From a virus, in the IMG/VR virus record IMGVR_UViG_3300010300_000001: a stretch of DNA of 44,459 nucleotides. The stretch is one strand, 5' to 3'. The position numbers were made by a program, and so were the translations under genes. Positions within the stretch are counted from its first letter, which is position 1. Every line of letters begins with the position of its first letter. The notes beneath the pieces were generated by a model. That model saw nothing but the letters and a program-made list of their open reading frames with translations. It did no database searches and had not been told where the DNA came from. Below, piece by piece: positions 1-44,459 of this stretch.

Positions 1-123
1 CACGGCTGAAACGCACCTGGTGCTGTCCCTTGCCGGAACTATCAGTACCGCGTTTGACGGCACGCTGGAGAGCTCTAGCAGCGTGTCCTGGGGCGCATGC
101 TCCAACGACGGCACGACCGTGAC
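1..123 (+). repeat. Terminal overlap, copy 1 (identical to 44337-44459)
   Basis: Base-by-base comparison: cacggctgaaacgcacctgg...gcacgaccgtgac is identical at both ends. Confidence 0.95.
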
Positions 124-1165
124 GCAAAACGCTGAGGCTTGGTCCTTTCAAGACGCAGTTACGACCACGCTCGATAGTGGCATCGTACACCTGGGCCGCA
201 TTGCGTCTCACGTAAGCAGCACGGCTTTGGGCGTTGCCTACGCGGCTAGTGGATTCAACGCGTCTACTGGTGCGTTTACGCTGACAACGGCTGGGGCTTC
301 AGCTACATCTGCTGAACGCCTAGCTGTAATGTTGTTCCATTTTCCGTCGAACGTGCAGGCCAAGGCGTTCAACCACGCGACGGAGACTTCAACCGGGACG
401 GCTGCTGGCGACCTTGGCTTTCCGCCGCAGTACCTGTGGTATGGGCTTTCGCTGATCAACGCGACAAACGCTGTGCGCACCAATGCCCAGGCAGGTTCCT
501 ACGGAAGCGGCCACGCAGACGAGACCGGTGTGGAGTGGTGCGCGTCGTACTCGGACCAGGACAATCAATCCACCAGCAACACGCAGTCGCTGGTCACTGA
601 GACGCTAATCAGGCTGCCTCTGCACTCAGGATCGGGCGGATACACGGCCAACGTGGATAGCTGGGATGCTGGCGGTTATACGCTGAACTACACTGCGGTG
701 CTCGGCAGCGGCCGTTACGTCATCGGCTATGCCATTGAGCAGGATGACTCGCTGGCCGAAACGATTGTGGAGTCAGCTGAGGCGTCAGACGATTTCACGG
801 CGCTGTACGAGCTCGCGCAGGTAGAGTTAGGTGAGGCGGTAGACGCTATTGCGATCAAGCATGACGATCCGTCTACCGAGTCCGGCGACGCCACCGACTC
901 TATTGAGTGGGCCCTGCTGGCCGACCAAGAGTTTCCAGAGGTGTCGGTTGCCGACTATGGATCGGTCGCAGACCAGATCATTTTCTCGCTATTGCTCGAG
1001 CAAGCGCAGCGGCTGTGGCAGCCTCAGGCGTCTGTTGGCTACGGCGAAGTAGCCAGCAATCGCCATTACATGCCGAAGCCGCAGGCGTCTACGGGGTCCG
1101 GGGCCACGTCGGCCAACTATCACTACATGCCTGAACCGCAGGCTATCGTTGGAGAATCACCATGA
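1..1165 (+). CDS. 3' part of the junction-spanning structural protein
   Basis: The track ORF 20..1165 starts at an internal Met. The same frame is open from base 2 and matches the frame at 43852-44459. The C-terminus has three roughly 19-aa repeats (xPQAS..G..ASN.HYMP). Confidence 0.7.
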   Translation, partial: TAETHLVLSLAGTISTAFDGTLESSSSVSWGACSNDGTTVTQNAEAWSFQDAVTTTLDSGIVHLGRIASHVSSTALGVAYAASGFNASTGAFTLTTAGASATSAERLAVMLFHFPSNVQAKAFNHATETSTGTAAGDLGFPPQYLWYGLSLINATNAVRTNAQAGSYGSGHADETGVEWCASYSDQDNQSTSNTQSLVTETLIRLPLHSGSGGYTANVDSWDAGGYTLNYTAVLGSGRYVIGYAIEQDDSLAETIVESAEASDDFTALYELAQVELGEAVDAIAIKHDDPSTESGDATDSIEWALLADQEFPEVSVADYGSVADQIIFSLLLEQAQRLWQPQASVGYGEVASNRHYMPKPQASTGSGATSANYHYMPEPQAIVGESP

Positions 1166-1542
1166 GCCAGGCCAGGCGCATCGGCCGCATTGAAATCGAC
1201 GAGCATGAACACGTCACCCTGATGGACCGCCAGGTCCTGAATGACGGGTCGTATCTCACCAAGGCCCAGACGAGCAGCATTCAACTGATTGTCTATAGCC
1301 AGTTGGGTGAGGAGGAGTCGTTTGCGCTAGACAAGAACACGGTCGTGGCTGACGTGCTACAGACCGATGAGTTCTGGTCCCGCGACAAAGTGGGCTACAA
1401 CGTCAAGTACACGCTCGACACGCAAGGCATCATGGAGGCCGGCCGCGAATACTCTGTGACGTTGGTTATCGAGACCGTGGACTGGGGGCCCAAATACAGC
1501 CAGTACAGAGTCAAGGTGCGTGACGTTCCTGGGGTGAGCTGA
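1162..1542 (+). CDS. Hypothetical protein (beta-rich, 126 aa)
   Basis: ATGA overlap with the upstream stop and TGATG overlap with terL. No motif recognised. Confidence 0.6.
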   Translation: MSQARRIGRIEIDEHEHVTLMDRQVLNDGSYLTKAQTSSIQLIVYSQLGEEESFALDKNTVVADVLQTDEFWSRDKVGYNVKYTLDTQGIMEAGREYSVTLVIETVDWGPKYSQYRVKVRDVPGVS

Positions 1543-2945
1543 TGGTTGCCAAAGGCCAGTACCGAGCTCGAGGCGCGGCCGCAGACCTGTTCTTCTGCGA
1601 AGACCCCGAGGTGTTGATCGAGGGCCCGGCCGGCACCGGCAAGACTCGCGCGGTGCTAGAGAAGATCAACTGGCTATGTCAGGAGGTCAAAGGCGCGCGC
1701 GCGTTTATTTGCCGCGCCACCAGGGCGTCTATGACGGAATCGGTGCTGGTCGAATTCGAGGAATCGGTGCTGACCCCGGGCAAGGGTATTCGCCCTAGGG
1801 GCGGATCTGTCGAGCGCAGAACTGCATACGACTACCCGAACGGGTCACACATGGTGGTGTCTGGCCTGGATAACGCCGACCGGATCATGTCGTCGCAGTA
1901 CGACTTTGCGGCGGTGTTTGAGGCTACCGAGATTGCGGAAAGCGACTGGGACAAGATCCAGACGCGTATGCGTCACAACAGGTTCAGGTATCAGCAGTCC
2001 ATTGCCGACTGCAACCCTGCCTTCCGCTCGCACTGGCTCAACCGCAGGGCCAGCAGGATCAGCCGTGAGGGCATCCCCATGATGACCCGGCTTCTGTCGC
2101 GCCACGAAGACAACCCATCCGTCACGGCCGAGTACCTGCGCCGACTGGACAACCTGGCCGGCGCGCGATACGAGCGTCTGCGCCTGGGGCTTTGGGTCGA
2201 TGAGTCCGGCGTCGTGCTCCCCGAGTTCGACGAAAGAATCCACGTCGTTAGCCCGCAGCATTCCCTCAACCCGGACGGAACAACCGCAATTGCCTATTAT
2301 ATTGGCGCAATTGACTGGGGCTTTCGCAACCCAGGTTGCTTTCAGGTTTGGGGTGTTACTTGGAACGACGAAATGTATCGCGTAGCCGAGGTGTACTTTC
2401 GGGAAAAGAGCCTTGACTGGTGGAGCGCGGTCGTTTCAGACGCCCACGAACGGTACAATCTAAGAACCATTTACTGCGATCCAGCCCAGCCGGAGCACAT
2501 AGCTATGCTCAACCGACGACTCGGCCCGCAGGGCGGGCGCAACGTCAACGCAATCGCGGTCAAGGCCAACAACGACTGGCTGGCCGGGCGCGACCTCGTA
2601 GCCGAGCTCTTGAAGCCGACGGATGGGTCCAGCCCCAAGATGTATCTGGTCAACTCGGCTAGTCGCTTCCGAGGCGTAGACAAGACGCTACGCGAAGAGC
2701 ACCTGCCCGTGTGTTCAGAGGAAGAGTGGCCGGGTATCACGTGGGATGAGGCCAAGGACGACAAACCCATCAAGGAGCGGCCGATGGCGGGCGTCCCTGA
2801 CCACGCGTTCGACACTACGCGCTATGCAGCAATGGGTGTCTGGGGCCGTGGCCTGGTGGAGGCGCCGCAGGACATTCAGCTGCCCGAAAACAGCGTCGGG
2901 GCAATCCTCGACTGGACCCGCGATCTGGGAGACGACTGGCAATGA
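1542..2945 (+). CDS. terL: Terminase large subunit
   Basis: Walker A GPAGTGKT at nt 1620-1643. C-terminal nuclease-type ending ...PDHAFDTTRYAAMG. 467 aa, immediately upstream of the portal-sized ORF. Confidence 0.9.
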   Translation: MVAKGQYRARGAAADLFFCEDPEVLIEGPAGTGKTRAVLEKINWLCQEVKGARAFICRATRASMTESVLVEFEESVLTPGKGIRPRGGSVERRTAYDYPNGSHMVVSGLDNADRIMSSQYDFAAVFEATEIAESDWDKIQTRMRHNRFRYQQSIADCNPAFRSHWLNRRASRISREGIPMMTRLLSRHEDNPSVTAEYLRRLDNLAGARYERLRLGLWVDESGVVLPEFDERIHVVSPQHSLNPDGTTAIAYYIGAIDWGFRNPGCFQVWGVTWNDEMYRVAEVYFREKSLDWWSAVVSDAHERYNLRTIYCDPAQPEHIAMLNRRLGPQGGRNVNAIAVKANNDWLAGRDLVAELLKPTDGSSPKMYLVNSASRFRGVDKTLREEHLPVCSEEEWPGITWDEAKDDKPIKERPMAGVPDHAFDTTRYAAMGVWGRGLVEAPQDIQLPENSVGAILDWTRDLGDDWQ

Positions 2946-4789
2946 TTCGGACAACGCCCAGCAACCTGTGGGACGAAATCGAGGCCGGCAAGGAGTACGT
3001 GTCCCGCCGGCTTCAGCAGCGACGCGACCTGATCGACAAGTACATTGGGCCGCATTGGGGTAGCAACCAAAGCGACCGTGCGGGCAACCAGGTGGAAAAC
3101 CACCCGTACGAGTACATTAGTCTGGTCCTGCCGCAGATCGTCTACAACAACCCGCAGGTAACGGTCGCGTCGCGCCGTACCACGCCGATTCACCGAATCG
3201 TGTCGTCGGCTTTGCAGGACGCCTTGAATCGGTGGATCAAAGATCAGCGCCTGTCGGACATGCTGCGCCAGGTGTGTTTTGACTACCTGACGGCCTGGGG
3301 CGTCACGCTGACGACGTACGAGGAGAACCGCAATATCAAGCTGCCGCGCTCAATGTCGCGGAAGCTCGGCTACACGAACCCCATGTGGCCGGTGTGCCGT
3401 CGGATTAGCCCGGAAGATTTCTTTTTCGACCATCGGGCGACAGAGCCGACAAGCCGCCGCTGGGAAGCGCACCGCAGACTCTACGACCTCGAGGATCTGC
3501 GCGTGATGGCAGAGGAAAACGAGGACGGCACGTGGGATGTGCAGGCAGTCAACGCCCTCAAGAGCGATGCTCCGCACCCAGAGGATGGGCGCGAGGGTGA
3601 ATACGGCCCGGACCGTGAGCAGATTTACGTCTATGAGATGTGGATCCCTGAAGACACGGCCGACAACGACGACAACGAGCACGGAACGATCTACACGCTC
3701 GTCAAAGGGCCTACCGAGTCCGAAGCGGACGATATCAAGTTCATTCGCAAGCCGCGGCCGTTCTACGGGCCCGAGACTGGACCGTACACAACCTTCGGCG
3801 CGTTCTACGTAAGCGATGAAGCCGCGGAGCTCTCGCCGCTGCTGGCCACCATGCAGCAGCAGGAGGAGGCCGACGAATTTGCGGCAGCGTTCAGCCGCGG
3901 AGCTCGAGACTACAAAAACCTGTTCCTGACCTCGGACAAGAAGCTGGCCGAGAAGGTTATCAACGAGCCGCACAACACGGTCCACGTCATGGATAGCGTG
4001 ATGTACGGATCGGACGGCAAGCCGAACTTTGCGGCCGTGGCCGTCGGAGGAGCTACGCGGGAACAGATGGAAGGTGTCGTGCAGGCTCAGCGCCGGCTAG
4101 AGCGCGTCACCGGCCTTTCCGACGCAATGCGCGGCCAGACCAGCACCGGCGACACGACGGCCACCGAGGAGCAGATTGCCTATCAGGGCGGCAGCATCCG
4201 TGTTGATGAGCTGCGCCAGAAGTTTCTCGGCTGCCTGACGCGAATGCTGCACGGCGTCGGCTGGCTCATGTTCACCGACTCGGACTTTATGATTCCGCTG
4301 AGTGGCGACGACTTCGGCCGCGACGACTTCTGGTTTGAGGGCGGCGCTGATAGCGGCGTGGTGGAGCTCGTCGGCATGAGCTACAGCGACCTTGAAGCGC
4401 ATATCGAGCCTTACTCGATGGAGCGCATTAGCGACTCGAGCCGCATGGCCCGGCTTGGCGCCGCGGCAGAGCGAGCGGTCGCCCTCGGTCAAGTTATGGC
4501 GCAAATGCCCTGGCTGAACTGGGAGGAGATCGTTCAGGACGTAGGCAACGCATACAACATGCCGGACTACGCCAGCCGCTTCAATTGGCCGGTGTTGCAG
4601 CAAATGTGGGAGCAGGGCGGCATGGCCGTTGAATCTCCTGGGACTGCCAGCGGCGCCAAGATCGCATCGGTTGCCCCCCCGGGCACGCAATCTGTCAGGG
4701 TGACGCAGCCTTCCATGATGCCAGGTGATGAGCCCAGTGGGCGATCGGCTGGCCAGGTAGCAAGAAGGGACGCTCCTGATGCAGTATGA
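2942..4789 (+). CDS. Portal protein (by position and size)
   Basis: 615-aa ORF with an ATGA overlap to terL, followed by scaffold-like and capsid-like ORFs. I cannot name a unique motif. Confidence 0.7.
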   Translation: MIRTTPSNLWDEIEAGKEYVSRRLQQRRDLIDKYIGPHWGSNQSDRAGNQVENHPYEYISLVLPQIVYNNPQVTVASRRTTPIHRIVSSALQDALNRWIKDQRLSDMLRQVCFDYLTAWGVTLTTYEENRNIKLPRSMSRKLGYTNPMWPVCRRISPEDFFFDHRATEPTSRRWEAHRRLYDLEDLRVMAEENEDGTWDVQAVNALKSDAPHPEDGREGEYGPDREQIYVYEMWIPEDTADNDDNEHGTIYTLVKGPTESEADDIKFIRKPRPFYGPETGPYTTFGAFYVSDEAAELSPLLATMQQQEEADEFAAAFSRGARDYKNLFLTSDKKLAEKVINEPHNTVHVMDSVMYGSDGKPNFAAVAVGGATREQMEGVVQAQRRLERVTGLSDAMRGQTSTGDTTATEEQIAYQGGSIRVDELRQKFLGCLTRMLHGVGWLMFTDSDFMIPLSGDDFGRDDFWFEGGADSGVVELVGMSYSDLEAHIEPYSMERISDSSRMARLGAAAERAVALGQVMAQMPWLNWEEIVQDVGNAYNMPDYASRFNWPVLQQMWEQGGMAVESPGTASGAKIASVAPPGTQSVRVTQPSMMPGDEPSGRSAGQVARRDAPDAV

Positions 4790-5090
4790 ATTTATGGACC
4801 TGGAGACTGGCGACTACCTGGTGATTGATATGCACCCGGATGAGGTATGCGCCATTGGCGAATCAATGAGCTATATCGACGGCCAAGTCGTAAGGGTGCC
4901 AAGCGTGCCGGCCACCTCGATGGTGCGCCGCAACGTGGCCTTTGTGTCGCGCAGCGAGCCGCGAACATGGAATGGCGAAGGGCCTGACCCTGCGCCTCGC
5001 CGTGACGCAAGCGGGCGTCCGGTGTTTCACAATCGCCGGGAAGCCGTGCAATACGGCCATGCAACCGGACACCCCTACGACGAACTATGA
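4779..5090 (+). CDS. Hypothetical protein between portal and scaffold
   Basis: 103-aa ORF overlapping the portal end by 11 nt, with an ATGA overlap to the next gene. The start could instead be Met6 at 4794. Confidence 0.5.
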   Translation: MQYEFMDLETGDYLVIDMHPDEVCAIGESMSYIDGQVVRVPSVPATSMVRRNVAFVSRSEPRTWNGEGPDPAPRRDASGRPVFHNRREAVQYGHATGHPYDEL

Positions 5091-6193
5091 GCGACGAAAT
5101 CGAAAACGCTGCTGACGCGGCCGTGGATCAGTACCTGAGTGGCATCACGCCGCGGACGCAGGGCAGCGATCCTGGAATGGATGATTCCGAGCACGCCGGC
5201 GCCAGAACCGAAGATCAAATGGACACGCTCTTGGCCAACCTCATGGCCGAGGAAGCGCTTACCAACTCTGTCGATCCGGCCGATGAGCTGCCGGCCGACC
5301 CAAACGAGGAGTACCAGTATGAAGAAGCCGGACTACCAGGCGAAGAGGCAGGCCAACGCAGCACGATCAGCAGCACTCAAGAAGAAGAAGATCAGCGGCA
5401 TCCTGAAGAGCAAGGGCTTCCAGGCGAAGCCGTCAGCAAAGGACATGCTCAAGAAGAAAATCGCGATGAAGGGCAAGAAGAAGTACAAGCCGCGCAACTT
5501 GGGCAACAATATGGGCAAGCTCTAGCAGTTCTGACCCAGAACGGGTGGACGCCGGCTGATGTTCTTCAGCTAGACCAAGCCGTCGCTATTGAGACGGCAA
5601 ACGCCCTTACGGGCGATGACACGAATCAACCGCAGGACGGTGAAGCCCCCTCGGCATCCGAACCTCAGGCCCTTCAGTTCGACATGGGTGAACTGACTCA
5701 GGCGCTTGAACCGGAGCTGGGGGAGGAGGCCACAAGCGCCCTCGTCAAGTTTCTAGGTGAGGCCATTGCGCCCGGGATTCATGCACGACTCCAAGAGCTT
5801 GAGTCGAACGCTGCCTGGTTGCGTAGCCAACACCTGGAGCAAGTGACGCAGGGCGCGCGTGCGAAGCTCCAAGGTAGCTACCCCGACCTTGCGGATGACG
5901 ATGTTTATGTGCGAGTCAAAGACCGCATGCGTCGTCTTGCCACTACCGGCGAGTACGAGAGCATCGAAACCCTGCTGGAGCACGCCTCCAGAATTGAAAT
6001 TCCTCAAGCTGCAAAAACAACGCGGGTGGATCGCTCGCGCAAGCAGCGTGGCCAGATGACGCCGCCTGGTCAGGCCAAGCCGAGAGGTGTGGTTTCCAAA
6101 GAGGATCGCGAGGACGCGGTGTTGAACGCGATTTCCAGCCCTGGCTATGAAGGCAACCCGCTTGCCGTTCGCCGCCAGGTCTACGGTCGCTAA
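5087..6193 (+). CDS. Scaffolding protein (putative)
   Basis: 368 aa, very acidic and E/Q/A-rich, low complexity, located between the portal and capsid genes. Confidence 0.55.
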   Translation: MSDEIENAADAAVDQYLSGITPRTQGSDPGMDDSEHAGARTEDQMDTLLANLMAEEALTNSVDPADELPADPNEEYQYEEAGLPGEEAGQRSTISSTQEEEDQRHPEEQGLPGEAVSKGHAQEENRDEGQEEVQAAQLGQQYGQALAVLTQNGWTPADVLQLDQAVAIETANALTGDDTNQPQDGEAPSASEPQALQFDMGELTQALEPELGEEATSALVKFLGEAIAPGIHARLQELESNAAWLRSQHLEQVTQGARAKLQGSYPDLADDDVYVRVKDRMRRLATTGEYESIETLLEHASRIEIPQAAKTTRVDRSRKQRGQMTPPGQAKPRGVVSKEDREDAVLNAISSPGYEGNPLAVRRQVYGR

Positions 6194-6207
6194 CCAACTG
6201 AAAACCC

Positions 6208-7401
6208 ATGAGTATTACTCTCTTCAACGACTTCATGACGGCCACTGACCAGACCGTGCTTACGAGCGCGAAAGAGCTGGTCAACGAAGCCGTCGAGCGT
6301 AGCTACACGTTCAAGCATCTGATGCGTGGCCAGCCCGACACCGAAGTGGTGCAGGGCGGATCCAAGATCACGGATCAGATCATGTTCGATGACCAATCCA
6401 CCTACGAGCAGGTGGCGCCGAACCAAACCTTCAACTGGAGAAACCCGCAGTCGCTCGAGCAGTGGGAGATCAACTGGCGCTTCGGGCTGGACCACATGGT
6501 CTGGACCGACCATGAGATCGAGCTCCAGGTGCCGGCCGGCCTGACTAGAACTGCGCGTTCGCGCATCTACAAGGACCTGAAGCACAAGAAGGAGCGGAGC
6601 ATGGCGACTTCGCTCATCAACGGACTCGAGGCCGAGCTTTGGGCTCTGCCGGTGTCTGCGGAGATGGAATCGGCTACGGGCAAGGCCCCGTACTCCATCC
6701 CTGCGCACATCAACGAGTACGCTGAGGGCAAGTATCCGGGCTGGACGACCAAGCAGGGTCTGCTTGGCGGCACCGGGTCTGGCGAGATTTCAGCGTGGCA
6801 GCCGACGCAGATTGGCTACACGTACCAAGACCTGGCGGCTATCACCACGGAAGAGCCGCTGTCCAACCCCAACGTCATTGCCGCGTTTGACGAGGCATAT
6901 CTGACGATTGGCTACGACGAGCTCCCGGGCTACCCCGGCATGGCTGAAGCGCCGAGCAACGCCAACATGATTCTGGCGTCGCTGGCCGGTGTGAACCTGT
7001 ATCGCCAGGCCCTGCGAACCGGCAACGACACTTACGTTACGCCGGACCGCCAGGACCCTGCCTACATGAGTCCGAAGTACGCGGGCATTCCTGTGGTCTA
7101 CGCCTCCAAGCTGGACACGGCGGCTCTGTACTCGACCGACACTTCGTCGGCCGGCAACGAGGTGACTGAGCTTGATACTGGCCTTACCGGTGCAGGCAAC
7201 GCCCAACACGACGGCCCCCGGTACTACTGGATCAACCGCAAGTACTTCCGCCCGACGTTCCACTCGCGCAGGTATATGTACAAGCACCCTGTGCGCGTGC
7301 ACCCGAACCAGCCCTCGACCCACGTTCAGGTTGTCGATTGCTGGCACAACTACCCGGTGCAGTCGCTTCAGCGGCACGCCATCGTCTACCCCAACGGCTG
7401 A
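6208..7401 (+). CDS. Major capsid protein (putative)
   Basis: 397-aa ORF directly after the scaffold-like gene, in the canonical head-module position, followed by a strong hairpin one gene downstream. Confidence 0.7.
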   Translation: MSITLFNDFMTATDQTVLTSAKELVNEAVERSYTFKHLMRGQPDTEVVQGGSKITDQIMFDDQSTYEQVAPNQTFNWRNPQSLEQWEINWRFGLDHMVWTDHEIELQVPAGLTRTARSRIYKDLKHKKERSMATSLINGLEAELWALPVSAEMESATGKAPYSIPAHINEYAEGKYPGWTTKQGLLGGTGSGEISAWQPTQIGYTYQDLAAITTEEPLSNPNVIAAFDEAYLTIGYDELPGYPGMAEAPSNANMILASLAGVNLYRQALRTGNDTYVTPDRQDPAYMSPKYAGIPVVYASKLDTAALYSTDTSSAGNEVTELDTGLTGAGNAQHDGPRYYWINRKYFRPTFHSRRYMYKHPVRVHPNQPSTHVQVVDCWHNYPVQSLQRHAIVYPNG

Positions 7402-7421
7402 TCTAGCTCAGGAGAACTGAA

Positions 7422-7889
7422 ATGACTTTCCTCATTCCCCCGACTGGAGGCCCGGGCAAAGGTCTGCACTTTGGACAGACCGGCTCTGTGACGCTGACCA
7501 ACTCGACCGGCGGCGCAGTGTCTCTTGGCGAAATCGTCGCTGTGGACCCCGGGGACACCGCCAACACGGCGACTCCGGGCAACGACTCCCGGTACGCCAT
7601 TGCCATTACGCCTGACGCTCAGGTGGGCCTGTTCTATGGCGTCGTGACCAAGGCCGGCGCGAACAACGCCGACATTCAGGTGACGTTTACTGGACGTTTC
7701 CAGAACGTGGCCATCACGGGCACGCCGGCGGCGGGCTCGCGACTCGCTTCGACTGGTTCGGACAAGACGCTTCAGGCCGTGCAGGCTGACGACCTTTGCA
7801 TTGCCTACTCTGAAACCGCAGGCGTGGGCGGGCTTGTCGATGTTGTCTTCGACGGCATCAACGGGTTCGGCCAGGGCGGCGGTTCTTGA
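7422..7889 (+). CDS. Small head-associated protein (DUF2190/decoration-like)
   Basis: AGGAGA Shine-Dalgarno 7 nt upstream of the ATG. 155 aa, Gly/Ala/Thr-rich beta protein next to the capsid gene. Confidence 0.4.
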   Translation: MTFLIPPTGGPGKGLHFGQTGSVTLTNSTGGAVSLGEIVAVDPGDTANTATPGNDSRYAIAITPDAQVGLFYGVVTKAGANNADIQVTFTGRFQNVAITGTPAAGSRLASTGSDKTLQAVQADDLCIAYSETAGVGGLVDVVFDGINGFGQGGGS

Positions 7890-7901
7890 TCTGACAACTA
7901 C

Positions 7902-7925
7902 GGGCGGCTCCTTCGGGGGCCGCCC
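7902..7925 (+). terminator. 10-bp GC hairpin with UUCG tetraloop after the capsid module
   Basis: GGGCGGCUCC-UUCG-GGGGCCGCCC (one G-U pair). No U tract follows. Confidence 0.5.
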
Positions 7926-7954
7926 CCTCCTGCTGTACTGGCCCACCTGACACT

Positions 7955-8713
7955 ATGAGCTACCACGCACGCGGACTTACGGCGTCCAATGCCATTGAGC
8001 ACGCTAGGTACACCGTCTTCGGTGCCGGCGCAGAATTTCCCGCGCATATCAGCCCCATTGGCCTGGTCAACGAGGCCGGCGAGTGGCTGGTGTCGGCGCA
8101 CCAGTGGGCATGGACGACCAGCCGGATAATGACGCTCGGCACTACGGCGGGCCAAGATCGCGTGCCGCTGCCGGATGACTACGGCGGCGACCTGGCTGAG
8201 CAGCAGTCAAACAGTCTCGTTGCTCGACTGCGACTGACCGACGTTGCCACGATCATTGACATGAAGGCGCACGATCCTGCCACCTCGCAGTTGATCACGT
8301 ACGCCGCAGTCAACTACTGGATCCCCCCGGAAGGTGGGGAGCCTGTTCCGCAGCTGCTGCTGCACCCCACCCCAACAGTCACAACCGAGGACGCGTTTAC
8401 GCTCGTCTACACGGCCAGGTGGCAGTACCTGCACGACCCGTCTGACCTGCTGGTCATGCCGGGGTACTGCGTGACGCTGTTCCTCGAGGTGCTGGTCGCC
8501 ATTGCGCGCGGGCGCATGGAAGAGGATCAGGGGTCCGTAGCTACGCGCCTACAAGGGCTGATGATGTCCGACCTGATGAGCGCGGCCAAGCACGCGGACC
8601 GACGGACTCAAAGCGACATGGGCCGCATGCGCCACACGCATACGTCGCTAGGCATTCCGCCGGTGCTGACGACCTTCCCGTATAACTGGACATACGCTAA
8701 CGGACCTTCCTGA
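7955..8713 (+). CDS. Head-tail adaptor/connector candidate
   Basis: 252-aa ORF between the head genes and the large tail protein. Call is by position only. Confidence 0.35.
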   Translation: MSYHARGLTASNAIEHARYTVFGAGAEFPAHISPIGLVNEAGEWLVSAHQWAWTTSRIMTLGTTAGQDRVPLPDDYGGDLAEQQSNSLVARLRLTDVATIIDMKAHDPATSQLITYAAVNYWIPPEGGEPVPQLLLHPTPTVTTEDAFTLVYTARWQYLHDPSDLLVMPGYCVTLFLEVLVAIARGRMEEDQGSVATRLQGLMMSDLMSAAKHADRRTQSDMGRMRHTHTSLGIPPVLTTFPYNWTYANGPS

Positions 8714-11700
8714 TGGCACAGGCTGAGTTCCCCAAAAGGGGCCTGAACGACGACACGCCGTTTGGCGAGCAGCCGGCAATGACGACTCGGGATGCGCTCA
8801 ACGTGCGCACCATTGATCCGAGTACGGGCCGCAGCCGAGGAGCTCAGCGATCAGGAACCACCAAGTTCTTGCAGGGGGCCCTCAACGGGGCGCAGCCGGT
8901 GCAGGCCCTGGCGCAGACGATGCGCCCAAGAAACCAGTTTACGCTGACGAACCTGGGGTCCAACAACCTGACGACGACTACGGCCGCTTCGGGGTCCGTG
9001 GAAATTACAGGCACCATCACGATCCGCACGGCCATTCCGGGCTTCACGGTCGGCGACCGCGTGACAATCAGTGATGGCACCACCGCAATCACGTTTGAGG
9101 CCAGCTTTCAGGATGACAACGCCAGCGATAGTTCGTACGTGGCGTGGGAGGCCAACCCAAACAACGCGCCGCTGACGATGGCGCGGTTCGCGCAGAAGAT
9201 CAACGAGCAGTCCTTCAGCATTGGCGCAGCGGTGGACTCGACCAACTCGTCCAAGGTCCTGCTGCAAAACACCGACGCCGGCAGTGGCGCGCTGGGCAAC
9301 GTGGCTATTGTGGTCCAGGAGGATCTGGTAACGACCGACTGGGCCGCTACCGGCATGTCTGGTGGCACGGGCGGTGGCGACGACAACACCATCGAAGTGG
9401 AGTGGCAGCGCCGTCCAGCTGACGCAACTGAGACGAGCTGGATTGAGCTCGATGGCAACAACGTGTGGACCATCACGGACCGCGGTGTGGCTGAGCTCTA
9501 CAACCCGGACGGCGTGCTGGTCAACAGCATCGCACCGCGCATCCCTGAGGGGTTTACCATCGTCAACCGCGTGGCCGTGGCCAGTGACAGCTCGGTCTAT
9601 CTGGCGTGCAAGTCTGACGATGGCAAGGAAAGCCGGGTGTGGCGGTTCTACGCCCAGACGGACGTGTACGACGAGAAGTGGGAGTACGAGCTCCCCGGCA
9701 CGGTGCGGCAGCTACAGGCCGCATTCGGCGCTCTGTATGTGGTGTCCGACTGCGCGGACATTGATGGGTCCGAGTACGAGAACACGCCGCCCGGGATCTT
9801 TGTTGGCCTAACGGGCCTGAGCCTTAGCACGCCGCTAGAGGCGTTCCGTAACGAGTGTCCTATGCCCGTCACTAGCATGGACATTTCCAACCAGGGCCTT
9901 GTGGCGATGGCGCACCCGGCTGCGTCCAAGCGCGGTTTTCGGTCAGCGTCAGTCGAAACCCCGGCATCTAGCGCCCCTGACCTGTGGACGCCTTGGGATC
10001 TGACCAACTACCGCGAGCGACTGTACTTTTGGTGTCGCGCAGAGGATGCGGTGGATGAAAACGGCAGTCTGATTACAGACATTGGCGATCGCGTTGGCGC
10101 TGTGCCTGAGCATCGCCTGTCCCCCCCGGATGGCTATGAGCTGCCGTATGACGACACAGATCGTCGCCTGGTGGCGTCTTCTGACCGCCTAGCGCCTAGC
10201 TGGCGAACGGAAAACGGGGGCCGGCCGTATCTAGCGTTCAGCGCAAATACAGCTGAAGGCACCTCGCCGTCGGCCTTGGCCGGCACCGTGCTTGTTTCCA
10301 ACGGTGACAACTCTGTAGGCAATAAAGGCGCAGACCCGGAAAGCAAGCTGCCTAACCAGCAACGGCCGATCCCTAGTGATGACTCACTGTCATGGGTGAC
10401 TAGCTTCCTGTTGCGGTTGCCGTCAAACACGACTGACCAACAGGTGTTTTTGAGCTTCGAGCAGGGCATTAGCGGTGGCCCGGACTTCGGAATCATTATC
10501 AATACAGAAGGCGGTCTGTACGCTAGTACGCTGGTCGATGGCGAAAATTCAATTTGGGTGGATGTAGACCCTAGGCAGCTTGTAGCCGACGACATCAACA
10601 ACTCTGGTGACGCAACGTCTACGAAGATCGTTCGGTACTCCGACGAGCCAGGCCGCAGTGGATCAGCTCGCATGGCGCTAGTGACGCTAGTGTGGCATAG
10701 GGATCTGGCGCAAGACAGGTGCGTTGTCAGAGTCAACGGGCGTCACGTCGATACGTTTCGTGGCGTGGATAGGTGGGGGGGGTCAAATGGCAACTTTAGC
10801 ATCGGTTGCCGTCGAGCCGCCGCAGATGGCGTTCCCGCCGACGACGTGTACGAAAACAGCAGCGTAGAGCAGTGGAACAGCTTTACAGGGCGGCTTTATG
10901 AGTGGGTCACGGTTCTGGGGGACAGCAACAACGGCGTCACCGCCAACCTAGACGAGATTCCGTGCCCCCGCCCTGACGCAGCCAGCGGGCGCGGCGCAAT
11001 TGGTGGGCTGGACATTGGCTATGCAGACAGTGGCTCCGTGCCGCATCACGATGGCCGAGACAATCCAACCTCTGCCACAGAAGTCGAGCTCCTTGAGGGC
11101 TACCTGGCGCACAAGTACGGCGTAGCGTACATTCTCCCGCGCAGCTCGAGCTCTGGGGATCCCAGGTCCAGCTTCGGCTACTACGAGGCACACCCGTTTG
11201 GCGGGCCCGGCTGGTTGCCTGAGGGGCCGAACGCCACAAGCAAAAGCGCGTTCTACAGGCGCCAATGGACCAACGGAATGACGTTCTGGTCTGCCGGCGG
11301 CAACCTCATCGGCGGCTTGACCGGGGCGGGGATGTCTAGCGGTGTCGGGTGGGATGGCGAGGCAAGGCTGGTGTCTGGTGGCAAAGCCCAGGCCAAGCGC
11401 GGAGAGAGCCTCGACAACGAAACCTCAACGGCCTATCGGCGCACAGTCTTCTTTGGCAGCCGCGCAGTCACAGGCAAGTGCGCTACGGCCACGATTGACA
11501 TTTCTGCCAGCGTTAGCGTGGGGGCGACACTGACGCTGACTGACAACAGCAGCATCGTTACGTTCGAGTTCACCAATACTGCGCCGACGCCAGGCAACGT
11601 GCGGGTTGATACGTCGGTGACGGCTACCAGCCAGGACACCAAGCAGCGCCTCATTGCGCTAGAGTTCTTGGACCGCCTAGATGAGTCTGCACTGGACATC

Positions 11701-13518
11701 GTCGGCTTCATGCACGGCGAGCAGAACGATGGCTCAGACGAGCACTCTGTCCAGTTGATTCAGGAGCAGATAGGTGTGGTCCGCGAGCTCAACATCGCCG
11801 TGACTGGCACGGGCCTTACTGCGCCGACGGCTTTCTCGGGAGCGGAGGACACGCCGGATGGCGGTTGGCTGGCTCGGGTGCCTGACGATCTTGATCGGTT
11901 GTCGGTAGACCCCGCCGTCGGCACCAAGATCCGGTTTGACTCTGCCAACAACATCTACCTGCCAGATACGACGCTCACTAGCGTCAACAGCATCGTGCGC
12001 CGCAGCAAGGACACTGGTTCTGTGCAATGGCGCTACTTGTTCCTGGGCAGCGAAACGGCCAACGCCGTCATTCCGCTTGGAGACCCGTTGTCGTACGCAG
12101 GCGCCAGCCTTGACGGGCCGGAGTTCGTGTTTGCTGCCAGCCGCAACGGGCCCATTGAGAACGACACTCTGTGGAAGCTGCGCATCCTGCGCGTTGACGA
12201 GGACCTGACCGGCCAGTTGTCTACACGCGAAGCTATCTACTTAGGTGTTTGCGGTGGCAGCGTGGTCAAGTTCGAGCGTAACGGAACGGCACAGGCCGTG
12301 ACCGGCGGGGACAACTTGTTTAGCGCCGGCACGCCGTACATCCAGACTGCGGTTGTGCAGCAGAAGGTGTTCTTCACGGACGGCATTTCTGCGCACTACT
12401 ACGACGTGGAGGAGGATGCGGTCAAGCCGTACATCAGTGAGTCGCGTGGGGCCCCGCCCGTGCGATTCCGTCTGCTGGCAAGCTGGCGCAACCGCCTGGT
12501 TGCTGCGCGGGTGGCTGGCGACGAGACCAACTGGTACATGAGCCGGTCGGGCGATCCGTTCGACTGGGACGAGAACCCGCCCATTGTCGATGCTCAGCAG
12601 CCGGTGTCTGGCGATACCAGCAAGGGCCGGGTGGGCCAGGCCCCCGACGTTATCAATGCCCTGGTGCCCTGGTCAGACGACCTGCTGATCATTGGTGGCG
12701 ACCGCAGTATCTGGCGTATGACGGGAGACCCGATGCAGGGTGGCCAGGTGGACCTGGTGTCAGACTCCACCGGCATGGCCTTTGGCTCGCCGTGGACCAA
12801 AGACCCCAACGGGACCCTGTACTTCTTTGGCTCTCGAGGCGGTGTGTGGCGTATGCCGCCCGGTGGCCTGCCTGAGCGCATCACCACGTACAGCATCGAG
12901 AGGCGGCTGCGAGACCTAGACCTCGGATCGTTCCGGGTGTCGATGGTGTGGAACTACTACGACGAGGGGCTGCACGTCATTCCGGTGCCGTACAACCTGA
13001 GCTCGGTGGACGAGGTGCGCAGCTGGTTCTACGACGCAAAGCACGACGCCTGGTGGGAAGATTCTTGGATGAGCTCCGGCAACGGCGTTACCGCCGTGCT
13101 GCTGGTTGATGGCGACCTGCCCGATGACCGCCGCGTGCTCATGGGCTGCCAGGACGGGATTGTGCGCTACGTGGACCCGGCCGCCGTAACCGACGACGAG
13201 TTCCCCATCGACAGCCAGGTCCTGATTGGGCCACTGATGGGCCCGTCTGCGGAGCATGAGTCTCGATTTACCCGCATGACTGGCGTGCTGGGCGCGACGC
13301 TGGGTCCTGTTTCCTACGAGGTGCTGGTAGGCGAGGACTACGAAACCGCTGAGGTGGTGGATGTCGGGTACTGGAACCCGGGACGCAACCCTATCTCGCC
13401 GGTGCGGTGGACTGGGCCGGCGGCATGGATTCGCCTTGCCTCTGCTGAAGCCAACGCGTGGGCGCTAGAATCGCTGCACGTGGACGTGATTCCGACAACC
13501 AGAAAGAGGACGCGATGA
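8713..13518 (+). CDS. Large tail protein (1601 aa) with a LamG/concanavalin-like middle region and a nozzle/beta-propeller-like C-terminal region
   Basis: TGATG overlap with the upstream gene. The middle segment ...LVTLVWHRDLAQDRCVVRVNGRHVDTFRG...FSIGCR resembles laminin-G-type lectin folds. The C-terminal third has repeated W/G/D-rich strands (WYMSRSGDPFDWD, LLIIGGDRSIWRMTGDP). Confidence 0.45.
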   Translation: MAQAEFPKRGLNDDTPFGEQPAMTTRDALNVRTIDPSTGRSRGAQRSGTTKFLQGALNGAQPVQALAQTMRPRNQFTLTNLGSNNLTTTTAASGSVEITGTITIRTAIPGFTVGDRVTISDGTTAITFEASFQDDNASDSSYVAWEANPNNAPLTMARFAQKINEQSFSIGAAVDSTNSSKVLLQNTDAGSGALGNVAIVVQEDLVTTDWAATGMSGGTGGGDDNTIEVEWQRRPADATETSWIELDGNNVWTITDRGVAELYNPDGVLVNSIAPRIPEGFTIVNRVAVASDSSVYLACKSDDGKESRVWRFYAQTDVYDEKWEYELPGTVRQLQAAFGALYVVSDCADIDGSEYENTPPGIFVGLTGLSLSTPLEAFRNECPMPVTSMDISNQGLVAMAHPAASKRGFRSASVETPASSAPDLWTPWDLTNYRERLYFWCRAEDAVDENGSLITDIGDRVGAVPEHRLSPPDGYELPYDDTDRRLVASSDRLAPSWRTENGGRPYLAFSANTAEGTSPSALAGTVLVSNGDNSVGNKGADPESKLPNQQRPIPSDDSLSWVTSFLLRLPSNTTDQQVFLSFEQGISGGPDFGIIINTEGGLYASTLVDGENSIWVDVDPRQLVADDINNSGDATSTKIVRYSDEPGRSGSARMALVTLVWHRDLAQDRCVVRVNGRHVDTFRGVDRWGGSNGNFSIGCRRAAADGVPADDVYENSSVEQWNSFTGRLYEWVTVLGDSNNGVTANLDEIPCPRPDAASGRGAIGGLDIGYADSGSVPHHDGRDNPTSATEVELLEGYLAHKYGVAYILPRSSSSGDPRSSFGYYEAHPFGGPGWLPEGPNATSKSAFYRRQWTNGMTFWSAGGNLIGGLTGAGMSSGVGWDGEARLVSGGKAQAKRGESLDNETSTAYRRTVFFGSRAVTGKCATATIDISASVSVGATLTLTDNSSIVTFEFTNTAPTPGNVRVDTSVTATSQDTKQRLIALEFLDRLDESALDIVGFMHGEQNDGSDEHSVQLIQEQIGVVRELNIAVTGTGLTAPTAFSGAEDTPDGGWLARVPDDLDRLSVDPAVGTKIRFDSANNIYLPDTTLTSVNSIVRRSKDTGSVQWRYLFLGSETANAVIPLGDPLSYAGASLDGPEFVFAASRNGPIENDTLWKLRILRVDEDLTGQLSTREAIYLGVCGGSVVKFERNGTAQAVTGGDNLFSAGTPYIQTAVVQQKVFFTDGISAHYYDVEEDAVKPYISESRGAPPVRFRLLASWRNRLVAARVAGDETNWYMSRSGDPFDWDENPPIVDAQQPVSGDTSKGRVGQAPDVINALVPWSDDLLIIGGDRSIWRMTGDPMQGGQVDLVSDSTGMAFGSPWTKDPNGTLYFFGSRGGVWRMPPGGLPERITTYSIERRLRDLDLGSFRVSMVWNYYDEGLHVIPVPYNLSSVDEVRSWFYDAKHDAWWEDSWMSSGNGVTAVLLVDGDLPDDRRVLMGCQDGIVRYVDPAAVTDDEFPIDSQVLIGPLMGPSAEHESRFTRMTGVLGATLGPVSYEVLVGEDYETAEVVDVGYWNPGRNPISPVRWTGPAAWIRLASAEANAWALESLHVDVIPTTRKRTR

Positions 13519-13778
13519 CCGGCCGGGCATTGTCAGGCTCCATGAGCCAGGCGTATGGCGCGAAAGACCCGCGGGTGCGGCGAAACGCGCAAGCGTCGCT
13601 AGTCGAGTCGCAGGTTCAGATTGATGCAACGCTGAAGGTTGATGATCGGCAGCGGCTGGGTGTAGCCGGTGCCTCGGACCCTGGGCCTGCGCCCACGGAC
13701 ACTGTCGCCAATCTTGCGGCATACATTGAAACGCTTGTATCTGGGCTGCGATCAGCCGGATTGATTCAGGAGGACTGA
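13515..13778 (+). CDS. Hypothetical virion protein (88 aa)
   Basis: The ATG at 13515 forms an ATGA overlap with the stop of the 1601-aa gene. The track start at 13458 is probably too far upstream. Confidence 0.5.
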   Translation: MTGRALSGSMSQAYGAKDPRVRRNAQASLVESQVQIDATLKVDDRQRLGVAGASDPGPAPTDTVANLAAYIETLVSGLRSAGLIQED

Positions 13779-13779
13779 C

Positions 13780-14607
13780 ATGGTGTTGGGATCATTGTTT
13801 GGGAAAGACGGTCTAGACCTCTTCGGCCAAGGCGCGCAAGAAAAGGCCAACAAGGCCAATTTGCAGCAGCTCAAGAACATCCTCAATGAATTGGGGTATG
13901 GTCCCGACGCAGACCCATATTCGGCCTATGCCCAAACTACGGCCCTGTACGGTGATGCCGCTCAGGGACTGAAGAATCTGACTGGTAGCGCGTTCAGAAC
14001 AATTGGCAGGGGCCGTAGTGTTGGCCAGGCCACGTTCAAGGAGTCCATCGCGGCGCTCGAAGCCGGGTTTGCTCAAGGGCAGCAGGGCCTGCAAGACTCG
14101 ATTGCCGCCACCATTGAAAGCCAAGTTGCCATGCAGAAGCAGGCCATGGCCGCAGCGGCGCAGCAGGGTATGGGTAGTGGCCTACGCGGCACGCCGCAGG
14201 GTGCGCAGATGCGGGGTCTAATCGCCGACGCTACGCGCTCGAGCTCGCAGGCATTTGCTGACCTAGCCAGCCAGAGGGGCGCGTTGGGCGCGCAACAAGG
14301 CCAGATGATGGGCCAGGCGTACCAGCAGTTTGGCCAGGACCAGATGGCCAGTTACGCGCAGCAGGCACAGTTGCAGCAGAACCTTGGCACGCAACTAGCG
14401 CAGCTATACAGCAACCAAGCACAGGCTTACACGGACATAGCCGCCTTGCGTGCAGATGCTCGGAGCGGCTATCAGCACAAAGCTGGCCCGTCGCCTCTTA
14501 GTCAGATCGGACAGCTGGCCGGCGGCATTGGCGCTATGGCTATAGGGTTCGGGGGGCTCGGGGGAGCAGGAGCCGCGGGAGCAGCAGCCGGGGCAGCAGG
14601 AGCGTAG
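13780..14607 (+). CDS. Gln/Ala-rich internal virion protein candidate with a Gly/Ala hydrophobic C-terminus
   Basis: AGGAGG 6-7 nt upstream of the ATG. The C-terminus GGIGAMAIGFGGLGGAGAAGAAAGAAGA is glycine-zipper-like. Confidence 0.4.
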   Translation: MVLGSLFGKDGLDLFGQGAQEKANKANLQQLKNILNELGYGPDADPYSAYAQTTALYGDAAQGLKNLTGSAFRTIGRGRSVGQATFKESIAALEAGFAQGQQGLQDSIAATIESQVAMQKQAMAAAAQQGMGSGLRGTPQGAQMRGLIADATRSSSQAFADLASQRGALGAQQGQMMGQAYQQFGQDQMASYAQQAQLQQNLGTQLAQLYSNQAQAYTDIAALRADARSGYQHKAGPSPLSQIGQLAGGIGAMAIGFGGLGGAGAAGAAAGAAGA

Positions 14608-14609
14608 AC

Positions 14610-15698
14610 GTGGTAGACATCATTCATCAAAGCGGTTTCGGGTACGCGATGCAGGGCTTGGCTGACTTCGTCAAGCCTCTAGCCGAGGGCCTCGAGAAGG
14701 GCATCGACCTCAAAGAGAAACGGGAAGCTCAAAAAGAACGCAGCCAGCAGCGCGAGGCGATGCAGGGCATGCAGGCGTACATGCAGCATCTAGCGCGGGG
14801 CGAGAACCCGTTTCAGCCGCAACCTGGCCGCGACTGGCTGGACCCGCGACTGGACCCGGACATCATGCGCCTCAAGATTATGGCCGGGGACCGGGCCGGA
14901 GAGATCGACAACCTGCTGACCCCGATTGCTGAGCAGAACAAGCAGGGATTCTACTCAGGCGAGCTCCAGAACACGTTGCACGGCGCCGTTGCTGCGGGGA
15001 TGATGTCTGAGCATGAGGCCCAAGTAGCGCTACAAAGCGCGGAGCAGAGCGGTGACTATCAAGGCGCATACGACCTGGCCTTGCAGGGCATCGGTGAGGC
15101 TGAAGTGCGGCAGAAGGCGCACCAGACTTTGGAGATTGAGGCCGGTGCCATTGAGATGCAGCTCAGGCAAATGGGCGCAAATGCGCCTTACCCTGCCGTG
15201 GCCCACCTGGGGCGCATGAAGGCGCTCCTGGCTAATCCGCAGGCTGACGTGAATGTCGAGGCGCTGACCGGCGAGTTCTACGAGTTGATGTCAACGCACT
15301 ACCGCGAGATGCTGAAGCCAAGAGCCGATGCGTTTGGGATTCCGGCGCCGGCTCGCGGGCTGCCGTTGTACTACGATGTGGTGGGCTACCCTGAAGGGGC
15401 GCGGCCAGGCACGCCGTCACCCCCTCCGGCTCAAGGGCCGCAAGCTGGGCAACCGCAGCCGCAGGCTGAGACCAGCGGCGGGCAGCTGACAGGTGGGCAG
15501 CAACAGGCAACAGGACCCGCCAGCCAGGCCGCGACAATTACTGGCATGCTAAACGCTTTGCAGAACCAAAAGCCGGCCGCCATTGGTGTGTCTGAGTTCA
15601 CAAGCGATTACGAAACTAGCAACGTGTCTCCGCTGGGCCTTCGCGGCAACGTGCCCGGCAGCTATTACGGGCCGCCGAAGCGAAAGCGGAAGGATTAG
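14610..15698 (+). CDS. Internal virion protein candidate (362 aa)
   Basis: GTG start 3 nt after the upstream stop. Helical, Q/E-rich N-terminal half and P/Q-rich C-terminal part. Precedes the giant gene. Confidence 0.4.
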   Translation: MVDIIHQSGFGYAMQGLADFVKPLAEGLEKGIDLKEKREAQKERSQQREAMQGMQAYMQHLARGENPFQPQPGRDWLDPRLDPDIMRLKIMAGDRAGEIDNLLTPIAEQNKQGFYSGELQNTLHGAVAAGMMSEHEAQVALQSAEQSGDYQGAYDLALQGIGEAEVRQKAHQTLEIEAGAIEMQLRQMGANAPYPAVAHLGRMKALLANPQADVNVEALTGEFYELMSTHYREMLKPRADAFGIPAPARGLPLYYDVVGYPEGARPGTPSPPPAQGPQAGQPQPQAETSGGQLTGGQQQATGPASQAATITGMLNALQNQKPAAIGVSEFTSDYETSNVSPLGLRGNVPGSYYGPPKRKRKD

Positions 15699-15700
15699 GC

Positions 15701-18700
15701 ATGGCGACAGTCCAAGAGCCTCAGGACTTTACTGCGTTTGCTGACCGCTACTGGCAGGTCAGGGGCAGTGGCGGCCCTATTGGTGATGAGCAACTTCGTC
15801 CGCTGCTGGACGAGTTTGGCTTGCCGTACTGGTCTGGCATGGAGGCGGCGCTAGACGAGGGCGTCGGCAGGACCAAAGACTTTCGGACTGTTGTTGAAGA
15901 ATCGGAGCTGGCTGATTACCTGCCGTTCTTCGCTGGGGCGGCTCAGGTTGACGAGCTTCTTCAGATCAGAAGCGCAGCGAATGCGGTAGCCGAGGGCACC
16001 GCTACGCAAGAGCAGGAAGATGTGGTTATCCGCTACATGGTGGATATGGCCACGCCTGGCACGTGGGGCGGCCAAGTTGCTTCGCTGCTGGTTGACATGC
16101 CTGCATTCATGGGTGAGTTTGCAGCTAGTGGCGGCGTTGCATCTTTGCTGAAAACGGGCGGCAAGAAGGTTGCGGGTAAGCTGCTTCGAGAGACCATTGA
16201 CCAAGCGGCGCAAAAGCAGGCGGCCGGTGGCGTGATGAAATCGCTGGCCAAGCGGGGCGTCAACGTCGGTACTCACTTTGGCGTTCAGATGGGGCTTGGT
16301 GGAGTCGGCGGGCAGCGCATCATGGCCAGCACGCTACAGCGCACGCTGGGCCAGGCGGGCATGGTTTTGGATGAGAACCAAGCTGGCGAGCTCGAGGTGC
16401 TGATGAGCAGCACTCTGCCGCAGATCGAGGAGTCGCTCGACATTGGTATCACCGACTACGCCATTGAGGTGGCGTCCGAGATGAGCGGCGGCGCTATTGG
16501 CAAGGTCGTGCCTATCGACAAGCTGACCGGCATGGTGCTGCGAGGCATCCAGGCGCGTGCATTTGCCAAGGGAGCTCAAAAGTACGGCGTGGACAAGGCC
16601 ATGAACTTCCTGGCCAAGTCTGGGTGGAACGGCCCAATGAACGAGGTCTTGGAGGAGGTAGCCGGCAACGCAATGCGTGCAGCTGCCCCGAACCTCGAAG
16701 AGACTGCCGATGACATCATCCCGTCGTGGGAAGAGTTCACGGCAATGTACGTCGGCTTTGCGGTTCCGGGTCTGGCCGGCGGTGCTCTTGGGTTAGGGAG
16801 TGACTCAATGACCAGCGGGCCCGGCAAGCTGCCTAAGGGCGCAGCCCGATTTGAAACCGCCGAAGAGGCTGAGCAGGCCGGCCAGCGCATGGGCCTTGTC
16901 GAGCCTGTCGCATCGGAGTCGGCCGATGGCTTTGGCCTGCGGCGATACGCAGACGGACCCCTGGTAAGCGAGCAGGAGGTAAGTGCGCGCGTTCCGGCCC
17001 GGGCCCCGGCCCCCGACGCTGACGTGGACGCTGACGCTGAGCCAGGAACTGTAGATGCCGAGGTTGTAGATACTAAGGCGCCGCCCGCGGAAGAGCTCTC
17101 GGAGGAGGACGAAGACTTCCTGCTACAGCCGGAATACGAAGATTCGGATGTTCTGTACCAGCAGCTTGATGCTGGCGCGGAGGGTGAGTATCGCCGGGAG
17201 CGCGCGGCCGTGGTCTTTGATGAAGCTGAGCGGTACGCATCGGCCTCGGGGGAGCGCGCATACGTTGTCACGGACCCAAGCAACAGGGCTCTAAACTACG
17301 CGAGTCGCCAGGAGGCAATCGACCTGGTGCAGTCTGGCCAGGGCAAAGTCCTGGCCGTGCTCGAGCCTAGCCGCGAAGCTGAGCCTGCGCGCACAATCCT
17401 TCGCGACGCCCAGCAGGTGTGGGGGGCTAACGCGACCATTGTTGAGCCGAATCTGGAGCGCGAAGACGTGCGCGCAGCGCAAGAGCTGGCTAAGCGCGCC
17501 GGCGTGCGGTTTGTGATGGTTGATCCCGGCGAGGGCGCTGAAGACGCTCCGCTGGGCGCCTCGGCTCGCGTTGGGACAATTATGGTGAACGCGCGCAACA
17601 AGCCGCCGGCCGACGAGATTGCCGCGCATGAGCTTGTGCATGAACTGCGCCGCAGCAACCCGGAGCTCTTTGACCAGCTTGTCGATGTCCTTCAGCGCAC
17701 CGCCGGGGAGCGCATCGAAGAGGCGCGCGGCAGCCGGGATATGTCGGACGAAGAAGCGATAGCTCGGTACGCGGAGCCGCTCGCCAAGCTGATGCGCCGA
17801 ATGGGGACGCCACAGGGCCGTAAGCTGCTAAGGGACATTGCCCTTGAGCAACCGAGGCTGTTTGACAAGATTATTGACACTGTCCGCCGCATCCTGGCCA
17901 AGATCGGCCTTGTGCAGTCTCCGGTTATGGAGCGCAAGCGGCTGCGCATGCAGGAGCAGCTGGCCGATCTGGGCGAGCGCGTCACGCAGGAAGATGTGCG
18001 CGCCGCGCGATTGCTGCACGACTCGCTGACCTTTATTGGCAAAGCGCGCCTAGCCGGTTTGCTGACGGGCGACGAGCAGGGCGAGGTGAAGCTGCGCGAG
18101 GCTTACCTGGAGGAAGATCCTGACCGCGCCTTACGCTATCGCGACGACGACATGCTGGGGCAGAGCTGGGCGGAAGACAAAGAGCGCAAGCTGATTCTTG
18201 CGGACGGCACCGAGATCCCGTTTCGCTACAGAGTCGTCAATGCCAGCGACCTGCTGCCTAGCCATGACGCACGCAGAGGGTTTAGGCAGAACCCGGGCGG
18301 TGATAAAAACGAGCGCACGTATCACATTGAGAGCCAGTCAAAGGCGTCGCGCAAGAACGTCAGGGATATTGCCAGCGACCCGCAGCCGGAACGCATCTTC
18401 AATACCGCGCCAGACCCCAACACCGGGCCGCCTATCGTGACCCTAGATGGGGTTGTGCTGGGCGGCAATGCGCGCACCATGGGCTTGCAGCTGCTGTACC
18501 ACAATGCGTGGGAAAAGCAGGAGAACGTGGACGCCGCTGAACGCGTGGCACAAGCGGCGGTTCAGTTTGCCGCACGCGAGATGGGCGAAGAGGCCGAAGC
18601 TGTGGCTATTGAGCTGGAGCAACCCGTCATTGTTAGAGAGCTCCAGATCGCCACCATCCCCGGCGCGCTGTCGCGCGAACTAAACAAGGATGCCGCGGCG

Positions 18701-21700
18701 CCGCGCACACCGTCTGTGGACGCCGTGTCTCGCGGCTCTAAGGTGTCGGAGCAGGCCGCGCAGATGATCGCCCAAACCATTGGCGAGGGCACTCTGGGCG
18801 ATGTCCTAAACAGTCGCTCCAAAACCGCGTCGATGCTTAGCGCGCTGGTCAAGTCCGGCGCCTTCGACGAGGCTGAAATTGAGTCACTCATGGAGGGCCA
18901 GAGTGGCCTGCTGACTAAGGCCGGCCGCGAGCTGGTTGAAAAAACCATCATTGGCTCGCTTGTCACGGACGTGCAACGTCTGTCGGCTTTGCCTGCAAGT
19001 GCGCGAGGCAAGATGATTCGGTCGCTGCCGTCGCTGATGCGCCTGTCGGCAAGCTGGCCGCAGTTCAAGCATCACCTGGCGGCCATGTTCGATGGGCTGG
19101 CCACGATGCGCGGGGCCGACACTAATCTGGCAACGGAGGTTGACCAGACTAGCCTAGAGGACGAGCCGTGGAAGCGCGACATGGTGGCCGTCGCGCTGCT
19201 AAGCGAATTCATGGGCCGGGGGCCCAAGTCCTGGAACGAATTTGCCAAGGACCTGGTGACGGCCGTTACCGAGGCCAACATGCAGCAGGGCGCCATGTTT
19301 GGCGAGCCTGTGGCGGCTGATCCGGTAGAGGCGCTGTTGAAGCTGGTTGGCGATACACCGATGGGGCGCCGGCTTGCGCAGGCCAGCAACTTTGACCCGA
19401 CCGTTCAAATGCAAGAGGCCGAGGCGGCCCCGGAGGCGGCCCCGGAGGCGGAGGCCGAGGTTGACGCGCCTGCCGCCGAAGAGCCTGCTGCCGAAGAGTC
19501 CGTTGCCGCCGAACTGCCGCAGGTGCCGGCCAGAAAGCGGCGCTACTCGCCTGCCACTGAGCAAATGGCCGACGCGCTCAGGCAGCTCGCGCTGGAGCCG
19601 GAGTTGGTTGCCGGCAGGTCGTTTGGCCGCCTTGAAGATGCAGACATTGCATTCCTGGCTCGCCAGGCGGCTGCGGCCGTGGCTGAAGAGTGGGGCACGT
19701 CTGAGTTTGTGGAGTTCGCTACAGAGCTTGCCACAAAGCATTCTCAGATCGACTTCAACACGGCCATAGCTTTTATCCATGGCGTTGACGCCCTGGCCCG
19801 CTCTGCGGGATCGCAACTGCCTGGCTTTGATGTAAGCGGCACCATTGAGGCCATGCTGAGCTCGGTGGCTGTGGGGCGCGAGCGCTCTGAGCTCGAGACC
19901 GCTGGCCTGGTGGGCAACTACGTCAGGACCACGCTGCAAGCGGAAATGGAGTCCCGTCTCGGGGGCGAGCAGGAAGCCGATGCCGAGGCCCGCGAAGCGC
20001 CGGACCTTGCTTGGTTTGATGCTTCGCGCAAGAGCCCAGCGTTCTCGCAGCTAGGCGAGCTTGCGGACGAGCAAGATGGCGTTCGCAAAGGCGACGTGGT
20101 GGTGGTGCTTGACGGCACCCGCATGCGCATTGATCGGGCAAGCACGGTCAACCGTGACCGGGACGTTATGCGCTACGATAGCGGCGAAGGCCGCATCGAA
20201 GGCACGGAAGGCTCGTTTAGCCCTGGGAGCAAGCGGCCTGTGCGCCGCAACATGCAGCAGCCCGTGCTAGTTATTCCCAAGCGCTTTGTGGACAACGACG
20301 CGTACCTTGCGCTGTCTACAGGCGACAAGCGGCCGGCTGTAGATACAAGCAGCCAGGAGGCGTACGAGCGCAGCGTGGACGACGCGATGAACTTCATTGC
20401 AAACAACTTGCTGCGCGAACCGTCCAAGGCTCACCGCAAGGCCGACCGGGAAACTCTACTCAATCTGCGCAACGAGCTCGCTGGCCAGCAGGCCGCAGCC
20501 CCTGAGGCGGCTAAGCCGGCGGCAGACGCAAGCTACGAGCAGATTGAGCGCGAGTACCTGCAAAGCATTCGTGATGCGCTGGGCGTCGATGAGCAGCAGG
20601 CGGCCGTGCTGTCTTACCTAATGGATTCAATGGGCCTCGACCGCAGCACCATTGACTTTATGCGAGGCAGCACGCCAGACCCCCGCTTGCTCAACCAGCG
20701 AGTGTGGCATGGCTCAAGCGCGGCGTTTAGCAGGTTCGACACCGGGTTTATTGGCACCGGCGAAGGCGAGCAAGCCTATGGGTGGGGCCTGTATTTTGCG
20801 TCGCGCAAATCGGTTGCGGAATGGTATCGCGTACAGATTGCGGGTCGCGGAAAGGTAGATCAGCCGCACCTGCTTTTGCAGCAGCGCACCAGGAGCGACG
20901 AGCCTGGCGCAGTTGTTTATAACTATGAAGAGCTTCGCTTCCTCGGCCAGCGCATTCAGGACGCGTGGCGGGAGTGGTTCAGAGCCGCCAGCCAGTCGGA
21001 GACGGGCCCCCCTAGCGCAATGGAGCAGATGGATTGGCTCAACCGCGCGTTGAAGTCAATGCTTGCCGATGCGGAGGCTGAGCTTGCGCGGCAGCGAGCC
21101 GGCGGCCCGAACACGTCGCCAGTGCTTTTGCGCGCAGCCGAGAGAATCGCTGGCAGAATGCGCGATGTCGTCAACGGCACTAATGACGTTGGGTTTGAGG
21201 TGACGCTGGCTGGTCATAGAGGGCAACTGTACGAGGTCGAGCTCCATCCGGCCGAGAGCCAGTATTTGCTCTGGGAGGCAAACGCCTCAGGCCGTTTCTA
21301 TCTCGGTGGTGGAAAACAGAGTCGCCGGGTGCAGACCGCGCTTCAGCCGATTGTCGAGCTTGTGTTTACAAGCCAGGGGCGTCGCGTGCCACGCTACCTT
21401 AGTGGAGAAGAGTTGTACAAGGAGCTGGTCTCCTACTTTGAGCAGAGGCCGCTGCCCAAAGGCCAGTCTGCGCAAATGGCAGCGTCGCTCAAGCTACTTG
21501 AATCGGGTGTGCGCGGCATCAAATACGTAGACGGGGTAAGCCGGAAGAAAGTGGGCCCGCTCCACTACAACTACGTAGTTTTCGACGCGGCAGACACGCG
21601 AATGACGCGTTTCTTCCAGCAGGGCAACGAAGTGCAGGGGCAGGTTGAGTTGGCCCAGGATGGCCGCGCAATCATCACTGGCTTCGAATCTGCCAACTTC

Positions 21701-24700
21701 AGTACCGGCGTCCATGAGATTGCGCACGTAGCTCGCCGCCGCCTGGTCAACCGCGAGGTGCCAGCCAGCGAGCGCGAAGGCATTACGTCGCAGGACATCC
21801 TAGAGGCCGAAACGTGGTGCGGCGTCGAGGACGGCAACTGGACTGAAGAGGCCGAGGAAAGGTTTGCCCGCGGCTTCGAGAAGTACCTGATTGACGGCAA
21901 GGCGCCGAACGCGCAGCTGCACGCGATGTTCCGCGTCATTGCCCAGTGGATGCGTCGGCTGTACGAGCATGTGCTGACCCGCACGGCCGGCACGCCGTAC
22001 GAGGTCAAGCTGACCCCCGAAATGACTCGCGTGTATGACGCTCTGGTGACGCGGGGCCAGTACACCGGCCCAGAACAGGAGGGCGAGGTTCATGGCCCTG
22101 TCAAGGAGGTCGATGGAGTCAGGCCAGTTCGGTGGGTTGGAGGCAACGTGGATGTGGCGTACAACCGCCGCTACGACATTGTTCACCGCACGTGGAACAA
22201 GGACCCGCAGAAACGTAACACGATCATCTACGTGTTCGACGTTGACCCGTCGCGCAACTACTCGCCGGCCGACGTGTATCGAATCGCCTACACCAGCGGC
22301 ATGATCCCCAAGGGCGGTGGCAGCACAGGCGCCGAGGAGATTCAGACCCCGCACGGATTTTATGTCCGCCGGCAAAAAACCAACCGTGGGCTCAAGAACG
22401 ATTGGGTGCTGAATCCTGAGTTCCAAGAGGAAGATGCGGCGACTGAGGCTGCCGCGCCGGACGCCGAGGGCCTGGCCGGAAGCGAGGCAGACCCCCAGCC
22501 TGATGGCGGGCAGGATCTGAGTCGGTGGTTTGAGCGGCGAAGAAAGCAGCAGATTGATTTTCTGCGGCCGTTCATCGACGCCGTGGTTGAAGACTTCATC
22601 GGCACCTTGCCCGAAAAGTCTCGCGCCAGTGCCCGACAAGCGCTTAGCGGCACAACTTTCAGCAGCGACTTGGCCGTGGGTGATCGCGTTGTGGCTGCTG
22701 CGGCCTTTCGTGGCTACCAGTACGTAGACACGTACCCGGATGGGCCCGCCGATGCCCCGGCGCTTTACAGGGACGGGATGGTTGTTGCCGACCGCAACAA
22801 CTACACCGCGACGGGCATGAAGCTATTCGCCTACATTGCCAGGCAGCGCACCCGCGAGCTCGAGGAGGCCATTGCGGGCGCCCCTAGCTTCTGGCGCGAA
22901 GGGGCAATCGAGGTCGCGCAGCCGGGGTACAGGGTGGTTGGTCTAGTTGACCAAAAGACGCATGAGCTCCAGCAAGACGGAAGCTGGCTGGAGATTGACC
23001 CAGACGCTGAGTCCTACACGGGCCTAGAGCTTCCTGCGCGCCCTGAGGGCCTGCCTGACTGGCACCCGCCGCTAAACGAGCACGACGCGTTTGGCGATAT
23101 GACCCGGCCCGCTGAGCCTGAAATGATCGGGCCGGTGATGCCGGAGGATGAACGCCGGGCTCTGGAAGCTGCGCAAATCCTGATTGAGCGCGAGCGCCGC
23201 AAGCGCCGTAAGCTGCCGCCGGGCGAGCAGTCAAACCTCTTCGGCCCTGGCGAACCCGTTGACCTCGACCCGCCTAGCGATTCTGGCGGCGATCGTGGCT
23301 TGCAGCCGCCGGCTTCGTTTGAGGGCGGGCCCCGGCCCGGACCGGAGGACGTGGAGGGCGTGCGCCGCTCGTTTGCTTTGGGCGCGCAGCCCAGGGTCAA
23401 GCGCGCAAACGTCAGTGGCGACCCGAACGTGCGCAACTACGTGCGCGCCAGCGACGTGCAGATGGGCCGCAAAGGCGAGTACATGGCCAGCATCAAGCAG
23501 GCCGAAAAAGACGCGACTCGCATGCTCGAGGAGATGGGGGAAGAAGCCTTTGTTGAAAACTTCCTGACCAGGGCCCGCGAGGGAGTGCTGCACGATCAGG
23601 TGGAGTTCCTTGCAGCCCGACGCATTAGCGCCAACCTGATCAGAGATGCCCTGGGCATGGGGGGCACAGACAGGCATGCGCGTGCCATTGAGTTCATGTG
23701 GGCGTACCGTGCCGCGAGGGGCCAGGTGGCTCGTTCGCTTGGCATGGTGCGCGACGTGTTCCCTCGTACCGCACGCGAGCAGCTGGCCGATGTCTTGGCC
23801 ATGCCTAGCCAGCGAGTGCGCCGCCGGTTCCTGAACCTGGAAAAGAAGCGCCGCGAGCTGCGAGAGAAGGAGCGCGCACAGGCCAGCGAAGCCAGTCGCA
23901 AGCGCCTGCGAAAGGAGCTCGAGCGCATTGAGCGCCAGATCGACGCAGAGCTGAAGCGCGAGTCTGAGCGCATGCAGAAAGCGCTGGAGAAGCTGCAAGA
24001 AGATGGGTTGAACCCCGAGACCGTGATTGAATCCGACCTTATGGATCCCAACACGCGCGGCCGTATCGCCAAGGCTATTGCTGAGGCCAGGTCGAACAAG
24101 TGGGATTGGTTCTTGGCATACCAGTACAATGCAATGCTGTCGTTTGCCGGAACGCACGCGCGCAACATTGCCGGCAACACGCTAAACACTCTCCAAGAGC
24201 AGTTTGTGCAGCGTGGGGTTGAGGCGGGCATTGCCCGCGCCCTGCGGCTGTTTGCTCCTGGGAACTTTGAGGCGGCGCCGAAGTTTGGCGAGTTCAAGGT
24301 AATGGCCCAGATGCTGCCGGAGGCGTTTATGCAAGGCGCCCTGAACGGGTGGCTGGGCTACAAAAACAACGTCAGCGCCACGGCCCTGTACTTCCAAGCC
24401 ATGGGCATCGAGGTGCAGGACATGAGCCGTATCGAGCAGGACATTGCGCGGCAGGTGGGCAGCGGAAAGCTGCTGTACCTTGACTACCTGGGCACCCGCC
24501 TGCTGCAAGGCATGGATGACTGGGCCAAGACGTTCGTGGCTATCATCGAGATGCACGCCCGCTCGTATCGCGAGGCAGTCAACATGGGGCTCAAGAATCC
24601 CAAGGACATTGAGAAGCAAATGCGCATCTTCATGCTCGACGTGCAGCACCCGCTGCATCAAGAGGCGTGGACTGCGGCGCTCAAAACTGCGTTCCAGTTG

Positions 24701-26032
24701 CCGCCGGGCGAGTTCACTACCGGCTTGCTGAACCTGCGCAACAAGGCTGACTCAGCGTGGGATGTCCCGATGGGCACTCTCATGTTCCCGTTCGTGAACA
24801 CGCCGACCCAAATCTTCCAAGCGGGCCTGCGCAAAATCCCGCCGTCCAAGCTGATTCAGATGGCTGTGCGAGCCGTGCGCACCGTCAAGGCTGCCCGAGC
24901 CGATGAAGGCGCCGAAGATGTCGCCAAGGGGCGCACCGTGTACACGGGCGCGGAAGGCCAGCGGCAGTTGGTTGAGGATCTGGCCGATTTGGTGATTGGT
25001 GTCGGCGTGTTCTGGACCGTCATTGCCCTACTTGCTGGAGACGACGACGACCCGCGCCCGAAGATTACTGGTTCGCTGAAGCCGTGGGGGTCAGAGCGGG
25101 AGCTCCAGTACCGCGCTGCGCCGGCAATGTCGGTGCGCTTTGGGGACAGTTACTACTCGTATGCCGGGCTCGAGCCCCTTGCCACGTATGCGGCGCCGGT
25201 CGTTGACGCAGCAGAGCGCTGGCTGGGTGCTGTAAATGGCGGAACTAAGGAGCAGATCCTTGCTGCCAACACTAACGTGCTCAACTCCATCGTCGGTCTG
25301 GTTCGAGACAAGACCTACCTCCAGGGCTTTGGCGAGCTGGTGGACTTGGTGCAGTCTGGAGGCAAGTCACAATCGCTTGCAGATTTCATGTCCGACACGT
25401 TCTTCACGCGAATGGTGCCCAACGTCATTCGCGGAACGGCCAGAGAGTCGGACGAGTACCTGCGCCTAAGCCGCACCGCAGAAAAGTCGCTGCTGGGCCG
25501 CACGCTCAACGTAGACAAGCTGTTGCCTGTGCCTCCGCGAGTTGCGCGCTACCTGGGCATTGACCCTGCGCCGCCCAAGCGGGATATCTGGGGCCGCCCC
25601 ATTCCTCGAGGCGTGCAGATTGACTGGTCGTTTGGCGGGCTTGCCGGCCACCTGATGAAGGAGGCCGTGGGCCCCAAGAAGATGAACCCGGTGATGAAGG
25701 CCGACCTGGCCATCATGGCCTGGAACAGTATGGTGGAGCGCGGAGAGGCGATTGATCCCCGGACAGGGGACGTTGCAGAGCCGCTAAAGTTTGCTGGTAA
25801 GCGCGTCGGGCAGAACTGGTCGTCCGAAGAGGTTGACTTCGTAATGCGCGAAGGCGGCGGGCGGGCTCAGCGCGCTATCCAGGGGCTTGTTATTCGAGAC
25901 GTATCCAATCCCACGTGGTACGAAATGCAGGCGATTCGGAAGATACTGGATAAATCGTATGACGCTGCCATGAAGCAGGTGCGCGCGCAGCGCCGTGTGC
26001 GCAAGGCCCAGGAGCTCTCAACCACCAGGTAG
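15701..26032 (+). CDS. Giant multidomain (polyvalent-type) protein, 3443 aa, probably virion-borne
   Basis: Single uninterrupted ORF of 10,332 nt with a GGAAGGA Shine-Dalgarno. Motifs: HELVH (nt 17627-17641); ParB-like PPIVTLDGVVLGGNARTMGL (nt about 18431-18487); WHGS...GWGLYFAS...LHYNYVVFD (nt 20705-21595); HEIAH (nt 21713-21727) followed by EERFARGFEKYLIDGKAP; basic coiled coil (nt about 23828-24010); transmembrane-like LVIGVGVFWTVIALLAG (nt about 24983-25039). Confidence 0.85.
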   Translation: MATVQEPQDFTAFADRYWQVRGSGGPIGDEQLRPLLDEFGLPYWSGMEAALDEGVGRTKDFRTVVEESELADYLPFFAGAAQVDELLQIRSAANAVAEGTATQEQEDVVIRYMVDMATPGTWGGQVASLLVDMPAFMGEFAASGGVASLLKTGGKKVAGKLLRETIDQAAQKQAAGGVMKSLAKRGVNVGTHFGVQMGLGGVGGQRIMASTLQRTLGQAGMVLDENQAGELEVLMSSTLPQIEESLDIGITDYAIEVASEMSGGAIGKVVPIDKLTGMVLRGIQARAFAKGAQKYGVDKAMNFLAKSGWNGPMNEVLEEVAGNAMRAAAPNLEETADDIIPSWEEFTAMYVGFAVPGLAGGALGLGSDSMTSGPGKLPKGAARFETAEEAEQAGQRMGLVEPVASESADGFGLRRYADGPLVSEQEVSARVPARAPAPDADVDADAEPGTVDAEVVDTKAPPAEELSEEDEDFLLQPEYEDSDVLYQQLDAGAEGEYRRERAAVVFDEAERYASASGERAYVVTDPSNRALNYASRQEAIDLVQSGQGKVLAVLEPSREAEPARTILRDAQQVWGANATIVEPNLEREDVRAAQELAKRAGVRFVMVDPGEGAEDAPLGASARVGTIMVNARNKPPADEIAAHELVHELRRSNPELFDQLVDVLQRTAGERIEEARGSRDMSDEEAIARYAEPLAKLMRRMGTPQGRKLLRDIALEQPRLFDKIIDTVRRILAKIGLVQSPVMERKRLRMQEQLADLGERVTQEDVRAARLLHDSLTFIGKARLAGLLTGDEQGEVKLREAYLEEDPDRALRYRDDDMLGQSWAEDKERKLILADGTEIPFRYRVVNASDLLPSHDARRGFRQNPGGDKNERTYHIESQSKASRKNVRDIASDPQPERIFNTAPDPNTGPPIVTLDGVVLGGNARTMGLQLLYHNAWEKQENVDAAERVAQAAVQFAAREMGEEAEAVAIELEQPVIVRELQIATIPGALSRELNKDAAAPRTPSVDAVSRGSKVSEQAAQMIAQTIGEGTLGDVLNSRSKTASMLSALVKSGAFDEAEIESLMEGQSGLLTKAGRELVEKTIIGSLVTDVQRLSALPASARGKMIRSLPSLMRLSASWPQFKHHLAAMFDGLATMRGADTNLATEVDQTSLEDEPWKRDMVAVALLSEFMGRGPKSWNEFAKDLVTAVTEANMQQGAMFGEPVAADPVEALLKLVGDTPMGRRLAQASNFDPTVQMQEAEAAPEAAPEAEAEVDAPAAEEPAAEESVAAELPQVPARKRRYSPATEQMADALRQLALEPELVAGRSFGRLEDADIAFLARQAAAAVAEEWGTSEFVEFATELATKHSQIDFNTAIAFIHGVDALARSAGSQLPGFDVSGTIEAMLSSVAVGRERSELETAGLVGNYVRTTLQAEMESRLGGEQEADAEAREAPDLAWFDASRKSPAFSQLGELADEQDGVRKGDVVVVLDGTRMRIDRASTVNRDRDVMRYDSGEGRIEGTEGSFSPGSKRPVRRNMQQPVLVIPKRFVDNDAYLALSTGDKRPAVDTSSQEAYERSVDDAMNFIANNLLREPSKAHRKADRETLLNLRNELAGQQAAAPEAAKPAADASYEQIEREYLQSIRDALGVDEQQAAVLSYLMDSMGLDRSTIDFMRGSTPDPRLLNQRVWHGSSAAFSRFDTGFIGTGEGEQAYGWGLYFASRKSVAEWYRVQIAGRGKVDQPHLLLQQRTRSDEPGAVVYNYEELRFLGQRIQDAWREWFRAASQSETGPPSAMEQMDWLNRALKSMLADAEAELARQRAGGPNTSPVLLRAAERIAGRMRDVVNGTNDVGFEVTLAGHRGQLYEVELHPAESQYLLWEANASGRFYLGGGKQSRRVQTALQPIVELVFTSQGRRVPRYLSGEELYKELVSYFEQRPLPKGQSAQMAASLKLLESGVRGIKYVDGVSRKKVGPLHYNYVVFDAADTRMTRFFQQGNEVQGQVELAQDGRAIITGFESANFSTGVHEIAHVARRRLVNREVPASEREGITSQDILEAETWCGVEDGNWTEEAEERFARGFEKYLIDGKAPNAQLHAMFRVIAQWMRRLYEHVLTRTAGTPYEVKLTPEMTRVYDALVTRGQYTGPEQEGEVHGPVKEVDGVRPVRWVGGNVDVAYNRRYDIVHRTWNKDPQKRNTIIYVFDVDPSRNYSPADVYRIAYTSGMIPKGGGSTGAEEIQTPHGFYVRRQKTNRGLKNDWVLNPEFQEEDAATEAAAPDAEGLAGSEADPQPDGGQDLSRWFERRRKQQIDFLRPFIDAVVEDFIGTLPEKSRASARQALSGTTFSSDLAVGDRVVAAAAFRGYQYVDTYPDGPADAPALYRDGMVVADRNNYTATGMKLFAYIARQRTRELEEAIAGAPSFWREGAIEVAQPGYRVVGLVDQKTHELQQDGSWLEIDPDAESYTGLELPARPEGLPDWHPPLNEHDAFGDMTRPAEPEMIGPVMPEDERRALEAAQILIERERRKRRKLPPGEQSNLFGPGEPVDLDPPSDSGGDRGLQPPASFEGGPRPGPEDVEGVRRSFALGAQPRVKRANVSGDPNVRNYVRASDVQMGRKGEYMASIKQAEKDATRMLEEMGEEAFVENFLTRAREGVLHDQVEFLAARRISANLIRDALGMGGTDRHARAIEFMWAYRAARGQVARSLGMVRDVFPRTAREQLADVLAMPSQRVRRRFLNLEKKRRELREKERAQASEASRKRLRKELERIERQIDAELKRESERMQKALEKLQEDGLNPETVIESDLMDPNTRGRIAKAIAEARSNKWDWFLAYQYNAMLSFAGTHARNIAGNTLNTLQEQFVQRGVEAGIARALRLFAPGNFEAAPKFGEFKVMAQMLPEAFMQGALNGWLGYKNNVSATALYFQAMGIEVQDMSRIEQDIARQVGSGKLLYLDYLGTRLLQGMDDWAKTFVAIIEMHARSYREAVNMGLKNPKDIEKQMRIFMLDVQHPLHQEAWTAALKTAFQLPPGEFTTGLLNLRNKADSAWDVPMGTLMFPFVNTPTQIFQAGLRKIPPSKLIQMAVRAVRTVKAARADEGAEDVAKGRTVYTGAEGQRQLVEDLADLVIGVGVFWTVIALLAGDDDDPRPKITGSLKPWGSERELQYRAAPAMSVRFGDSYYSYAGLEPLATYAAPVVDAAERWLGAVNGGTKEQILAANTNVLNSIVGLVRDKTYLQGFGELVDLVQSGGKSQSLADFMSDTFFTRMVPNVIRGTARESDEYLRLSRTAEKSLLGRTLNVDKLLPVPPRVARYLGIDPAPPKRDIWGRPIPRGVQIDWSFGGLAGHLMKEAVGPKKMNPVMKADLAIMAWNSMVERGEAIDPRTGDVAEPLKFAGKRVGQNWSSEEVDFVMREGGGRAQRAIQGLVIRDVSNPTWYEMQAIRKILDKSYDAAMKQVRAQRRVRKAQELSTTR

Positions 26033-26038
26033 CCAAAC

Positions 26039-26317
26039 ATGGACACTAACGATCCGCAAAACGGCTGGACGGAATATCGCGCACTTGTGCTTAGCGAGCT
26101 GGAGAGACTCGACACAAGCATGAAAAACAACCATGACCACCATACGGCGCAGCTGTTGAACGTGGAGGCCCGCCTGTCCGACAAGCTGCACAACATTAAC
26201 AACCACCTGCAAGCCACCACCGTCGAAGTGACTGCGTTGCAGGTGAAGGCGGGTCTGTGGGGGGCCCTGGCCGGGCTGATCCCCACGCTGACAGTTCTAC
26301 TGCTCCGTACTCTCTAG
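26039..26317 (+). CDS. Small coiled-coil protein with a C-terminal membrane anchor (XhlA/holin-like architecture)
   Basis: 92 aa. The C-terminus GLWGALAGLIPTLTVLLLRTL is hydrophobic. Last gene of the plus-strand block. Confidence 0.4.
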   Translation: MDTNDPQNGWTEYRALVLSELERLDTSMKNNHDHHTAQLLNVEARLSDKLHNINNHLQATTVEVTALQVKAGLWGALAGLIPTLTVLLLRTL

Positions 26318-26898
26318 CCTGCTGGCGGAGGGCCGCCAATCAGGCCGGCGCTGTTGGCCGCCAGCGCTTTGACCTCGCGCCTTTGCTGCGCGTCGCCAGC
26401 CATGGCCACGTACGTCTTGATGAAGTTGGGCCGTATGTTGCGCACTGCATCGCCCACTTGGGCCTTGCCAAGATCGCTGGGCTTGCCAAGGCGCCGAAGC
26501 ACGGCCGCGGCGCGCGGGTGCTCCTTGCTAAAAGCCTCCTCGAGCATGTGGCTGTCCCACCGTGTTAGGTTGGCCGGTGTCCAGTCGCCTCGAATGAACT
26601 TGTGGGCGACCTCCCACGCCTTGGCCGCCTCGGCGTCCAGAGCTTCGCCCTGCCGGACCTTGCCAGCGCTCTTCAGGGCAAGCATGCGTAGCTCCCCGGA
26701 TCGTGGCGGGTGAGGGTGCGCCTCGCGCAGCCACAGGACTGTAGCGGCCAGCAGCAGCTCGTCGTCTACGTCAGCCAGCACGCCCAACCAGACCTCTTTC
26801 TGCTCCTTGGTTAGGTTGCGTGAAACCCGGTCGCCGTACTCGGCAACCAGCACCTCAAAACACCTCGATATCGCTGTCGGTGATGCCATCGTTGTCAT
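26314..26898 (-). CDS. Helicase-loader-like protein (G39P-like N-terminus). Start uncertain: 26898, 26889 or a GTG near 26854.
   Basis: The pattern ...EQKEVWLGVLADVDDELLLAATVLWLREAHPHPPRSGELR resembles phage helicase loader N-domains. Last gene of the minus-strand early block. Confidence 0.4.
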   Translation of the reverse strand: MTTMASPTAISRCFEVLVAEYGDRVSRNLTKEQKEVWLGVLADVDDELLLAATVLWLREAHPHPPRSGELRMLALKSAGKVRQGEALDAEAAKAWEVAHKFIRGDWTPANLTRWDSHMLEEAFSKEHPRAAAVLRRLGKPSDLGKAQVGDAVRNIRPNFIKTYVAMAGDAQQRREVKALAANSAGLIGGPPPAG

Positions 26899-27580
26899 CC
26901 GGCCCGAGCGCCCCCTGCCCAAAAAGCGATTGCTCCTTGAGGGCTGCCCAATCTTGCAGCTTGCGTTGAGCTGCGGCAAACCGCTGCTGGGCGCCAGCGG
27001 TGTTGTTGTGTCGATGCAAGTCCGTGTCGGCCATGCCCTTCTTGGGGTGCAGGCCCTGCCACTGGTTCGCGGTGGACTCCTCCATCATCCATATGAGGAG
27101 CTCGCGGCCATGCTGCTGCCATTTCTTGCCCGTAAGCCAGAGGCGGCAGGTCTTTTCGGTCCACGCCCTGGCGCGAATGTCCTCGCGCATGAGGTGGTAC
27201 TCGGTCCAGGCGTGCGTCAGCAGACGGTCGTCTTTTAGCGGCGGCTCATGCAGCATGCGGCGCCACGGCTTTTCTCCAGTTGCGCGGCGGGCCTTGAGCT
27301 CTCGCTGTACGACCCACGGCAAAGATAGCGCGTTGCGCTCGACCAGGCCGACGCCGGCCAGTTCGTCCCAGGCTGCTCGCACTTGCGCCGCGTCCATGCG
27401 CAGGCTGGCGGCGAGCTCGAACTGCATCTCATCAGGTGTTGGAAACGGGAGCACCCGCTCGCTGTTCCTGGCCATCCAGTTCATCATCCATACGGCCACG
27501 GCCAGGCCGCCGTGCGACAACTTCGCACAAGCGGCCTCCCATGCCAGTACGTCTATGCAGAGCACTGGTCGTTCAGGCAT
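26855..27580 (-). CDS. Replication organiser-like protein (DUF1376/YdaU-like winged-helix N-terminus)
   Basis: GGAGG 5 nt upstream of the ATG at 27580. The N-terminal motif LSHGGLAVAVWMMNWMARNSERVLPFP...AAQVRAAWDELAGVGLVER fits the DUF1376 pattern. Confidence 0.4.
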   Translation of the reverse strand: MPERPVLCIDVLAWEAACAKLSHGGLAVAVWMMNWMARNSERVLPFPTPDEMQFELAASLRMDAAQVRAAWDELAGVGLVERNALSLPWVVQRELKARRATGEKPWRRMLHEPPLKDDRLLTHAWTEYHLMREDIRARAWTEKTCRLWLTGKKWQQHGRELLIWMMEESTANQWQGLHPKKGMADTDLHRHNNTAGAQQRFAAAQRKLQDWAALKEQSLFGQGALGPDDNDGITDSDIEVF

Positions 27581-27932
27581 TCTTCCTCCAAACCGTCCAG
27601 CCAAACAGACGCACGGCAGCCCACATGGTGTAGCGCTTCACCTTGTTGACGCCAGCCTCGCGCATCATGCGCCTGAAGATGCCGTCCGCGTCTTTGCGGC
27701 TGACTTCCCGCGTCACGTACAGATGGTCGTGAATGACGGCCGCTTTGAGATACCGCCCGAACGGCGGCAAAACGTGCCACAAGAAGCGCGGCACGGATGC
27801 ACCGTCGGTAGTAAAGCCGGCGTCTACGAAGAACTGCTTTTCGGCGCCTGTATAGCGCAGGGGCCTGACAAGGGTCCATTCGCCCTTGCCGCCGCTGGGC
27901 TCCCTGATCACTAGATCGTCAATAAACGGCAT
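27573..27932 (-). CDS. DUF1353-family protein
   Basis: FVDAGFTTDGASVPRFLWHVLPPFGRYLKAAVIHDHLY matches the DUF1353 signature (TDGaS.P ... HD.lY). Confidence 0.65.
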   Translation of the reverse strand: MPFIDDLVIREPSGGKGEWTLVRPLRYTGAEKQFFVDAGFTTDGASVPRFLWHVLPPFGRYLKAAVIHDHLYVTREVSRKDADGIFRRMMREAGVNKVKRYTMWAAVRLFGWTVWRKNA

Positions 27933-29236
27933 CAGCTTACAAGGAGCTCCTCAAGCTCTGCTGCGGTGTAGGCGATGAACCGGCCCGACCGGCTGCTACC
28001 GATTCGGCCAATGTGTTTCATCACCGACTCCCGGTCGTAGAACCGAACGGTTCCGTTGACGAGCGGCCCACCGTACTCCGCATCAAGGTCGATAGCAGGC
28101 TTGGTGCCGCCGATGTCGAAGCGGTTAATGTGGACTTCTTGGACCCCGCTGATCATCACCGCTGCCCGGTTCTTCTCAGGGCGATCCGTGTCAGGGCTGT
28201 AGCGAAGCCCGTTGATCCACAGTTCGGGGCAGGAGTACATCCCCTTAGGAATGGGCTCATCATCCTTGTAGAGGCGGGGCTGCCACCACGGAACGTCCTT
28301 TCCGTTGGCGACCCAAGCTCCCTTGTAGGCATCCGTCCACACCGCGAGCGCGCTGATCGCGTTGAACACGTTGACCCCAGTCAGAACGATGGGGCCGCAG
28401 AAGCCAGCGAACGTGATTTCCGATGCGTCACGAAATTCGTGGTAACGAGCGTTGATCACGATCGCCTGGATGTGGGCTGACCCATTCAGCCCACTAGGGG
28501 GCTGCACCGGGTTGCCATGGTAGTAGCCCGACTCCGTACGCCCGCCCCTGCTCGTCACTTGGATGGCGTTGCCGCCCGTGTCTGCAAAGTCGCAGTTGTA
28601 GATGAGCAGGTTGCGGACATGCTCGCAATAGACCGAGTGCTCTCTTGCCGAGTCGAACCTAGAGTTCAGGAGAAAAAGGGAGTGATCAGACTGCGGGTGC
28701 AGGTGCATCTTGCAGCCGTAGCCCTTCCACTCTGTAGTGCCCGGCTTCTTCGAGAACGTGCAGTCGTCAAAGTACAGGGTGCCCGCAAAGTCGGCAGCCT
28801 TGTCAGAGTTGAAGTAGTCTTCGCCCTCCGTCACGCCGTCAGGCTGGTGGTCTTGGACGCCAGCGGCGAACATTGCACCGTCGGGCTGTAGGAGTACCCT
28901 GGTAAAGCAGGCCCGGTTGAACCTGCCTTCGGTGTAGATGCCAGTTACGGTGGTGCCAGAGAGAGCCCCAGGCGCAGCGGGGTTGACGATTTTTCCCTTC
29001 CAGTTCTCCGTGATAGGGTACACCGGCTCCTCTAAGGCGCGGGGAATAATCGGCTCCGGCGGCGGGCTCCAACCATCGGGCCCAGGCTCAGGCTCAGGCC
29101 CAGGCCCAGGCTCAGGCCCAGGCCCCGGTTGCGGGTGGTTCACGCGGTTGTCCAGCCGCGCAACGATGGCGTCAAGGTCCGACTGCACCCCTTGAAGCGC
29201 TATCAGCATCTGCTTCTCGAACGGATCGTCACTCAT
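27932..29236 (-). CDS. Right-handed beta-helix (pectate-lyase/depolymerase-like) protein with an N-terminal helix and a PG/PE linker
   Basis: The true start is the ATG at 29236, with CCAGGAGGACAGAAAG upstream. The track start at 29419 runs through the upstream small gene. The linker is PGPGPEPGPGPEPEPGP, and the repetitive strand pattern includes ...NCDFADTGGNAIQVTSRGG... Confidence 0.55.
   Translation of the reverse strand: MSDDPFEKQMLIALQGVQSDLDAIVARLDNRVNHPQPGPGPEPGPGPEPEPGPDGWSPPPEPIIPRALEEPVYPITENWKGKIVNPAAPGALSGTTVTGIYTEGRFNRACFTRVLLQPDGAMFAAGVQDHQPDGVTEGEDYFNSDKAADFAGTLYFDDCTFSKKPGTTEWKGYGCKMHLHPQSDHSLFLLNSRFDSAREHSVYCEHVRNLLIYNCDFADTGGNAIQVTSRGGRTESGYYHGNPVQPPSGLNGSAHIQAIVINARYHEFRDASEITFAGFCGPIVLTGVNVFNAISALAVWTDAYKGAWVANGKDVPWWQPRLYKDDEPIPKGMYSCPELWINGLRYSPDTDRPEKNRAAVMISGVQEVHINRFDIGGTKPAIDLDAEYGGPLVNGTVRFYDRESVMKHIGRIGSSRSGRFIAYTAAELEELLVS
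29078..29128 (-). repeat. Tandem GGCCCAGGCTCA-type repeats encoding the PG/PE linker
   Basis: cccaggctcaggctcaggcccaggcccaggctcaggcccaggcccc on the plus strand. Confidence 0.8.
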
Positions 29237-29378
29237 CTTTCTGTCCTCCTGGAAAATCGTCGCTGTAGGGGTCGTTGTCGCCCCATTCCTCAATCGGCGG
29301 GCACGCGCACTCAAACGCGTGCTTGTCGTGAACCGTGCAGTACCAATCCTGGCACAGTTCGCACATGATCCAGACCAT
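29229..29378 (-). CDS. Small Cys/His-rich protein (49 aa), below the ORF-track size cutoff
   Basis: Hand translation gives MVWIMCELCQDWYCTVHDKHAFECACPPIEEWGDNDPYSDDFPGGQKDE. Its ATG directly abuts the recT TAG, and its stop overlaps the next ATG. Confidence 0.5.
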   Translation of the reverse strand: MVWIMCELCQDWYCTVHDKHAFECACPPIEEWGDNDPYSDDFPGGQKDE

Positions 29379-30062
29379 CTATTGCTGGTCCGGGTCCATA
29401 GACTTGGCGGCGCCGTCAAACAGGTCGATCACGTTCACCATGTCTTCGCTGGTAGGCGGCGCATCCTTCTGCGGTTCGGGATCAGGCGTCTCGACCTGCT
29501 GCTCCAGCGGGTGCACTTCAGCCTTGACCTCGCGCTCCTGCCACTGCTCGACCTCATCCTCGAGCATGATGCCTCCGATGCCGTAGGCTAGGCGGGCGGC
29601 CTGACAGAACGCCCTGTTTCGCAGCATACGGTTCGGCATGTTCCGCCATGGCTCCGTGTTGCGCTTGCACTCCTCCAGGTACTCCCGCACGGTCGTGGGC
29701 TTGGCCTTGCGCTTGTCGTGCACGCTGCACTCGACCCAGCTTCCGTCATCTGCATAGGCAAAGGTAGTGCCGTCGTGGTTGGGCTGGCGGGCGACCAAGG
29801 CGGCCCAGCCGTCGTAGCCCATCATGGGGACAATGCCCCCACCCTTGGCCGGGAACGCGTACAGCTGCTTGAGGAACGGGTTGAGGCCGTACTGGTCAGC
29901 CACGGCAAGGAAAGCCATGACCTCTTCTTTCTTGGCCTGCGGTGACGGCATGACCGTCCGCATCACGGTGTCGTAATAATCCTTTGCGCTAACGCCGGTG
30001 GCGGAAGCCAAACGGTGCAGTAGCGCGCCCGGAGCGCCGTTAGTAGTAGTCAGTTCAGTCAT
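29379..30062 (-). CDS. recT: RecT-family single-strand annealing protein
   Basis: MMGYDGWAALV..., PWRNMPNRMLRNRAFCQAARLAYGIGGI are typical RecT motifs. The probable start at 30062 overlaps the upstream stop by 8 nt. Confidence 0.8.
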   Translation of the reverse strand: MTELTTTNGAPGALLHRLASATGVSAKDYYDTVMRTVMPSPQAKKEEVMAFLAVADQYGLNPFLKQLYAFPAKGGGIVPMMGYDGWAALVARQPNHDGTTFAYADDGSWVECSVHDKRKAKPTTVREYLEECKRNTEPWRNMPNRMLRNRAFCQAARLAYGIGGIMLEDEVEQWQEREVKAEVHPLEQQVETPDPEPQKDAPPTSEDMVNVIDLFDGAAKSMDPDQQ

Positions 30063-30324
30063 TGGTCTCGTACGGGTAAACGGTGAACGCCCCATCGGGC
30101 AAGTCGGGGTCAGCGGTGATTTGAATGCCGAGTGCTGTGAACGTCGTCACGGCAGTCAGGTCGCCGGGGATGTAGATGTCCCTGATCGTCAGCTCGCGCA
30201 GCACGCCGCTAACGTCCCTGGTCGGAATTTTGATGCAGGCTACCTGCGGGACGCCGCGCTCATCCATGAGGTTGCAGTAGCGGTTGAGCGTCTCGAGGAA
30301 GGTGATGGCGGAGGAGTTACTCAT
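30055..30324 (-). CDS. Hypothetical protein (89 aa)
   Basis: GGAGG 6 nt upstream of the ATG at 30324. The track start at 30354 lacks a ribosome-binding site. Confidence 0.55.
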   Translation of the reverse strand: MSNSSAITFLETLNRYCNLMDERGVPQVACIKIPTRDVSGVLRELTIRDIYIPGDLTAVTTFTALGIQITADPDLPDGAFTVYPYETND

Positions 30325-30350
30325 CGTTCGCCTCCAGCTCAGCAGTGCGG

Positions 30351-30746
30351 TCACTCACCCTGCACCTCCTCGGCGTGGATCTGCACCAGCTCGCGGAGAA
30401 GTCCACGGTCGACGGTGATCCAGCTGTAGCGGGGCAGCGGGCGCTCGCCGAAGCCGGTCTCGACGGCGTCTAGGGTCAGGCTCAGGTCCGAGCCGTCCAT
30501 CGGCAGCAGGCCGAGCCCTCGGGCACGCTTCAGCAGCGCGACCGTCTGCTCGAGCGGCGCCTCCTGGATCGCGGCCACCACGGCCTGGCAGGCCATGGCC
30601 TTGCGCTGGCTGTCCGTCCAGCCGGCCTCGGCGGGCCACTCAGACCAGTCCGAGCCGGTGTCCAGGGGTTCGTCGATGACCTGGGCAGCGCTCGCCAGAG
30701 CGAAGCCGAGGACGCCTGCGAGGGCGAGCTGCGCCGGGGAGCTCAT
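30351..30746 (-). CDS. Hypothetical protein with a signal-peptide-like N-terminus
   Basis: The N-terminus is MSSPAQLALAGVLGFALASAAQV. ATGA overlap with the exonuclease stop. Confidence 0.55.
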   Translation of the reverse strand: MSSPAQLALAGVLGFALASAAQVIDEPLDTGSDWSEWPAEAGWTDSQRKAMACQAVVAAIQEAPLEQTVALLKRARGLGLLPMDGSDLSLTLDAVETGFGERPLPRYSWITVDRGLLRELVQIHAEEVQGE

Positions 30747-31597
30747 CGGGCAGCCTCCTGGTGCTTCAGCCAGCCCGGCATGGGCAGGACTTCGATTTCG
30801 GGTTTGGCTTCCGGTGCGTCAATGTTGGCCAGCGCTTGATCAACCAGGCCGTCTGCTCGCGCCATCCACGTTCGCATGTCCCACAGCCTCACCTGGTACG
30901 GCGGGTTCTTTTCCACGGCCAGAATCAGTTGGCCGGCCACGTCGCCCACCGCCGCCTGCCATGCCCTGGTGTACCAGGCCAGCTGGAGGTCGTAGTAGTA
31001 GTCCGTGGCCACGTAGTGGAACGGCCTGGCGCCCCAGTGCGTCGTGCCGGCGTTCTGGCAAGTTTTCACATCCAGAAGCCACGCGCCGTCCGGCGAGTCG
31101 ATCCACGCGTCTACACGGGCCTTGCAAGAGTGCCCGCAGTCCGTCACCCACGTGATGGTCCGTTCGGCGCCGGACAGGCTTTCAATGTAACGGCTCCAGT
31201 GCGGGTGCTCTTTGACTGCGTTGGCAGCCGCGCGAGCCTGCTTCATTTCGTGGGCCAGCAGCAAAGCCTTGCCCGGCGCCTGGTCGGCCTTCCAGGCTTT
31301 GTAGGTCTTCGTTGTGCGCGCCCCACAGCCCGTCTCCGGCGCGACGGCCACATCCTGGTCCAGAGCCTCGGGGGTCAGCAGGAGGGCGTGTACGGCCGTC
31401 CCAATGGCCATGTCGGGGGTGCTGGCCTTGGGCTGGGACTTGCGGGCCTGCCAGAACTCACGGCCCACCAGCAGGTCCTTCAGCTGGCCGCTACTGAGCG
31501 CATCGAGCTCCAGGTAGTTCTGCATGGGCCAGTTGTCGAGAACGCGTCCTGCGCGCTCCTGGGGCGTGCCTACATTGTCTGTGTCTGTGGTTTCCAT
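30743..31597 (-). CDS. PD-(D/E)xK exonuclease (RecE/ExoVIII-like, DUF3799-type), partner of RecT
   Basis: SSGQLKDLL...AIGTAVHALLL is an N-terminal pattern of this family. The nuclease core is ARVDAWIDSPDGAWLLDVKTC (D...D/E-x-K). Located upstream of recT. Confidence 0.7.
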   Translation of the reverse strand: METTDTDNVGTPQERAGRVLDNWPMQNYLELDALSSGQLKDLLVGREFWQARKSQPKASTPDMAIGTAVHALLLTPEALDQDVAVAPETGCGARTTKTYKAWKADQAPGKALLLAHEMKQARAAANAVKEHPHWSRYIESLSGAERTITWVTDCGHSCKARVDAWIDSPDGAWLLDVKTCQNAGTTHWGARPFHYVATDYYYDLQLAWYTRAWQAAVGDVAGQLILAVEKNPPYQVRLWDMRTWMARADGLVDQALANIDAPEAKPEIEVLPMPGWLKHQEAAR

Positions 31598-31824
31598 CTA
31601 GTCGTCCATCCAGTGCTGCCGTTGTGGAATCGGACTTCTAGGGCGACGCGCTGACCGCGCCGTATGCGGTGAGACACCGCTTGGGCCGGCACGTCCGGCA
31701 GAGTGACGTAGCGGTTGGTTCGCCCGTCGTACATTCGCCCCTTCAGACCCTCGACCCACACCCAGCCGCGGGTTCGCACCAGCGCCCGGGCCACGTCAGC
31801 CTGGGTTTGTCGTTTGGCGCTCAT
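31570..31824 (-). CDS. Hypothetical first gene of the leftward block. Start is 31824, or less likely 31860.
   Basis: ORF in frame with the track ORF 31570..31860. A promoter-like element ends 7 nt upstream of the ATG at 31824. Confidence 0.45.
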   Translation of the reverse strand: MSAKRQTQADVARALVRTRGWVWVEGLKGRMYDGRTNRYVTLPDVPAQAVSHRIRRGQRVALEVRFHNGSTGWTTRWKPQTQTM

Positions 31825-31836
31825 GCCAGGTATGCT
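31807..31836 (+). promoter_or_regulatory. Candidate sigma70-like promoter for the rightward RusA/GroES/sulfatase island
   Basis: TTGTCG, an 18-nt spacer, then TATGCT. Its -10 hexamer overlaps the opposite-strand -10 within the near-palindrome TATGCTA. Confidence 0.25.
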
Positions 31837-31860
31837 ACGCTCGAAACGAGCGGCGGGCAA
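31832..31860 (-). promoter_or_regulatory. Candidate sigma70-like promoter for the leftward block
   Basis: Minus strand reads TTGCCC, a 17-nt spacer, then TAGCAT, followed 7 nt later by the ATG at 31824. This would give a leaderless or near-leaderless mRNA. Confidence 0.25.
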
Positions 31861-31900
31861 GCGCGCCCACGCATGACGTAAACCCTTTCAATTCAAGAAG

Positions 31901-32149
31901 ATGACGACTATCAAGCAACGGCACGACAAGCTGGCCGACACACTTTCGCGTGTGCGGGCCGCTACAAACGTGGACGTGCAGATGATTCACGTGGTTGGCA
32001 GCGGCTATAACGGCTACCGTCTGGTGGTGCATGGGGCTGATGGTCAGCCGCTGCAAACTTTGCTGGGTCCCGTTACCATGGCAAGCCTAGAGAAGCACGT
32101 TGCGGGCATGGAACTGGCTGTCGAGCACCTGATCCCCCGCCGCCAATAA
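31901..32149 (+). CDS. Hypothetical protein (82 aa)
   Basis: First ORF of the plus-strand island. No motif recognised. Confidence 0.55.
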   Translation: MTTIKQRHDKLADTLSRVRAATNVDVQMIHVVGSGYNGYRLVVHGADGQPLQTLLGPVTMASLEKHVAGMELAVEHLIPRRQ

Positions 32150-32151
32150 TC

Positions 32152-32715
32152 TTGGCTGATATCAGTCGCTTTTCTGTCTGGGTGCCCGGCCGGCCAGTGC
32201 CGCAGCCTCGGCCGCGATTTGCCGGGCGCCCAATCTATACTGGTCCGGCCTGTCCTGCGTGCAAGCAGCGCCCGCAGCGCCTCAATGTTATGGCCGTGTC
32301 GGTGCCCCGTAAGTCCCCAATTGCCGAGTGGCGCAGTCACATGCGCGACCTGTTCATGCTTGAGGCTCGCGATGTCTGGGCACCGGGCACTACGTGGATC
32401 TGGGGCAGGGACGAGCCGGTGCAGATGCACCTGACGTTCTACCTGCCTCGGCCATCTGACCACTGGGGCCGCAACGAAGCGGGCATCGTGCCCAGGTATC
32501 AGGGCGTGCAGCACACGCGCAAGCCCGACATCGAGAACCTAGCCAAGGCCGTCATGGACGAGGCCGAAGGCACGCTGGTTGAGCGAGACCAGCAAGTCGC
32601 CCGCCTTCTGAGTGAAAAGCTCTATGTCCCCGAAACCAATGACCGCTGCGGGTGCTGGGTCGTGGTTGAACCCTTTGCCGAACGAACAGACACATGGAAA
32701 CCGCCAAGCTTATGA
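32152..32715 (+). CDS. rusA: RusA-family Holliday junction resolvase
   Basis: PQPRPRF near the N-terminus, HLTFYLPRPSDHW, and KPDIENLAKAVMDEAEGTLVERDQQV (compare RusA kpD.DNl.K.v.D). TTG start. Confidence 0.75.
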   Translation: MADISRFSVWVPGRPVPQPRPRFAGRPIYTGPACPACKQRPQRLNVMAVSVPRKSPIAEWRSHMRDLFMLEARDVWAPGTTWIWGRDEPVQMHLTFYLPRPSDHWGRNEAGIVPRYQGVQHTRKPDIENLAKAVMDEAEGTLVERDQQVARLLSEKLYVPETNDRCGCWVVVEPFAERTDTWKPPSL

Positions 32716-33041
32716 ACACGCCGACCCCGAAGGGGGTTCACCTGCTGGACTTTGCCCCTTGGGGACAGAACTGCCTGGTCGAGGTGATGGAGCTCAACCT
32801 GCAAACCGACGGAGGCATCTTCCTGGCTCCGCGCAAGGTCGATGAAGACGACCCTCTTGGCCTGTATCGAGCCGGGGATCCGCCGATGATCGGCCAGGTG
32901 GTAGGCGTTGGCCCTGACGTGAAAGATGCAAAGGTTGGCTGGATGGTGCTGTACGTCAGCAACTCCGGTGTCCCGTTTACCGCGGATAACCGCGAATTCG
33001 TGCTGCTCGAGGAGCCCTGCTTCCTGGCCGTTCAGCAATGA
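32712..33041 (+). CDS. GroES-like co-chaperonin fold protein
   Basis: GroES-like spacing: CLVEV...TDGGIFLAP...IGQVVGVGPDV...KVGWMVLY...REFVLLEEPCFLAV. The ATG at 32712 forms an ATGA overlap with the rusA stop. Confidence 0.55.
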   Translation: MNTPTPKGVHLLDFAPWGQNCLVEVMELNLQTDGGIFLAPRKVDEDDPLGLYRAGDPPMIGQVVGVGPDVKDAKVGWMVLYVSNSGVPFTADNREFVLLEEPCFLAVQQ

Positions 33042-34162
33042 AGCCTACGCTGGTCATAGTTCTGGATGACGTTGGGCCGGCCAACCTGGCCCAAGACTTC
33101 TGTGTGCCTAGCCGCCTGACGCCCGAGCTGGCCGACGGCGTGCTGAAGCAGGCCGTGCGTCACCAGCTATGGACGATGCCGTCGTGCAGCGCAACGCGCG
33201 CGGCTTTGTGGACTCGCCGTTACCCCAGCTCTAATGGCATCGGAACGATCGTGCGCCACAACGACGACCTGGGACTGGACCCTAACCTGGCGGCTTTGCC
33301 CGACGTTGGGCCGGGCCGCCGCGTTTACTACGGAAAGCACCATCTGTGCCCGCAGCAGATGATCAACCTGCATCCAGATGAGATGGGCTGGTCACTATTC
33401 CACGGGCACGCGTCTAACCTGGCGGCCGGCGACCAGGGCGGCTACTACGACTGGCTCGAGACGCGGGAGGGCGAGACTCACATGCAGACGCAGTACGCTC
33501 CGACCGTGATGACGGCCGCAGCGCTCGAGACCATCGCCACCAGCCGCGCGACTCTGGTTGTGGTAGGCATGGCCCTGATCCACAAGCCGTATCACTATCC
33601 GCCCTCCTCCAGCTTCAATGTCGATCAGCCGGAGGCAATGATGCGGCGCCTAGACCAAGATGCGGCGCAGCTTGTCGAAATGGCGCTGTCGTTTGATTGG
33701 CGGGTTGTGATGTTCAGCGACAACGGCGCCACGTCCGACCTCGGCGGCGGCAAGGGGTCGCTGTACCAAGAGGGCATCTGCACAGACCTCTACGTTTGGA
33801 ACCACGACGCCGAGAGCTCAGCGCTCGACGTTGTAGACGTAGGCACGCTGCTAGACGGGCAGCTGTCTGACGACTGGGATGCGCAGCCCATTGGCCGGCG
33901 ACGGTTCCACTTCGCTGAGAAGTTTAGCCCGAACCACAGGGGCCGGCCCGATGAGCCGCCGCCGGGCGCGCACTCCTACGCCATTGCCCGAGATGAGTGG
34001 AAGCTGATCTCCTGGGGCGAAAACCACAAGCCAATAGGCGCGCAGGCCGTGGAGCTCTTCAACCTGGAGGAGGACCCGCGCGAGCAGGTGAACCAGGCCG
34101 TGCACAACAAGCAGGTGGCGCGCGATCTGATCGAGCTGGCGCACGACGAGGTCCTGCTATAA
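33038..34162 (+). CDS. Type I sulfatase-family (alkaline-phosphatase superfamily) protein, 374 aa, no signal peptide
   Basis: VIVLDDVG (metal Asp pair). CSATRAALWTRRYP at nt 33185 onward fits the C/S-x-P/A-x-R formylglycine motif. Also YYGKHHL, MFSDNGA, GGGKGSLYQEGI and ELFNLEEDPREQVN. Confidence 0.75.
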   Translation: MKPTLVIVLDDVGPANLAQDFCVPSRLTPELADGVLKQAVRHQLWTMPSCSATRAALWTRRYPSSNGIGTIVRHNDDLGLDPNLAALPDVGPGRRVYYGKHHLCPQQMINLHPDEMGWSLFHGHASNLAAGDQGGYYDWLETREGETHMQTQYAPTVMTAAALETIATSRATLVVVGMALIHKPYHYPPSSSFNVDQPEAMMRRLDQDAAQLVEMALSFDWRVVMFSDNGATSDLGGGKGSLYQEGICTDLYVWNHDAESSALDVVDVGTLLDGQLSDDWDAQPIGRRRFHFAEKFSPNHRGRPDEPPPGAHSYAIARDEWKLISWGENHKPIGAQAVELFNLEEDPREQVNQAVHNKQVARDLIELAHDEVLL

Positions 34163-34165
34163 GGA

Positions 34166-34199
34166 GGGCCGGAAGCGGAGGGGCATCTGCTTCCGGCCC
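34166..34199 (+). terminator. 11-bp perfect GC hairpin 4 nt after the sulfatase stop
   Basis: GGGCCGGAAGC, a 12-nt loop, then GCTTCCGGCCC. No U tract. Confidence 0.5.
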
Positions 34200-34446
34200 A
34201 GTCTGGCCCCTCGCAGAGCCAGTGGCGCAGTAGCGGAGGAAGGTGCGGTGCCCGCTAAAGCGCCAAAGGGATGACTGCCGAACTATAGGGGCCTGCGCGC
34301 CAGTCCACAAGCACTAGTGCGAGTCCGAAAACCGCATTGGCGGCCTGCCGAACCGCATGGCTGATCAGGGGAGGTAGGGCAAGGCCGCTTGGGTTTCCGG
34401 GACCTGGAAGAAAAAGGAAGCCTTGTGCGGCCTCGCCCTTGAAGGT

Positions 34447-34480
34447 GCGGCCCGGCATTGCCCCCCGGCAGCCGGGCCGC
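34447..34480 (-). terminator. 10-bp GC hairpin about 40 nt downstream of the minus-strand gene ending at 34521
   Basis: GCGGCCCGGC, a 14-nt loop, then GCCGGGCCGC. Confidence 0.45.
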
Positions 34481-34520
34481 TTGCGCAACCGCTATCCCCG
34501 TTGAAGCGGCTTGCTCTAGG

Positions 34521-34889
34521 CTACTCCACCAGGCCGGCCACTTCCAAGACGCGCTTTTCTACGTCGTACAGCACGGCCTTCACGTCGGGACGGTCGCCTA
34601 CCTGCTTTTCCATGGCGGCAACGCCGGCTTTGATAGCTGCGCGGGCAAGTCGCATTTCCTGATCGGTCCAGACGGGCGCGGCCTCTGGTGCCGTTTGCGC
34701 CGGGCTGGGCGCGGCCTCTAGATGCCCCGGCGCCGCGGCCCCTCGCCGCTGGGCCTCTGCCGCAACCGCGGCCTTTGTGTCGGGATACAGGTCCCGCTCG
34801 GGCTGCATCAGCCAGGACAGATAGCTGTCCTCGAGCTCTGTAATCGGGCGCCCCTTGTACTTGCCAAAGGGCATAACGAACGCGTCCAT
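34521..34889 (-). CDS. DUF3820-like protein (FGKYKG motif). Start uncertain: 34889, 34874 or the GTG at 34916.
   Basis: MPFGKYKGRPITELEDSYLSWL is the DUF3820-type signature. Confidence 0.55.
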   Translation of the reverse strand: MDAFVMPFGKYKGRPITELEDSYLSWLMQPERDLYPDTKAAVAAEAQRRGAAAPGHLEAAPSPAQTAPEAAPVWTDQEMRLARAAIKAGVAAMEKQVGDRPDVKAVLYDVEKRVLEVAGLVE

Positions 34890-34966
34890 GCGTTGCACCT
34901 TGCTCCGCGCTGGCACGGGCGCGGCCTCTAGTCATCGTGCGGCCTGTGCCGAAACCGCAAACGGCA

Positions 34967-34992
34967 GGGGAGGCGCCCCAGTGGCGCCCCCC
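34967..34992 (-). other. Strong GC hairpin inside the 35032-34916 spacer
   Basis: Plus strand GGGG-A-GGCGCC ccagt GGCGCC-CCCC (one bulged A). Possible intra-operon attenuator or stabiliser. Confidence 0.4.
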
Positions 34993-35031
34993 CCTAGACC
35001 GTTGCAGTTTACCTACGCGGCCTGGCTACCG

Positions 35032-35700
35032 CTACCGCTCGACCTCGAAGCGGCTGCACTGCCACCACCTGTGGTTTGTAAGCAGGTCTTGCGCCGTCTC
35101 TAGCGCAATCTGGCAGGCCCCAAACGTCGCCAAGTCCACTCCCTCGAGCGGCGTACGGACAATGGCCGGCAGATCCCTGGCGACCCACAAGGGCGGCAAC
35201 TGGCCGAGCTTGGCGTACGCGTGGGCAATATCCCAGCTCAAGTCCATCCCGCCGCCGGTGAGCGCTAGATAGTGCGCGTCCCCGACCGGATCATCGGGCG
35301 CCGTCACCAGGCACACCGAAGTATCAATTAGAGCGCACTGGGCCTTACGCTCATCCATATCGAAGAGCTCGATCGGGTAGCGGTAGTTCATGGCCGGGCG
35401 CCAGCTATCGTCTTTCAGGGCCAGCTCATCGGCCAATGCTTCTAGGTCGTGCTTGTGCATGTCGCGCAGCTCCTCGAGCGGCGCATCGTTAGACCGTTCG
35501 TAGATCCAATCTGCCAGGCGGCCCGGCCACATGCTTTCAAAGTCCGGCAAGATCTGCGCGTACTCGCCCTGCCGCTCGAGCGCGTGCCAGTCAGTCCAGA
35601 TTGAGTGCGACCAGAGGTTTGTAGCGTGCAGGCGTCCGAACAGCTCGTGGCACTTGTTGCGCGCGTCTTGCAGCTTGACCGCGTCGGTTTGGGTTTCCAT
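35032..35700 (-). CDS. Hypothetical early protein (222 aa)
   Basis: Long ORF directly downstream of hammerhead copy A. Contains a conserved-looking YLALTGGGMDLSWDIAHAY segment. No family named. Confidence 0.65.
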   Translation of the reverse strand: METQTDAVKLQDARNKCHELFGRLHATNLWSHSIWTDWHALERQGEYAQILPDFESMWPGRLADWIYERSNDAPLEELRDMHKHDLEALADELALKDDSWRPAMNYRYPIELFDMDERKAQCALIDTSVCLVTAPDDPVGDAHYLALTGGGMDLSWDIAHAYAKLGQLPPLWVARDLPAIVRTPLEGVDLATFGACQIALETAQDLLTNHRWWQCSRFEVER

Positions 35701-35715
35701 GTTTCGTCATCCGTT

Positions 35716-35770
35716 GGGGTTTCGGCCTTGCCTGGGCCTCGTCAGGGGAGCGCAGCACGCTCTCGACCCC
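35716..35770 (-). ncRNA. Hammerhead ribozyme motif, type III topology (copy A)
   Basis: Minus-strand RNA: GGGGUC / GAGAGCG-UGCUG-CGCUCCC (stem I, one A-C mismatch) / CUGACGA / GGCC-CAGGCAA-GGCC (stem II) / GAA / ACCCC (stem III, pairing with GGGGU). Every invariant core position is present, and the cleavage triplet is GUC. Confidence 0.8.
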
Positions 35771-35778
35771 TTGCGGGG

Positions 35779-36030
35779 TCAGGTGTCCGGGTACTTGTTC
35801 AGGCGGACGGCCTCCGCCGGCCTCGTTACCGTTTTGGCCAGGCGCGGCGCGTCCACGCTGGCGAGCTCACTATCCACGAACGGCACCAAGTGTATATCCG
35901 CCGCCGCGGCCTGTAGCGCCTCTGCCAGCGCGCCCGCTCCGGCCACGTTCAGGTAGAACGTGGGCAGGTTTGGCACGCTCACAGCTACCGCATCCCGGAA
36001 CCGGTGCACGCGCCAGGCCCTAAAACCCAT
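35779..36030 (-). CDS. Hypothetical early protein (83 aa)
   Basis: The ATG at 36030 overlaps the upstream stop by 11 nt. GC3-rich frame. Its UGA stop lies inside the 5' arm of the GCAA hairpin of hammerhead copy A. The longer track ORF 35779..36243 overlaps the neighbouring gene and is unlikely. Confidence 0.5.
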   Translation of the reverse strand: MGFRAWRVHRFRDAVAVSVPNLPTFYLNVAGAGALAEALQAAAADIHLVPFVDSELASVDAPRLAKTVTRPAEAVRLNKYPDT

Positions 36031-36397
36031 GGCTGATAAACCCCCGCCAGCCGTTGGGCGCGTTCTCCAGCCAATCCGCGAGGGCATCATACCCAGCGAG
36101 CCAAGCTTCAATCCGGCCGTGGATGGTGTAATCGGCCACGGCCTCCCATGCGTCCACACCTGGCGGCAGAATGATCCGGCACCATTCATGTTGGGCGCCG
36201 GCTTTCGTTCGGTAGAACCAGCCGAGCTCCGCGCAGCCGACAAACGATATCCGGTCGAGGGCCTTTGCGGCGCTCTGCATCTTTTCGGGCGCGTCCCCGC
36301 CGTCGTCTACCTCGATAAACCCATCGGGGCCGCTGCTCTTGAACATATACTCAACTAGCGCCTGAACGTGCCAGGGAATGTCCTTGTGGCTACGCAT
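36020..36397 (-). CDS. Hypothetical early protein (125 aa)
   Basis: The ATG at 36397 overlaps the upstream stop by 8 nt. The track start at 36481 would run through the neighbouring gene. Confidence 0.55.
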   Translation of the reverse strand: MRSHKDIPWHVQALVEYMFKSSGPDGFIEVDDGGDAPEKMQSAAKALDRISFVGCAELGWFYRTKAGAQHEWCRIILPPGVDAWEAVADYTIHGRIEAWLAGYDALADWLENAPNGWRGFISHGF

Positions 36398-36806
36398 TGG
36401 ACGCGGCCTCCGGCTGCTCGGCGTCTGCCAGGGCCTCGGCCTCGGCAAACTTGGCCGCGGCCACCTCCTGCAATCGTTCAAAATATGCGACCTGAAGGCC
36501 GGCCAGCTCGTATGCGGCGAGCTCGAGCGCCTGCCCTAGCTCCCCGGCCAGGTCGGCAATCATGTCGTGAAACAGGGCCTGGCGCTCGTAGTGGCTGCTG
36601 TTGAGCTCTTCGCAGTCGGCGTCCGGCTCGACGTTGTGCACGGTGCCCAGCTCGTCCACGTATCCGCCCTCGCCGATGCGGTGCACCTGCCAGCTATCGA
36701 TAGACGTGAAGGCGCGGCCCCCAACGGTCCACGCGTTGCGGAGCGCTCCCGATATGGTTCTGGCGCGTCCCCAGGTGTGGGGCGCGATAACGATGTAATG
36801 GTGCAT
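36390..36806 (-). CDS. Hypothetical early protein (138 aa)
   Basis: ATG at 36806 (the track uses a TTG one codon upstream). GAGGA lies about 9 nt upstream. First gene after hammerhead copy B. Confidence 0.6.
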   Translation of the reverse strand: MHHYIVIAPHTWGRARTISGALRNAWTVGGRAFTSIDSWQVHRIGEGGYVDELGTVHNVEPDADCEELNSSHYERQALFHDMIADLAGELGQALELAAYELAGLQVAYFERLQEVAAAKFAEAEALADAEQPEAASNA

Positions 36807-36843
36807 CAAGGGTCATCCTCTCGGCCTGGTAGTGTTCTGACGT

Positions 36844-36895
36844 GGCGTTTCGGCCGTCTCGGCCTCGTCAGCGGGGCAGACCAGCCCCGGACGCC
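36844..36895 (-). ncRNA. Hammerhead ribozyme motif, type III topology (copy B)
   Basis: Minus-strand RNA: GGCGUC / CGGGGC-UGGUCU-GCCCCG (stem I) / CUGACGA / GGCCG-AGA-CGGCC (stem II) / GAA / ACGCC (stem III, pairing with GGCGU). It closely parallels the classic CUGAUGA-GGCC-GAAA-GGCC-GAA-AC minimal hammerhead. Confidence 0.85.
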
Positions 36896-36903
36896 TTGCG
36901 GCG

Positions 36904-37164
36904 TCACGGCTCCGCCTCCGCCTCCGCCGCCCGGTCCAGCCGCTCCTCTCGAGCTCGTATGTCTTCGGCAATCTGGCGAGCTAGGCCGCGGGCCAGCTTA
37001 TCGGCGAGCTCGCGCAGCCTGGCAGCAGCCTCGGGGGTGCAGTCGGGAGAGCTGGCGACCTCGCTTACGTGGCGGAGCTCGCACGGCCGGCAGAGCTGAC
37101 TCGGGCTATCGTAGTCGGCCAAGCTGGCGCCGCAGCTGCCGCAAACACTTTCGGGGTTGTTCAT
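36904..37164 (-). CDS. Small zinc-ribbon protein (86 aa)
   Basis: The ATG at 37164 forms an ATGA overlap with the upstream stop. CGSC...CRPC motif and an acidic helical tail. Its UGA stop lies inside the 5' arm of the GCAA hairpin of hammerhead copy B. Confidence 0.6.
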   Translation of the reverse strand: MNNPESVCGSCGASLADYDSPSQLCRPCELRHVSEVASSPDCTPEAAARLRELADKLARGLARQIAEDIRAREERLDRAAEAEAEP

Positions 37165-37331
37165 CGGTTGATTCGGACGGCCTGGCCGCCCTCGGTGTCG
37201 GTGTCGTCGGGGAATACGTCGTACTGGAGAGCGGCCGCCCGGCGGTCTAGCCATTCCTCATAGGCTTCCCAGAGCTTTGCGCACTCCGGGCAAGGGAAGG
37301 GGCCTTCCTCGAGATTGCAGCGGCAGCTCAT
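37161..37331 (-). CDS. Small Cys-rich protein (56 aa), below the ORF-track cutoff
   Basis: Hand translation gives MSCRCNLEEGPFPCPECAKLWEAYEEWLDRRAAALQYDVFPDDTDTEGGQAVRINR. GGAGG lies 4 nt upstream of the start, and there are ATGA overlaps at both ends. Confidence 0.55.
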   Translation of the reverse strand: MSCRCNLEEGPFPCPECAKLWEAYEEWLDRRAAALQYDVFPDDTDTEGGQAVRINR

Positions 37332-37567
37332 CGCGCCTCCGTAATGGTTGAGACCGTCAGGCTCAGGTTGCCGGCGTGGTCGTGCACGGTTACGGTGTGC
37401 TCGCCCAGGTGCGTGCGGTAGCTGCTGCCGTACTTGCCCTCAATCGTGTGCCAGTCCAACGGCCGGCGGGCCAGCTTTGTAACGTGGTCCTGGAACTGGG
37501 CCAGGGTCCAGCCTTTGCCGCGCCAGCAGTCCCGGAGCTGCCGGACCTCTTCTGCGTAGGTTCGCAT
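37328..37567 (-). CDS. Hypothetical first gene of the 37.6-34.5 kb early operon (79 aa)
   Basis: ORF starting next to the divergent non-coding region 37568-37681. Confidence 0.6.
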   Translation of the reverse strand: MRTYAEEVRQLRDCWRGKGWTLAQFQDHVTKLARRPLDWHTIEGKYGSSYRTHLGEHTVTVHDHAGNLSLTVSTITEAR

Positions 37568-37681
37568 TGCTATCCCTTTCGGTAGTGTGTAGCGGCGGAG
37601 CTCACCGCGAGCCCTGCCAGGTGGCTAAGTTACCATCGGCAGCCAAGCCTCACGCAATCAAAAAACAGCGGAGATTTCTAT

Positions 37682-38404
37682 ATGTGGAATGATGCCCAAA
37701 AACAGGAAGAGCCGGGCGGGCAGCCCGCGGACGCCTGGCTGGCTCTCGGCTTGGCCGGCCCGGACGACGAGCTGCCCGCCAACGTGGGCGAGCTGCTCCC
37801 GCCGCCGGCCGATGGACCAGCCCGGGGAGCTGATCGCTTGCGCGAGCTGCTGCCGGCCCTCGTGGCCCACCTGCGCGCCGGCGTGCCTACTCCCTCGGCT
37901 ACTCGGGCTCTCGGCTGCCAGGCCAGTTACCGATGGTGGCGCGAGCGAGCGGCGGAGGGACTCGAGCCCTACTGCTCGGCCCTCGCGTGCCTCGACCACG
38001 CGCGCTACCTGGCGGAGCTCGAGCTGCTGCAAGCGGTGAGGCGCGCGGCTCTGGGCACCCGGCGCAAGACCATCACGGTAGAAGAAGAGGGCCCCCACGG
38101 CCTGCGGCGCTCGGTCAAGCATATCGACGTGGAGCCGGACTGGCGGGCGGCGGCCTGGGCGCTCGAGCACACCCGGCAGGATACCTACGGCCTGGCGGCC
38201 GGGGAGGAGCTCGAGGCGGCGCAGGTAGACCCGCCGGCGATCATCATCGAGGGGCGAGCCGCGGATGCCCTGGCGGAGAGGCTTCGCCTCGGGCCTGGCG
38301 GGGACCAGCCGGCAGAGCTCGTCGGCGAGGGGCAGGAGCTCGAGCACCAGCAAGACGGCCAGGCGGACGGGCAGCGGCCGGCCAGGGGGGAGCAGCAGCA
38401 GTAG
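37682..38404 (+). CDS. HTH DNA-binding protein, small-terminase-like
   Basis: GGAG 7 nt upstream of the ATG. LRAGVPTPSATRALGCQASYRWWRE (HTH-like) and PDWRAAAWALEHTRQDTYG, a pattern common in small terminase or HTH phage proteins. The frame has strongly GC-rich third positions, unlike the two overlapping track ORFs. Confidence 0.45.
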   Translation: MWNDAQKQEEPGGQPADAWLALGLAGPDDELPANVGELLPPPADGPARGADRLRELLPALVAHLRAGVPTPSATRALGCQASYRWWRERAAEGLEPYCSALACLDHARYLAELELLQAVRRAALGTRRKTITVEEEGPHGLRRSVKHIDVEPDWRAAAWALEHTRQDTYGLAAGEELEAAQVDPPAIIIEGRAADALAERLRLGPGGDQPAELVGEGQELEHQQDGQADGQRPARGEQQQ

Positions 38405-38629
38405 GACGGCCAGCAGCAGCGGCCAGCAGGGTAGGCAGCCCGCGCGGCAACCGGGCCCGGAGTCCCGTTTCCTATAGGGGGGGGTGGATCGTTCCAGGTA
38501 GCCACTCCCCATCAAACCGGGTTGGGACTCCTACTGATCTCCCTGGGGCCACCACGCATATTTGCACACCTACCCAGCGGGGCCGTTTGTAAGCTGCCTA
38601 TTTTACACTTCTACCGGAGTAGTAGTTTC

Positions 38630-38657
38630 AACTGGATGCTAACTGGCCTTGAACTGG
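38630..38657 (+). repeat. Three AACTGG hexamers phased at exactly 11 bp
   Basis: AACTGG atgct AACTGG ccttg AACTGG, with starts at 38630, 38641 and 38652. Confidence 0.9.
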
Positions 38658-38827
38658 AGGGTCGATTTCCTCATCGTGGGGACGGCGGCGGCGCTCACTG
38701 CTTGCTTCGTTTGGTTATCACCAAGGCGGCGCGCTTGGTTTGGAAAGAGTGCCAAGGATGGCATTTTGGTGGTTGGTGCCTTGAGTGGCTTGCACGTGCG
38801 GCGTGGTTGTGTTGATTTGTGTTGGCC

Positions 38828-39265
38828 ATGGCGACGATCAGGATTGACCCTAGCGACAACGCGGGAGTGGTGGAGCTGACTGGCTATGCGGACCAGGCGT
38901 TCGTGGCCGAGCTCTGGGTGTTGCAGCCGCTGGGTACGCAGCTGTCGTCGGTTCCTGGGGGCGTGGAGGAGCGGGGGCGTGTGTATGCTCCTCTGGACTG
39001 CCGCCAGTACGCGAGCTACGACGCGGAGATGCGGCCGGACACGCGCTCGCAGAGCACGGTGTCGCTCTCGGTGTTTCAGACTGCGTCGTTTCCGTACAAC
39101 GAGCTGACGTTTGCGATCACCGCGGCTGATGCGGCTACGATGCAGAACTGGCCGGTCTCGCGTGGTGAGGGCATGGCGATGGGGGTGTTGAGTGGAACAG
39201 GCGAGCGCACGCCGTTGCTTCGGTGGCGCTGGCGGATCAGGAACCCTAGTGCTGCGAGGACGTGA
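38828..39265 (+). CDS. Hypothetical protein (145 aa)
   Basis: The ATG at 38828 is three codons inside the track's GTG start. First ORF after the 0.4-kb non-coding region. Confidence 0.55.
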   Translation: MATIRIDPSDNAGVVELTGYADQAFVAELWVLQPLGTQLSSVPGGVEERGRVYAPLDCRQYASYDAEMRPDTRSQSTVSLSVFQTASFPYNELTFAITAADAATMQNWPVSRGEGMAMGVLSGTGERTPLLRWRWRIRNPSAART

Positions 39266-39501
39266 TGACGGATAGTCTGGTTGACGTGCTGCGTGAGATG
39301 GTGCAGGAGTGCCGTCGCTATCGTGTGTCGGATGGTGAAATGTCCCGGATCAGGGTCCGTGCGGAGCATTTGCTGCGGGCGTATGACATGCCTGAGCAGC
39401 CTGTGGGGCCTTCTGAGCCCGTCGAGGACCCGCCGGAGCAGCTGTGGGTGCAGGTGGACGAGCCTGTGAACGCGGTGGAAGAGGACGGGGTCGATGGCTG
39501 A
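39265..39501 (+). CDS. Hypothetical acidic protein (78 aa)
   Basis: The ATG at 39265 shares one base with the upstream TGA. Confidence 0.5.
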   Translation: MTDSLVDVLREMVQECRRYRVSDGEMSRIRVRAEHLLRAYDMPEQPVGPSEPVEDPPEQLWVQVDEPVNAVEEDGVDG

Positions 39502-40240
39502 CGAGCTATTTGCCAAGGTTGTTCCTGGCCTGATCGTTCAGGGAGAGCCTGGGGCCCAGCGCAACCGGGATCAGGTGTACACGGCCACGCAGGCTGTGAC
39601 GTTCGACAACACGGGCGACCTGTACCGGGTGGATAACCTGGCGTCTGTAACGCTGCCGGCGTCGTTTCCTGCGACGATTGGGCTGCCGGATCGCATGCCT
39701 GAGCTGAATCAGGGCCAAGGGCCGTGGTTTACTGCCGGCGAAAAGCTGGTTGTGGAGTGTCGGCTGCGGCTGGATCAGCAAAACACCAACGCGGCAGCTG
39801 CGATTTGGCTCGGGCCGGTGTGGGGTTCTACTGTGGAGACTGGAACTACCACGGTGGCCGATGCGGCAGTCATCATGGGCGGCGTCAACTCGAGCCTGGC
39901 CCAGATTGCGATGAAGACTCCGCCTGGCCAAGAGCCGGTGACTGGCGCGCTGATCACGGCGCGGTGGGAGATTCAGAGCCATGGGCCGCAGCTGCAAAGC
40001 GCAACGGTCGATTTCGACATTTATCAGCTCAACAACGACAACATCGGAGAGCAGCTGCCTGAGCGCGAAGGATATCCGCGCATGCGAACGTTCACGGAGG
40101 ACCTCTCCGGCTCTGACTCGCAGCAGTTGTACTTCATGGCCAACGTGGTCACGGCCGACACGGGCGATCTGTCGTCCATTGACCTGAGGCTGCTGTCGGT
40201 CAATGCCTGGGTGTACGGGGCCCCGGGGGTGAACGGGTGA
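39494..40240 (+). CDS. Hypothetical beta-rich (possibly virion) protein (248 aa)
   Basis: 8-nt overlap with the upstream gene. No motif recognised. Confidence 0.6.
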   Translation: MADELFAKVVPGLIVQGEPGAQRNRDQVYTATQAVTFDNTGDLYRVDNLASVTLPASFPATIGLPDRMPELNQGQGPWFTAGEKLVVECRLRLDQQNTNAAAAIWLGPVWGSTVETGTTTVADAAVIMGGVNSSLAQIAMKTPPGQEPVTGALITARWEIQSHGPQLQSATVDFDIYQLNNDNIGEQLPEREGYPRMRTFTEDLSGSDSQQLYFMANVVTADTGDLSSIDLRLLSVNAWVYGAPGVNG

Positions 40241-40404
40241 CAGAGGCCGTACGAGAGTCTTGGGCGCTAGTGGCGCGCACGGACCTGGAGGCTGTGGCTA
40301 AGCTGGCGGAAGACGTGATCGACGCTCAGAGCCGCGGCGAGTCCACGGAGCTCCTGGTGCTGCTCGGCCAGCTCAAGTTTGCCATTCAGGAGGCCCGCAA
40401 ATGA
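40237..40404 (+). CDS. Small helical protein (55 aa), below the ORF-track cutoff
   Basis: The GTG at 40237 forms a GTGA overlap with the upstream stop, and its stop forms an ATGA overlap with the next start. Translation: (M)TEAVRESWALVARTDLEAVAKLAEDVIDAQSRGESTELLVLLGQLKFAIQEARK. Confidence 0.35.
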   Translation: MTEAVRESWALVARTDLEAVAKLAEDVIDAQSRGESTELLVLLGQLKFAIQEARK

Positions 40405-40697
40405 AAGGCATCGCCTGTGCCGCTGTGTGCGCCGTTCTGCTGGCCGCTTGCCCGGGCACTATCCCGGGCTTCGTGACGGAAGAACGCTGCGCTGACGCCA
40501 TTGAGAAGGCGTACAACGGGCAAATGACGCCGGCCGAGGCCAAGAGGTACATGCGCGAGCCAGAATCGTCAAGCTTCCCGTGGGAGCAGTTGCTGGTTCT
40601 GGGTGGAGCCGCGCTGGGTGTGCCGACGCTGGGCGTCGGCGCAGCTAGATACGTGCGACACCGTCGCGTTCAACACCAGGAGGACGACAATGCCTAA
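40401..40697 (+). CDS. Lipoprotein with a C-terminal transmembrane anchor (unimolecular-spanin-like topology)
   Basis: Signal peptide plus lipobox MKGIACAAVCAVLLAAC. C-terminal LLVLGGAALGVPTLGVGAA followed by the basic RYVRHRRVQH. Confidence 0.5.
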   Translation: MKGIACAAVCAVLLAACPGTIPGFVTEERCADAIEKAYNGQMTPAEAKRYMREPESSSFPWEQLLVLGGAALGVPTLGVGAARYVRHRRVQHQEDDNA

Positions 40698-40845
40698 CAA
40701 GAAGGGCCTGTACGACAACATTCACGCCAAGCGCAAGCGCATCAAAGCTGGCAGCGGCGAAAAAATGCGCAAGCCTGGGTCTAAGGGAGCGCCGACGGCC
40801 AAGGCGTTCAGGAAGTCGGCCAAGACGGCCAAGAAACGGCGGTAG
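40690..40845 (+). CDS. Small highly basic protein (51 aa)
   Basis: AGGAGG 6 nt upstream of the ATG at 40690. Translation: MPNKKGLYDNIHAKRKRIKAGSGEKMRKPGSKGAPTAKAFRKSAKTAKKRR. The track start at 40603 is unlikely. Confidence 0.6.
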   Translation: MPNKKGLYDNIHAKRKRIKAGSGEKMRKPGSKGAPTAKAFRKSAKTAKKRR

Positions 40846-40853
40846 CGCACGCG

Positions 40854-42182
40854 ATGGCTGATCCGTACTGGGTGACTGGAGACCCGGCCGATGTCAACTC
40901 GGACATTGCGCCGCTCAAGTACGGACCTGGGCCGGACGAAGACGCCTACGTTTGGGACCCCAACCCCGACGTGACTCCATCTGGGGGTATGGCTGTGCTC
41001 GTTTGGGCCCACGGTGGCGGCAACCAGGGCGGCTCAGGCTTTACCAGCAACACGGCCGTGCCATTCGGGTTCCTCGAGGCCGTCTACGGGGTGTATTCGT
41101 TCGAGTACAACCACGAAAGTACCCCCGTGATGCTTGTCACCATCTCATACCCCATGGGCATGAGCTTGTGGCAAGGCATGGGGCGGGGAGCTCGGCCGCT
41201 GACCCGCAACCACGAGCCGGAGTCAGGGTGGCGAGCCATGCAAAAGGCCGTTGCCTGGGTCAAAGGCAAGATTGCTCGCGGTGAAGCACCGTTCACGCGT
41301 TGCAACAAGGACCTGGTGTACTCGGGTGGCATTTCTGCTGGCTCCACGTGGGCCATGCAAGCTGCGTTCTACCCACCGCTGCCGCACGCGACCTATGGCG
41401 AGGACTCGTTGCCCAAGGCGCTGATTCTTCAGCATGGCGTGCCCGACGTAAACACGCACACACCTAGCGTCTCGAGCACGGACTTCATGCTCAACGGCCA
41501 TTCGCGCTGGTATGGGCAGGGGCTGGCGCAGGCTGACGCGATCGTGGCGGCCGAGAAGGGCCTCACCGTGAGCTCGAGCGATCCGGCTGGCGTGGTTGGC
41601 TACCACACTAGCGGCTTCAACGAGCTGAAGCGCCGCATGGCCAGCAACGCATCCGGGCAGTACGGCCAGATCCCCATTGTGACGGCCTACCCGTCAAACA
41701 GTCGCACGGAGACCGAGCCGTGGACTATCGCTCACTCGGCTGCGCAGGGCGCTGCCCTGCATAGCTACCTCGCATCCACGCCAGAGTACACGGCAACGCA
41801 CTACCACCTGGCCAACACCGACGGCAATGAGTCCAACGTCACGGACGCGCTGCCGGGCGGCACGTGGGCCTACGCATGGAGCGACCAGGCCAACTGGGAA
41901 CGCATGATTCAGGTGATGATCGACACCGGATACGACGTGTCGATTGAGCCTGACGACGCCGGAACGCCTACTTTCCCCGTTGCGCTGTCTGAGCACGGAC
42001 TTTGGGCCCAAAACGGCGACAACCTAATGCACCAGAACACCGGCACCGGCATCTTCGACGTGCATTGGCTGTACAACCAGACCGGAGACTTCCCTAACAC
42101 GACCACCTTCGCCCTAAACCAGCGAGGACACTACCTAGAAGCGCAGGACGACTCGGCCGTAGCGCTGCAAGCCCACTCCTGA
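40854..42182 (+). CDS. Alpha/beta-hydrolase (esterase/lipase-type) protein
   Basis: HGGG oxyanion motif (VLVWAHGGGN, nt 41010-41021) and GxSxG nucleophile elbow (GGISAGS, nt 41328-41342). Confidence 0.65.
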   Translation: MADPYWVTGDPADVNSDIAPLKYGPGPDEDAYVWDPNPDVTPSGGMAVLVWAHGGGNQGGSGFTSNTAVPFGFLEAVYGVYSFEYNHESTPVMLVTISYPMGMSLWQGMGRGARPLTRNHEPESGWRAMQKAVAWVKGKIARGEAPFTRCNKDLVYSGGISAGSTWAMQAAFYPPLPHATYGEDSLPKALILQHGVPDVNTHTPSVSSTDFMLNGHSRWYGQGLAQADAIVAAEKGLTVSSSDPAGVVGYHTSGFNELKRRMASNASGQYGQIPIVTAYPSNSRTETEPWTIAHSAAQGAALHSYLASTPEYTATHYHLANTDGNESNVTDALPGGTWAYAWSDQANWERMIQVMIDTGYDVSIEPDDAGTPTFPVALSEHGLWAQNGDNLMHQNTGTGIFDVHWLYNQTGDFPNTTTFALNQRGHYLEAQDDSAVALQAHS

Positions 42183-42183
42183 T

Positions 42184-43269
42184 ATGGCAAACACCAAAAT
42201 CACCGATCTGACGGCTCTGACTGCGCCGGTTGGCAGCGACCTGGTTTACATCGTGGACGTGTCCGACACTTCGGACGACCCGTCTGGCAGTAGCTTCAAG
42301 GTCACAGTCACGGACCTGCTGCGCGAAGGTATCGAGAACGTGCTGCTGGCCGGCGCGCACTCGATGCTGTACTGCAACGGCAGCACGGTTGCCTCGCGCC
42401 TGGATATCAGCGAGCGCACCGCGCTTATGCGCGGGGGAAGCGGCACTATTGTGGCCGGCACCGGACGATCGCTGCTAGATGAGGTCGTGGTTGGCGACAC
42501 CACCAGCGAAACCAGCGCCAACAACTATCAGCCGCACTACTACAACCTGTGGAACGGCACCAACGGCGACCTGGATACCACCACGCTGACGTGGCCTATG
42601 TCCGGCAGCAACCTTGGCGCCGTTTCGGTCTATCACGATCCGACGGCCGACACCGCTGCGGTTATCAACCTGCCGGCCGCCAGCTCGAGCCTGGCGGGAG
42701 ACCGCCTGTTTGTGTTCAACCGCAAAGCCGATGCTACATCCGGGTATGTCGAGGTCAGGAGCTCCACGGGCGGGTCTGGCTCTATGGTGGACGAAGACAC
42801 CCAGAACCAGGGGTGGCGTCTGCACTACGGAGACTTCGTTGGCTTTGAATGCAAGCTGGACGAGACCACGTCTGCCTACGAGTGGTATCAGTGCGCAGGC
42901 ACCCCTCTCGAGGAGCGATACGAGCGCTTTGAAACCTCGGGCAGTCTGACGTTCGGCAACGGCACGCAGTACACCCCGGGCAAGGCTCACATTGACGTGA
43001 CTGCCGACGGGCAGACTATCACTCTTCCCAGCGCGTCTACCGGGCGTCGCTACCAGTACGCGATCCGCAACTACAACTCAGGCATCACGTTCACAACCGG
43101 AACGACTGTGGCCGCCGCCGGCTCAGACACCATCACTTGGGACCCTAGCGATACCGGCAACACTCAGGCCGTTATCACCAGCGGAACGCACGCCTTCACG
43201 CGACTCGAGACCCGGGGCGACGGCGTTTGGTACGAAATGTACCAGTCGGGCACCGTGACCTACTCCTGA
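42184..43269 (+). CDS. Tail fibre/spike-like protein
   Basis: The N-terminus MANTKITDLTALTAPVGSDLVYIVDVSDTSDDPSGSSFKVTVTDLL is a common fibre or adaptor N-terminal pattern. The rest is Thr/Gly-rich and beta-type. Confidence 0.5.
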   Translation: MANTKITDLTALTAPVGSDLVYIVDVSDTSDDPSGSSFKVTVTDLLREGIENVLLAGAHSMLYCNGSTVASRLDISERTALMRGGSGTIVAGTGRSLLDEVVVGDTTSETSANNYQPHYYNLWNGTNGDLDTTTLTWPMSGSNLGAVSVYHDPTADTAAVINLPAASSSLAGDRLFVFNRKADATSGYVEVRSSTGGSGSMVDEDTQNQGWRLHYGDFVGFECKLDETTSAYEWYQCAGTPLEERYERFETSGSLTFGNGTQYTPGKAHIDVTADGQTITLPSASTGRRYQYAIRNYNSGITFTTGTTVAAAGSDTITWDPSDTGNTQAVITSGTHAFTRLETRGDGVWYEMYQSGTVTYS

Positions 43270-43272
43270 CCT

Positions 43273-43839
43273 ATGGCCGGCATCAAAGAGCAGCCTCGCG
43301 CGCGGGGCACCATTCGGTACGTGCTGATCGACGAGCGCACTGGCGACATTGTGGGCGAAGGTCAGCGCGAAAACATCATCACCGACGCAGGCATCACGGA
43401 CATTGCCGAAGCAATGGCCCGAGCCTACGGCAGCGGCACGCCGGCTGTAACTAACGTGATGAACGTGGTGGCTCTTGGCCGTACCAGCCTTAGCCCGGGG
43501 GCGCCGGCCGCGTCTAACACGCTCAACAACATTGGCATTGGCGAAACGGCTGGGCTGGCAACGGTGGACTCTGGCTACCCCAAGCTGAATGCCACGACGG
43601 GCGATGATGCGTCGAACTCAACGTCAGGTGGGGCCGACATCCTGACGTGGCGGGCCACGTGGGCGGCTGGCACGTATGACTACGCTGATATTGACGACGT
43701 GGCCATTACCGAAAGCGGCGCAGCTATCCCGGCTTCGGGCCAGTCCATCCTCAATCACTCCGATGGGCTTGCTATCGACAAATCCGGCGGCAACAAGACC
43801 CTGCGCCTGTGGGTGAACATCAGCATCACCAGGCCGTAG
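43273..43839 (+). CDS. Hypothetical structural protein (188 aa)
   Basis: Sits between two fibre-like genes. No motif named. Confidence 0.5.
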   Translation: MAGIKEQPRARGTIRYVLIDERTGDIVGEGQRENIITDAGITDIAEAMARAYGSGTPAVTNVMNVVALGRTSLSPGAPAASNTLNNIGIGETAGLATVDSGYPKLNATTGDDASNSTSGGADILTWRATWAAGTYDYADIDDVAITESGAAIPASGQSILNHSDGLAIDKSGGNKTLRLWVNISITRP

Positions 43840-43851
43840 GTTGCATTATCT

Positions 43852-44459
43852 GTGACCAACACGTTCAAGCGGGTCATTTCGACCACGGCGCCCACCAGTA
43901 CTGGCACGGTTGACTACACCGTTACCGGCCTGGGCCCGTCTACAGACATCAAGGCTGTAGAGGTCGAGGTTGCGCGCGCGACTGCGCTAGACACCAACAC
44001 GGACGGCCGATCGGGCTGCAAGGGGTTCAGCGACGGAACGACCGAGGCTGTGCTTAGCTGGTCTGGCGAGCACAACGTCGGCACTACAGACACATACACC
44101 TACTCTGCGCAGGATAAGGTTGTAGCGTTGATGGACCCGGCGGACGGGTCACTAGAGGCGGTGGCGACGTTTGACTCGTTCATCACCGATGGCGTCCGGC
44201 TCAACTGGACAACGGCTCCCAGCTCAGCGTATCGCGTCGCAGTCGTCATTACCGCAGGGCTTGACGTAGAGTGCGACGTTCAGATTGTAGACCCAGCTGA
44301 CGCCGCCTCGGGCACCGTAACCGTCACGCCGGGGTACACGGCTGAAACGCACCTGGTGCTGTCCCTTGCCGGAACTATCAGTACCGCGTTTGACGGCACG
44401 CTGGAGAGCTCTAGCAGCGTGTCCTGGGGCGCATGCTCCAACGACGGCACGACCGTGAC
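43852..44459 (+). CDS. Structural (tail-fibre-like) protein, 5' part. It continues through the circular junction into 1..1165, giving 549 aa in total.
   Basis: GTG at 43852 opens a frame with no stop to the window end. 44356 corresponds to base 20 and is in frame (504 nt from 43852). The protein is Thr/Ser/Gly-rich and beta-type, and sits among fibre-like genes. Confidence 0.7.
   Translation, partial: MTNTFKRVISTTAPTSTGTVDYTVTGLGPSTDIKAVEVEVARATALDTNTDGRSGCKGFSDGTTEAVLSWSGEHNVGTTDTYTYSAQDKVVALMDPADGSLEAVATFDSFITDGVRLNWTTAPSSAYRVAVVITAGLDVECDVQIVDPADAASGTVTVTPGYTAETHLVLSLAGTISTAFDGTLESSSSVSWGACSNDGTTV
44337..44459 (+). repeat. Terminal overlap, copy 2 (identical to 1-123)
   Basis: Same 123 bp as bases 1-123. 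It lies inside a coding frame, so it looks like a circular-assembly overlap rather than a physical terminal repeat. Confidence 0.95.

Follow-up and report, generated by a model that had tools for sequence, protein, structure and literature searches.

The giant gene at positions 15701..26032 (+) of the window, which is the whole stretch of 44,459 nucleotides of viral DNA that was analyzed, most probably encodes an ejection protein of the T7 gp16 or IVP-D class that has been extended into a carrier of polyvalent effector cargo; a probability of about 75% was assigned to this interpretation. The ORF listing and the deduced translation revealed an intact open reading frame of 3443 amino acids that begins with an ATG codon, contains no internal stop, shows uniform coding periodicity and is preceded by the Shine-Dalgarno-like sequence GGAAGGA; the predicted giant polyvalent internal virion protein contains a single cysteine. 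Since the window carries a direct terminal repeat of 123 bp at its end, the genome was regarded as a circular assembly of 44,336 bp, of which the giant gene occupies 23.3%. The GC content of the three codon positions (~0.7/0.45/0.73) is even across the full reading frame, and an open frame of 3443 codons is not expected by chance because the base composition predicts approximately 0.029 stops per codon. Moreover, at least five contigs from independent samples and assemblies, including ENA ERZ27275004 and the Logan contigs SRR5216644 and SRR5468114, encode exactly this 3443-aa protein, and the 90% cluster of this protein comprises members from JGI/IMG, Logan and ENA. The recurrence of the identical product on five contigs from independent assemblies argues against a frameshift artefact. 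These data confirm the claim of an earlier sequence-only reading that one ORF of 3443 aa takes up about 23% of the genome.

The giant gene is preceded on its own strand by genes for terminase, portal, capsid and an SU10-like adaptor and represents the last gene of the + strand virion block; it is followed by a small + strand ORF of 92 aa, after which the gene direction reverses. The SU10-like head-tail adaptor (7955-8713, +) was recognized by the Pfam profile SU10_adaptor with an E-value of 2e-6 and 28.8 bits against a cutoff of 27. The adjacent gene (8713-13518, +) encodes a 1601-aa protein of no recognized family that was placed in the virion module by its context and by the same gene order in the relative L008. 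This relative contains a capsid-like gene, the SU10-like adaptor, a large protein, three smaller genes and the giant gene in the same succession, which agrees with the proposal that the virion module terminates with the giant gene; the giant protein of L008 carries a DarB-like methylase-helicase in place of the present cargo. Two genes upstream of the giant gene (13780..15698, +) encode proteins of 275 aa and 362 aa that are candidate co-ejected internal proteins on account of their position and the absence of cysteine from each. The genes preceding the giant gene yielded no family match in any library searched, including NCBIfam, so that the only part of the designation 'three internal-protein-like genes' to find support was the lack of cysteine in the two larger proteins. 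A megablast comparison of the giant gene with 50,697 phage records gave no match, and the tblastn search with residues 1-3000 gave only two weak matches, to vir555 and to a Rhodobacteraceae phage. Likewise, no match was obtained when the giant protein was compared by sequence with PDB chains, including the entries of the N4 vRNAP, or with the NCBIfam library.

The evidence for an ejection protein comes primarily from the C-terminal carrier module (23378..26029, +; about aa 2560-3443). At the level of sequence profiles, the last ~850 residues were shown to be homologous to PHROG 6651, annotated as 'internal virion protein', and to gp16 of P-SSP7. The module matched phrog_6651 with an E-value of 1.4e-9, and all of the 22 aligned members of the carrier family matched as well (best E-value 1.2e-25). 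The hhalign comparison with P-SSP7 gp16, which itself was assigned by synteny and size, resulted in a probability of 96.4% and an E-value of 1e-9 over 352 columns. The AF2 model of the module is almost wholly helical (pLDDT 78.6, pTM 0.77) and yielded 35 matches at E <1e-3 among the predicted structures of BFVD, including proteins named 'Internal virion protein' of the Synechococcus phages S-CBP3, S-RIP1 and S-CBP2 and of the Pelagibacter phage EXVC018P, along with C-terminal pieces of giant proteins containing ART-PolyVal, MuF-C, LPD3 or nuclease domains (E-values of 1e-9 to 4e-21). These three findings lend independent support to the proposal that the giant protein is packaged and injected with the DNA. 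Comparison of the carrier profile with PDB sequences returned nothing, and the Foldseek search of the AF2 model against the PDB, which covers the solved ejectosomes of T7 and cyanophage A4, returned nothing significant. Neither P-SSP7 gp15 (no hhalign match) nor T7 gp16 (hhalign probability 0.2%, with the low sensitivity of a single-sequence template) was recognized, and profile comparisons with the C-terminus of N4 gp50 and with the giant protein of vir555 were negative. With the Bcep22/933W-type carrier no similarity was found either as a single sequence or as a five-sequence profile (probability 0.1% for alignment A1 versus A7). As a side observation, the comparisons with this type repeatedly aligned the hydrophobic helix and the DDD motif, which is regarded as a lead and not as homology. 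The C-terminal module gave no hit by tblastn and none in the word-index search, the profile version of which retrieved only 10 uninformative proteins.

Within the carrier, the composition scan and the AF2 model revealed highly charged basic long helices (23768..24070, +; about aa 2690-2790) as well as the sole strongly hydrophobic helix of the whole giant protein (24983..25039, +; aa 3095-3113; Kyte-Doolittle 2.28), which is followed by the motif DDDDPxPKITGS that is conserved in the alignments A1 and A4. The membrane-like helix predicted in this region was therefore recovered, and the predicted 'basic coiled coil' was found as charged basic helices that belong to the carrier and do not form a separate module; with their inclusion the length of the C-terminal module was corrected from ~640 aa to ~850 aa.

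The carrier defines a very large protein family in which it was shown to be located C-terminally, with upstream parts that vary from member to member. The family consists of 1019 cluster representatives detected at E <1e-3, with protein sizes of 0.7-5.6 kaa. Among the 140 relatives scored, the median distance between the end of the carrier and the C-terminus is 18 aa, and in 104 of them the distance does not exceed 60 aa. Relatives of 2-5.6 kaa display the same end-to-end architecture. The cargo of the relatives includes ART-PolyVal, ResIII/Helicase_C, Eco57I/N6_Mtase, PBECR5, 2H/Acb1-like, SNF2 and Sigma70_r4 domains as well as nucleases, and a methylase-helicase dyad is present in the relatives P0011 and P0137.

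The part of the giant protein that precedes the carrier begins with a Gly-rich N-terminal module (15917..16786, +; aa 73-362), a conserved, LPD14-like 'chassis' part. Among the 150 best relatives, an iterated HMM detected it in 26, in most cases close to the N-terminus. The Pfam profile LPD14 (PF18827) matched aa 263-365 over profile positions 19-123 of 136 with an E-value of 1e-5 and 26.0 bits, a marginal miss at a cutoff of 27, and the module revealed no similarity to gp14, gp15 or gp16 of T7 and P-SSP7. It is followed by an acidic Ala/Pro-rich linker (16790..17122, +; aa 364-474) that was recognized by the composition scan, as was a second, Ala/Pro/Glu linker (19358..19564, +; aa 1220-1288) containing EAAPEAAPEAEAEVDAP, exactly as had been described for this protein.

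The cargo further contains a DdrB-like ParB domain (18191..18646, +; aa 831-982), which was identified by the Pfam profile ddrB-ParB (PF18763) with E-values of 3e-14 to 4e-15 and 53.5-56.6 bits, compared with a gathering cutoff of 27.6, over profile positions 2-119 of 121, and additionally by phrog_5143. This domain contains PSHD, ERTY and GGNAR motifs, and GGNAR, PSHD and ER(T/P)Y are retained in a four-sequence alignment of relatives. The active-site Arg, the Asp/Asn that terminates strand 2 and the Tyr of ParB proteins are present, with the residues assigned to the structural elements by eye from the description in PMC5512222. An extension (18698..19315, +; aa 1000-1205) without a family match travels with the ParB domain, which it also adjoins in the relatives P0006 and P0087. 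A ParB-like region had been proposed from the letters alone, and this proposal is confirmed by a score above the Pfam gathering threshold.

The ParB domain is flanked by the first of two modules with a zincin signature, i.e. an HExxH motif with a downstream Glu. HExxH-1 (17417..17965, +; aa 573-755), assigned by its motif and by profile conservation, contains HELVH at aa 643-647 and the conserved residues E684/E685. It occurs in 43 of 150 relatives, mostly within the first ~900 residues, and the H, E and H of the motif and the downstream E reach conservation values of 0.87-0.93 among the relatives. The hhalign comparison with aa 3416-3535 of JC1 gp69 (HEAFH...EE) gave a probability of 93.9% and an E-value of 1.6e-7, and there is a faint match to Peptidase_M78 (E-value 0.097). 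HExxH-2 (21653..22099, +; aa 1985-2133) contains HEIAH at aa 2005-2009, EE at 2052-2053 and the sequence ERFARGFEKYL near aa 2054; it matched phrog_9880 with an E-value of 1.4e-18 and was found in 15 relatives, in which the HExxH motif and the downstream EE are conserved. The HMM of HExxH-2 also matched aa 636-696 of the same protein; as judged from these comparisons, HExxH-1 and HExxH-2 are paralogous zincin-like modules of the type HExxH...EExxA. Zincin-like MPTase domains, which are frequent but not obligatory in polyvalent proteins, consist of an HExxH helix, a helix with the downstream Glu and a three-stranded sheet. The Pfam profile MPTase-PolyVal matched neither of the two modules, HExxH-2 had no Pfam match at all, and its AF2 model displayed no clear beta-sheet core. 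Both HExxH regions that had been pointed out, the second with an FARGFE.YL motif, were accordingly found at aa 643 and aa 2005.

Directly upstream of HExxH-2, a divergent ART-PolyVal-like ADP-ribosyltransferase domain was predicted (20696..21619, +; aa 1666-1973) that includes an insert of ~118 aa (aa 1719-1836, nt 20855-21208). The Pfam profile PF18760 (ART-PolyVal / Tox-ART-HYD2) matched with an E-value of 9e-6 and 26.9 bits, or 2.5e-6 and 28.7 bits after excision of the insert, in both cases under the cutoff of 31.2 and confined to profile positions 8-67 of 140, in the N-terminal half. The presumed catalytic triad H1670 (HGS), Y1697 (GWGLYF) and D1962 (NYVVFD) is conserved in an alignment of 16 relatives and would correspond to the H, Y and D on strands 1, 2 and 5 of this ART family, and the domain aligned to the giant protein of vir555 with an hhalign E-value of 1e-42 (tblastn: 29% identity, E-value 7e-28). 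The AF2 model of aa 1655-2140 contains confident beta-strand blocks (pLDDT >90), and the Foldseek comparison of this model with the PDB found nothing below an E-value of 0.7, matching neither an ART nor a zincin fold; the structural check suggested for the individual domains therefore did not confirm these two folds. Of the PARP-like H-Y-x region named at the outset, the conserved triad, now H-Y-D, was substantiated and the family assignment stayed below the Pfam cutoff. Altogether, the domain searches returned several of the proposed modules, with ddrB-ParB above and LPD14 and ART-PolyVal near the cutoff, and the notion of a polyvalent-type polypeptide that joins unrelated modules (ddrB-ParB, ART-like, two HExxH...E and LPD14-like) by intervening linkers is upheld.

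Two further segments of the cargo are orphan regions. The region at 19565..20665 (+; aa 1289-1655) is composed of two blocks, and the acidic linkers that separate them span aa 1411-1460 and aa 1588-1628; the region had no match in Pfam, PHROG or NCBIfam and was absent from 150 relatives, and a word-index protein search with aa 1225-1655 gave no match. The region at 22118..23380 (+; aa 2140-2560) comprises two blocks (aa 2140-2231 and aa 2285-2500) and linkers of acidic and Pro/Gly-rich composition and showed neither a family match nor a relative in the searches of Pfam, PHROG and the 150 relatives. In total, ~800 aa of the giant protein are orphan without any relatives among the 150 relatives and in the word-index search, and the segments aa 1289-1655 and aa 2140-2500 had no relatives among 1.8-5.8 billion proteins.

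A compositional feature of the giant protein is its near-total avoidance of cysteine, with one residue in 3443 aa compared with 0.65% in the other proteins of the phage (P = 3.7e-9). The carrier family as a whole contains 49 cysteines in 318,355 residues, and no cysteine at all is present in T7 gp15, T7 gp16, P-SSP7 gp15, P-SSP7 gp16, N4 gp50 and JC1 gp69; tail proteins have an ordinary cysteine content. The avoidance shared with T7 gp15 and gp16, N4 gp50 and JC1 gp69 lends indirect support to a core protein of low copy number that would be ejected at infection. A tentative and rather doubtful generalization would be that this unnamed large family represents a modular effector-injection chassis, in which the LPD14-like part, the zincin and the P-SSP7-gp16-like carrier are fixed and the cassettes between them swappable, that the orphan regions (aa 1289-1655 and aa 2140-2500) represent novel effectors for anti-defence or host takeover, and that cysteine avoidance predicts ejected phage proteins.

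The interpretation as a cargo-bearing ejection protein was weighed against other explanations of the giant gene. A polyvalent protein could be made late in infection and act unpackaged in the producing cell, by superinfection exclusion, host shut-off or protection of the genome during replication, with the C-terminal module as a scaffold or membrane anchor. The lack of recognizable internal-protein signatures in the preceding genes and of a match between the carrier and any solved ejectosome structure would be compatible with this role, but the carrier aligns to P-SSP7 gp16 and falls into a PHROG with the annotation internal virion protein, the + strand virion block ends with this gene in an order that a relative also displays, the avoidance of cysteine is shared with proven ejected proteins, and analogous giants are present in virions (PMC9144972), which renders an unpackaged protein unlikely. 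It is equally unlikely that the protein is a structural component of the ejectosome or core that delivers nothing catalytic, its enzyme domains being degenerate relics with no role beyond that of bulk or spacer. Such decay would be in line with the scores of ART-PolyVal and LPD14 under the Pfam thresholds, with the missing Foldseek confirmation of the ART and zincin folds and with the large orphan or low-complexity parts; however, the catalytic signatures are conserved in the ART-like domain (H-Y-D), in both zincin modules (HExxH and Glu) and in the ParB domain (GGNAR, SHD and Y), the latter scores well above its threshold, relatives contain clearly intact enzymes at the same position, and 23% of a 44-kb genome would be a costly spacer.

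The size of the protein, which is close to that of N4 gp50 (3500 aa), and the equal absence of cysteine from these two podovirus giants raised the idea of an N4-like virion-encapsidated RNA polymerase that is injected to transcribe early genes. This idea is highly improbable and was rejected, since none of the four Pfam vRNAP domains of N4 gp50 (PF21894, PF21769, PF21867 and PF21624) was found here, no sequence match to the PDB and no similarity to the gp50 C-terminus exists, and none of the 14 relatives scanned contains an RNAP domain. Even less credit was given to an assembly or sequencing artefact fusing several genes, which was raised solely by the unusual length of the gene, found no support and was rejected in view of the identical product on at least five contigs from independent samples and assemblers, the uniform GC content at the codon positions and the end-to-end architecture shared with relatives of 2-5.6 kaa.

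If the giant protein is an ejection protein with effector cargo, a few copies would be built into the capsid core by means of the C-terminal module. At infection, the protein would unfold and leave the particle by way of the portal and tail, either before the DNA or together with it. The C-terminal module, which is helical and contains one hydrophobic helix, may help to build the trans-envelope conduit, and the cargo would reach the host cytoplasm. More speculatively, the zincin modules might cut the chain at the linkers, and the ParB-like NTPase/nuclease and the ADP-ribosyltransferase might act on nucleic-acid or protein targets of the host, with the possible outcome that the incoming genome is protected or the cell is taken over. 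Since injected proteins are active ahead of all phage gene expression, they rank as prime candidates in counter-defence against restriction, CBASS-type and other systems. The giant protein and its more than 1000 relatives show that ejection proteins of the gp16 class widely serve to transport exchangeable enzyme cargo. The family therefore offers a ready catalogue in which novel enzymes of counter-defence can be sought, with the two orphan regions among the candidates. Moreover, ejected proteins of uncultured podoviruses can be recognized by cysteine avoidance as a simple compositional cue.

The design of the giant protein has already been described (Hardies 2016, PMC4819975; Iyer 2017, PMC5512222), so that the protein adds a further example while the principle is not new; its value consequently consists of the catalogue and of one example with well-defined limits. 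Homologs of IVP-D are known to host lysozyme domains as well as others that are bound for the cytoplasm, and P-SSP7 gp16 was treated as an IVP-D homolog (PMC4819975). The extended IVP-D proteins, including P-SSP7 gp16, N4 gp50 and H66 gp60 / BcepMigl gp69 (PMC4819975), are likewise large, helical and cysteine-free. The likeness to this class extends to the location of the giant gene at the end of the tail and internal-protein block of a podovirus and to the alignment of the carrier with P-SSP7 gp16, and the fusion of a carrier to domains that are able to work only in the cytoplasm matches the theme set out in PMC4819975. In the giant protein, the cargo is located N-terminally to the carrier and, with ~2500 aa, greatly exceeds that of T7 and P-SSP7, and the Pfam search found no muralytic domain of the kind present in T7 gp16 and JC1 gp69.

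Polyvalent proteins, their processing by MPTase, DdrB-ParB domains and H-Y-D ARTs were described by Iyer, Burroughs, Anand, de Souza and Aravind (2017, PMC5512222). These proteins likewise consist of unrelated enzymatic domains strung together and are encoded among late virion genes, and the DdrB-ParB domain, the H-Y-D ART, the interspersed zincin-like HExxH modules and an LPD-type domain are shared with the giant protein. Compared with the published set, the ART domain represents a divergent subfamily with a 118-aa insert, and the HExxH modules are distinct from Pfam MPTase-PolyVal. The links to the virion that are given in PMC5512222 concern MuF, portal and the N4 vRNAP; a search of its main text gave 0 occurrences of 'internal virion' and of 'ejection', and no mention of a gp16-like internal virion carrier.

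The giant proteins of Bcep22-like phages, such as Bcep22 gp75 and JC1 gp69, likewise correspond to ~22-23% of a podovirus genome and are free of cysteine. No large gene of the virion module follows the giant gene in either case; only small ORFs (one + strand ORF of 92 aa here, reverse-strand ORFs in JC1) intervene before the reversal of gene direction. JC1 gp69 comprises 4515 aa (22.1% of the genome) and was detected by mass spectrometry with 51 unique peptides in CsCl-purified virions (PMC9144972), and HExxH-1 is homologous to aa 3416-3535 of this virion-proven protein. Differences concern the domains of JC1 gp69, of which the N-terminal SLT transglycosylase, the methylase / SNF2-helicase dyad, LPD3 and the LPD38-containing C-terminus were not found in the giant protein. 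Neither LPD38 nor the DarB-type dyad of N6-adenine methylase and SF2 helicase was matched in the Pfam search, and homology between the C-terminal carriers of the two groups could not be demonstrated; the suggested precedent of the Bcep22 DarB-like proteins thus holds for the architecture and for one homologous module, but extends neither to the carrier nor to the methylase-helicase dyad. Phage P1 is a myovirus in which DdrB exists as a protein of its own, is much smaller and undergoes processing prior to packaging. As the prototype of PF18763 (PMC5512222), P1 DdrB likewise combines a DdrB-type domain of the ParB/Srx superfamily with a zincin-like peptidase and is head-associated. Compared with P1 DdrB, the ParB domain of the giant protein represents one cassette inside an ejection-protein fusion.

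The giant gene of the window was found as described in the sequence-only reading, namely as a plus-strand frame at 15701..26032 that starts with ATG, comprises 3443 codons and is free of internal stops. A ribosome-binding-like site (GGAAGGA) is located upstream. Since an exact 123-bp direct repeat is present at the ends of the window (1-123 and 44337-44459), the assembly closes into a circle of 44,336 bp, of which the giant gene occupies 23.3%. The GC content at codon positions 1, 2 and 3 (approximately 0.7, 0.45 and 0.73) was steady across all 1.5-kb slices, and the entire frame accordingly looks coding. Moreover, five contigs obtained from independent samples with independent assemblers, including ENA ERZ27275004, SRR5216644 and SRR5468114, encode the exact 3443-aa product, which removes the objection that the frame results from a frameshift or fusion; the 90% cluster of the protein contains members from JGI/IMG, Logan and ENA. 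The motifs named in the earlier reading were all recovered, including ERFARGFEKYL, the HExxH motifs at aa 643 and aa 2005 and a single strongly hydrophobic helix (aa 3095-3113), as was the EAAPEAAPEAEAEVDAP linker, which together with five further acidic or Pro/Gly-rich linkers divides the chain into blocks. The observation is confirmed, and its interpretation as a polyvalent-type giant protein is supported with refinements.

The proposed ParB-like region was verified by a Pfam match to ddrB-ParB at aa 835-980 (53.5-56.6 bits; gathering score 27.6) and is also matched by phrog_5143 of the PHROGs collection. Its conserved PSHD, ER(T/P)Y and GGNAR motifs appear to fit the Arg, Asp/Asn and Tyr features of DdrB-type ParB domains (PMC5512222). 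An LPD14 match at aa 263-365 remained marginally under the Pfam cutoff (26.0 versus 27 bits), and a comparison of the giant protein with NCBIfam yielded no match. The regions HExxH-1 (aa 573-755) and HExxH-2 (aa 1985-2133) are paralogous, as an HMM built from HExxH-2 relatives also matches aa 636-696, and both display the common pattern HExxH, 37-45 residues, EExxA...E. Judged by these motifs, both regions would carry the zincin signature of polyvalent-protein MPTases, which consists of two His and a Glu on the next helix (PMC5512222). Pfam did not recognise either HExxH region, save for a faint Peptidase_M78 match at an E value of 0.097, phrog_9880 of PHROGs matches aa 1968-2116, and the HExxH-1 profile aligned with aa 3416-3535 (HEAFH...EE) of gp69 from Burkholderia phage JC1 with a probability of 93.9% and an E value of 1.6e-7.

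An ART-PolyVal match begins at aa 1667 and covers only the N-terminal half of the Pfam profile, with 26.9 bits versus a cutoff of 31.2. The alignment with 16 relatives revealed the conserved residues H1670, Y1697 and D1962 within HGS...GWGLYF...NYV(I/V)FD, and this H-Y-D configuration is that of polyvalent-protein ARTs (Iyer et al., PMC5512222). The domain is split by an insert of approximately 118 aa that is absent from some relatives. Since the Pfam score reached just 28.7 bits even after excision of the insert, accompanied by faint PARP and DUF3990 echoes, the region is called a divergent ART-PolyVal-like domain, a putative assignment without certified family membership. Two further stretches (aa 1289-1655 and aa 2140-2560) had neither a family match nor a word-index match nor a counterpart in the 150 top-ranking members of the family, and about 800 residues of the giant protein appear to be orphan.

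The C-terminal module proposed by the sequence-only reading exists, but it is larger than assumed, comprising about 850 aa instead of about 640 aa, because the segment regarded as a separate basic coiled coil belongs to it. A HMMER scan with aa 2560-3443 over 1.84 billion cluster representatives yielded 1019 proteins at E < 1e-3 and 180 at E < 1e-30. The carrier-bearing proteins range from approximately 0.7 to 5.6 kaa, with 63 of the 140 scored relatives having at least 2000 aa, and the median distance from the end of the match to the C-terminus is 18 aa (at most 60 aa in 104 of the 140). The PHROGs family phrog_6651, annotated as internal virion protein, matches aa 3143-3232 of the giant protein and all 22 members of the carrier alignment (best E value 1.2e-25). 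The AF2 model of the carrier (pLDDT 78.6, pTM 0.77) is helical nearly throughout and had no match in the PDB; a search of BFVD provided 35 matches at E < 1e-3. Among them are entries labelled 'Internal virion protein' from the Synechococcus phages S-CBP3, S-RIP1 and S-CBP2 and from a Pelagibacter phage, along with C-terminal pieces of giant proteins with ART-PolyVal, MuF-C, LPD3 or nuclease domains. In profile comparisons, the carrier aligned with P-SSP7 gp16 ('T7-like internal core protein') over 352 columns with a probability of 96.4% and an E value of 1e-9, and nothing significant was obtained with P-SSP7 gp15, T7 gp16 or the C-termini of N4 gp50 and of Bcep22/933W-type proteins. Two comparisons with the Bcep22/933W-type carrier, below significance at E values of 0.02 and 0.5, both paired the hydrophobic helix and a DDD(D) motif of JC1 gp69 (aa ~3990-4120) with aa 3095-3125 of the window protein, a likeness that could be due to convergence or very remote kinship.

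The giant protein contains a single Cys among 3443 residues, a scarcity with a binomial P of 3.7e-9 given the 0.65% Cys of the remaining 22 main phage ORFs. The products of the two genes upstream (13780-14607 and 14610-15698) lack Cys, and the combined 318,355 residues of the 150 relatives include 49 Cys. Among proven or accepted ejected podovirus proteins, Cys is likewise absent from T7 gp15 (0/747), T7 gp16 (0/1318), N4 gp50 (0/3500), P-SSP7 gp15 and gp16 and JC1 gp69 (0/4515), whereas the tail proteins of the same phages have an ordinary Cys content. This scarcity fits a chain that has to unfold, thread through a narrow channel and traverse the periplasm. Ejected proteins may be recognisable by such a composition, within a small comparison that does not constitute a validated classifier.

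Iterated HMMs assigned the N-terminal module to 26, HExxH-1 to 43, the ART to 16, HExxH-2 to 15 and ParB to four of the 150 best relatives, with HExxH-1 mostly located in the first ~900 residues. A Pfam scan of 14 giants identified canonical ART-PolyVal in up to seven stretches, and further cargo comprising ResIII/Helicase_C, Eco57I/N6 methylase, SNF2, PBECR5 nuclease, a 2H/Acb1-like phosphoesterase and Sigma70 region 4. The resulting picture is that of a family with apparently conserved ends and exchangeable middle cassettes. The contig of the relative P0011 shares the gene order of the window (capsid-like, small gene, SU10-like adaptor, large protein, three smaller genes, giant), and its giant protein of 3994 aa carries a DarB-like methylase-helicase. 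In the relative P0137 (4608 aa), the giant gene is located upstream of an SU10-like portal gene and not at the module end; its cargo includes a helicase, a methyltransferase, Sigma70 region 4 and a 2H/Acb1-like phosphoesterase (PF23474, 26.9 bits versus a cutoff of 27). In P0134, P0039, P0073, P0012, P0054, P0008, P0141, P0125 and P0007, the initial ~60 positions of the N-terminal HMM find an additional short match in or near the carrier, which hints at a Gly-rich element repeated at both protein ends in those relatives; no such repetition was seen in the window protein.

The large protein of the window (8713-13518, plus strand, 1601 aa), encoded directly after the SU10-like adaptor, has an ordinary content of 10 Cys and matched nothing in Pfam, PHROG or NCBIfam. 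A role as nozzle or tail protein is presumed, and its counterpart in the equivalent position on the P0011 contig has 1285 aa. The minus-strand region 29379-31597 is a RecET-type recombination module that encodes a RecT/Bet-like annealing protein (phrog_252, E value 1e-51) and an exonuclease VIII-like protein (phrog_412, E value 7e-37); a precomputed Pfam listing of an identical contig places DUF1353 nearby. Outside the terminase, portal, capsid, adaptor and RecET module, none of the scanned proteins belongs to a PHROG family, and the giant gene had no megablast match in 50,697 phage records. A scan of the ten other larger proteins identified neither an RNA nor a DNA polymerase. The phage, with a GC content of approximately 62%, is very divergent.

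We assign a probability of roughly 0.75 to the reading in which the giant protein is an IVP-class carrier that is packaged, ejected and loaded with polyvalent cargo. The analysis established which domains the protein contains, that its carrier is homologous to annotated internal virion proteins, where the gene lies and that cargo is exchanged across the family. It is unlikely that the protein is not packaged at all, and equally so that its enzyme domains are mere relics. An N4-like vRNAP is a very improbable identity for the giant protein. Least credible is an artefactual frame, in view of the identical product on independent contigs and the uniform codon-position GC.

For the packaged carrier, the biology of T7, N4 and P1 (PMC4819975, PMC5512222) suggests a sequence of steps. 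By means of the C-terminal module, a small number of protein copies would be built into the capsid core, and upon infection the chain would leave via portal and tail. The helical carrier, which contains just one hydrophobic helix and the conserved DDDDPxPKITGS motif, might become part of an envelope-spanning conduit, and the cargo would reach the cytoplasm. The two zincin modules could cleave at the acidic linkers, and the ParB-like and ART domains could then target host components. Self-processing and the specific targets are proposed with much lower confidence than packaging and ejection.

Hardies et al. (PMC4819975) described IVP-D homologues as hosts of lysozyme domains and of domains destined for the cytoplasm and listed H66 gp60 and BcepMigl gp69 as methylase-bearing IVP-D homologues, Iyer et al. 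2017 (PMC5512222) defined polyvalent proteins with their MPTases, DdrB-ParB domains and H-Y-D ARTs, and JC1 gp69 (4515 aa, 22.1% of the genome) is virion-associated with 51 unique peptides (PMC9144972), so that the concept as such is already known. In architecture, JC1 gp69 provides a close precedent, although its SLT, methylase/SNF2, LPD3 and LPD38 domains are all absent from the window protein. In vir555 (Caudoviricetes sp., BK063671), a virus with an assigned Methanomicrobiales host, a 1974-aa protein encoded at 10537-16461 after genes annotated as internal virion protein shares the pair of ART and HExxH-2 with the window protein (hhalign E values 1e-42 and 1e-11) but lacks its C-terminal carrier. 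Specific to the window protein are the joining of a P-SSP7-gp16-type carrier (phrog_6651) to this particular cargo, the conserved 'front end' of N-terminal module and zincin, the divergent ART with its insert and the ~800 orphan residues. The main value of the giant protein lies in the access it gives to a large family of ejection proteins that carry cargo and are unannotated.

Follow-up and report, generated by a model that had tools for sequence, protein, structure and literature searches.

A leaderless sulfatase-family gene in the early recombination cassette of an uncultured phage

Sulfatases have been studied almost wholly as secreted or lysosomal enzymes of cells. The carbohydrate sulfatases of families S1_19 and S1_16, such as PsS1_19B of Pseudoalteromonas (6psm, 6prm), an iota-carrageenan sulfatase (6bia, 6b0j), an S1_16 enzyme (9fo1) and the Pedobacter yulinensis protein 7stt, are secreted or periplasmic proteins of 440-480 aa, which carry the motif C-x-P-x-R...L-T-G and are found in polysaccharide-utilisation contexts. 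Pseudomonas aeruginosa AtsA (1hdh), a leaderless Cys-type S1 enzyme of 536 aa encoded by a chromosomal sulfur-scavenging gene, is matured and works in the cytoplasm. It has the canonical C-S-P-T-R...L-T-G, whereas a Clostridium perfringens sulfatase has C-I-A-S-R but keeps L-T-G, and sets a precedent both for Ala at motif position +2 and for a radical-SAM maturase (anSME) in place of FGE (PMC6189696). Among viruses, the only proteins of this fold in BFVD are those of giant viruses (Yasminevirus, Satyrvirus and Tetraselmis virus 1), and marine Pseudoalteromonas phages are reported to carry FGE genes, the other half of a sulfatase system, among their auxiliary metabolic genes (PMC10232697). Among the papers searched, none speaks by name of a phage sulfatase; those on auxiliary metabolic genes name sulfatase only in passing, or name phage FGE.

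The DNA analysed here (the window, IMGVR_UViG_3300010300_000001) is 44,459 nt long, and its ends share an exact overlap of 123 bp, which closes the genome. The sulfatase gene is carried by this complete 44-kb phage genome, together with genes for a terminase, portal-like and capsid-like proteins, an SU10 adaptor, RecT/Bet, an exonuclease and RusA; Pfam scans of the ORFs found no integrase, and no tRNA genes were found in the window. The clues to a host disagree and give no single one: the nearest relatives of TerL are in Streptomyces and Thermobifida phages (34%), those of Bet/RecT in Pseudomonas phages (40%) and those of the exonuclease in Roseobacter, Synechococcus and Moraxella phages (28-30%), and the tetranucleotide correlation, among the handful of loci compared, is highest with two Planctomycetota contigs (r = 0.61-0.62). 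The gene comes last in a four-gene plus-strand cassette, which is followed by a hairpin:

31901-32149, plus strand: first cassette gene, an ORF for an 82-aa protein with no PHROG match; an 82-aa gene occupies the same position in L004-L008
32152-32715, plus strand: RusA-like Holliday-junction resolvase gene (PHROG 140, E = 5e-18); the true start may be internal
32694-33041, plus strand: GroES-like (Cpn10) gene (Pfam Cpn10, PHROG 3188); the TGA that ends it and the ATG of the sulfatase gene overlap as ATGA
33038-34162, plus strand: leaderless S1 sulfatase-family gene, 374 aa (ORF and translation, PF00884, subfamily profile, AF2 and Foldseek, dN/dS)
34162-34204, plus strand: stable hairpin directly 3' of the sulfatase stop (14-bp stem, -31.8 kcal/mol)

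A sequence-only reading of this DNA had proposed the gene as a sulfatase without a signal peptide, and translation bore out its exact coordinates (an ORF of 374 aa on the plus strand, with an ATG start at 33038). Searches with the single sequence were almost blind. The match to Pfam Sulfatase (PF00884) over residues 6-260 is marginal (27.1 bits against a cutoff of 25; E = 3.1e-6), NCBIfam and PHROGs returned nothing for the protein, and phmmer against the PDB gave only matches with E > 0.02, a spurious collagen match ranking first. A profile built from 63 relatives matched 7stt at 1.8e-66, S1_16 9fo1 at 8e-66 and S1_19 6prm at 2e-62, and human ARSA (about 1e-43) and P. aeruginosa AtsA (3e-40) at lesser significance. 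An AlphaFold model from a six-sequence alignment reached a pLDDT of only 51 and was dropped in favour of a run with 63 sequences (AF2; pLDDT 93, pTM 0.93), in which an N-terminal alpha/beta domain is followed by a C-terminal four-strand sheet and helix, the two-domain S1 fold. S1 sulfatases made up all 50 of the best 50 Foldseek matches to this model (best E = 8e-22; TM 0.78 to S1_19 and S1_16 carbohydrate sulfatases). By profile and predicted structure, with matches much stronger than chance would give, the product is confirmed as one of the formylglycine-dependent S1 sulfatases, if a highly divergent one.

The sequence-only reading had also allowed for a phosphatase or phosphodiesterase of the same superfamily, or for best relatives that are not sulfatases; the best profile and fold matches proved to be true sulfatases. 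The phosphonate monoester hydrolases (PMHs; SulfAtlas S1_0) 2vqr and 2w8s were absent from the best 60 profile matches and the best 50 fold matches. PMHs differ from sulfatases at the D-N metal-ligand and K-x-H positions, at both of which the window protein has the sulfatase-type pair. We also rejected the alkaline phosphatase clan members that do not use formylglycine (LtaS, EptA/MCR, OpgB, PglZ), on the nucleophile context C-S-A-T-R, the lack of an N-terminal hydrophobic region and the PADLOC result, which gave no match for the sulfatase, the Cpn10-like protein or two neighbours (BREX PglZ included).

How does the protein compare with the described enzymes? The S1_19 and S1_16 sulfatases, its best profile matches (1e-59 to 1e-66) and best fold matches, share with it the two-domain fold (TM about 0.78 over the query), the catalytic residues and a compact size class, at 16-20% identity; the window protein differs in being leaderless and some 45-70 residues shorter, and in having Ala at +2, Arg for the Gly of L-T-G and His for the Trp of G-K-W-H. 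The nearest cellular homologues are short secreted sulfatases from Planctomycetota, Chloroflexota and Myxococcota MAGs (for example L011, 9788-11185), which belong to the same subfamily, are 28% identical over residues 5-357 and have the blocks W-A-M-P-S-C-S-P-T-R, G-K-W-H-L, D-N-G and K-G-S-L-Y-E-G-G in common with it, but possess N-terminal signal peptides, the canonical Pro (C-S-P-T-R) and Gly, and cellular gene neighbourhoods. AtsA is leaderless like the window protein, but larger and canonical in motif; the C. perfringens enzyme shares Ala at +2, but is cellular and comes from an organism with its own anSME, which the window phage lacks. Likewise, the Pseudoalteromonas phages have a maturase gene, whereas the window genome has a sulfatase without one. 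The giant-virus proteins (411-634 aa; E = 4e-16 to 1e-10) are only 12-14% identical, belong to viruses of eukaryotes and lie in unrelated contexts.

The active site was examined in an alignment of 144 relatives, 28 leaderless and 116 leader-bearing. The positions of interest are:

33065-33070, plus strand: codons for D10 and D11, first metal (Ca2+) ligand pair, invariant in 144/144; equivalent to AtsA Asp13 and Asp14 (PMC5066984)
33185-33199, plus strand: codons for C50-S-A-T-R54, with the predicted nucleophile Cys (to become formylglycine) and the stabilising Arg; C and R invariant in the 144 relatives
33335-33343, plus strand: codons for K100-H101-H102, the G-K-W-H block; K100 and H102 invariant and catalytic, with His in place of the usual Trp between them
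33581-33583, plus strand: codon for H182, active-site His, invariant; equivalent to AtsA His211 (role from PMC5066984)
33719-33724, plus strand: codons for D228 and N229, second metal ligand pair, in the S-D-N-G block; invariant or 115/116; equivalent to AtsA Asp317 and Asn318
33752-33754, plus strand: codon for K239, active-site Lys, in G-G-G-K-G-S-L-Y-Q-E-G; equivalent to AtsA Lys375; kept in 28/28 leaderless and 115/116 leader-bearing members

Residue roles follow P. aeruginosa AtsA, the reference in the SulfAtlas description (PMC5066984). All ten residues (D10, D11, C50, R54, K100, H102, H182, D228, N229 and K239) are invariant in the 28 leaderless proteins and present in at least 115 of the 116 leader-bearing ones; they are strictly kept across proteins that are only 25-47% identical. 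The sulfatase blocks picked out from the sequence are all present (LDDVG, C50-S-A-T-R54-AALWTRRYP, GK100-H-H102-L, SD228-N229-GA, GGGK239-GSLYQEG and LEEDPREQVN), and the alignment found the metal ligands and nucleophile context, the loss of which would have told against that assignment, to be intact.

Around these residues, however, the motif varies. Position +2 is Ala in the window protein and Ser in its sister protein P0002 (C-S-S-T-R); Pro predominates there in leader-bearing members (96 Pro to 20 non-Pro) but not in leaderless ones (7 to 14). In this alignment, then, secreted cellular relatives keep C-S-P-x-R, and the Pro appears often to have been lost in leaderless ones. Nor is a degenerate +2 confined to phages: within the same basal clades, some cellular proteins that bear a leader have it too. 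The +10 position, the Gly of L-T-G, is Gly in 136 of the 144 relatives and Arg (Arg60) in the window clade only, and position 101, Trp in 131 of the 144, is His or Tyr in the window clade. The extra Arg residues R60 and R61 adjoin the nucleophile helix of the window protein, and together with His for Trp101 they hint at an altered substrate.

The published consensus (C/S)-x-(P/A)-x-R does include C-S-A-T-R (PMC6189696), as had been proposed for the window protein, but the group is less canonical than that suggests: the P0002 motif falls outside the consensus, and the clade-specific Arg fails the extended SulfAtlas catalytic pattern (...[TASL]-G). The window protein fails this pattern at the last position alone (Arg60 for Gly), and since just 86 of the 144 subfamily members pass it, failure amounts to a deviation and not to exclusion. 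An updated pattern of the PS00149 type also fails, on His for Trp at 101 and the absence of its G-Y-x-T part, and is passed by 21 of the 144 relatives. With only 21-86 of 144 subfamily members passing, strict patterns of the SulfAtlas and PROSITE style were rejected as a guide to membership.

How might such an enzyme be activated? No Pfam match to FGE-sulfatase, Radical_SAM or SPASM was found in the 31 window ORFs scanned, which included every plausible gene of at least 180 aa and a 3443-aa ORF; as far as Pfam-detectable families are concerned, this agrees with the earlier suggestion that the phage has no maturase. The deviation of the motif (Ala or Ser at +2, Arg at +10) could mean that it is poorly recognized by FGE. 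The C-x-A-x-R of the C. perfringens enzyme is acted on by anSME during maturation, and Cys-type sulfatases can mature in the E. coli cytoplasm (PMC6189696). These enzymes therefore offer a natural test of maturation rules, as the host must activate them, yet many are without the Pro on which FGE is believed to depend.

The absence of a leader is not an artefact of start-site choice. The stop-to-stop frame opens at 32990 and its first ATG, GTG or TTG is at 33038, so there is no in-frame start upstream and no room for a leader, which in secreted relatives has a median length of 30 aa. In the AF2 model the first beta-strand begins at residue 4, and D10 is 10 residues from Met1; the sequence-only reading was thus right to start the protein at its catalytic domain. 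The core is itself some 45 residues shorter than that of the secreted relatives, from which it appears that substrate-binding loops have been trimmed.

The cassette belongs to a RecT-exonuclease-RusA module that at least five related phages share, and in such phages the arrangement persists at protein identities as low as 37% (RusA being called by Pfam as 124-190 aa at the syntenic loci). The sulfatase gene lies among these early recombination genes and adjoins an accessory-gene hot spot, not metabolic or lysis genes; in sister strains, the variable accessory slot beside it holds a gene for a Cys-rich Zn-ribbon-like protein. No sigma-70-like site turned up when 31500-35100 was scanned for promoters. 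The hairpin (z = -2.7; one of 200 shuffles as stable) lacks a U-tract and was not called as an intrinsic terminator in a pattern scan, but it probably forms the end of the cassette.

The immediate neighbour of the sulfatase gene encodes a protein that matches Pfam Cpn10 at 27.1 bits (cutoff 21.1) over 90 of 93 profile positions and PHROG 3188 (co-chaperonin GroES), and its G-G-I-F-L aligns with the mobile-loop G-G-I-V-L of E. coli GroES. The two genes overlap by 4 nt (ATGA), and through this junction the sulfatase gene is translationally coupled to the GroES-like gene; the pair is also present in L001, L003, L004-L010, L019 and L020. Phage co-chaperonins of the GroES family are known, as in T4 gp31, and the known examples serve capsid folding and are not known to be linked to a sulfatase. 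The window's GroES-like protein resembles the gp31 type: it is a small member of the Cpn10 family encoded by a phage, it has the mobile-loop motif G-G-I-x-L, and no phage GroEL is present. It differs in that its gene is translationally coupled to a sulfatase gene in every member of this phage lineage. The GroES-like protein is not a constant companion of phage sulfatases, being absent from the P0010, P0099 and P0094 loci; the link may be mere synteny, as the partner is missing in other phage lineages with leaderless sulfatases.

The same sulfatase gene in the same module was found on 17 independent contigs from at least seven runs, and the sulfatase is also present on four phage contigs of greater divergence, two of them close to 43.8 kb in length. 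The source samples are runs SRR23998741-806 and SRR32993531. The window protein, P0007 and P0010 group together as a phage clade without leaders, and further leaderless relatives are encoded in phage-like arrays. The P0010 phages have genes for a methyltransferase and for a Lar-like restriction-alleviation protein close to the sulfatase gene. The window gene is, as judged from these comparisons, one of a recurrent set of leaderless sulfatases in several uncultured phages. Between the window and sister strain L004, the gene shows 24 synonymous and five non-synonymous differences (dN/dS = 0.06), a pattern of substitution that shows strong purifying selection.

Phage catalogues (PHROGs, GenBank phages and BFVD) contain essentially no sulfatases, as the sequence-only reading had supposed in calling this no standard phage gene. 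PHROGs gave no match to the sulfatase, tblastn of the sulfatase against 50,697 phage records gave none, and the BFVD fold search found no phage sulfatase, its viral matches being to the giant viruses of eukaryotes only. Nor was there any match when the sulfatase gene and 25 kb of the window were compared with the same 50,697 records by blastn, tblastn and megablast, or when IMG/VR was scanned with the sulfatase and Cpn10-like alignments. Matches of P0007 and P0010, phage-borne relatives of more canonical sequence, in tblastn against phage records were only to bacterial contigs filed as phage or to unannotated faecal contigs (about 25% identity), and we do not take them as evidence for such genes in isolated phages.

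What might the gene do? The roles offered in the sequence-only reading, a desulfating enzyme at work within the host or a phosphoesterase, are speculative. We lean, with modest confidence, towards a compact leaderless S1-family enzyme, synthesised in the infected cell's cytoplasm, that hydrolyses a sulfate ester, the gene being an accessory one for the phage. A bacterial subfamily of carbohydrate-type sulfatases, short and secreted, would have been the source from which it was captured, with loss of the leader, since the nearest cellular homologues have both a leader and C-S-P-T-R. Cys50 would be oxidised to formylglycine in the cytoplasm by a host system, for which the candidates are FGE, the Cys-type route seen in E. 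coli and an enzyme of the anSME type. The formylglycine hydrate, bound to Ca2+ held by D10, D11, D228 and N229, would attack the sulfur, with K100, H102, H182 and K239 binding the sulfate and protonating the leaving group; collapse of the sulfo-enzyme intermediate would then release sulfate. The substrate may be a sulfated sugar or a small sulfate ester, from which the phage would gain sulfur and carbon or a remodelled sulfated host compound. The probable role of the GroES-like partner is to bring in host GroEL for the folding of phage proteins, perhaps the sulfatase among them.

The same chemistry might instead be performed outside the cell, where enzyme released at lysis would desulfate a polysaccharide matrix (host capsule or EPS, algal or mucin glycans) and so aid the diffusion and adsorption of virions, like the free depolymerases in phage lysates. 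Carrageenan, GalNAc-6-sulfate and mucin glycans are the substrates of the closest relatives in sequence and structure; the relatives found in cells are secreted enzymes, and loss of the leader would be expected after capture by a lytic phage, with which the lack of a detected integrase agrees; and Cys-type sulfatases mature in the cytoplasm in any case (PMC6189696). We nevertheless consider this unlikely, as the gene is in an early recombination cassette and not with structural or lysis genes, the protein has neither a carbohydrate-binding module nor a tail-fibre fusion, and its shortened core, with loops trimmed, sets it apart from the secreted enzymes.

Its position among early genes fits a role in host takeover or counter-defence at least as well as a nutritional one. 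It is conceivable, if rather doubtful, that the S1 scaffold has been re-tooled to act within the cell on a phosphoester or other charged host molecule, for example a modified nucleotide or a defence signal derived from nucleotides. S1 enzymes are known to be cross-promiscuous, acting on phosphate mono- and diesters as well, and phosphonate monoester hydrolases belong to the same family (PMC3693508, PMC5066984). The variable accessory slot beside the window gene, the Lar-like and methyltransferase genes near the P0010 copy, and the clade substitutions next to catalytic residues (W101H/Y, G60R) would fit such a change, as would the degenerate +2 of leaderless members, but for its occurrence in some leader-bearing cellular ones too. 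The full sulfatase-type residue set is invariant, however, the best profile and fold matches are all true sulfatases with no PMH among them, and no PADLOC or anti-defence family was matched; moreover, we know of no sulfated or otherwise matching defence signal. A broader proposal, which we put forward as speculation with only a small chance of being right, is that leaderless S1-fold enzymes are a phage-specific toolkit gene for the intracellular, non-nutritional removal of sulfate or phosphate from a host molecule relevant to infection or defence, that their maturation, with +2 degenerate and, in this clade, Arg at +10, departs from the FGE rule, and that in this lineage the coupled GroES-like protein is a dedicated helper in folding or activation.

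Very unlikely, in our view, is a weak, unmatured or pseudo-enzyme, in which an unmodified Cys would allow slow turnover or mere binding. The motif does deviate at +2 and +10, the phage has no maturase, and unmodified choline sulfatase does turn over, slowly (PMC6189696); but the strict conservation of ten catalytic residues at 25-47% identity, taken with the dN/dS of 0.06, argues for selection on catalysis, and a pure binder would not need Arg54 or the metal ligands. That a bacterial gene was mis-assembled onto phage DNA, or belongs to the host flank of a prophage, might be thought from the absence of sulfatases from catalogued phages, but is refuted by the exact 123-bp closure, the 4-nt overlap with the upstream phage gene, the GC and GC3 of the gene, which are those of the remaining genome, and its recurrence with the module on the 17 contigs and on the four divergent ones.

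If the preferred reading of an intracellular sulfate-ester hydrolase comes down to plain sulfur scavenging, the gene is a modest addition to the auxiliary metabolic genes of viruses. The conservation of a trimmed, catalytically armed, leaderless enzyme among the early genes of several unrelated uncultured phages nevertheless implies that a sulfated or similarly charged substrate in or around infected cells matters to phages. At 360-375 aa, the leaderless phage enzymes are also among the smallest complete S1 sulfatases, and may provide minimal scaffolds for enzymology and biotechnology.

The sulfatase gene (33038-34162, + strand) was confirmed in the six-frame listing as an ATG-initiated ORF of 374 aa, and all the motif blocks quoted for it in the sequence-only reading occur in the translation (VLD10D11VG, PSC50SATR54AALWTRRYP, GK100HH102L, FSD228N229GA, GGGK239GSLYQEG and LEEDPREQVN). 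As a single sequence it is of borderline detectability: Pfam Sulfatase scores 27.1 bits (gathering score 25), NCBIfam and PHROGs gave no match, PDB sequence matches were at E > 0.02 only, and a search of 5.8 billion clustered proteins turned up just five relatives. With a profile from those five, a library of 1.84 billion representatives yielded 25,257 proteins at E <= 1e-3, of which 1,025 scored E <= 1e-30. The 63-sequence alignment A2 matched a Pedobacter sulfatase (7stt, 1.8e-66), an S1_16 structure (9fo1, 8e-66), an iota-carrageenan sulfatase (6bia, 1e-62), an S1_19 structure (6prm, 2e-62), human arylsulfatase A (about 1e-43) and P. aeruginosa AtsA (3e-40). The AlphaFold2 model made with A2 (pLDDT 93, pTM 0.93) has an N-terminal alpha/beta domain and a C-terminal four-stranded sheet plus helix; its best Foldseek matches are S1_19 carrageenan sulfatases (E = 8e-22, TM 0.78), and all of the best 50 are S1 sulfatases.

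In the profile alignment of 144 relatives, the catalytic residues D10, D11, C50, R54, K100, H102, H182, D228, N229 and K239 are invariant in all 28 leaderless and at least 115 of the 116 leader-bearing proteins. His102, in the G-K-x-H block, we take to correspond to AtsA His115. The invariant residues are those that SulfAtlas gives for the reference AtsA (Asp13, Asp14, Cys51, Arg55, Lys113, His211, Asp317, Asn318 and Lys375; PMC5066984). Loss of the metal ligands or of the nucleophile context is ruled out, all ten catalytic residues being kept, as is identity as some other member of the superfamily, the best profile and fold matches being S1 sulfatases. Profile search, active-site alignment and structure prediction thus bear out the proposed family, and S1 membership has solid support from fold, profile and all catalytic residues; the departures from S1 are one failed strict pattern position and the absence of the typical leader.

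That the gene is phage-encoded is likewise upheld, by a closed genome with phage genes. Bases 1-123 and 44337-44459 are identical, so the assembly is closed; the window is a complete, circular or terminally redundant genome of about 44.3 kb, which includes:

Window, Pfam matches: large terminase (Terminase_3) and SU10-type adaptor
Window, weak matches: portal and major head
Window: DUF1353 / tail-assembly-chaperone PHROG protein
Window: Bet/RecT; DUF3799 / exonuclease VIII-like nuclease; RusA
15701-26032, + strand: polyvalent protein of 3443 aa with a ddrB-like ParB domain (E = 3e-14)

The last of these ORFs accounts for almost a quarter of the genome and has sub-threshold matches to LPD14 and ART-PolyVal (ADP-ribosyltransferase); its product is probably a host-takeover protein that is injected and has several activities. 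Directly 3' of the adaptor gene is an ORF of 1601 aa (8713-13518, + strand) with no Pfam match, and in related 43.8-kb contigs the structural region holds ORFs of 1975 and more than 1636 aa. Two long ORFs overlapping on opposite strands (37658-38515, -, and 37682-38404, +), both very high in third-position GC (0.81 and 0.85), gave no family match; either may be the coding one. No tRNA genes or integrase were found in the window, and the subfamily HMM finds a single sulfatase gene there. Mis-assembly as its source is excluded because the gene, with a 99% identical product and the same gene neighbours, recurs on 17 metagenomic contigs. The codon-position GC pattern of the window's copy (GC3 0.81, GC2 0.43) is that of the window's other genes. 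Most window proteins lack a PHROG or Pfam match, the window has no nucleotide match among 50,697 GenBank phage records, tblastn found no match there for the major capsid candidate (6208-7401), and the phage lineage is essentially undescribed.

Sulfatases had been said not to be a standard phage gene, and this stands: no PHROG contains this gene, and tblastn against the same phage records gave no credible homologue in isolated phages. The viral structure library has the sulfatase fold in giant eukaryotic viruses only, and we found no phage sulfatase described in the literature searched; phage-encoded genes for FGE, the formylglycine-generating maturase, have been reported (PMC10232697). The protein, then, belongs to a known enzyme family; the unusual part is the genetic element that it represents. 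What is new is the recurrence of sulfatases in phages, as a clade of compact phage enzymes that lack a leader and have a degraded maturation motif and, in the window lineage, a coupled GroES-like partner.

The sulfatase is the final gene of a short + strand cassette flanked by minus-strand early genes, the others being:

31901-32149, + strand: 82-aa ORF, first gene
Ending at 32715, + strand: RusA, second gene
32694-33041, + strand: Cpn10/GroES-family gene, 115 aa (Pfam 27.1 bits, cutoff 21.1)

The TGA stop of the Cpn10-family gene overlaps the sulfatase ATG (…CAGCAATGAAGCC…), which has no separate Shine-Dalgarno sequence; such an overlap is the textbook layout of translationally coupled genes. 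The partner shows 27% identity to E. coli GroES and has G-G-I-F-L at the GroEL-binding G-G-I-V-L. The window has no GroEL gene, and the protein would most simply recruit host GroEL. That it has a specific link with the sulfatase is suggested only by the coupling in a single phage lineage. Directly 3' of the sulfatase stop is a 14-bp hairpin (-31.8 kcal/mol, z = -2.7). Just past it, at ~34319, sister strains have an insertion of ~550 bp (6222-6772 in L004) that is missing from the window, so the sulfatase adjoins an accessory-gene hot spot; the insertion encodes a 174-aa Cys-rich protein with four CxxC pairs (Zn-ribbon-like), and the strains are 97.6% identical upstream of it and 85% downstream. 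Convergent with the cassette is a 131-aa ORF (34521-34916, - strand), of which the N-terminal 30 residues alone match QSregVF_b (31 bits) and ExoX-like_C, with a short K-Y-K-G-type motif shared with the end of exonuclease X.

The order RecT, DUF3799, RusA, Cpn10-like, sulfatase recurs at three related phage loci (L001, L003 and L010; sulfatases 41-47% identical to the window's), and the RecT-to-sulfatase order also on two ~43.8-kb contigs, whose sulfatase, P0007, shows 37% identity and a canonical C-S-P-T-R. Leaderless P0010 (360 aa) belongs to a different phage type, with DNA polymerase A, directly followed by the sulfatase (L021-L023), and nearby genes for a Lar-like restriction-alleviation protein, a PAS_3-domain protein, a VVA0879-family protein and an N6/N4 methyltransferase; a Cpn10 partner is absent from this locus. 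P0099 and P0094, both leaderless, are surrounded by small ORFs that all point the same way, with Gp80 or HNH matches, in arrays that look phage-derived; the P0016 and P0064 loci are ambiguous as to phage origin, and the P0019 contig is too short for a verdict. A crude neighbour-joining tree without support values groups the window clade with P0007 and P0010; the other leaderless members are mostly in basal clades next to this group, apart from the large secreted group.

The nearest cellular homologues, with signal peptides and C-S-P-T-R, are from MAGs of Planctomycetota (28% identity), Chloroflexota and Myxococcota. The reported lack of a signal peptide in the window's protein is borne out: its frame opens only at 32990 and 33038 is the earliest possible start, so an N-terminal leader is physically impossible, and the model places the start of the fold's first beta-strand at residue 4. 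Secreted relatives have a median of 447.5 aa (30-aa leader, 417.5-aa core) and phage-borne cores 361-387 aa, so the window's protein is short because it has no leader and its loops have been trimmed by about 45 residues; truncation is rejected. Five of the best profile matches (P0006, P0008, P0009, P0026 and P0030) are very large proteins (801-2712 aa, two to ten matching stretches), tandem arrays of this short sulfatase module in a single polypeptide. Contig L012 (CAMCWU010000004.1), which encodes a secreted sulfatase of the subfamily, is labelled as a Klebsiella pneumoniae MAG but has 69% GC; almost certainly it was wrongly binned or named.

The Ala at +2 of C-S-A-T-R lies, as claimed, inside the published consensus (C/S)-x-(P/A)-x-R, with a precedent in a C. 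perfringens enzyme matured by anSME (PMC6189696); P0002, a sister of the window's protein, has Ser there. Pro occupies +2 in 7 of 21 leaderless proteins compared with 96 of 116 leader-bearing ones (Fisher p = 1e-5, uncorrected for phylogeny), and three leader-bearing or Tat-signal proteins of the same basal clades (P0103, P0108 and P0122) also lack it. Eight leaderless relatives (P0019, P0038, P0064, P0086, P0094, P0099, P0116 and P0140) have Gly, Ala, Asn, Arg or Lys at +2 and retain every catalytic residue; such motifs are outside the published maturase consensus. In the window clade alone (5 of 144), Arg stands in for Gly in the L-T-G element, so that the extended SulfAtlas pattern fails at its last position, and there alone Trp of the G-K-W-H block is His or Tyr. 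The reported lack of a maturase gene also holds, FGE-sulfatase, Radical_SAM and SPASM being absent from the 31 Pfam-scanned ORFs.

We favour, with modest confidence, the generic reading of a leaderless S1 enzyme that hydrolyses a sulfate ester in the cytoplasm of the infected cell. By established S1 chemistry (PMC3693508, PMC5066984), in the cytoplasm a host enzyme would oxidise Cys50 to formylglycine, whose Ca2+-bound hydrate would attack the ester, Lys and His residues would hold the sulfate and give a proton to the leaving group, and the covalent intermediate would collapse to release sulfate. The substrate would most likely be a sulfated carbohydrate or small sulfate ester, given that sulfated sugars are the substrates of the enzyme's closest characterised relatives. 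Candidate benefits to the phage are sulfur or carbon supply, remodelling of host compounds or post-lysis action; desulfation of a matrix after lysis seems rather unlikely. The motif changes fall in the segment read by maturases and residues flanking catalytic ones, which is the main reason for keeping non-standard readings open; among these, a re-tooled phosphoesterase or counter-defence role is improbable. The gene differs from that of one sister strain by 24 synonymous and 5 non-synonymous changes (dN/dS 0.06) and is maintained and functional; a weak or unmatured enzyme we consider very doubtful. An ordinary accessory hydrolase is the most likely outcome.

As to the host, GC along the window is 59-67%, loosely defined Shine-Dalgarno motifs precede 13 of 39 starts, and TerL points to actinophages, Bet to Pseudomonas phages and the exonuclease to Roseobacter, Synechococcus and Moraxella phages. 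Of the small set of cellular loci compared, two Planctomycetota contigs correlate best in tetranucleotide usage; possibly the host is rich in sulfatases.

Follow-up and report, generated by a model that had tools for sequence, protein, structure and literature searches.

The spacer between the genes gp6 and gp7 of this phage raises the question of whether its minus-strand transcript is a self-cleaving RNA and, if so, what such an RNA would do in the middle of a polycistronic message. The window, as we call the whole stretch of DNA analysed, is the 44.5-kb genome (62% GC) of a tailed phage. A large terminase is encoded, portal and major-head proteins give weaker matches, an exonuclease gene lies on the minus strand, and the called genes of contigs identical to it bear RusA and RecT Pfam tags. 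Comparison of the window DNA with GenBank phages returned no match, and a scan of bacterial genomes with its terminase returned no relatives. The structural module on the plus strand holds two very large ORFs, 15701-26032 and 8713-13518 (3443 aa and 1601 aa), the 1601-aa product having no PHROG match; a sub-threshold match to flpD RNA in the structural gene region (14301-14347, plus strand; 26.4 bits for a cutoff of 40, E 0.057) is probably due to chance.

The genes around the spacer form a minus-strand operon in which most neighbours overlap or abut. As far as gp7 there are two spacers only, each carrying a hammerhead-like motif on the coding strand, here termed copy B (upstream) and copy A (between gp6 and gp7):

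37567-37328, minus strand: gp1, operon gene
between gp1 and gp3, minus strand: gp2, operon gene
37164-36904, minus strand: gp3, with its UGA stop codon at 36906-36904
36806-36390, minus strand: gp4, operon gene
36397-36020, minus strand: gp5, operon gene
36030-35779, minus strand: gp6, an 83-aa ORF taken from the ORF list and from gene calls on identical contigs
35700-35032, minus strand: gp7, a 222-aa ORF with its ATG at 35700, which would be the first gene on a 3' cleavage product
after gp7, minus strand: gp8, operon gene

Scans of gp1-gp8 against PHROGs and Pfam returned nothing except QSregVF_b for gp8, and a sigma-70 promoter scan of the operon found zero sites. In the comparison with the L001 phage gp6 shows third-codon-position bias. 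Unchanged, gp7 recurs on 18 contigs, and 24 contigs of a sister phage with the same gene order have a homolog 80% identical to it; one scan of viral contigs with gp7 gave no relatives. Contigs with distant gp7 homologs (L139-L144) contain neither a hammerhead nor any other Rfam ribozyme, and the ribozyme is thus not tied to the gp7 gene. On one of these (L140) no repeated motif was found in the regular spacers of about 100 nt, and another (L139) has a sub-threshold tRNA-like match of the mascRNA/menRNA family (5205-5255, plus strand; 27.9 bits) in an intergenic spacer.

The sequence-only reading had counted just two spacers within 37567-35032 and a third one further downstream (35031-34917) devoid of a hammerhead. 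Both counts hold, the two descriptor sites reported below falling in exactly those two spacers and a covariance-model search finding no hammerhead in the third. On the minus strand the third spacer instead folds into an extended hairpin rich in GC (-60.8 kcal/mol, z = -2.3), after which comes a U-rich stretch. Between window and sister phage this spacer is 95% conserved, and it could be either a terminator or a duplex-type processing site ending the gp1-gp7 unit.

The minus-strand letters of 35780-35716 quoted in the earlier reading are identical to the sequence, and copy A and its surroundings can be laid out as follows:

35780-35765, minus strand: hairpin GACCCC-GCAA-GGGGUC, taken up in the minimum free energy (MFE) fold (-11.2 kcal/mol); competitor of stem III before cleavage and candidate 3'-terminal hairpin after it
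35770-35716, minus (coding) strand: hammerhead copy A, type III, identified by sequence, full-length RF00008 match, descriptor and model R2
35770-35766, minus strand: 5' strand of stem III, GGGGU, from the sequence
35765, minus strand: C17, from the sequence
35764-35746, minus strand: stem I, GAGAGCG-UGCUG-CGCUCCC with loop UGCUG, from the sequence
35745-35739, minus strand: core segment CUGACGA, from the sequence
35738-35724, minus strand: stem II, GGCC-CAGGCAA-GGCC, 4 bp with loop CAGGCAA, from the sequence
35723-35721, minus strand: GAA, from the sequence
35720-35716, minus strand: 3' strand of stem III, ACCCC, giving a stem of 5 bp, from the sequence
35701-35715, minus strand: linker AACGGAUGACGAAAC between copy A and the gp7 start, with the likely Shine-Dalgarno region (GGA) inside it

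All the elements of the catalytic core, C3-U4-G5-A6-N7-G8-A9 and G12-A13-A14, are present in copy A. The N-U-H cleavage triplet is GUC (35767-35765), its U35766 pairing with A35720 (A15.1-U16.1), and the predicted cut lies between C35765 and G35764. The core-adjacent pairs are canonical (G-C at 1.1-2.1 and at 10.1-11.1), and loops close stems I and II but not stem III, as in the type III topology; the triplet and core assignment of the earlier reading is borne out by the sequence, by the R2 score and by these pairs, and its description of stem II (GGCC/GGCC with a 7-nt loop) and stem III (ACCCC/GGGGU) agrees with the sequence. Copy A also passes the hammerhead rejection rules quoted from PMC3088659. 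Stem I had been given seven pairs plus an A-C mismatch: the mismatch is indeed at 1.2-2.2, but only six pairs are canonical, and a seventh requires admitting a U-G pair that closes a loop of 3 nt. Among 28 aligned type III examples this A-C mismatch is unique, the sister phage having C-C at the same place. At physiological Mg2+ hammerhead activity requires a tertiary contact between loops I and II. In copy A these loops could form three Watson-Crick pairs (CUG/CAG), and over the family loop I-loop II complementarity is weakly above expectation (2.41 vs 2.18 with loops permuted, p=0.04).

A motif of this length could in principle arise by chance, and several searches bear on this point. A strict type III descriptor, made of the core, a G-C pair at 10.1-11.1, a paired 1.1-2.1, A15.1-U16.1 and minimum stem lengths, matched twice in the 44.5-kb window with both strands scanned; the matches are copies A and B, both on the coding strand and in the only two spacers of the operon stretch, and 400 dinucleotide shuffles of the window gave 0 matches. 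Model R2, a covariance model trained on 25 type III hammerheads from unrelated viral contigs, the window phage family being excluded, scored copy A at 49.5 bits (E~1e-13) and copy B at 60.3 bits, the next match in the window reaching 11.5 bits; exhaustive covariance-model searches of the window returned copies A and B alone. Rfam at gathering thresholds gave no match anywhere in the window. In a permissive RF00008 search of the operon both copies appeared as full-length matches, copy A (positions 1-54 of 54) with 30.1 bits and copy B with 38.9 bits for a cutoff of 48.5, which is a threshold set by the database, not a property of the biochemistry. RF00008 also gives values under 48.5, namely 41-44 bits, to four of the unrelated phage hammerheads of type III used for R2, copy A being the lowest scorer; the curated model seems to under-call type III members from phages in general. 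A permissive Rfam search of the whole window recovered copy A and lost copy B (36842-36897), a match of 38.9 bits in the 3-kb search; filter settings vary with the searched length, so that sub-threshold ribozymes can escape in long queries. Taken together, the sequence data make it likely that copy A is a functional type III self-cleaving hammerhead in the polycistronic minus-strand mRNA, and that the 5' fragment would be capped by a hairpin after cleavage.

Copy B provides a natural comparison within the same operon, in which the two copies bracket the gp4-gp6 block of about 1.1 kb:

36844-36895, minus strand: hammerhead copy B, type III, identified by RF00008, R2 and the descriptor, with C17 at 36890
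36890-36905, minus strand: competitor hairpin of copy B, GACGCC-GCAA-GGCGUC, overlapping the gp3 UGA in the same register as in copy A

The core was said to be identical in the two copies, and the catalytic-core nucleotides are intact in both. Stems and loops were said to differ; this applies to stems I and III but not to stem II, which is identical. Stem III differs by one compensated pair, and the stem I changes are compensated too. One difference in the strand shared by hairpin and stem III is compensated twice, in the hairpin arm and in the 3' strand of stem III. A metagenomic hammerhead on the minus strand of contig L432 (C17 at index 406 of the reverse complement) combines the stem I of copy B, with a loop I one base off, and the stem III and hairpin arm of copy A (GACCCC/GGGGUC/ACCCC), the three sequences thus making a natural three-way compensated comparison. 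The core of copy B (CUGACG, 36871-36866) is also complementary to CGUCAG just downstream (36842-36837), and this pairing is used in the MFE fold of the spacer (36807-36903), where it could act as a second inhibitory alternative structure.

The spacers are conserved between the two phage lineages well beyond the genes around them. Spacer A differs from that of the sister phage at 1 of 78 nt and spacer B at 1 of 97 nt, while the flanking genes are 74-87% identical at the nucleotide level, with the differences concentrated at third codon positions; Fisher p values for spacers versus flanking genes range from 1e-3 to 5e-6 for A and from 1e-3 to 2e-8 over both spacers. That the motif is a selected RNA fold, as the earlier reading had it, finds support in the contrast between spacer A (99%) and its neighbouring genes (81-87%) and in the compensated A/B changes in stems I and III. 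The sole change in copy A is an A to C at position 1.2, which is mismatched in either phage and is therefore uninformative on pairing; the orthologue comparison contains no compensatory change inside copy A itself. The sole change in copy B turns the loop of the upstream hairpin from GCAA to GCCA. The linker 35701-35715 has no change between the two lineages, and the 36 nt from the copy B ribozyme to the gp4 start codon are likewise all invariant.

Related elements are widespread in viral DNA. A metagenome scan with the exact copy A signature gave no relatives; viral-contig scans with the core joined to three different stem II sequences hit at least 120 contigs each, many with 2-5 copies. In stems I and III of 28 viral type III hammerheads every variable pair covaries (score 0.785 vs 0.149 shuffled); this set was picked with a pairing-based descriptor, so that the percentage of paired positions would be circular. 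Some contigs are denser than the window with its two copies, two of them having arrays of five hammerhead cores in 1.3-1.9 kb (L438, 3648-4936; L069, 6104-8000). Another (L025, minus strand, 87-793 and 1433-1485) has three type II matches and one type III within about 1.4 kb; the type II matches score 48.7, 34.6 and 32.7 bits, only the first exceeding the cutoff, and this mixed-type array resembles the kind in Perreault et al. (PMC3088659).

Such clusters have been known for some time. Perreault et al. (2011) described multiple prophage hammerheads flanking single genes or short blocks of varying gene identity, and demonstrated cleavage in vitro for three prophage arrays and in vivo for one (PMC3088659). 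Like the window, these arrays have several coding-strand hammerheads with a canonical core in intergenic spacers of a polycistronic phage unit, and flank small, non-conserved ORFs of no known function; the role proposed for them is the processing of long phage transcripts into shorter mRNAs. The arrays tested are other sequences, from Agrobacterium tumefaciens, Azorhizobium caulinodans and Clostridium scindens. A 2017 review still listed the function of phage-genome hammerheads as an open question (PMC6155905). Copy A is therefore one more example of the clustered phage hammerheads documented since 2011 and not a new class, and its novelty is modest. It has the core and the type III topology in common with the members of RF00008 (Hammerhead_3: viroids, satellites and eukaryotic repeats), but it resides in a DNA phage operon and not in a rolling-circle RNA replicon. 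A stop-codon-overlapping hairpin in competition with stem III finds no mention in either PMC3088659 or PMC6155905.

This hairpin (35780-35765), whose letters the earlier reading quoted without comment, is a 16-nt element of 6 bp with a GNRA cap that ends precisely at the cleavage site. Its 3' arm consists of the stem III 5' strand plus C17, so that hairpin and stem III are mutually exclusive, and its first two bases (35780-35779) are the last two of the gp6 UGA stop codon (35781-35779), which lies 16 nt upstream of C17. The MFE fold takes the hairpin, whose predicted stability exceeds that of the hammerhead fold by about 5-6 kcal/mol in either copy. In native context the ensemble cost of the hammerhead fold is 6.0 (copy A) and 7.0 (copy B) kcal/mol, for a median of 1.16 kcal/mol over 90 phage type III examples, which places both copies in the top 6-7%; these are nearest-neighbour energies that ignore tertiary contacts, and on such energies the active fold of copy A could be rare. 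An intrinsic (Rho-independent) terminator at this place was also considered and rejected: the hairpin is followed by GAGAGCG and not by a U-tract, and a terminator scan lists nothing there.

Is an upstream hairpin a regular companion of phage type III hammerheads? We took a census of the 30 nt ending at C17 in 90 non-redundant examples. Their median MFE is -11.65 kcal/mol, compared with -3.7 for random windows and, in hammerhead-free gaps, with -2.5 just after stop codons and -7.3 kcal/mol for the best window anywhere. A value of -8 kcal/mol or better was reached by 69% of the 90, and by 14% of the random controls, 7% of those after stops and 42% of the best gap windows. The hairpin abuts stem III in 52/90 and overlaps it in 9/90. 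For overlapping hairpins a strict definition of tightness (five contiguous Watson-Crick pairs, loop of 3-6 nt) replaced an upstream-shuffle null and a loose MFE criterion, whose chance rates of 20-60% were uninformative; by this strict definition fully overlapping hairpins are not enriched in the broad set (2 observed vs 0.5 expected).

The overlapping arrangement is concentrated in a subfamily defined by the GGGGUC strand. It counts 8 unique metagenomic members of type III; an overlapping hairpin with a tight 5-bp stem occurs in 4 of them, and one of at least 4 bp in 6, with a chance per site of 0.4-2.9% and P~2e-6, the members being possibly related by descent and thus not fully independent samples. 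The competitor helix was tabulated sequence by sequence, as loop lengths differ and a MAFFT alignment is unsuitable. The hairpin recurs with different loops in L058, L410, L432, L470, L471 and L476; the subfamily loops (GCAA, GCCA, CUCG, UCC, CUCC, UUCG, CUC, UCG) and stem I vary as well, and 10/11 sequences retain the G:C17 pair, of which the active fold makes no use. In members with an ORF the in-frame upstream stop is found between -14 and -22 relative to C17 (exactly at -16 in the window family, L470 and L476) and the next start between +65 and +71.

The topology of the ribozyme suggests a reason for such a hairpin. Cleavage of a type I or II hammerhead leaves a 5' product that ends in the closed stem III hairpin; cleavage of type III leaves a single-stranded tail. 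On the best-supported reading, phage type III sites regain a structured 3' end through their additional hairpin, which in the window phage mimics a closed stem III (A-CCCC-loop-GGGG-U-C). Following this reading, copy A would be transcribed between gp6 and gp7 in the polycistronic mRNA, and formation of stem III (GGGGU/ACCCC) would let the core cleave after C35765. The 5' fragment, with gp6, would end in C with a 2',3'-cyclic phosphate and would refold into GACCCC-GCAA-GGGGUC, a 3'-terminal hairpin expected to stop religation and to hinder 3' exonucleases. The 3' fragment would start with a 5'-OH and carry the stem I and II hairpins, the ribosome-binding site and gp7. Copies A and B would thereby divide the operon transcript into segments with separable stabilities, with no host RNase required. 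Before cleavage the same hairpin competes with stem III, and cleavage of copy A is therefore probably slow or conditional rather than immediate. As to how type III units might acquire an upstream hairpin, in one contig (L316, 4215-4300, plus strand) a degenerate second core directly follows a type I hammerhead that is intact and whose stem III is closed (CACCC-UUCG-GGGUG), and there the descriptor can assign the same GUC site to a type III unit; decay of a tandem unit of this sort could leave a closed-stem-III hairpin upstream of a type III hammerhead.

Parts of this scheme have precedents. In the early mRNA of phage T7, RNase III cuts between cistrons leave a stabilising stem-loop at the 3' end of the upstream message. 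The T7 case is like the present operon in being cut between cistrons and in leaving a stem-loop on the 3' end of the upstream fragment; it differs in using a host protein nuclease on a long duplex, whereas the copy A RNA would cut itself and the stem III strand would refold into the hairpin. Viroid hammerhead strands can adopt a mutually exclusive inactive pairing that serves the rolling-circle cycle of cleavage and ligation, and RiboJ is a synthetic ribozyme insulator placed just upstream of a ribosome-binding site, which gives the downstream message a defined 5' end. Copy A resembles the former in its exclusive inactive pairing and the latter in placing a ribozyme ahead of a ribosome-binding site, but neither viroid switches nor the engineered RiboJ are known to have a stop-codon-overlapping hairpin in an operon. 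Activation of gp7 translation by cleavage was discarded, the predicted accessibility of the ribosome-binding site being 0.68 both before and after the cut.

The overlap of hairpin and stop codon allows another reading, in which the hairpin keeps the ribozyme off and the ribosome terminating on gp6 frees GGGGUC for pairing with ACCCC or, in a variant, competition alone makes a slow timer. With a ribosome halted at the gp6 UGA, the 5' arm and loop would be covered and most of GGGGUC would remain free, so that translation-coupled activation is geometrically possible; it would also fit the unusually large stability advantage of the competitor in both copies (5-6 kcal/mol, top 6-7% of 90), the position of the stop, between -14 and -22 relative to C17 wherever a subfamily member has an ORF, and the retention in 10/11 of a G:C17 pair that is idle in the active fold. 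The register of the stop varies over that same range, however, and the GACCCC arm is conserved with or without stop overlap, so that the overlap may be simple compaction; an intramolecular hairpin should moreover re-form fast once the ribosome has gone, and the predominance of abutting (52/90) over overlapping (9/90) hairpins fits a 3'-end cap better than a gate. We consider this translation-gated reading unlikely, though it is the strongest of the alternatives. If true, it would make copy A a natural translation-gated ribozyme switch that couples the processing of a phage operon mRNA to its translation.

It may also be asked whether copy A cleaves at all, the spacer being perhaps conserved for an mRNA-stabilising hairpin, a protein-binding site or a recombination linker between gene modules, with the hammerhead an inactive relic. 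This would account for a spacer that is invariant as a whole, beyond the ribozyme, and agrees with the thermodynamically disfavoured active fold, the stem I mismatch unique in the aligned set and the low Rfam score of copy A. Decay should nevertheless bring changes in the core, and neither copy has lost any catalytic-core nucleotide or any of the three core-adjacent pairs in either phage lineage; the same architecture, with an intact core and a different stem I, is found in at least 6 other contigs. Hence we hold a relic to be improbable.

Least probable of all, and very unlikely, is that the 1.1-kb gp4-gp6 RNA is released and its ends ligated, by a reverse hammerhead reaction or an RtcB-type ligase, into circular or spliced products: two same-strand hammerheads do bracket a discrete block and their 5'-OH and cyclic-phosphate ends have a chemistry that suits RtcB, but the chimeric stem III (GGGGU of A with ACGCC of B) has a central G-G mismatch, as has the reverse combination, self-pairing is predicted for each 5' product, and Perreault et al., who raised the possibility of spliced or circular products, searched for them and found none (PMC3088659), the mismatch and this null result together making circularisation or splicing of gp4-gp6 unlikely. 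A viroid-like or retrozyme pair yielding circular RNA was rejected on the same G-G mismatch and because the block is 1.1 kb of coding sequence.

For phage hammerheads as a family, both copies in the window are missed by RF00008 at its curated cutoff, as are four other phage examples. The regularity with which phage type III sites have a tail hairpin suggests capping of the upstream mRNA at its 3' end as the function under selection, possibly together with conditional cleavage, and it turns the open functional question on phage hammerheads into specific experiments.

What the first reader, a model, noticed from the sequence alone, without database searches (positions are those of the whole stretch)
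35716..36905. Stop-codon-embedded alternative hairpin with three-way covariation suggests translation-gated self-cleavage
Two competing helices:
- In both copies the cleavage-site strand (GGSGUC) can pair in two mutually exclusive ways.
- It can pair with the downstream strand ACSCC to form the catalytic stem III.
- It can instead pair with an upstream strand GACSCC to form a perfect 6-bp hairpin closed by a GCAA (GNRA) tetraloop.

Covariation:
- The single position that differs between the copies is compensated in all three strands.
- Copy B has GACGCC / GGCGUC / ACGCC. Copy A has GACCCC / GGGGUC / ACCCC.
- Both competing helices therefore appear to be conserved.

Link to the stop codon:
- In both copies the first two bases of the upstream arm are the GA of the upstream gene's UGA stop codon.

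Inference:
- The hairpin forms first during transcription and blocks the ribozyme.
- A ribosome terminating on the UGA would melt the upstream arm and free the strand to form stem III.
- Cleavage would then be coupled to translation of the upstream cistron.

Hammerheads are known in phage and prophage sequences, but I am not aware of this gating layout being described.
Basis: inference. Interest (0 to 1): 0.92.

Follow-up and report, generated by a model that had tools for sequence, protein, structure and literature searches.

The report
Stop-codon-locked hammerhead ribozymes in phage
Two self-cleaving hammerhead RNAs flank a three-gene block in a phage genome, and each is preceded by a small hairpin that contains the upstream gene's stop codon and hides the cut site; the same design recurs in unrelated phages, so it may link RNA cutting to translation, though nobody has tested that.

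Summary
On the minus strand there are two complete type III hammerheads: copy B at 36905..36844 and copy A at 35780..35716. Each follows a perfect 6-bp, 4-nt-loop hairpin (GACSCC-GCAA-GGSGUC). Its 3' arm is the cleavage-site strand, and its first two bases are the GA of the upstream gene's UGA.

Folding predicts that the hairpin wins by about 5-7 kcal/mol. Stem III is then populated at about 1e-4. Removing the upstream arm restores the hammerhead fold.

The layout U-GAC-NNN-N4-NNN-GUC, with a UGA at -16 in frame with the upstream gene, recurs in five other contigs; four were tested and share no protein homology, and one of the five has its true stop 6 nt upstream. All three strands covary there, and the loop is always 4 nt.

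Two points of context were missing from the finding:
- Most phage type III hammerheads carry a hairpin that abuts stem III rather than covering it.
- The locking hairpin has the same sequence as the stem III hairpin of type I hammerheads, in one case within the same phage.

Opening of the hairpin by a terminating ribosome fits the geometry but is untested. A 3'-end cap role or a relic origin remain live rivals. I rate this a new variant of a known kind.

The parts
36904..37254 (-). Upstream gene X1 (116 aa, no family match). Its TGA stop is at 36906..36904.
   Evidence: ORF list. No Pfam or PHROG hit. The relative L181 has a gene ending at the same TGA.
36900..36905 (-). Copy B upstream arm GACGCC. 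G36905 and A36904 are the GA of the stop codon.
   Evidence: Sequence. Pairs with 36895..36890 in the minimum-energy fold.
36890..36899 (-). Copy B loop GCAA (36899..36896) and cleavage-site strand GGCGUC (36895..36890). Predicted cleavage is 3' of C36890.
   Evidence: Rfam alignment to Hammerhead_3 places GUC at the cleavage position.
36844..36889 (-). Copy B ribozyme body: stem I hairpin 36889..36872, core CUGACGA 36871..36865, stem II 36864..36852, GAAA 36851..36848, stem III 3' strand ACGCC 36848..36844.
   Evidence: the hammerhead is the minimum-energy fold when the arm is absent.
36390..36806 (-). Gene X2 (138 aa), the first gene of the block between the two ribozymes. GAGAGGA lies upstream of its ATG.
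   Evidence: Same gene order in L181.
36020..36397 (-). Gene X3 (about 125 aa). Its ATG overlaps the X2 stop.
   Evidence: L181 calls a 124-aa gene here.
35779..36030 (-). Gene X4 (83 aa). Its TGA stop is at 35781..35779.
   Evidence: An 83-aa gene sits at the same place in L181.
35775..35780 (-). Copy A upstream arm GACCCC. G35780 and A35779 are the GA of the stop codon.
35765..35774 (-). Copy A loop GCAA (35774..35771) and cleavage-site strand GGGGUC (35770..35765). Predicted cleavage is 3' of C35765.
35716..35764 (-). Copy A ribozyme body: stem I 35764..35746, core from 35745, GAAA 35723..35720, stem III 3' strand ACCCC 35720..35716.
35032..35700 (-). Downstream gene X5 (222 aa). Its ATG lies 15 nt after copy A.
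   Evidence: Homologues. An 80%-identical relative has the same layout.

Best explanation
What it is:
- Two type III hammerhead ribozymes sit at cistron boundaries of a leftward phage operon and flank a three-gene block (X2-X4).
- Each is built as a two-state switch. The strand that carries the cleavage site (GGSGUC) can pair locally with an upstream arm (GACSCC) in a 6-bp tetraloop hairpin. That hairpin forms first and is more stable; this is the OFF state.
- Alternatively the strand pairs with the distal ACSCC strand to close stem III, which is the ON state.
- The upstream arm begins inside the UGA of the preceding gene.

How it most likely works (inference):
- A ribosome with that UGA in its A site would hold the arm at +5..+10 and the loop at +11..+14 inside its mRNA channel.
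- The whole cleavage strand would sit at +15..+20, just outside the ribosome and free to form stem III and cut.
- After cutting, the 5' product can snap back into the same hairpin. This gives a blunt, structured 3' end and prevents religation.

Shown versus inferred:
- Shown: the sequence anatomy, the predicted energetics, the recurrence in other contigs and the covariation.
- Inferred: self-cleavage itself, opening by the ribosome, and the fate of the products.
For: - Complete hammerhead cores are present in both copies.
- The hairpin is favoured by 4.8-7.2 kcal/mol, with P(stem III) about 1e-4 and a barrier of about 14 kcal/mol. An intact ribozyme therefore needs help to open. Removing the arm, which mimics a parked ribosome, makes the hammerhead the minimum-energy fold.
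- The same layout, with TGA at -16, 6 bp and a 4-nt loop, occurs in L091 (two copies), L230, L313, L334 and L343. Their arm sequences and loops differ. Both helices are 100% paired, with three covarying pairs each.
- There is no protein homology between the window and L091 or L230.
- The hairpin associates with U before GAC: 5/6 against 1/24. The one exception, L354, has a TAG ending 2 nt before the arm.
- In the sequestering class the stop codon overlaps the 5' arm in 8 of 13 cases. In the abutting class it does so in 3 of 92, where the stop instead lies 3-9 nt upstream. This fits one class being built to be melted by a terminating ribosome and the other to escape it.
- From my own knowledge, not tested here: the ribosomal helicase acts near +11 (Takyar, Hickerson and Noller 2005), toeprints fall at +15 to +17, and UGAC is reported as the slowest termination context in E. 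coli (Poole, Brown and Tate 1995).
Against: - There is no experimental evidence of cleavage or of ribosome dependence.
- Across all 162 unique type III hammerheads, terminal hairpins of 6 bp or more are only about twofold enriched over a permutation null (18 against 9.2).
- In L230 and L343 the hammerhead is already the minimum-energy fold, so the lock is not uniformly strong.
- In L313 the true stop is 6 nt upstream, and the arm's TGA is a second in-frame stop.
- Three members (L313, L334, L343) were retrieved with a pattern that required TGAC, then selected for paired arms. The pair counts therefore lean towards the structure.
- Genome compaction alone could place the stop codon there.
- The -16 spacing also appears in six hammerheads without a sequestering hairpin.
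Confidence: 0.42

Rival explanations
1. The hairpin is a product cap combined with genome compaction. Its selected role lies in the 5' cleavage product. It gives the upstream mRNA a blunt, stable 3' hairpin ending in a 2',3'-cyclic phosphate. This protects against 3' exonucleases and stops religation. It would be the compact version of the hairpin that abuts stem III in most phage hammerheads. The stop codon overlaps the arm only because intergenic space is minimised. The -16 spacing would then be the shortest that still fills the mRNA channel of a ribosome terminating on already-cut RNA. Any inhibition before cleavage is a tolerated side effect.
For: - Hairpins directly upstream of stem III are the norm: about 85 of 162 lie within 3 nt of it or overlap it by up to 2 nt. 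A general hairpin role that does not need sequestration therefore exists.
- Almost no stop codon lies closer than -13 to the cleavage site.
- The -16 spike includes six non-sequestering cases.
- In L230 and L343 the hammerhead still wins energetically.
- Covariation of the arm is equally expected if the hairpin must form after cleavage.
Against: - In the window the hairpin outcompetes stem III by 5-7 kcal/mol, with a barrier of about 14 kcal/mol. An unassisted ribozyme would hardly cut during an infection.
- The abutting design achieves capping without that cost, and saving roughly 15 nt is a weak selective force.
- Stops overlap the arm far more often in the sequestering class than in the abutting class.
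Confidence: 0.3
2. The hairpin is a relic of rearranged type I hammerheads. It would be the leftover stem III hairpin of a type I hammerhead, and the present type III ribozyme arose by fusing the 3' part of one type I unit to the 5' part of the next. The three-strand match would then be inherited, or kept by copy correction between ribozyme copies in one genome, rather than selected for switching. Any effect would be mild attenuation.
For: - Type I phage hammerheads commonly have stem III ACGCC-GCAA-GGCGU or ACCCC-GCAA-GGGGU, identical to the window hairpins (L024, L042, L007, L040).
- L091 carries type I hammerheads with stem III ACACCC-UYCG-GGGUGU. Its type III copies have the lock GACACC-UCCG-GGUGUC.
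- The segment order matches a junction between tandem type I units: hairpin, cut site, stem I 3' strand, short loop, stem I 5' strand, core, stem II, GAAA, then stem III 5' half.
Against: - Every one of the 60 hairpin pair cells in the layout members (chosen partly for paired arms) is a standard pair, while loops diverge freely at a fixed length of 4 nt. That pattern indicates purifying selection on the helix.
- A strongly inhibitory relic should be lost if cleavage matters, or the cores should decay if it does not. All cores are intact.
- The tie to an in-frame UGA is not explained by this origin.
Confidence: 0.18
3. These are not functional ribozymes. They would be chance or decayed hammerhead-like sequences, with the hairpins being ordinary intergenic stem-loops.
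For: - Both copies score below the Rfam gathering threshold.
- Copy B is not even listed in the whole-window E-value scan.
- No activity data exist.
Against: - Both copies match the full length of the model with every core nucleotide present.
- All three stems are paired in both copies.
- The core pattern occurs twice against 0.04 expected.
- Both copies are conserved in an 80%-identical relative.
- Dozens of homologous phage hammerheads were recovered.
Confidence: 0.04

Closest known systems
Clustered hammerhead ribozymes flanking genes in prophages and phages (Perreault et al. 2011, PMC3088659)
   Same: Several hammerheads lie close together and flank a short block of phage genes of varying identity. 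The proposed role is processing long phage transcripts into operon- or gene-length mRNAs.
   Different: That paper does not mention stop codons, upstream hairpins or competing helices (0 occurrences of 'stop codon' and of 'terminator'). It only speculates that phage hammerheads might be regulated.
Hammerheads of satellite RNAs attenuated by an alternative structure (sBYDV / satRPV; Miller and Silver 1991; Song et al. 1999, both cited in PMC6155905 and PMC6765202)
   Same: A competing helix that uses ribozyme strands lowers self-cleavage. Two mutually exclusive folds are both conserved.
   Different: Those RNAs are circular replicons. The alternative fold serves replication or ligation, and no ORF, stop codon or ribosome is involved. 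Here the competitor sits in an mRNA and begins inside a stop codon.
Translation-dependent RNA switches in bacterial leaders (attenuation of the trp and erm type). This comparison rests on my own knowledge.
   Same: The position of a ribosome on a short stretch of mRNA decides which of two mutually exclusive helices forms.
   Different: The output there is transcription termination or exposure of a ribosome-binding site, not activation of a self-cleaving ribozyme. The ribosome stalls inside a leader peptide, not at the stop codon of a full-length gene.
Phage T7 RNase III processing sites (own knowledge)
   Same: Cleavage occurs between cistrons of a polycistronic phage transcript and leaves a hairpin at the 3' end of the upstream mRNA.
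   Different: A host protein enzyme cuts a double-stranded site in T7. Here the RNA would cut itself, and the hairpin reuses the cleavage strand.

Membership tests
Hammerhead ribozyme, type III (Rfam RF00008) | Conserved catalytic core CUGANGA ... GAAA with an NUH cleavage triplet | tested here: met
   Both copies have CUGACGA, GAAA and GUC in register with the model.
Hammerhead ribozyme, type III (Rfam RF00008) | Three helices around the core, with stems I and II closed by loops and stem III open | tested here: met
   The minimum-energy fold of the arm-less RNA gives exactly this for both copies. Stem III has 5 bp.
Hammerhead ribozyme, type III (Rfam RF00008) | Score at or above the curated gathering threshold (48.5 bits) | tested here: not met
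   The scores are 38.9 and 30.1 bits, and there was no hit at the gathering threshold. The local E-values of 1.5e-6 and 4.7e-4 are significant. The L091 relatives score 44.2 and 43.3.
Hammerhead ribozyme, type III (Rfam RF00008) | Site-specific self-cleavage giving 2',3'-cyclic phosphate and 5'-OH ends | not testable with these tools
   This needs in vitro transcription and cleavage assays.
Clustered phage hammerheads (Perreault 2011) | Two or more hammerheads close together, flanking one or a few genes in a phage genome | tested here: met
   The two copies are 1.1 kb apart and flank X2-X4. The window encodes a terminase large subunit and a polyvalent protein. L181 has RecT and RusA nearby.
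Alternative-structure-attenuated hammerheads of satellite RNAs | A conserved helix that competes with a ribozyme stem | tested here: met
Alternative-structure-attenuated hammerheads of satellite RNAs | Resides in a small circular replicating RNA processed from multimers | tested here: not met
   It is embedded between protein-coding genes of a 44-kb dsDNA phage genome.
Ribosome-position-dependent RNA switch (attenuator-like) | A translated ORF overlaps one arm of two mutually exclusive helices | tested here: met
   The in-frame UGA of a long ORF supplies the first two bases of the arm in the window, L181, L091, L230, L334 and L343.
Ribosome-position-dependent RNA switch (attenuator-like) | The output changes with translation of that ORF | not testable with these tools
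   This needs a coupled transcription-translation or in vivo assay.

The most novel reading that the evidence does not exclude
A natural class of hammerhead ribozymes is held inactive by a hairpin that starts inside the upstream gene's UGA stop codon. A terminating ribosome switches the ribozyme on, so each cistron boundary of the phage mRNA is cut only after the upstream gene has been translated. The fixed -16 spacing (6-bp arm plus 4-nt loop) would act as a ruler matched to the ribosome's mRNA channel.
Probability: 0.35. Interest if true: 0.88.

Novelty: new variant of a known kind. Interest (0 to 1): 0.64.

Why it matters
Two reviews read here call the biological role and regulation of bacterial and phage hammerheads an open question (PMC6155905; PMC6765202). 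This locus gives a concrete, cheap test. It is a roughly 80-nt RNA whose predicted OFF state depends on six bases that overlap a stop codon, and there are natural sequence variants to use as controls.

If a terminating ribosome is the opener, this would be the first natural ribozyme whose activity is set by translation of a neighbouring gene. It would also be a ready-made part for synthetic operon design.

If the ribosome is not the opener, the comparison with the much commoner abutting-hairpin design still bears on how phages shape the ends of ribozyme-processed mRNAs.

Tried and rejected
- GenBank phage DNA search with the 4-kb region: no match.
- PHROG and Pfam scans of eight neighbouring proteins: no family.
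- Protein-seeded scan of IMG/VR with X5: nothing. The window itself is not in IMG/VR.
- A distant X5 homologue locus (L187) has no hammerhead, so the ribozymes are not tied to that gene family.
- A genome-contig scan for the GACNCC layout gave three hits. All are chance: the arms are unpaired and there is no upstream ORF. No named host or prophage example was found.
- I tested whether sequestering hairpins are a general property of phage type III hammerheads and rejected the idea. Enrichment over a permutation null is weak (18 against 9.2), and the dominant class is the abutting hairpin.
- I tested whether the hairpin could itself be stem III of a type I hammerhead and rejected that too. The bases 5' of the arm are GUG or CUG, not the required GAA.
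- A sequestration index based on folding 45 nt of upstream sequence was too noisy, because of long-range pairing in GC-rich coding sequence. I replaced it with local-hairpin measures.
- No sigma-70-like promoter lies between the genes of the window operon, and the terminator-like sites found there are weak and no more than about twice the shuffle expectation.
Full report
**1. What is in the window**

The genes around the finding run on the minus strand. On that strand I see, in order:
- gene X1 (37254..36904, 116 aa);
- hammerhead copy B;
- genes X2 (36806..36390), X3 (about 36397..36020) and X4 (36030..35779);
- hammerhead copy A;
- gene X5 (35700..35032, 222 aa).

A local Rfam scan matches the full Hammerhead_3 model twice, at 38.9 bits (E 1.5e-6) and 30.1 bits (E 4.7e-4). 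Both scores are below the curated cut-off of 48.5, and the default gathering scan found nothing. The core pattern CTGANGAG...CGAAAC occurs exactly twice, against 0.04 expected. Every core nucleotide and all three stems are present.

The window is a phage genome. It encodes a terminase large subunit and a 3443-aa polyvalent protein. None of the neighbouring small proteins has a Pfam or PHROG match.

**2.

- In copy B, GACGCC (36905..36900), GCAA and GGCGUC (36895..36890) form a perfect 6-bp hairpin. ACGCC (36848..36844) is the stem III partner.
- Copy A has GACCCC, GCAA, GGGGUC and ACCCC at 35780..35765 and 35720..35716.
- The TGA codons at 36906..36904 and 35781..35779 are the real stops of X1 and X4.
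- With the upstream arm, the minimum-energy structure is the hairpin. Starting the RNA at the loop gives the textbook hammerhead.
- In minimal constructs the hairpin state is favoured by 4.8 kcal/mol (B) and 5.7 kcal/mol (A). Stem III has an equilibrium probability of about 1e-4 to 2e-4, and the best refolding path has a barrier of about 14 kcal/mol. With 8 nt more of flanking sequence the gap is 6.9 and 7.2 kcal/mol.
- These energies ignore hammerhead tertiary contacts. They are predictions, not measurements.

**3. Relatives**

A phage with an 80%-identical X5 (L181-L186) has the same gene order and both ribozymes. Both hairpins start in TGA there as well. The copy B loop has changed from GCAA to GCCA, so the GNRA loop is not required. 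This relative is too close to test covariation.

I therefore collected hammerheads without constraining the upstream sequence. Two IMG/VR scans and one metagenome scan keyed on the core and stem II gave 162 unique type III hammerheads after filtering for paired stems. Two contigs in this set have the window's layout:
- L091 has two copies: cugUGACACC-UCCG-GGUGUC ... GAAACACCC.
- L230 has one: UGACGGG-CCCU-CCCGUC ... GAAACGGGAG.

Neither contig shares protein homology with the window.

A further IMG/VR scan required only TGAC at -16 and GUC. It gave five unique true hammerheads: L091, L313, L334, L343 and L324. Four have perfect 6-bp arms and a 4-nt loop; L324 does not.

Across the ten layout sequences, the hairpin and stem III are each 100% paired. 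Each helix has three pairs changed on both sides, and no shuffle reaches the observed covariation score. This alignment is partly selected for paired arms, so it overstates the case. The unselected members (window, L181, L091, L230) already give four sequence states.

**4. The stop-codon link**

- The arm's TGA ends an ORF of 139 to 232 codons in L230, L334, L343 and both L091 copies.
- In L313 the ORF stops 6 nt earlier, and the arm's TGA is the next in-frame stop.
- Three more IMG/VR scans with A, C or G before GAC gave 24 unique true hammerheads. Only one (L354) has the perfect hairpin, against 5 of 6 for TGAC (Fisher p = 2.4e-4).
- The non-T set is dominated by one family, so the lineage-collapsed contrast is roughly 4/5 against 1/6.
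- L354 has a TAG that ends 2 nt before the arm.

**5.

- *The usual design is an abutting hairpin.* The normal design of phage type III hammerheads is stop codon, short gap, GC-rich tetraloop hairpin, then stem III. The hairpin's 3' end lies within 3 nt of the stem III strand, or overlaps it by 1-2 nt, in about 85 of 162 cases. Complete coverage of the strand, as in the window, is a minor second mode of about 16. Overall, terminal hairpins of at least 6 bp are only about twice the permutation null (18 against 9.2).
- *Stop position differs between the two classes.* In the abutting class the stop lies 3-9 nt (mode 5-8) before the hairpin in most cases, and overlaps the 5' arm in 3 of 92. In the sequestering class it overlaps the arm in 8 of 13 and lies 2 nt upstream in 3.
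- *Stop distances have a floor.* Stop positions relative to the cut site cluster at -28..-35 and spike at -16 (13 of 112). Almost none are closer than -13. Six of the -16 cases are not sequestering.
- *The hairpin matches type I stem III.* Many phage type I hammerheads have a closed stem III of ACGCC-GCAA-GGCGU or ACCCC-GCAA-GGGGU, the same sequences as the window's hairpins. L091 carries type I copies with ACACCC-UYCG-GGGUGU next to type III copies locked by GACACC-UCCG-GGUGUC. The locked type III layout reads like the junction between two tandem type I units. Common origin or copy correction could therefore supply part of the three-strand identity.

**6. Mechanism**

This section is inference. 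With UGA in the A site (P-site first base = +1), the arm occupies +5..+10, the loop +11..+14 and the cleavage strand +15..+20. From my own knowledge:
- the ribosomal helicase acts near +11 (Takyar et al. 2005);
- toeprints fall at +15 to +17;
- UGAC is reported as the slowest termination context in E. coli (Poole et al. 1995).

A terminating ribosome would therefore hold the competitor arm and leave the whole cleavage strand free. That is the state in which the hammerhead is the minimum-energy fold.

The abutting hairpins, by contrast, would start at about +12..+15 and escape unwinding.

After cleavage the 5' fragment can re-form the hairpin at a blunt 3' end. I rate ribosome gating at about 0.4. 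The product-cap plus compaction reading is at about 0.3, and a largely neutral relic at about 0.2.

**7. What is known**

Perreault et al. 2011 already described hammerheads flanking genes in prophages and suggested mRNA processing. They do not mention stop codons or competing hairpins. Reviews from 2017 and 2019 still call the prokaryotic role open. Two literature searches for translation- or stop-codon-linked hammerhead control found nothing relevant. Alternative folds that attenuate hammerheads are known in satellite RNAs (cited in those reviews).

**8. Verdict**

The hammerheads themselves are a known kind. The recurrent hairpin that starts in the stop codon and hides the cleavage strand is a new variant.

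Noticed in passing
L001-L307 (162 unique type III hammerheads); for example L200 2214, L213 2282, L094 7408 (reverse-complement coordinates): About half of phage and metagenome type III hammerheads have a GC-rich tetraloop hairpin that ends within 3 nt of, or overlaps by up to 2 nt, the 5' strand of stem III. The upstream stop codon usually lies 5-8 nt before that hairpin. The papers I read do not mention this architecture.
   Followed up: partly
Stop-codon histogram over L001-L307: Upstream stop codons spike at exactly -16 from the cleavage site, also in six hammerheads without a sequestering hairpin; in four of them (L041, L045, L166, L263) the stop sits in or at the loop of the abutting hairpin, the others being L026 and L114. 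Almost none lie closer than -13. This suggests a minimum spacing between the stop and the cut site.
   Followed up: partly
L091 about 2829..2780 and 1757..1710, minus strand: There are two type I hammerheads whose upstream ORF ends at the UGA inside the CUGAUGA catalytic core. Each is followed by a TTGACA-N17-TATGCT or TATACT promoter-like site. Their stem III hairpin has the same sequence as the locking hairpin of the two type III copies in the same contig.
   Followed up: partly
window 36837..36842 and 36866..36871, minus strand: In copy B, CGUCAG just 3' of stem III is complementary to the core bases CUGACG. It pairs with them in the predicted OFF state, giving a second helix that would hide the catalytic core. 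It is absent from copy A.
   Followed up: no
window 36869..36906, minus strand: If the copy B UGA were read through, the next in-frame stop is the UGA of the CUGACGA core, 12 codons downstream. This is the same core stop that the L091 type I hammerheads use as their normal stop.
   Followed up: no
window 15701..26032, plus strand: A 3443-aa ORF has ddrB-ParB, LPD14 and ART-PolyVal domains. This is a phage polyvalent protein.
   Followed up: no
window 36842..36897: Copy B, the better-scoring hammerhead in the local Rfam scan, is not listed in the whole-window E-value scan, although copy A is. This is a filter effect and worth remembering when scanning for short ribozymes.
   Followed up: no
L343 around 2600..2640 (reverse-complement coordinates): An upstream GUGGAG can pair with the CUCCGC that spans the arm and loop of the locking hairpin. 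The predicted minimum-energy fold there is the active hammerhead, so this may be a third competing helix.
   Followed up: no

Follow-up and report, generated by a model that had tools for sequence, protein, structure and literature searches.

Two type III hammerhead motifs in a phage operon, each overlapped by a hairpin that competes with its own stem III

Arrays of hammerhead ribozymes flanking small phage or prophage genes have been described since 2011 (PMC3088659; PMC6155905). Such arrays cleave native transcripts of ~2 kb in vitro (PMC3088659), and three type II hammerheads from Desulfovibrio vulgaris cleave in vivo (PMC8782182). By the standard nomenclature, hammerheads with an open stem I are classified as type I (PMC10085705). 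The role of many hammerheads in phage genomes is still open in the literature (PMC6765202, PMC6155905). The locus described here is an element of this known kind, and its unusual feature is a hairpin that competes with the ribozyme's own helix. As in the arrays of Perreault et al. 2011 and of the De la Pena review, several hammerheads share one orientation and occupy short spacers between small, poorly conserved ORFs; here, two sense-strand copies occupy intergenic spacers flanking phage operon genes. The role proposed for the Perreault-type arrays, processing of a polycistronic mRNA, is also proposed here. Those arrays were tested in vitro, whereas the present pair is known from sequence, and both of its members are type III and carry the additional hairpin, hereafter P0.

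The window, a 44,459-nt stretch of DNA, was identified as phage by a terminase match and by its gene layout. The original prediction placed a complete type III hammerhead on the minus strand, in the spacer between a zinc-ribbon gene and the next gene, with a cut between 36890 and 36889. The sequence read, a targeted scan with the Rfam model RF00008, a structural descriptor and a model of phage type III hammerheads all agree with this assignment, and the minus-strand read reproduces the proposed string letter for letter, with all invariant core positions in place. Two details require adjustment. The string begins at 36906 and not at 36905, and the spacer length of 94 nt holds when measured to a TTG at 36809, whereas measurement to the ATG at 36806, the start used in the gene calls of relatives, gives 97 nt. 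The features of this copy (copy B), of a second copy in the same operon (copy A) and of their surroundings are as follows.

36844–36895, minus strand: copy B hammerhead, type III topology (sequence read, descriptor, RF00008 and phage type III model)
36895–36891, minus strand: copy B stem III 5' strand, GGCGU (sequence)
36890, minus strand: copy B C17, with the predicted cut between 36890 and 36889
36889–36872, minus strand: copy B stem I, CGGGGC (36889–36884), loop UGGUCU (36883–36878) and GCCCCG (36877–36872) (sequence)
36871–36865, minus strand: copy B core, CUGACGA (sequence)
36864–36852, minus strand: copy B stem II, GGCCG (36864–36860), loop AGA (36859–36857) and CGGCC (36856–36852) (sequence)
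36851–36849, minus strand: copy B GAA (sequence)
36848–36844, minus strand: copy B stem III 3' strand, ACGCC (sequence)
36844–36855, minus strand: copy B intact G strand, GGCC-GAA-ACGCC, comprising the stem II 3' strand, G12-A13-A14 and the stem III 3' strand
36890–36905, minus strand: copy B P0 hairpin, GACGCC-GCAA-GGCGUC, 6 bp, the 16 nt before the cut
36900–36911, minus strand: AGCC-GUG-ACGCC, similar to a type II G strand (GGCC-GAA-ACGCC) that has decayed, as suggested by alignment with L197 and L323
36904–37164, minus strand: upstream 86-aa gene with two CxxC motifs (translation; same gene called in relatives), without a Pfam or PHROG match; its UGA stop at 36906–36904 lies inside P0
36807–36843, minus strand: conserved 37-nt leader from the ribozyme to the next start codon, with a Shine-Dalgarno-like GAGAGGA at 36822–36816
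36390–36806, minus strand: downstream 138-aa gene (ORF list; homologs P0001 and P0002 in the same gene order)
35716–35770, minus strand: copy A hammerhead, type III, in a 78-nt spacer (RF00008, model R1 and descriptor), with the predicted cut between 35765 and 35764
35780–35765, minus strand: copy A P0 hairpin, GACCCC-GCAA-GGGGUC, overlapping the UGA stop of an 83-aa gene (35781–35779, confirmed by translation)
35765–36889, minus strand: predicted 1,125-nt product of double cleavage, carrying the 138-, 125- and 83-aa genes (from the cleavage sites and gene models)

Read on the minus strand from 36895 to 36844, copy B is a 52-nt hammerhead motif in which the stem III 5' strand, C17, the stem I hairpin, CUGACGA, the stem II hairpin, GAA and the stem III 3' strand follow one another. 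Every invariant position is present; stems I (6 bp) and II (5 bp) are closed and stem III (5 bp) is open. The invariant core (C3-U4-G5-A6-N7-G8-A9, G12-A13-A14 and an H17 that is not G) is complete in both copies. In copy B, it is flanked by the pairs C-G (1.1-2.1), G-C (10.1-11.1) and A-U (A15.1-U16.1), and the cleavage triplet is GUC. The order of cleavage site, CUGANGA and GAA, with the two ends forming stem III, is the type III arrangement, and this topology is assigned because of the intact G strand at 36844–36855. The P0 strand can also close stem III, but without a GAA, and a complete core is obtained only via the type III connection. The predicted cut falls 14 nt past the UGA stop of the 86-aa gene.

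The descriptor called for CUGANGA, GAAA, U16.1 and an H17 other than G, together with closed stems I and II and a stem III, each with a minimum length of 4 bp. It matched exactly two sites in the window, both in minus-strand intergenic spacers of one operon, and none in 300 dinucleotide-preserving shuffles of the window. With RF00008, the whole window gave no match in a gathering-threshold scan and only copy A in an E-value scan (30.1 bits, E = 0.015). A targeted scan of 181 nt recovered copy B as a full-length match to model positions 1–54 (38.9 bits, E = 2e-7, or ~5e-5 once scaled from 181 nt to the whole window). The covariance-model match called for by the original prediction is significant in this targeted scan, but copy B is missed by default scans of the whole window, and both copies fall below the gathering cutoff of 48.5 bits, an operational annotation rule and not a biochemical definition. 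Model R1, built from 19 other, independent phage type III hammerheads, scores copy B at 61.4 bits and copy A at 55.4 bits, with the next best match at 11 bits; these scores are biased, because the training set was found by a pattern with a stem II of GGCC...GGCC that is also present in the window copies. Copy B has exactly the invariant core of RF00008 (clan CL00010), with its pairs A15.1-U16.1 and G10.1-C11.1 and its GUC triplet, and like that family it has stems I and II closed and stem III open. Unlike the members of that family, the window copies are very GC-rich, have loops that differ from the viroid and plant loops dominating the model, and carry an upstream strand able to close stem III as a hairpin. 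Judged from its sequence, the 52-nt stretch is a genuine conserved hammerhead motif and not a chance match.

The copy B assignment is independently supported because there is a second copy in the operon and because both spacers are near-perfectly conserved in related phages. Copies A and B lie 1.1 kb apart, in spacers of 78 and 97 nt, and have the orientation of the genes. Both ribozymes are found at the same intergenic sites in two related phage lineages, whose neighboring proteins are 74–92% identical to those of the window. In related metagenomic phages the two spacers are 99–100% identical, and the flanking genes ~75–85%. Relative to L242, copy B is identical at 89 of 90 nt over 36899–36810 (adjoining coding sequence, ~75–85%) and copy A at 60 of 60 nt over 35759–35700; the leader segment 36839–36810 is identical at 30 of 30 nt in both L242 and L241. 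This conservation covers the entire 97-nt spacer, including the 37 nt outside the ribozyme. Only three substitutions were seen, one in the loop of P0, one in the leader and one at position 1.2 of copy A, which is mismatched; all three are thus at unpaired or mismatched positions, and the core bases are invariant in all haplotypes of both copies. Such sharp islands of identity could in principle result from mosaic recombination instead of selection. At the 3' end of the operon, the window and L242 share ~96% identity. A megablast search of 34500–38600 against deposited phages found no close relatives, and a search of IMG/VR via two neighboring proteins found no relatives; these were found only via a large protein collection. 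An association of the ribozyme with the family of the downstream 222-aa gene was considered and rejected: six loci with distant homologs (34–54% identity) have similar spacers and no hammerhead by Rfam or R1.

Stem I differs fully between the copies yet pairs in each (CGGGGC/GCCCCG in B, GAGAGCG/CGCUCCC in A), and that of the unrelated phage L275, as read from its sequence, is again wholly different and still paired. At the third pair of stem III, B has C-G where A has G-C, and one covarying P0 pair separates the copies (GC:4, CG:3). Covariation consists of this one stem III pair and one P0 pair, taken from one paralogous pair and the unrelated phage L275, the relatives being near-invariant. 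Fast hammerhead cleavage at physiological Mg depends on a tertiary interaction of loop/stem I with loop/stem II. In copy B, GUCU of loop I could pair with an AGAC made up of loop II and its closing pair; in copy A and in a set of ~25 phage type III hammerheads, Watson-Crick complementarity between loops I and II did not exceed that of shuffled controls.

The upstream CGCC-GCAA-GGCG, treated as a neutral flank in the original prediction, is instead part of a 6-bp hairpin over the cleavage site that rivals stem III. In P0, the stem III 5' strand and C17 make up the 3' arm, and the GA of the stop codon falls within the 5' arm. P0 and stem III are mutually exclusive, and P0 sequesters the cleavage site. 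It is transcribed before the rest of the ribozyme and is present in the minimum free energy (MFE) folds of both spacers. By nearest-neighbor energies, the P0 state of copy B is at −32.7 kcal/mol vs −27.9 kcal/mol for the hammerhead fold, and in both copies the P0 state is more stable by ~5 kcal/mol in a model that has no term for tertiary stabilization of the hammerhead. Copy B deprived of the P0 5' arm has the hammerhead as its MFE structure. Because P0 is favored by ~5 kcal/mol, efficient constitutive cleavage cannot be assumed, and cleavage of the naked RNA may be slow. Engineered upstream blocking strands without a toehold strongly inhibit type III hammerheads in vitro, with 44–93% co-transcriptional inhibition and slow displacement at toeholds of 0–2 nt (PMC3553993).

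The idea that phage type III hammerheads generally carry P0 was rejected: an MFE-based test was not significant, and an in-register test lost its significance without the window lineage. Common among these hammerheads instead are a non-overlapping hairpin just upstream and a start codon 10–22 nt downstream. Most of the 34 others scanned have the start codon of an ORF of at least 50 aa 10–22 nt past the ribozyme, and a stable hairpin lies just upstream in several lineages. The MFE fold of copy B also contains the helix CUGACG/CGUCAG, but L241 has a U-to-C change that disrupts it and copy A lacks it, so this helix is probably not meaningful. The P0 flanks were also considered as the target-site duplication of a mobile element, but the internal stem III strand changes together with the supposed repeat, and this reading was rejected. 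L324, a match from the metagenome scan and a candidate third relative with P0, is located inside a 1,565-aa ORF and was taken as a chance match.

The closest relatives of the window copies at the sequence level are phage type II hammerheads (L197, L323, L287 and L124) with the order 5'-GGCC GAA [ACGCC GCAA GGCGU] C [stem I hairpin] CUGACGA GGCC-3'. The L197 element and window positions 36910–36861 share 85% identity over 52 nt (blastn), and the P0 hairpins match exactly the closed stem III hairpins that are most frequent in other phage hammerheads of types I and II. The stem III hairpin, the cleavage site, the stem I hairpin design, the core and the stem II 5' strand are common to the type II elements and the window copies, and in both, cleavage would leave the upstream product with this stem III hairpin at its end. 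In contrast to type II, the 5' GAA is replaced in the window by GUG (AUG or CUG in other haplotypes and copy A), and the intact GGCC-GAA-ACGCC lies on the 3' side, which results in a type III active topology. Where type II hammerheads have an intact 5' G12-A13-A14 ahead of the closed stem III, copy B has AGCC-GUG-ACGCC and copy A has CC-UG-ACCCC; the relatives carry AUG or GUG at the position of the type II GAA. The replacement of A13 and A14 indicates that the element is not a functional type II hammerhead. The AGCC-GUG-ACGCC of copy B now makes up the last codons and the stop of the upstream gene. These alignments suggest that the element derives from a phage type II hammerhead in which the stem II 3' strand, GAA and stem III strand were built anew on the 3' side, the original 5' G strand having apparently decayed into the end of the upstream gene.

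On the evidence of sequence, copy B is probably a functional self-cleaving hammerhead and copy A a second one, both within a minus-strand phage operon of small uncharacterized genes. In the proposed mechanism, GGCGU would pair with ACGCC to form stem III, and the canonical core would cut after C17, between 36890 and 36889. The new 3' end of the upstream mRNA, ...GACGCC-GCAA-GGCGUC with a 2',3'-cyclic phosphate, would fold into the blunt P0 hairpin, which should aid product release, prevent re-ligation and protect this 3' end from exonucleases. At its 5' end, the downstream mRNA would have a 5'-OH followed by the compact body of the ribozyme, located 37 nt before the start codon of the 138-aa gene. 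Together, the two ribozymes would split the polycistronic transcript into three pieces, possibly differing in stability or translation. RiboJ-type insulators are engineered elements in which the sTRSV type III hammerhead is placed in a 5' UTR with an added 3' hairpin that exposes the ribosome-binding site. The window resembles them in having a type III hammerhead just upstream of a ribosome-binding site, where cleavage would strip off the RNA context upstream and leave a defined, structured 5'-OH leader. Unlike RiboJ, folding of the cut and uncut window RNAs gave no switch in accessibility of this site, and such a switch was rejected (unpaired probability of the Shine-Dalgarno sequence, 0.59 uncut vs 0.41 cut for B and 0.66 vs 0.64 for A).

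The position of P0 resembles that of the 5' strand in cis-blocked ribozymes (the natural HDV attenuator; engineered sTRSV and PLMVd; PMC3553993), which forms first and competes with the active fold. The published cis-blocks are lifted by an added oligonucleotide, whereas here the ribosome would be the hypothetical trigger: P0 would form first and keep the hammerhead off until a ribosome terminating at the UGA unwinds it and frees GGCGU for ACGCC, so that cleavage would occur only on mRNAs whose upstream gene is translated. We regard such translation gating as rather unlikely. In its favor are the ~5 kcal/mol preference for P0 in both copies, seen also in the MFE folds, and the return of the hammerhead as MFE structure once the 5' arm is removed from copy B, but the energy model behind these values omits tertiary stabilization of the hammerhead fold. 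In both copies the stop codon is in the same register of the P0 5' arm, 14 nt before the cut, and a ribosome with UGA in its A site would place the whole 5' arm inside the mRNA channel. The copies are paralogs, however, so the shared register may be inherited and not selected, and in the unrelated phage L275 the stop is 3 nt upstream of P0 and not inside it. Co-transcriptional inhibition of type III hammerheads by 5' blocking strands (44–93%; PMC3553993) is consistent with gating, yet in-register upstream hairpins are not enriched in other phage type III hammerheads without the window lineage, and P0 is more simply explained as a retained type II stem III. The wider proposal, that these hammerheads stand between two circular permutations (type II to type III) with the retained P0 as a ribosome-opened off-state coupling cleavage to upstream translation, is likewise doubtful.

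That the element is a decayed relic or a chance match, its spacer being kept for RNase- or protein-binding hairpins or for the palindrome GACGCC-N4-GGCGTC as a DNA operator, is very improbable. Chance matches do occur, as L324 passes the descriptor inside its 1,565-aa ORF, but none of the 300 shuffles contains any match, against two intergenic sense-strand sites in one operon. The Rfam score is under the gathering cutoff, yet no haplotype of either copy has lost an invariant core base, and stem I pairs in each copy despite being wholly different. The conservation of the whole 97-nt spacer, 37 nt of it outside the ribozyme, would also suit a role other than cleavage. However, the palindromes of the two copies differ at symmetric positions, so that a single DNA-binding protein is unlikely to read both, and the stem III 3' strand, which is outside the palindrome, changes along with it. 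It is just as hard to credit that the 1,125-nt three-gene segment, once excised by the two ribozymes, is closed into a circular mRNA, whether by an RtcB-type ligase of the host or by the ribozyme itself. The segment is flanked by two same-orientation hammerheads, and the ends of hammerhead products (5'-OH and 2',3'-cyclic phosphate) suit RtcB. For prophage arrays, circularization was considered by Perreault et al., who sought spliced or circular products and found none (PMC3088659). Here, stem III formed across the copies would be mismatched (GGGGU of A vs ACGCC of B), and its central G-G mismatch disfavors a chimeric, ligation-competent hammerhead.

With copies A and B read as self-cleaving type III hammerheads, the locus is a compact test case in which two ribozymes bracket three small genes, relatives reveal the constrained nucleotides and a hairpin overlaps the stop codon. 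It supports the view of type III phage hammerheads as 5' leaders of the downstream gene. If P0 does not gate cleavage, the locus would still document conversion between hammerhead topologies; if it does, the locus would be a naturally occurring case of a ribozyme whose control is coupled to translation.

On the minus strand, the hammerhead under study (copy B) and the sequence preceding it read 5'-UGA CGCC GCAA GGCGU C / CGGGGC UGGUCU GCCCCG CUGACGA GGCCG AGA CGGCC GAA ACGCC-3', where the slash marks the predicted scissile bond. No invariant hammerhead position is missing: C3-A9 reads CUGACGA and G12-A14 reads GAA, with A15.1 paired to U16.1, G10.1 paired to C11.1 and GUC as the cleavage triplet. 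Loops close stem I (6 bp) and stem II (5 bp), and stem III (5 bp) joins both ends; this helix order is type III. The predicted scissile bond lies at 36890/36889, 14 nt 3' of the stop codon. The original prediction is confirmed at every invariant core position, in its type III topology and in its cut position, whereas its start coordinate was off by one nucleotide and its 94-nt spacer becomes 97 nt when the next gene begins at ATG 36806, as called in relatives. The features discussed here are as follows.

36906-36904, minus strand: UGA stop codon of the upstream gene, read from the sequence
36905-36890, minus strand: 16-nt hairpin (P0) of copy B, GACGCC-GCAA-GGCGUC
36895-36844, minus strand: hammerhead copy B
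35780-35765, minus strand: P0 hairpin of copy A, GACCCC-GCAA-GGGGUC
35770-35716, minus strand: second hammerhead, copy A
Operon, minus strand, first half: genes of 79, 56 and 86 aa, 97-nt spacer with copy B, genes of 138 and 125 aa
Operon, minus strand, second half: gene of 83 aa, 78-nt spacer with copy A, gene of 222 aa, 115-nt spacer, gene of 131 aa

A descriptor demanding the core, U16.1, an H17 other than G, stems I and II both closed and 4 bp or more in stem III matched the 44,459-nt window exactly twice, at copies A and B, both on the minus strand in intergenic spacers of one common operon. No match occurred in 300 dinucleotide-preserving shuffles. Among the metagenomic loci fetched for comparison, L324 (3468-3524, minus strand) carries the full type III descriptor and a P0-like hairpin, yet is most likely a chance match since it lies inside a 1,565-aa ORF; descriptor matches from very large collections therefore need context. 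The default scan of the window with the Rfam type III model (RF00008) was empty, as the gathering cut-off of 48.5 bits was not reached, and the whole-window E-value scan returned copy A alone (30.1 bits, E = 0.015). The Rfam check proposed with the original prediction was borne out by E-value in a targeted 181-nt scan (E = 2e-7), but the score of copy B there, 38.9 bits, falls below the cut-off. A covariance model of our own, built from 19 type III hammerheads of unrelated IMG/VR phage contigs and run with filters off, gave 61.4 bits for copy B, 55.4 bits for copy A and at most 11 bits elsewhere in the window, scores biased toward the window copies because the members were fished with a pattern sharing their stem II sequence. 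Neither a type I hammerhead nor any other ribozyme family was detectable in the window.

The window looks like a tailed-phage genome, with a large terminase, a portal-sized ORF and long tail ORFs. The terminase is distant kin of Streptomyces and Thermobifida phage terminases, and no close relative of the window was found among deposited phages. In the structural module, a 1,601-aa ORF (8713-13518) is followed by one of 3,443 aa (15701-26032, plus strand), a tail-region protein of unusually large size given the 44 kb of the phage genome. A weak Rfam flpD RNA match (14301-14347, plus strand; 26.4 bits, with the cut-off at 40; E = 0.057) falls inside an ORF (13780-14607) and is probably due to chance. 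The last operon gene (131 aa) matches PF12843 (QSregVF_b), and no other operon gene has a Pfam or PHROG match; neighboring genes in relatives include RecT, RusA and DUF3799, and an 'early' operon is plausible. The third operon spacer (34917-35031, minus strand), between the 222-aa and 131-aa genes, holds a long GC-rich hairpin, GGGGGGGGCGCC-ACUGG-GGCGCCUCCCC within a longer stem (-72.7 kcal/mol for the 136 nt folded), followed by a U-containing tract. This spacer is identical to that of the related locus L242 at 87 of 90 positions, has no Rfam match or hammerhead core, and could be an attenuator, terminator or processing site.

In prophages, single genes or short gene blocks are often flanked by multiple hammerheads, and ~2-kb native transcripts from three such arrays were cleaved in vitro at all sites (Perreault et al., PMC3088659). 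The same association is described by Weinberg et al. (PMC6765202) and in the review by De la Pena (PMC6155905), both of which regard its biological purpose as unresolved; the leading idea is that polycistronic mRNA is processed into pieces differing in stability or translatability (PMC6155905, PMC6765202). Phage contigs L003, L124, L128, L024 and L032 carry three to five hammerheads within 1-2 kb. One operon in L003 (minus strand, about 3337-4719) combines four type II hammerheads with one of type III, so that a single transcript contains different topologies. In most of 34 fetched phage type III hammerheads, a start codon (ORF of at least 50 aa) lies 10-22 nt past the ribozyme, and several lineages have a stable hairpin no more than 30 nt upstream. 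Copy A lies 15 nt from its ATG and matches this layout exactly; copy B lies 37 nt from its start, with the Shine-Dalgarno sequence GAGAGGA, and matches it loosely. Functionally, the layout would be akin to an engineered 5'-UTR insulator ribozyme.

Homologues of the 138-aa and 222-aa proteins in metagenome assemblies (74-100% identity) retain the gene order, and both hammerheads occupy the same intergenic sites in all of those contigs. Relative to L242, 89 of 90 positions are identical over 36899-36810 and 60 of 60 over 35759-35700; adjoining coding sequence is ~75-85% identical. Only three spacer substitutions occur across all haplotypes, each at an unpaired or mismatched position: the third base of the GCAA loop, leader base 36839 and copy A position 1.2, where the mismatch is retained. 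This pattern shows spacers apparently under strong constraint, with little covariation left. The operon 3' end (34400-35030) is ~96% identical to L242 and the remainder ~75-85%, which indicates probable mosaic exchange between the two phage lineages. Six other loci with distant homologues of the 222-aa gene have no hammerhead upstream of it; therefore, the ribozyme is not tied to that gene family. That copy B is a relic or chance motif in a spacer conserved for other reasons is very improbable. The informative covariation comes from setting the two copies beside the unrelated phage L275/L276: stem I is wholly different in all three yet pairs in each. In stem III, copy A has a G-C pair at one place where copy B has C-G.

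In both copies, P0 is a perfect 6-bp hairpin ending at the cleavage site. Its 3' arm is the stem III 5' strand plus C17, and P0 and stem III are therefore mutually exclusive. Nearest-neighbor energies for the P0 and hammerhead states are -32.7 versus -27.9 kcal/mol in copy B and -25.6 versus -20.1 kcal/mol in copy A, which favors P0 by ~5 kcal/mol in the energy model; without the P0 5' arm, the minimum free energy (MFE) structure of copy B is the hammerhead. The only P0 position at which the copies differ is altered jointly in the 5' arm, the shared strand and the 3' strand of stem III, so that neither P0 nor stem III loses a pair. In the MFE fold of copy B, core CUGACG (36866-36871) also pairs with downstream CGUCAG (36837-36842, minus strand), a probably fortuitous pairing that a U-to-C change breaks in the relative L241 and that copy A lacks. 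Full overlap of P0 and stem III is not a general feature of type III hammerheads in phages, but it recurs in L275 (7927-7990, plus strand) and L276 (2251-2314, minus strand), where GACCCC-GCAA-GGGGUC is fused to a type III hammerhead with a stop codon 3 nt upstream of P0. Stem III is weak there (3 bp, a G-A mismatch, 1 bp) and the closed hairpin is much stronger, an imbalance that raises the question of the route to the active fold.

Judged from its anatomy, copy B is likely to be functional, a ribozyme that cleaves itself and thereby processes the mRNA of this operon. Once stem III forms, the ribozyme would cut after C17. The upstream RNA would terminate in blunt-ended P0 bearing a cyclic phosphate, just as the upstream product of a type II hammerhead would; such a 3' end should aid product release, block re-ligation and hinder 3' exonucleases. 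The downstream RNA would carry a 5'-OH, the folded ribozyme body and then the ribosome-binding site. Together, copies A and B would split the operon transcript into three, with a middle piece of 1,125 nt and three genes. We infer all four steps from the anatomy and the published behavior of related elements. P0 is made first, has the lower energy in the model and offers no toehold, and may therefore hold the ribozyme off until opened; with engineered upstream blockers of this sort, co-transcriptional inhibition of type III hammerheads was 44-93% (PMC3553993). In copies A and B alike, the first two nucleotides of the P0 5' arm are the GA of the UGA that ends the upstream gene, and a ribosome terminating at this embedded stop is the most evident candidate for opening P0 and freeing the ribozyme. 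Such ribosomal gating is unlikely, and the evidence for it is thin: two paralogous copies from a single lineage, plus a third example with an offset stop codon. Circularization of the excised segment is as improbable as a relic, given that the stem III strands of copies A and B do not cross-pair and that Perreault et al. saw no circles in their systems (PMC3088659).

Other phage hammerheads have closed stem III hairpins identical to those of P0; among them, ACCCCGCAAGGGGUC is commonest and ACGCCGCAAGGCGUC also frequent. The closest DNA relatives of copy B are type II hammerheads, which are abundant among the fetched loci (41 distinct) and have the layout 5'-GGCC GAA (ACGCC GCAA GGCGU) C (stem I hairpin) CUGACGA GGCC-3'. 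Window 36910-36861 shares 85% identity with L197 over 52 nt; for L323 the figure is 75% over 80 nt, and protein similarity is absent elsewhere. The window retains an apparent remnant of the type II 5' strand, AGCC-GUG-ACGCC (36911-36900), in which GAA seems to have become GUG, the source of the UGA stop; the intact GGCC-GAA-ACGCC lies on the 3' side of copy B (36855-36844). L323 (537-612, plus strand) mirrors this arrangement, with an intact 5' strand GGCC-GAA-ACGCC and a degenerate GCC-GAA-ACaca downstream of stem II, as do two minus-strand copies in L287 (intact 5' GGCC-GAA-ACGCC, degenerate GCC-GAA-AC). These sequences suggest that two-sided hammerheads, carrying a GAA strand on each flank, may exist as evolutionary intermediates, and copies A and B probably arose from type II hammerheads by duplication of the GAA strand to the opposite side and later decay of the original. 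Known hammerhead permutations are summarized in PMC10085705, where a non-exhaustive search found no description of this intermediate. The window element belongs to a well-known kind and not a new one; its competing hairpin and its apparent change from type II to type III are matters for specialists and cheap to test, and duplication followed by decay would provide a route between two circular permutations of the hammerhead.
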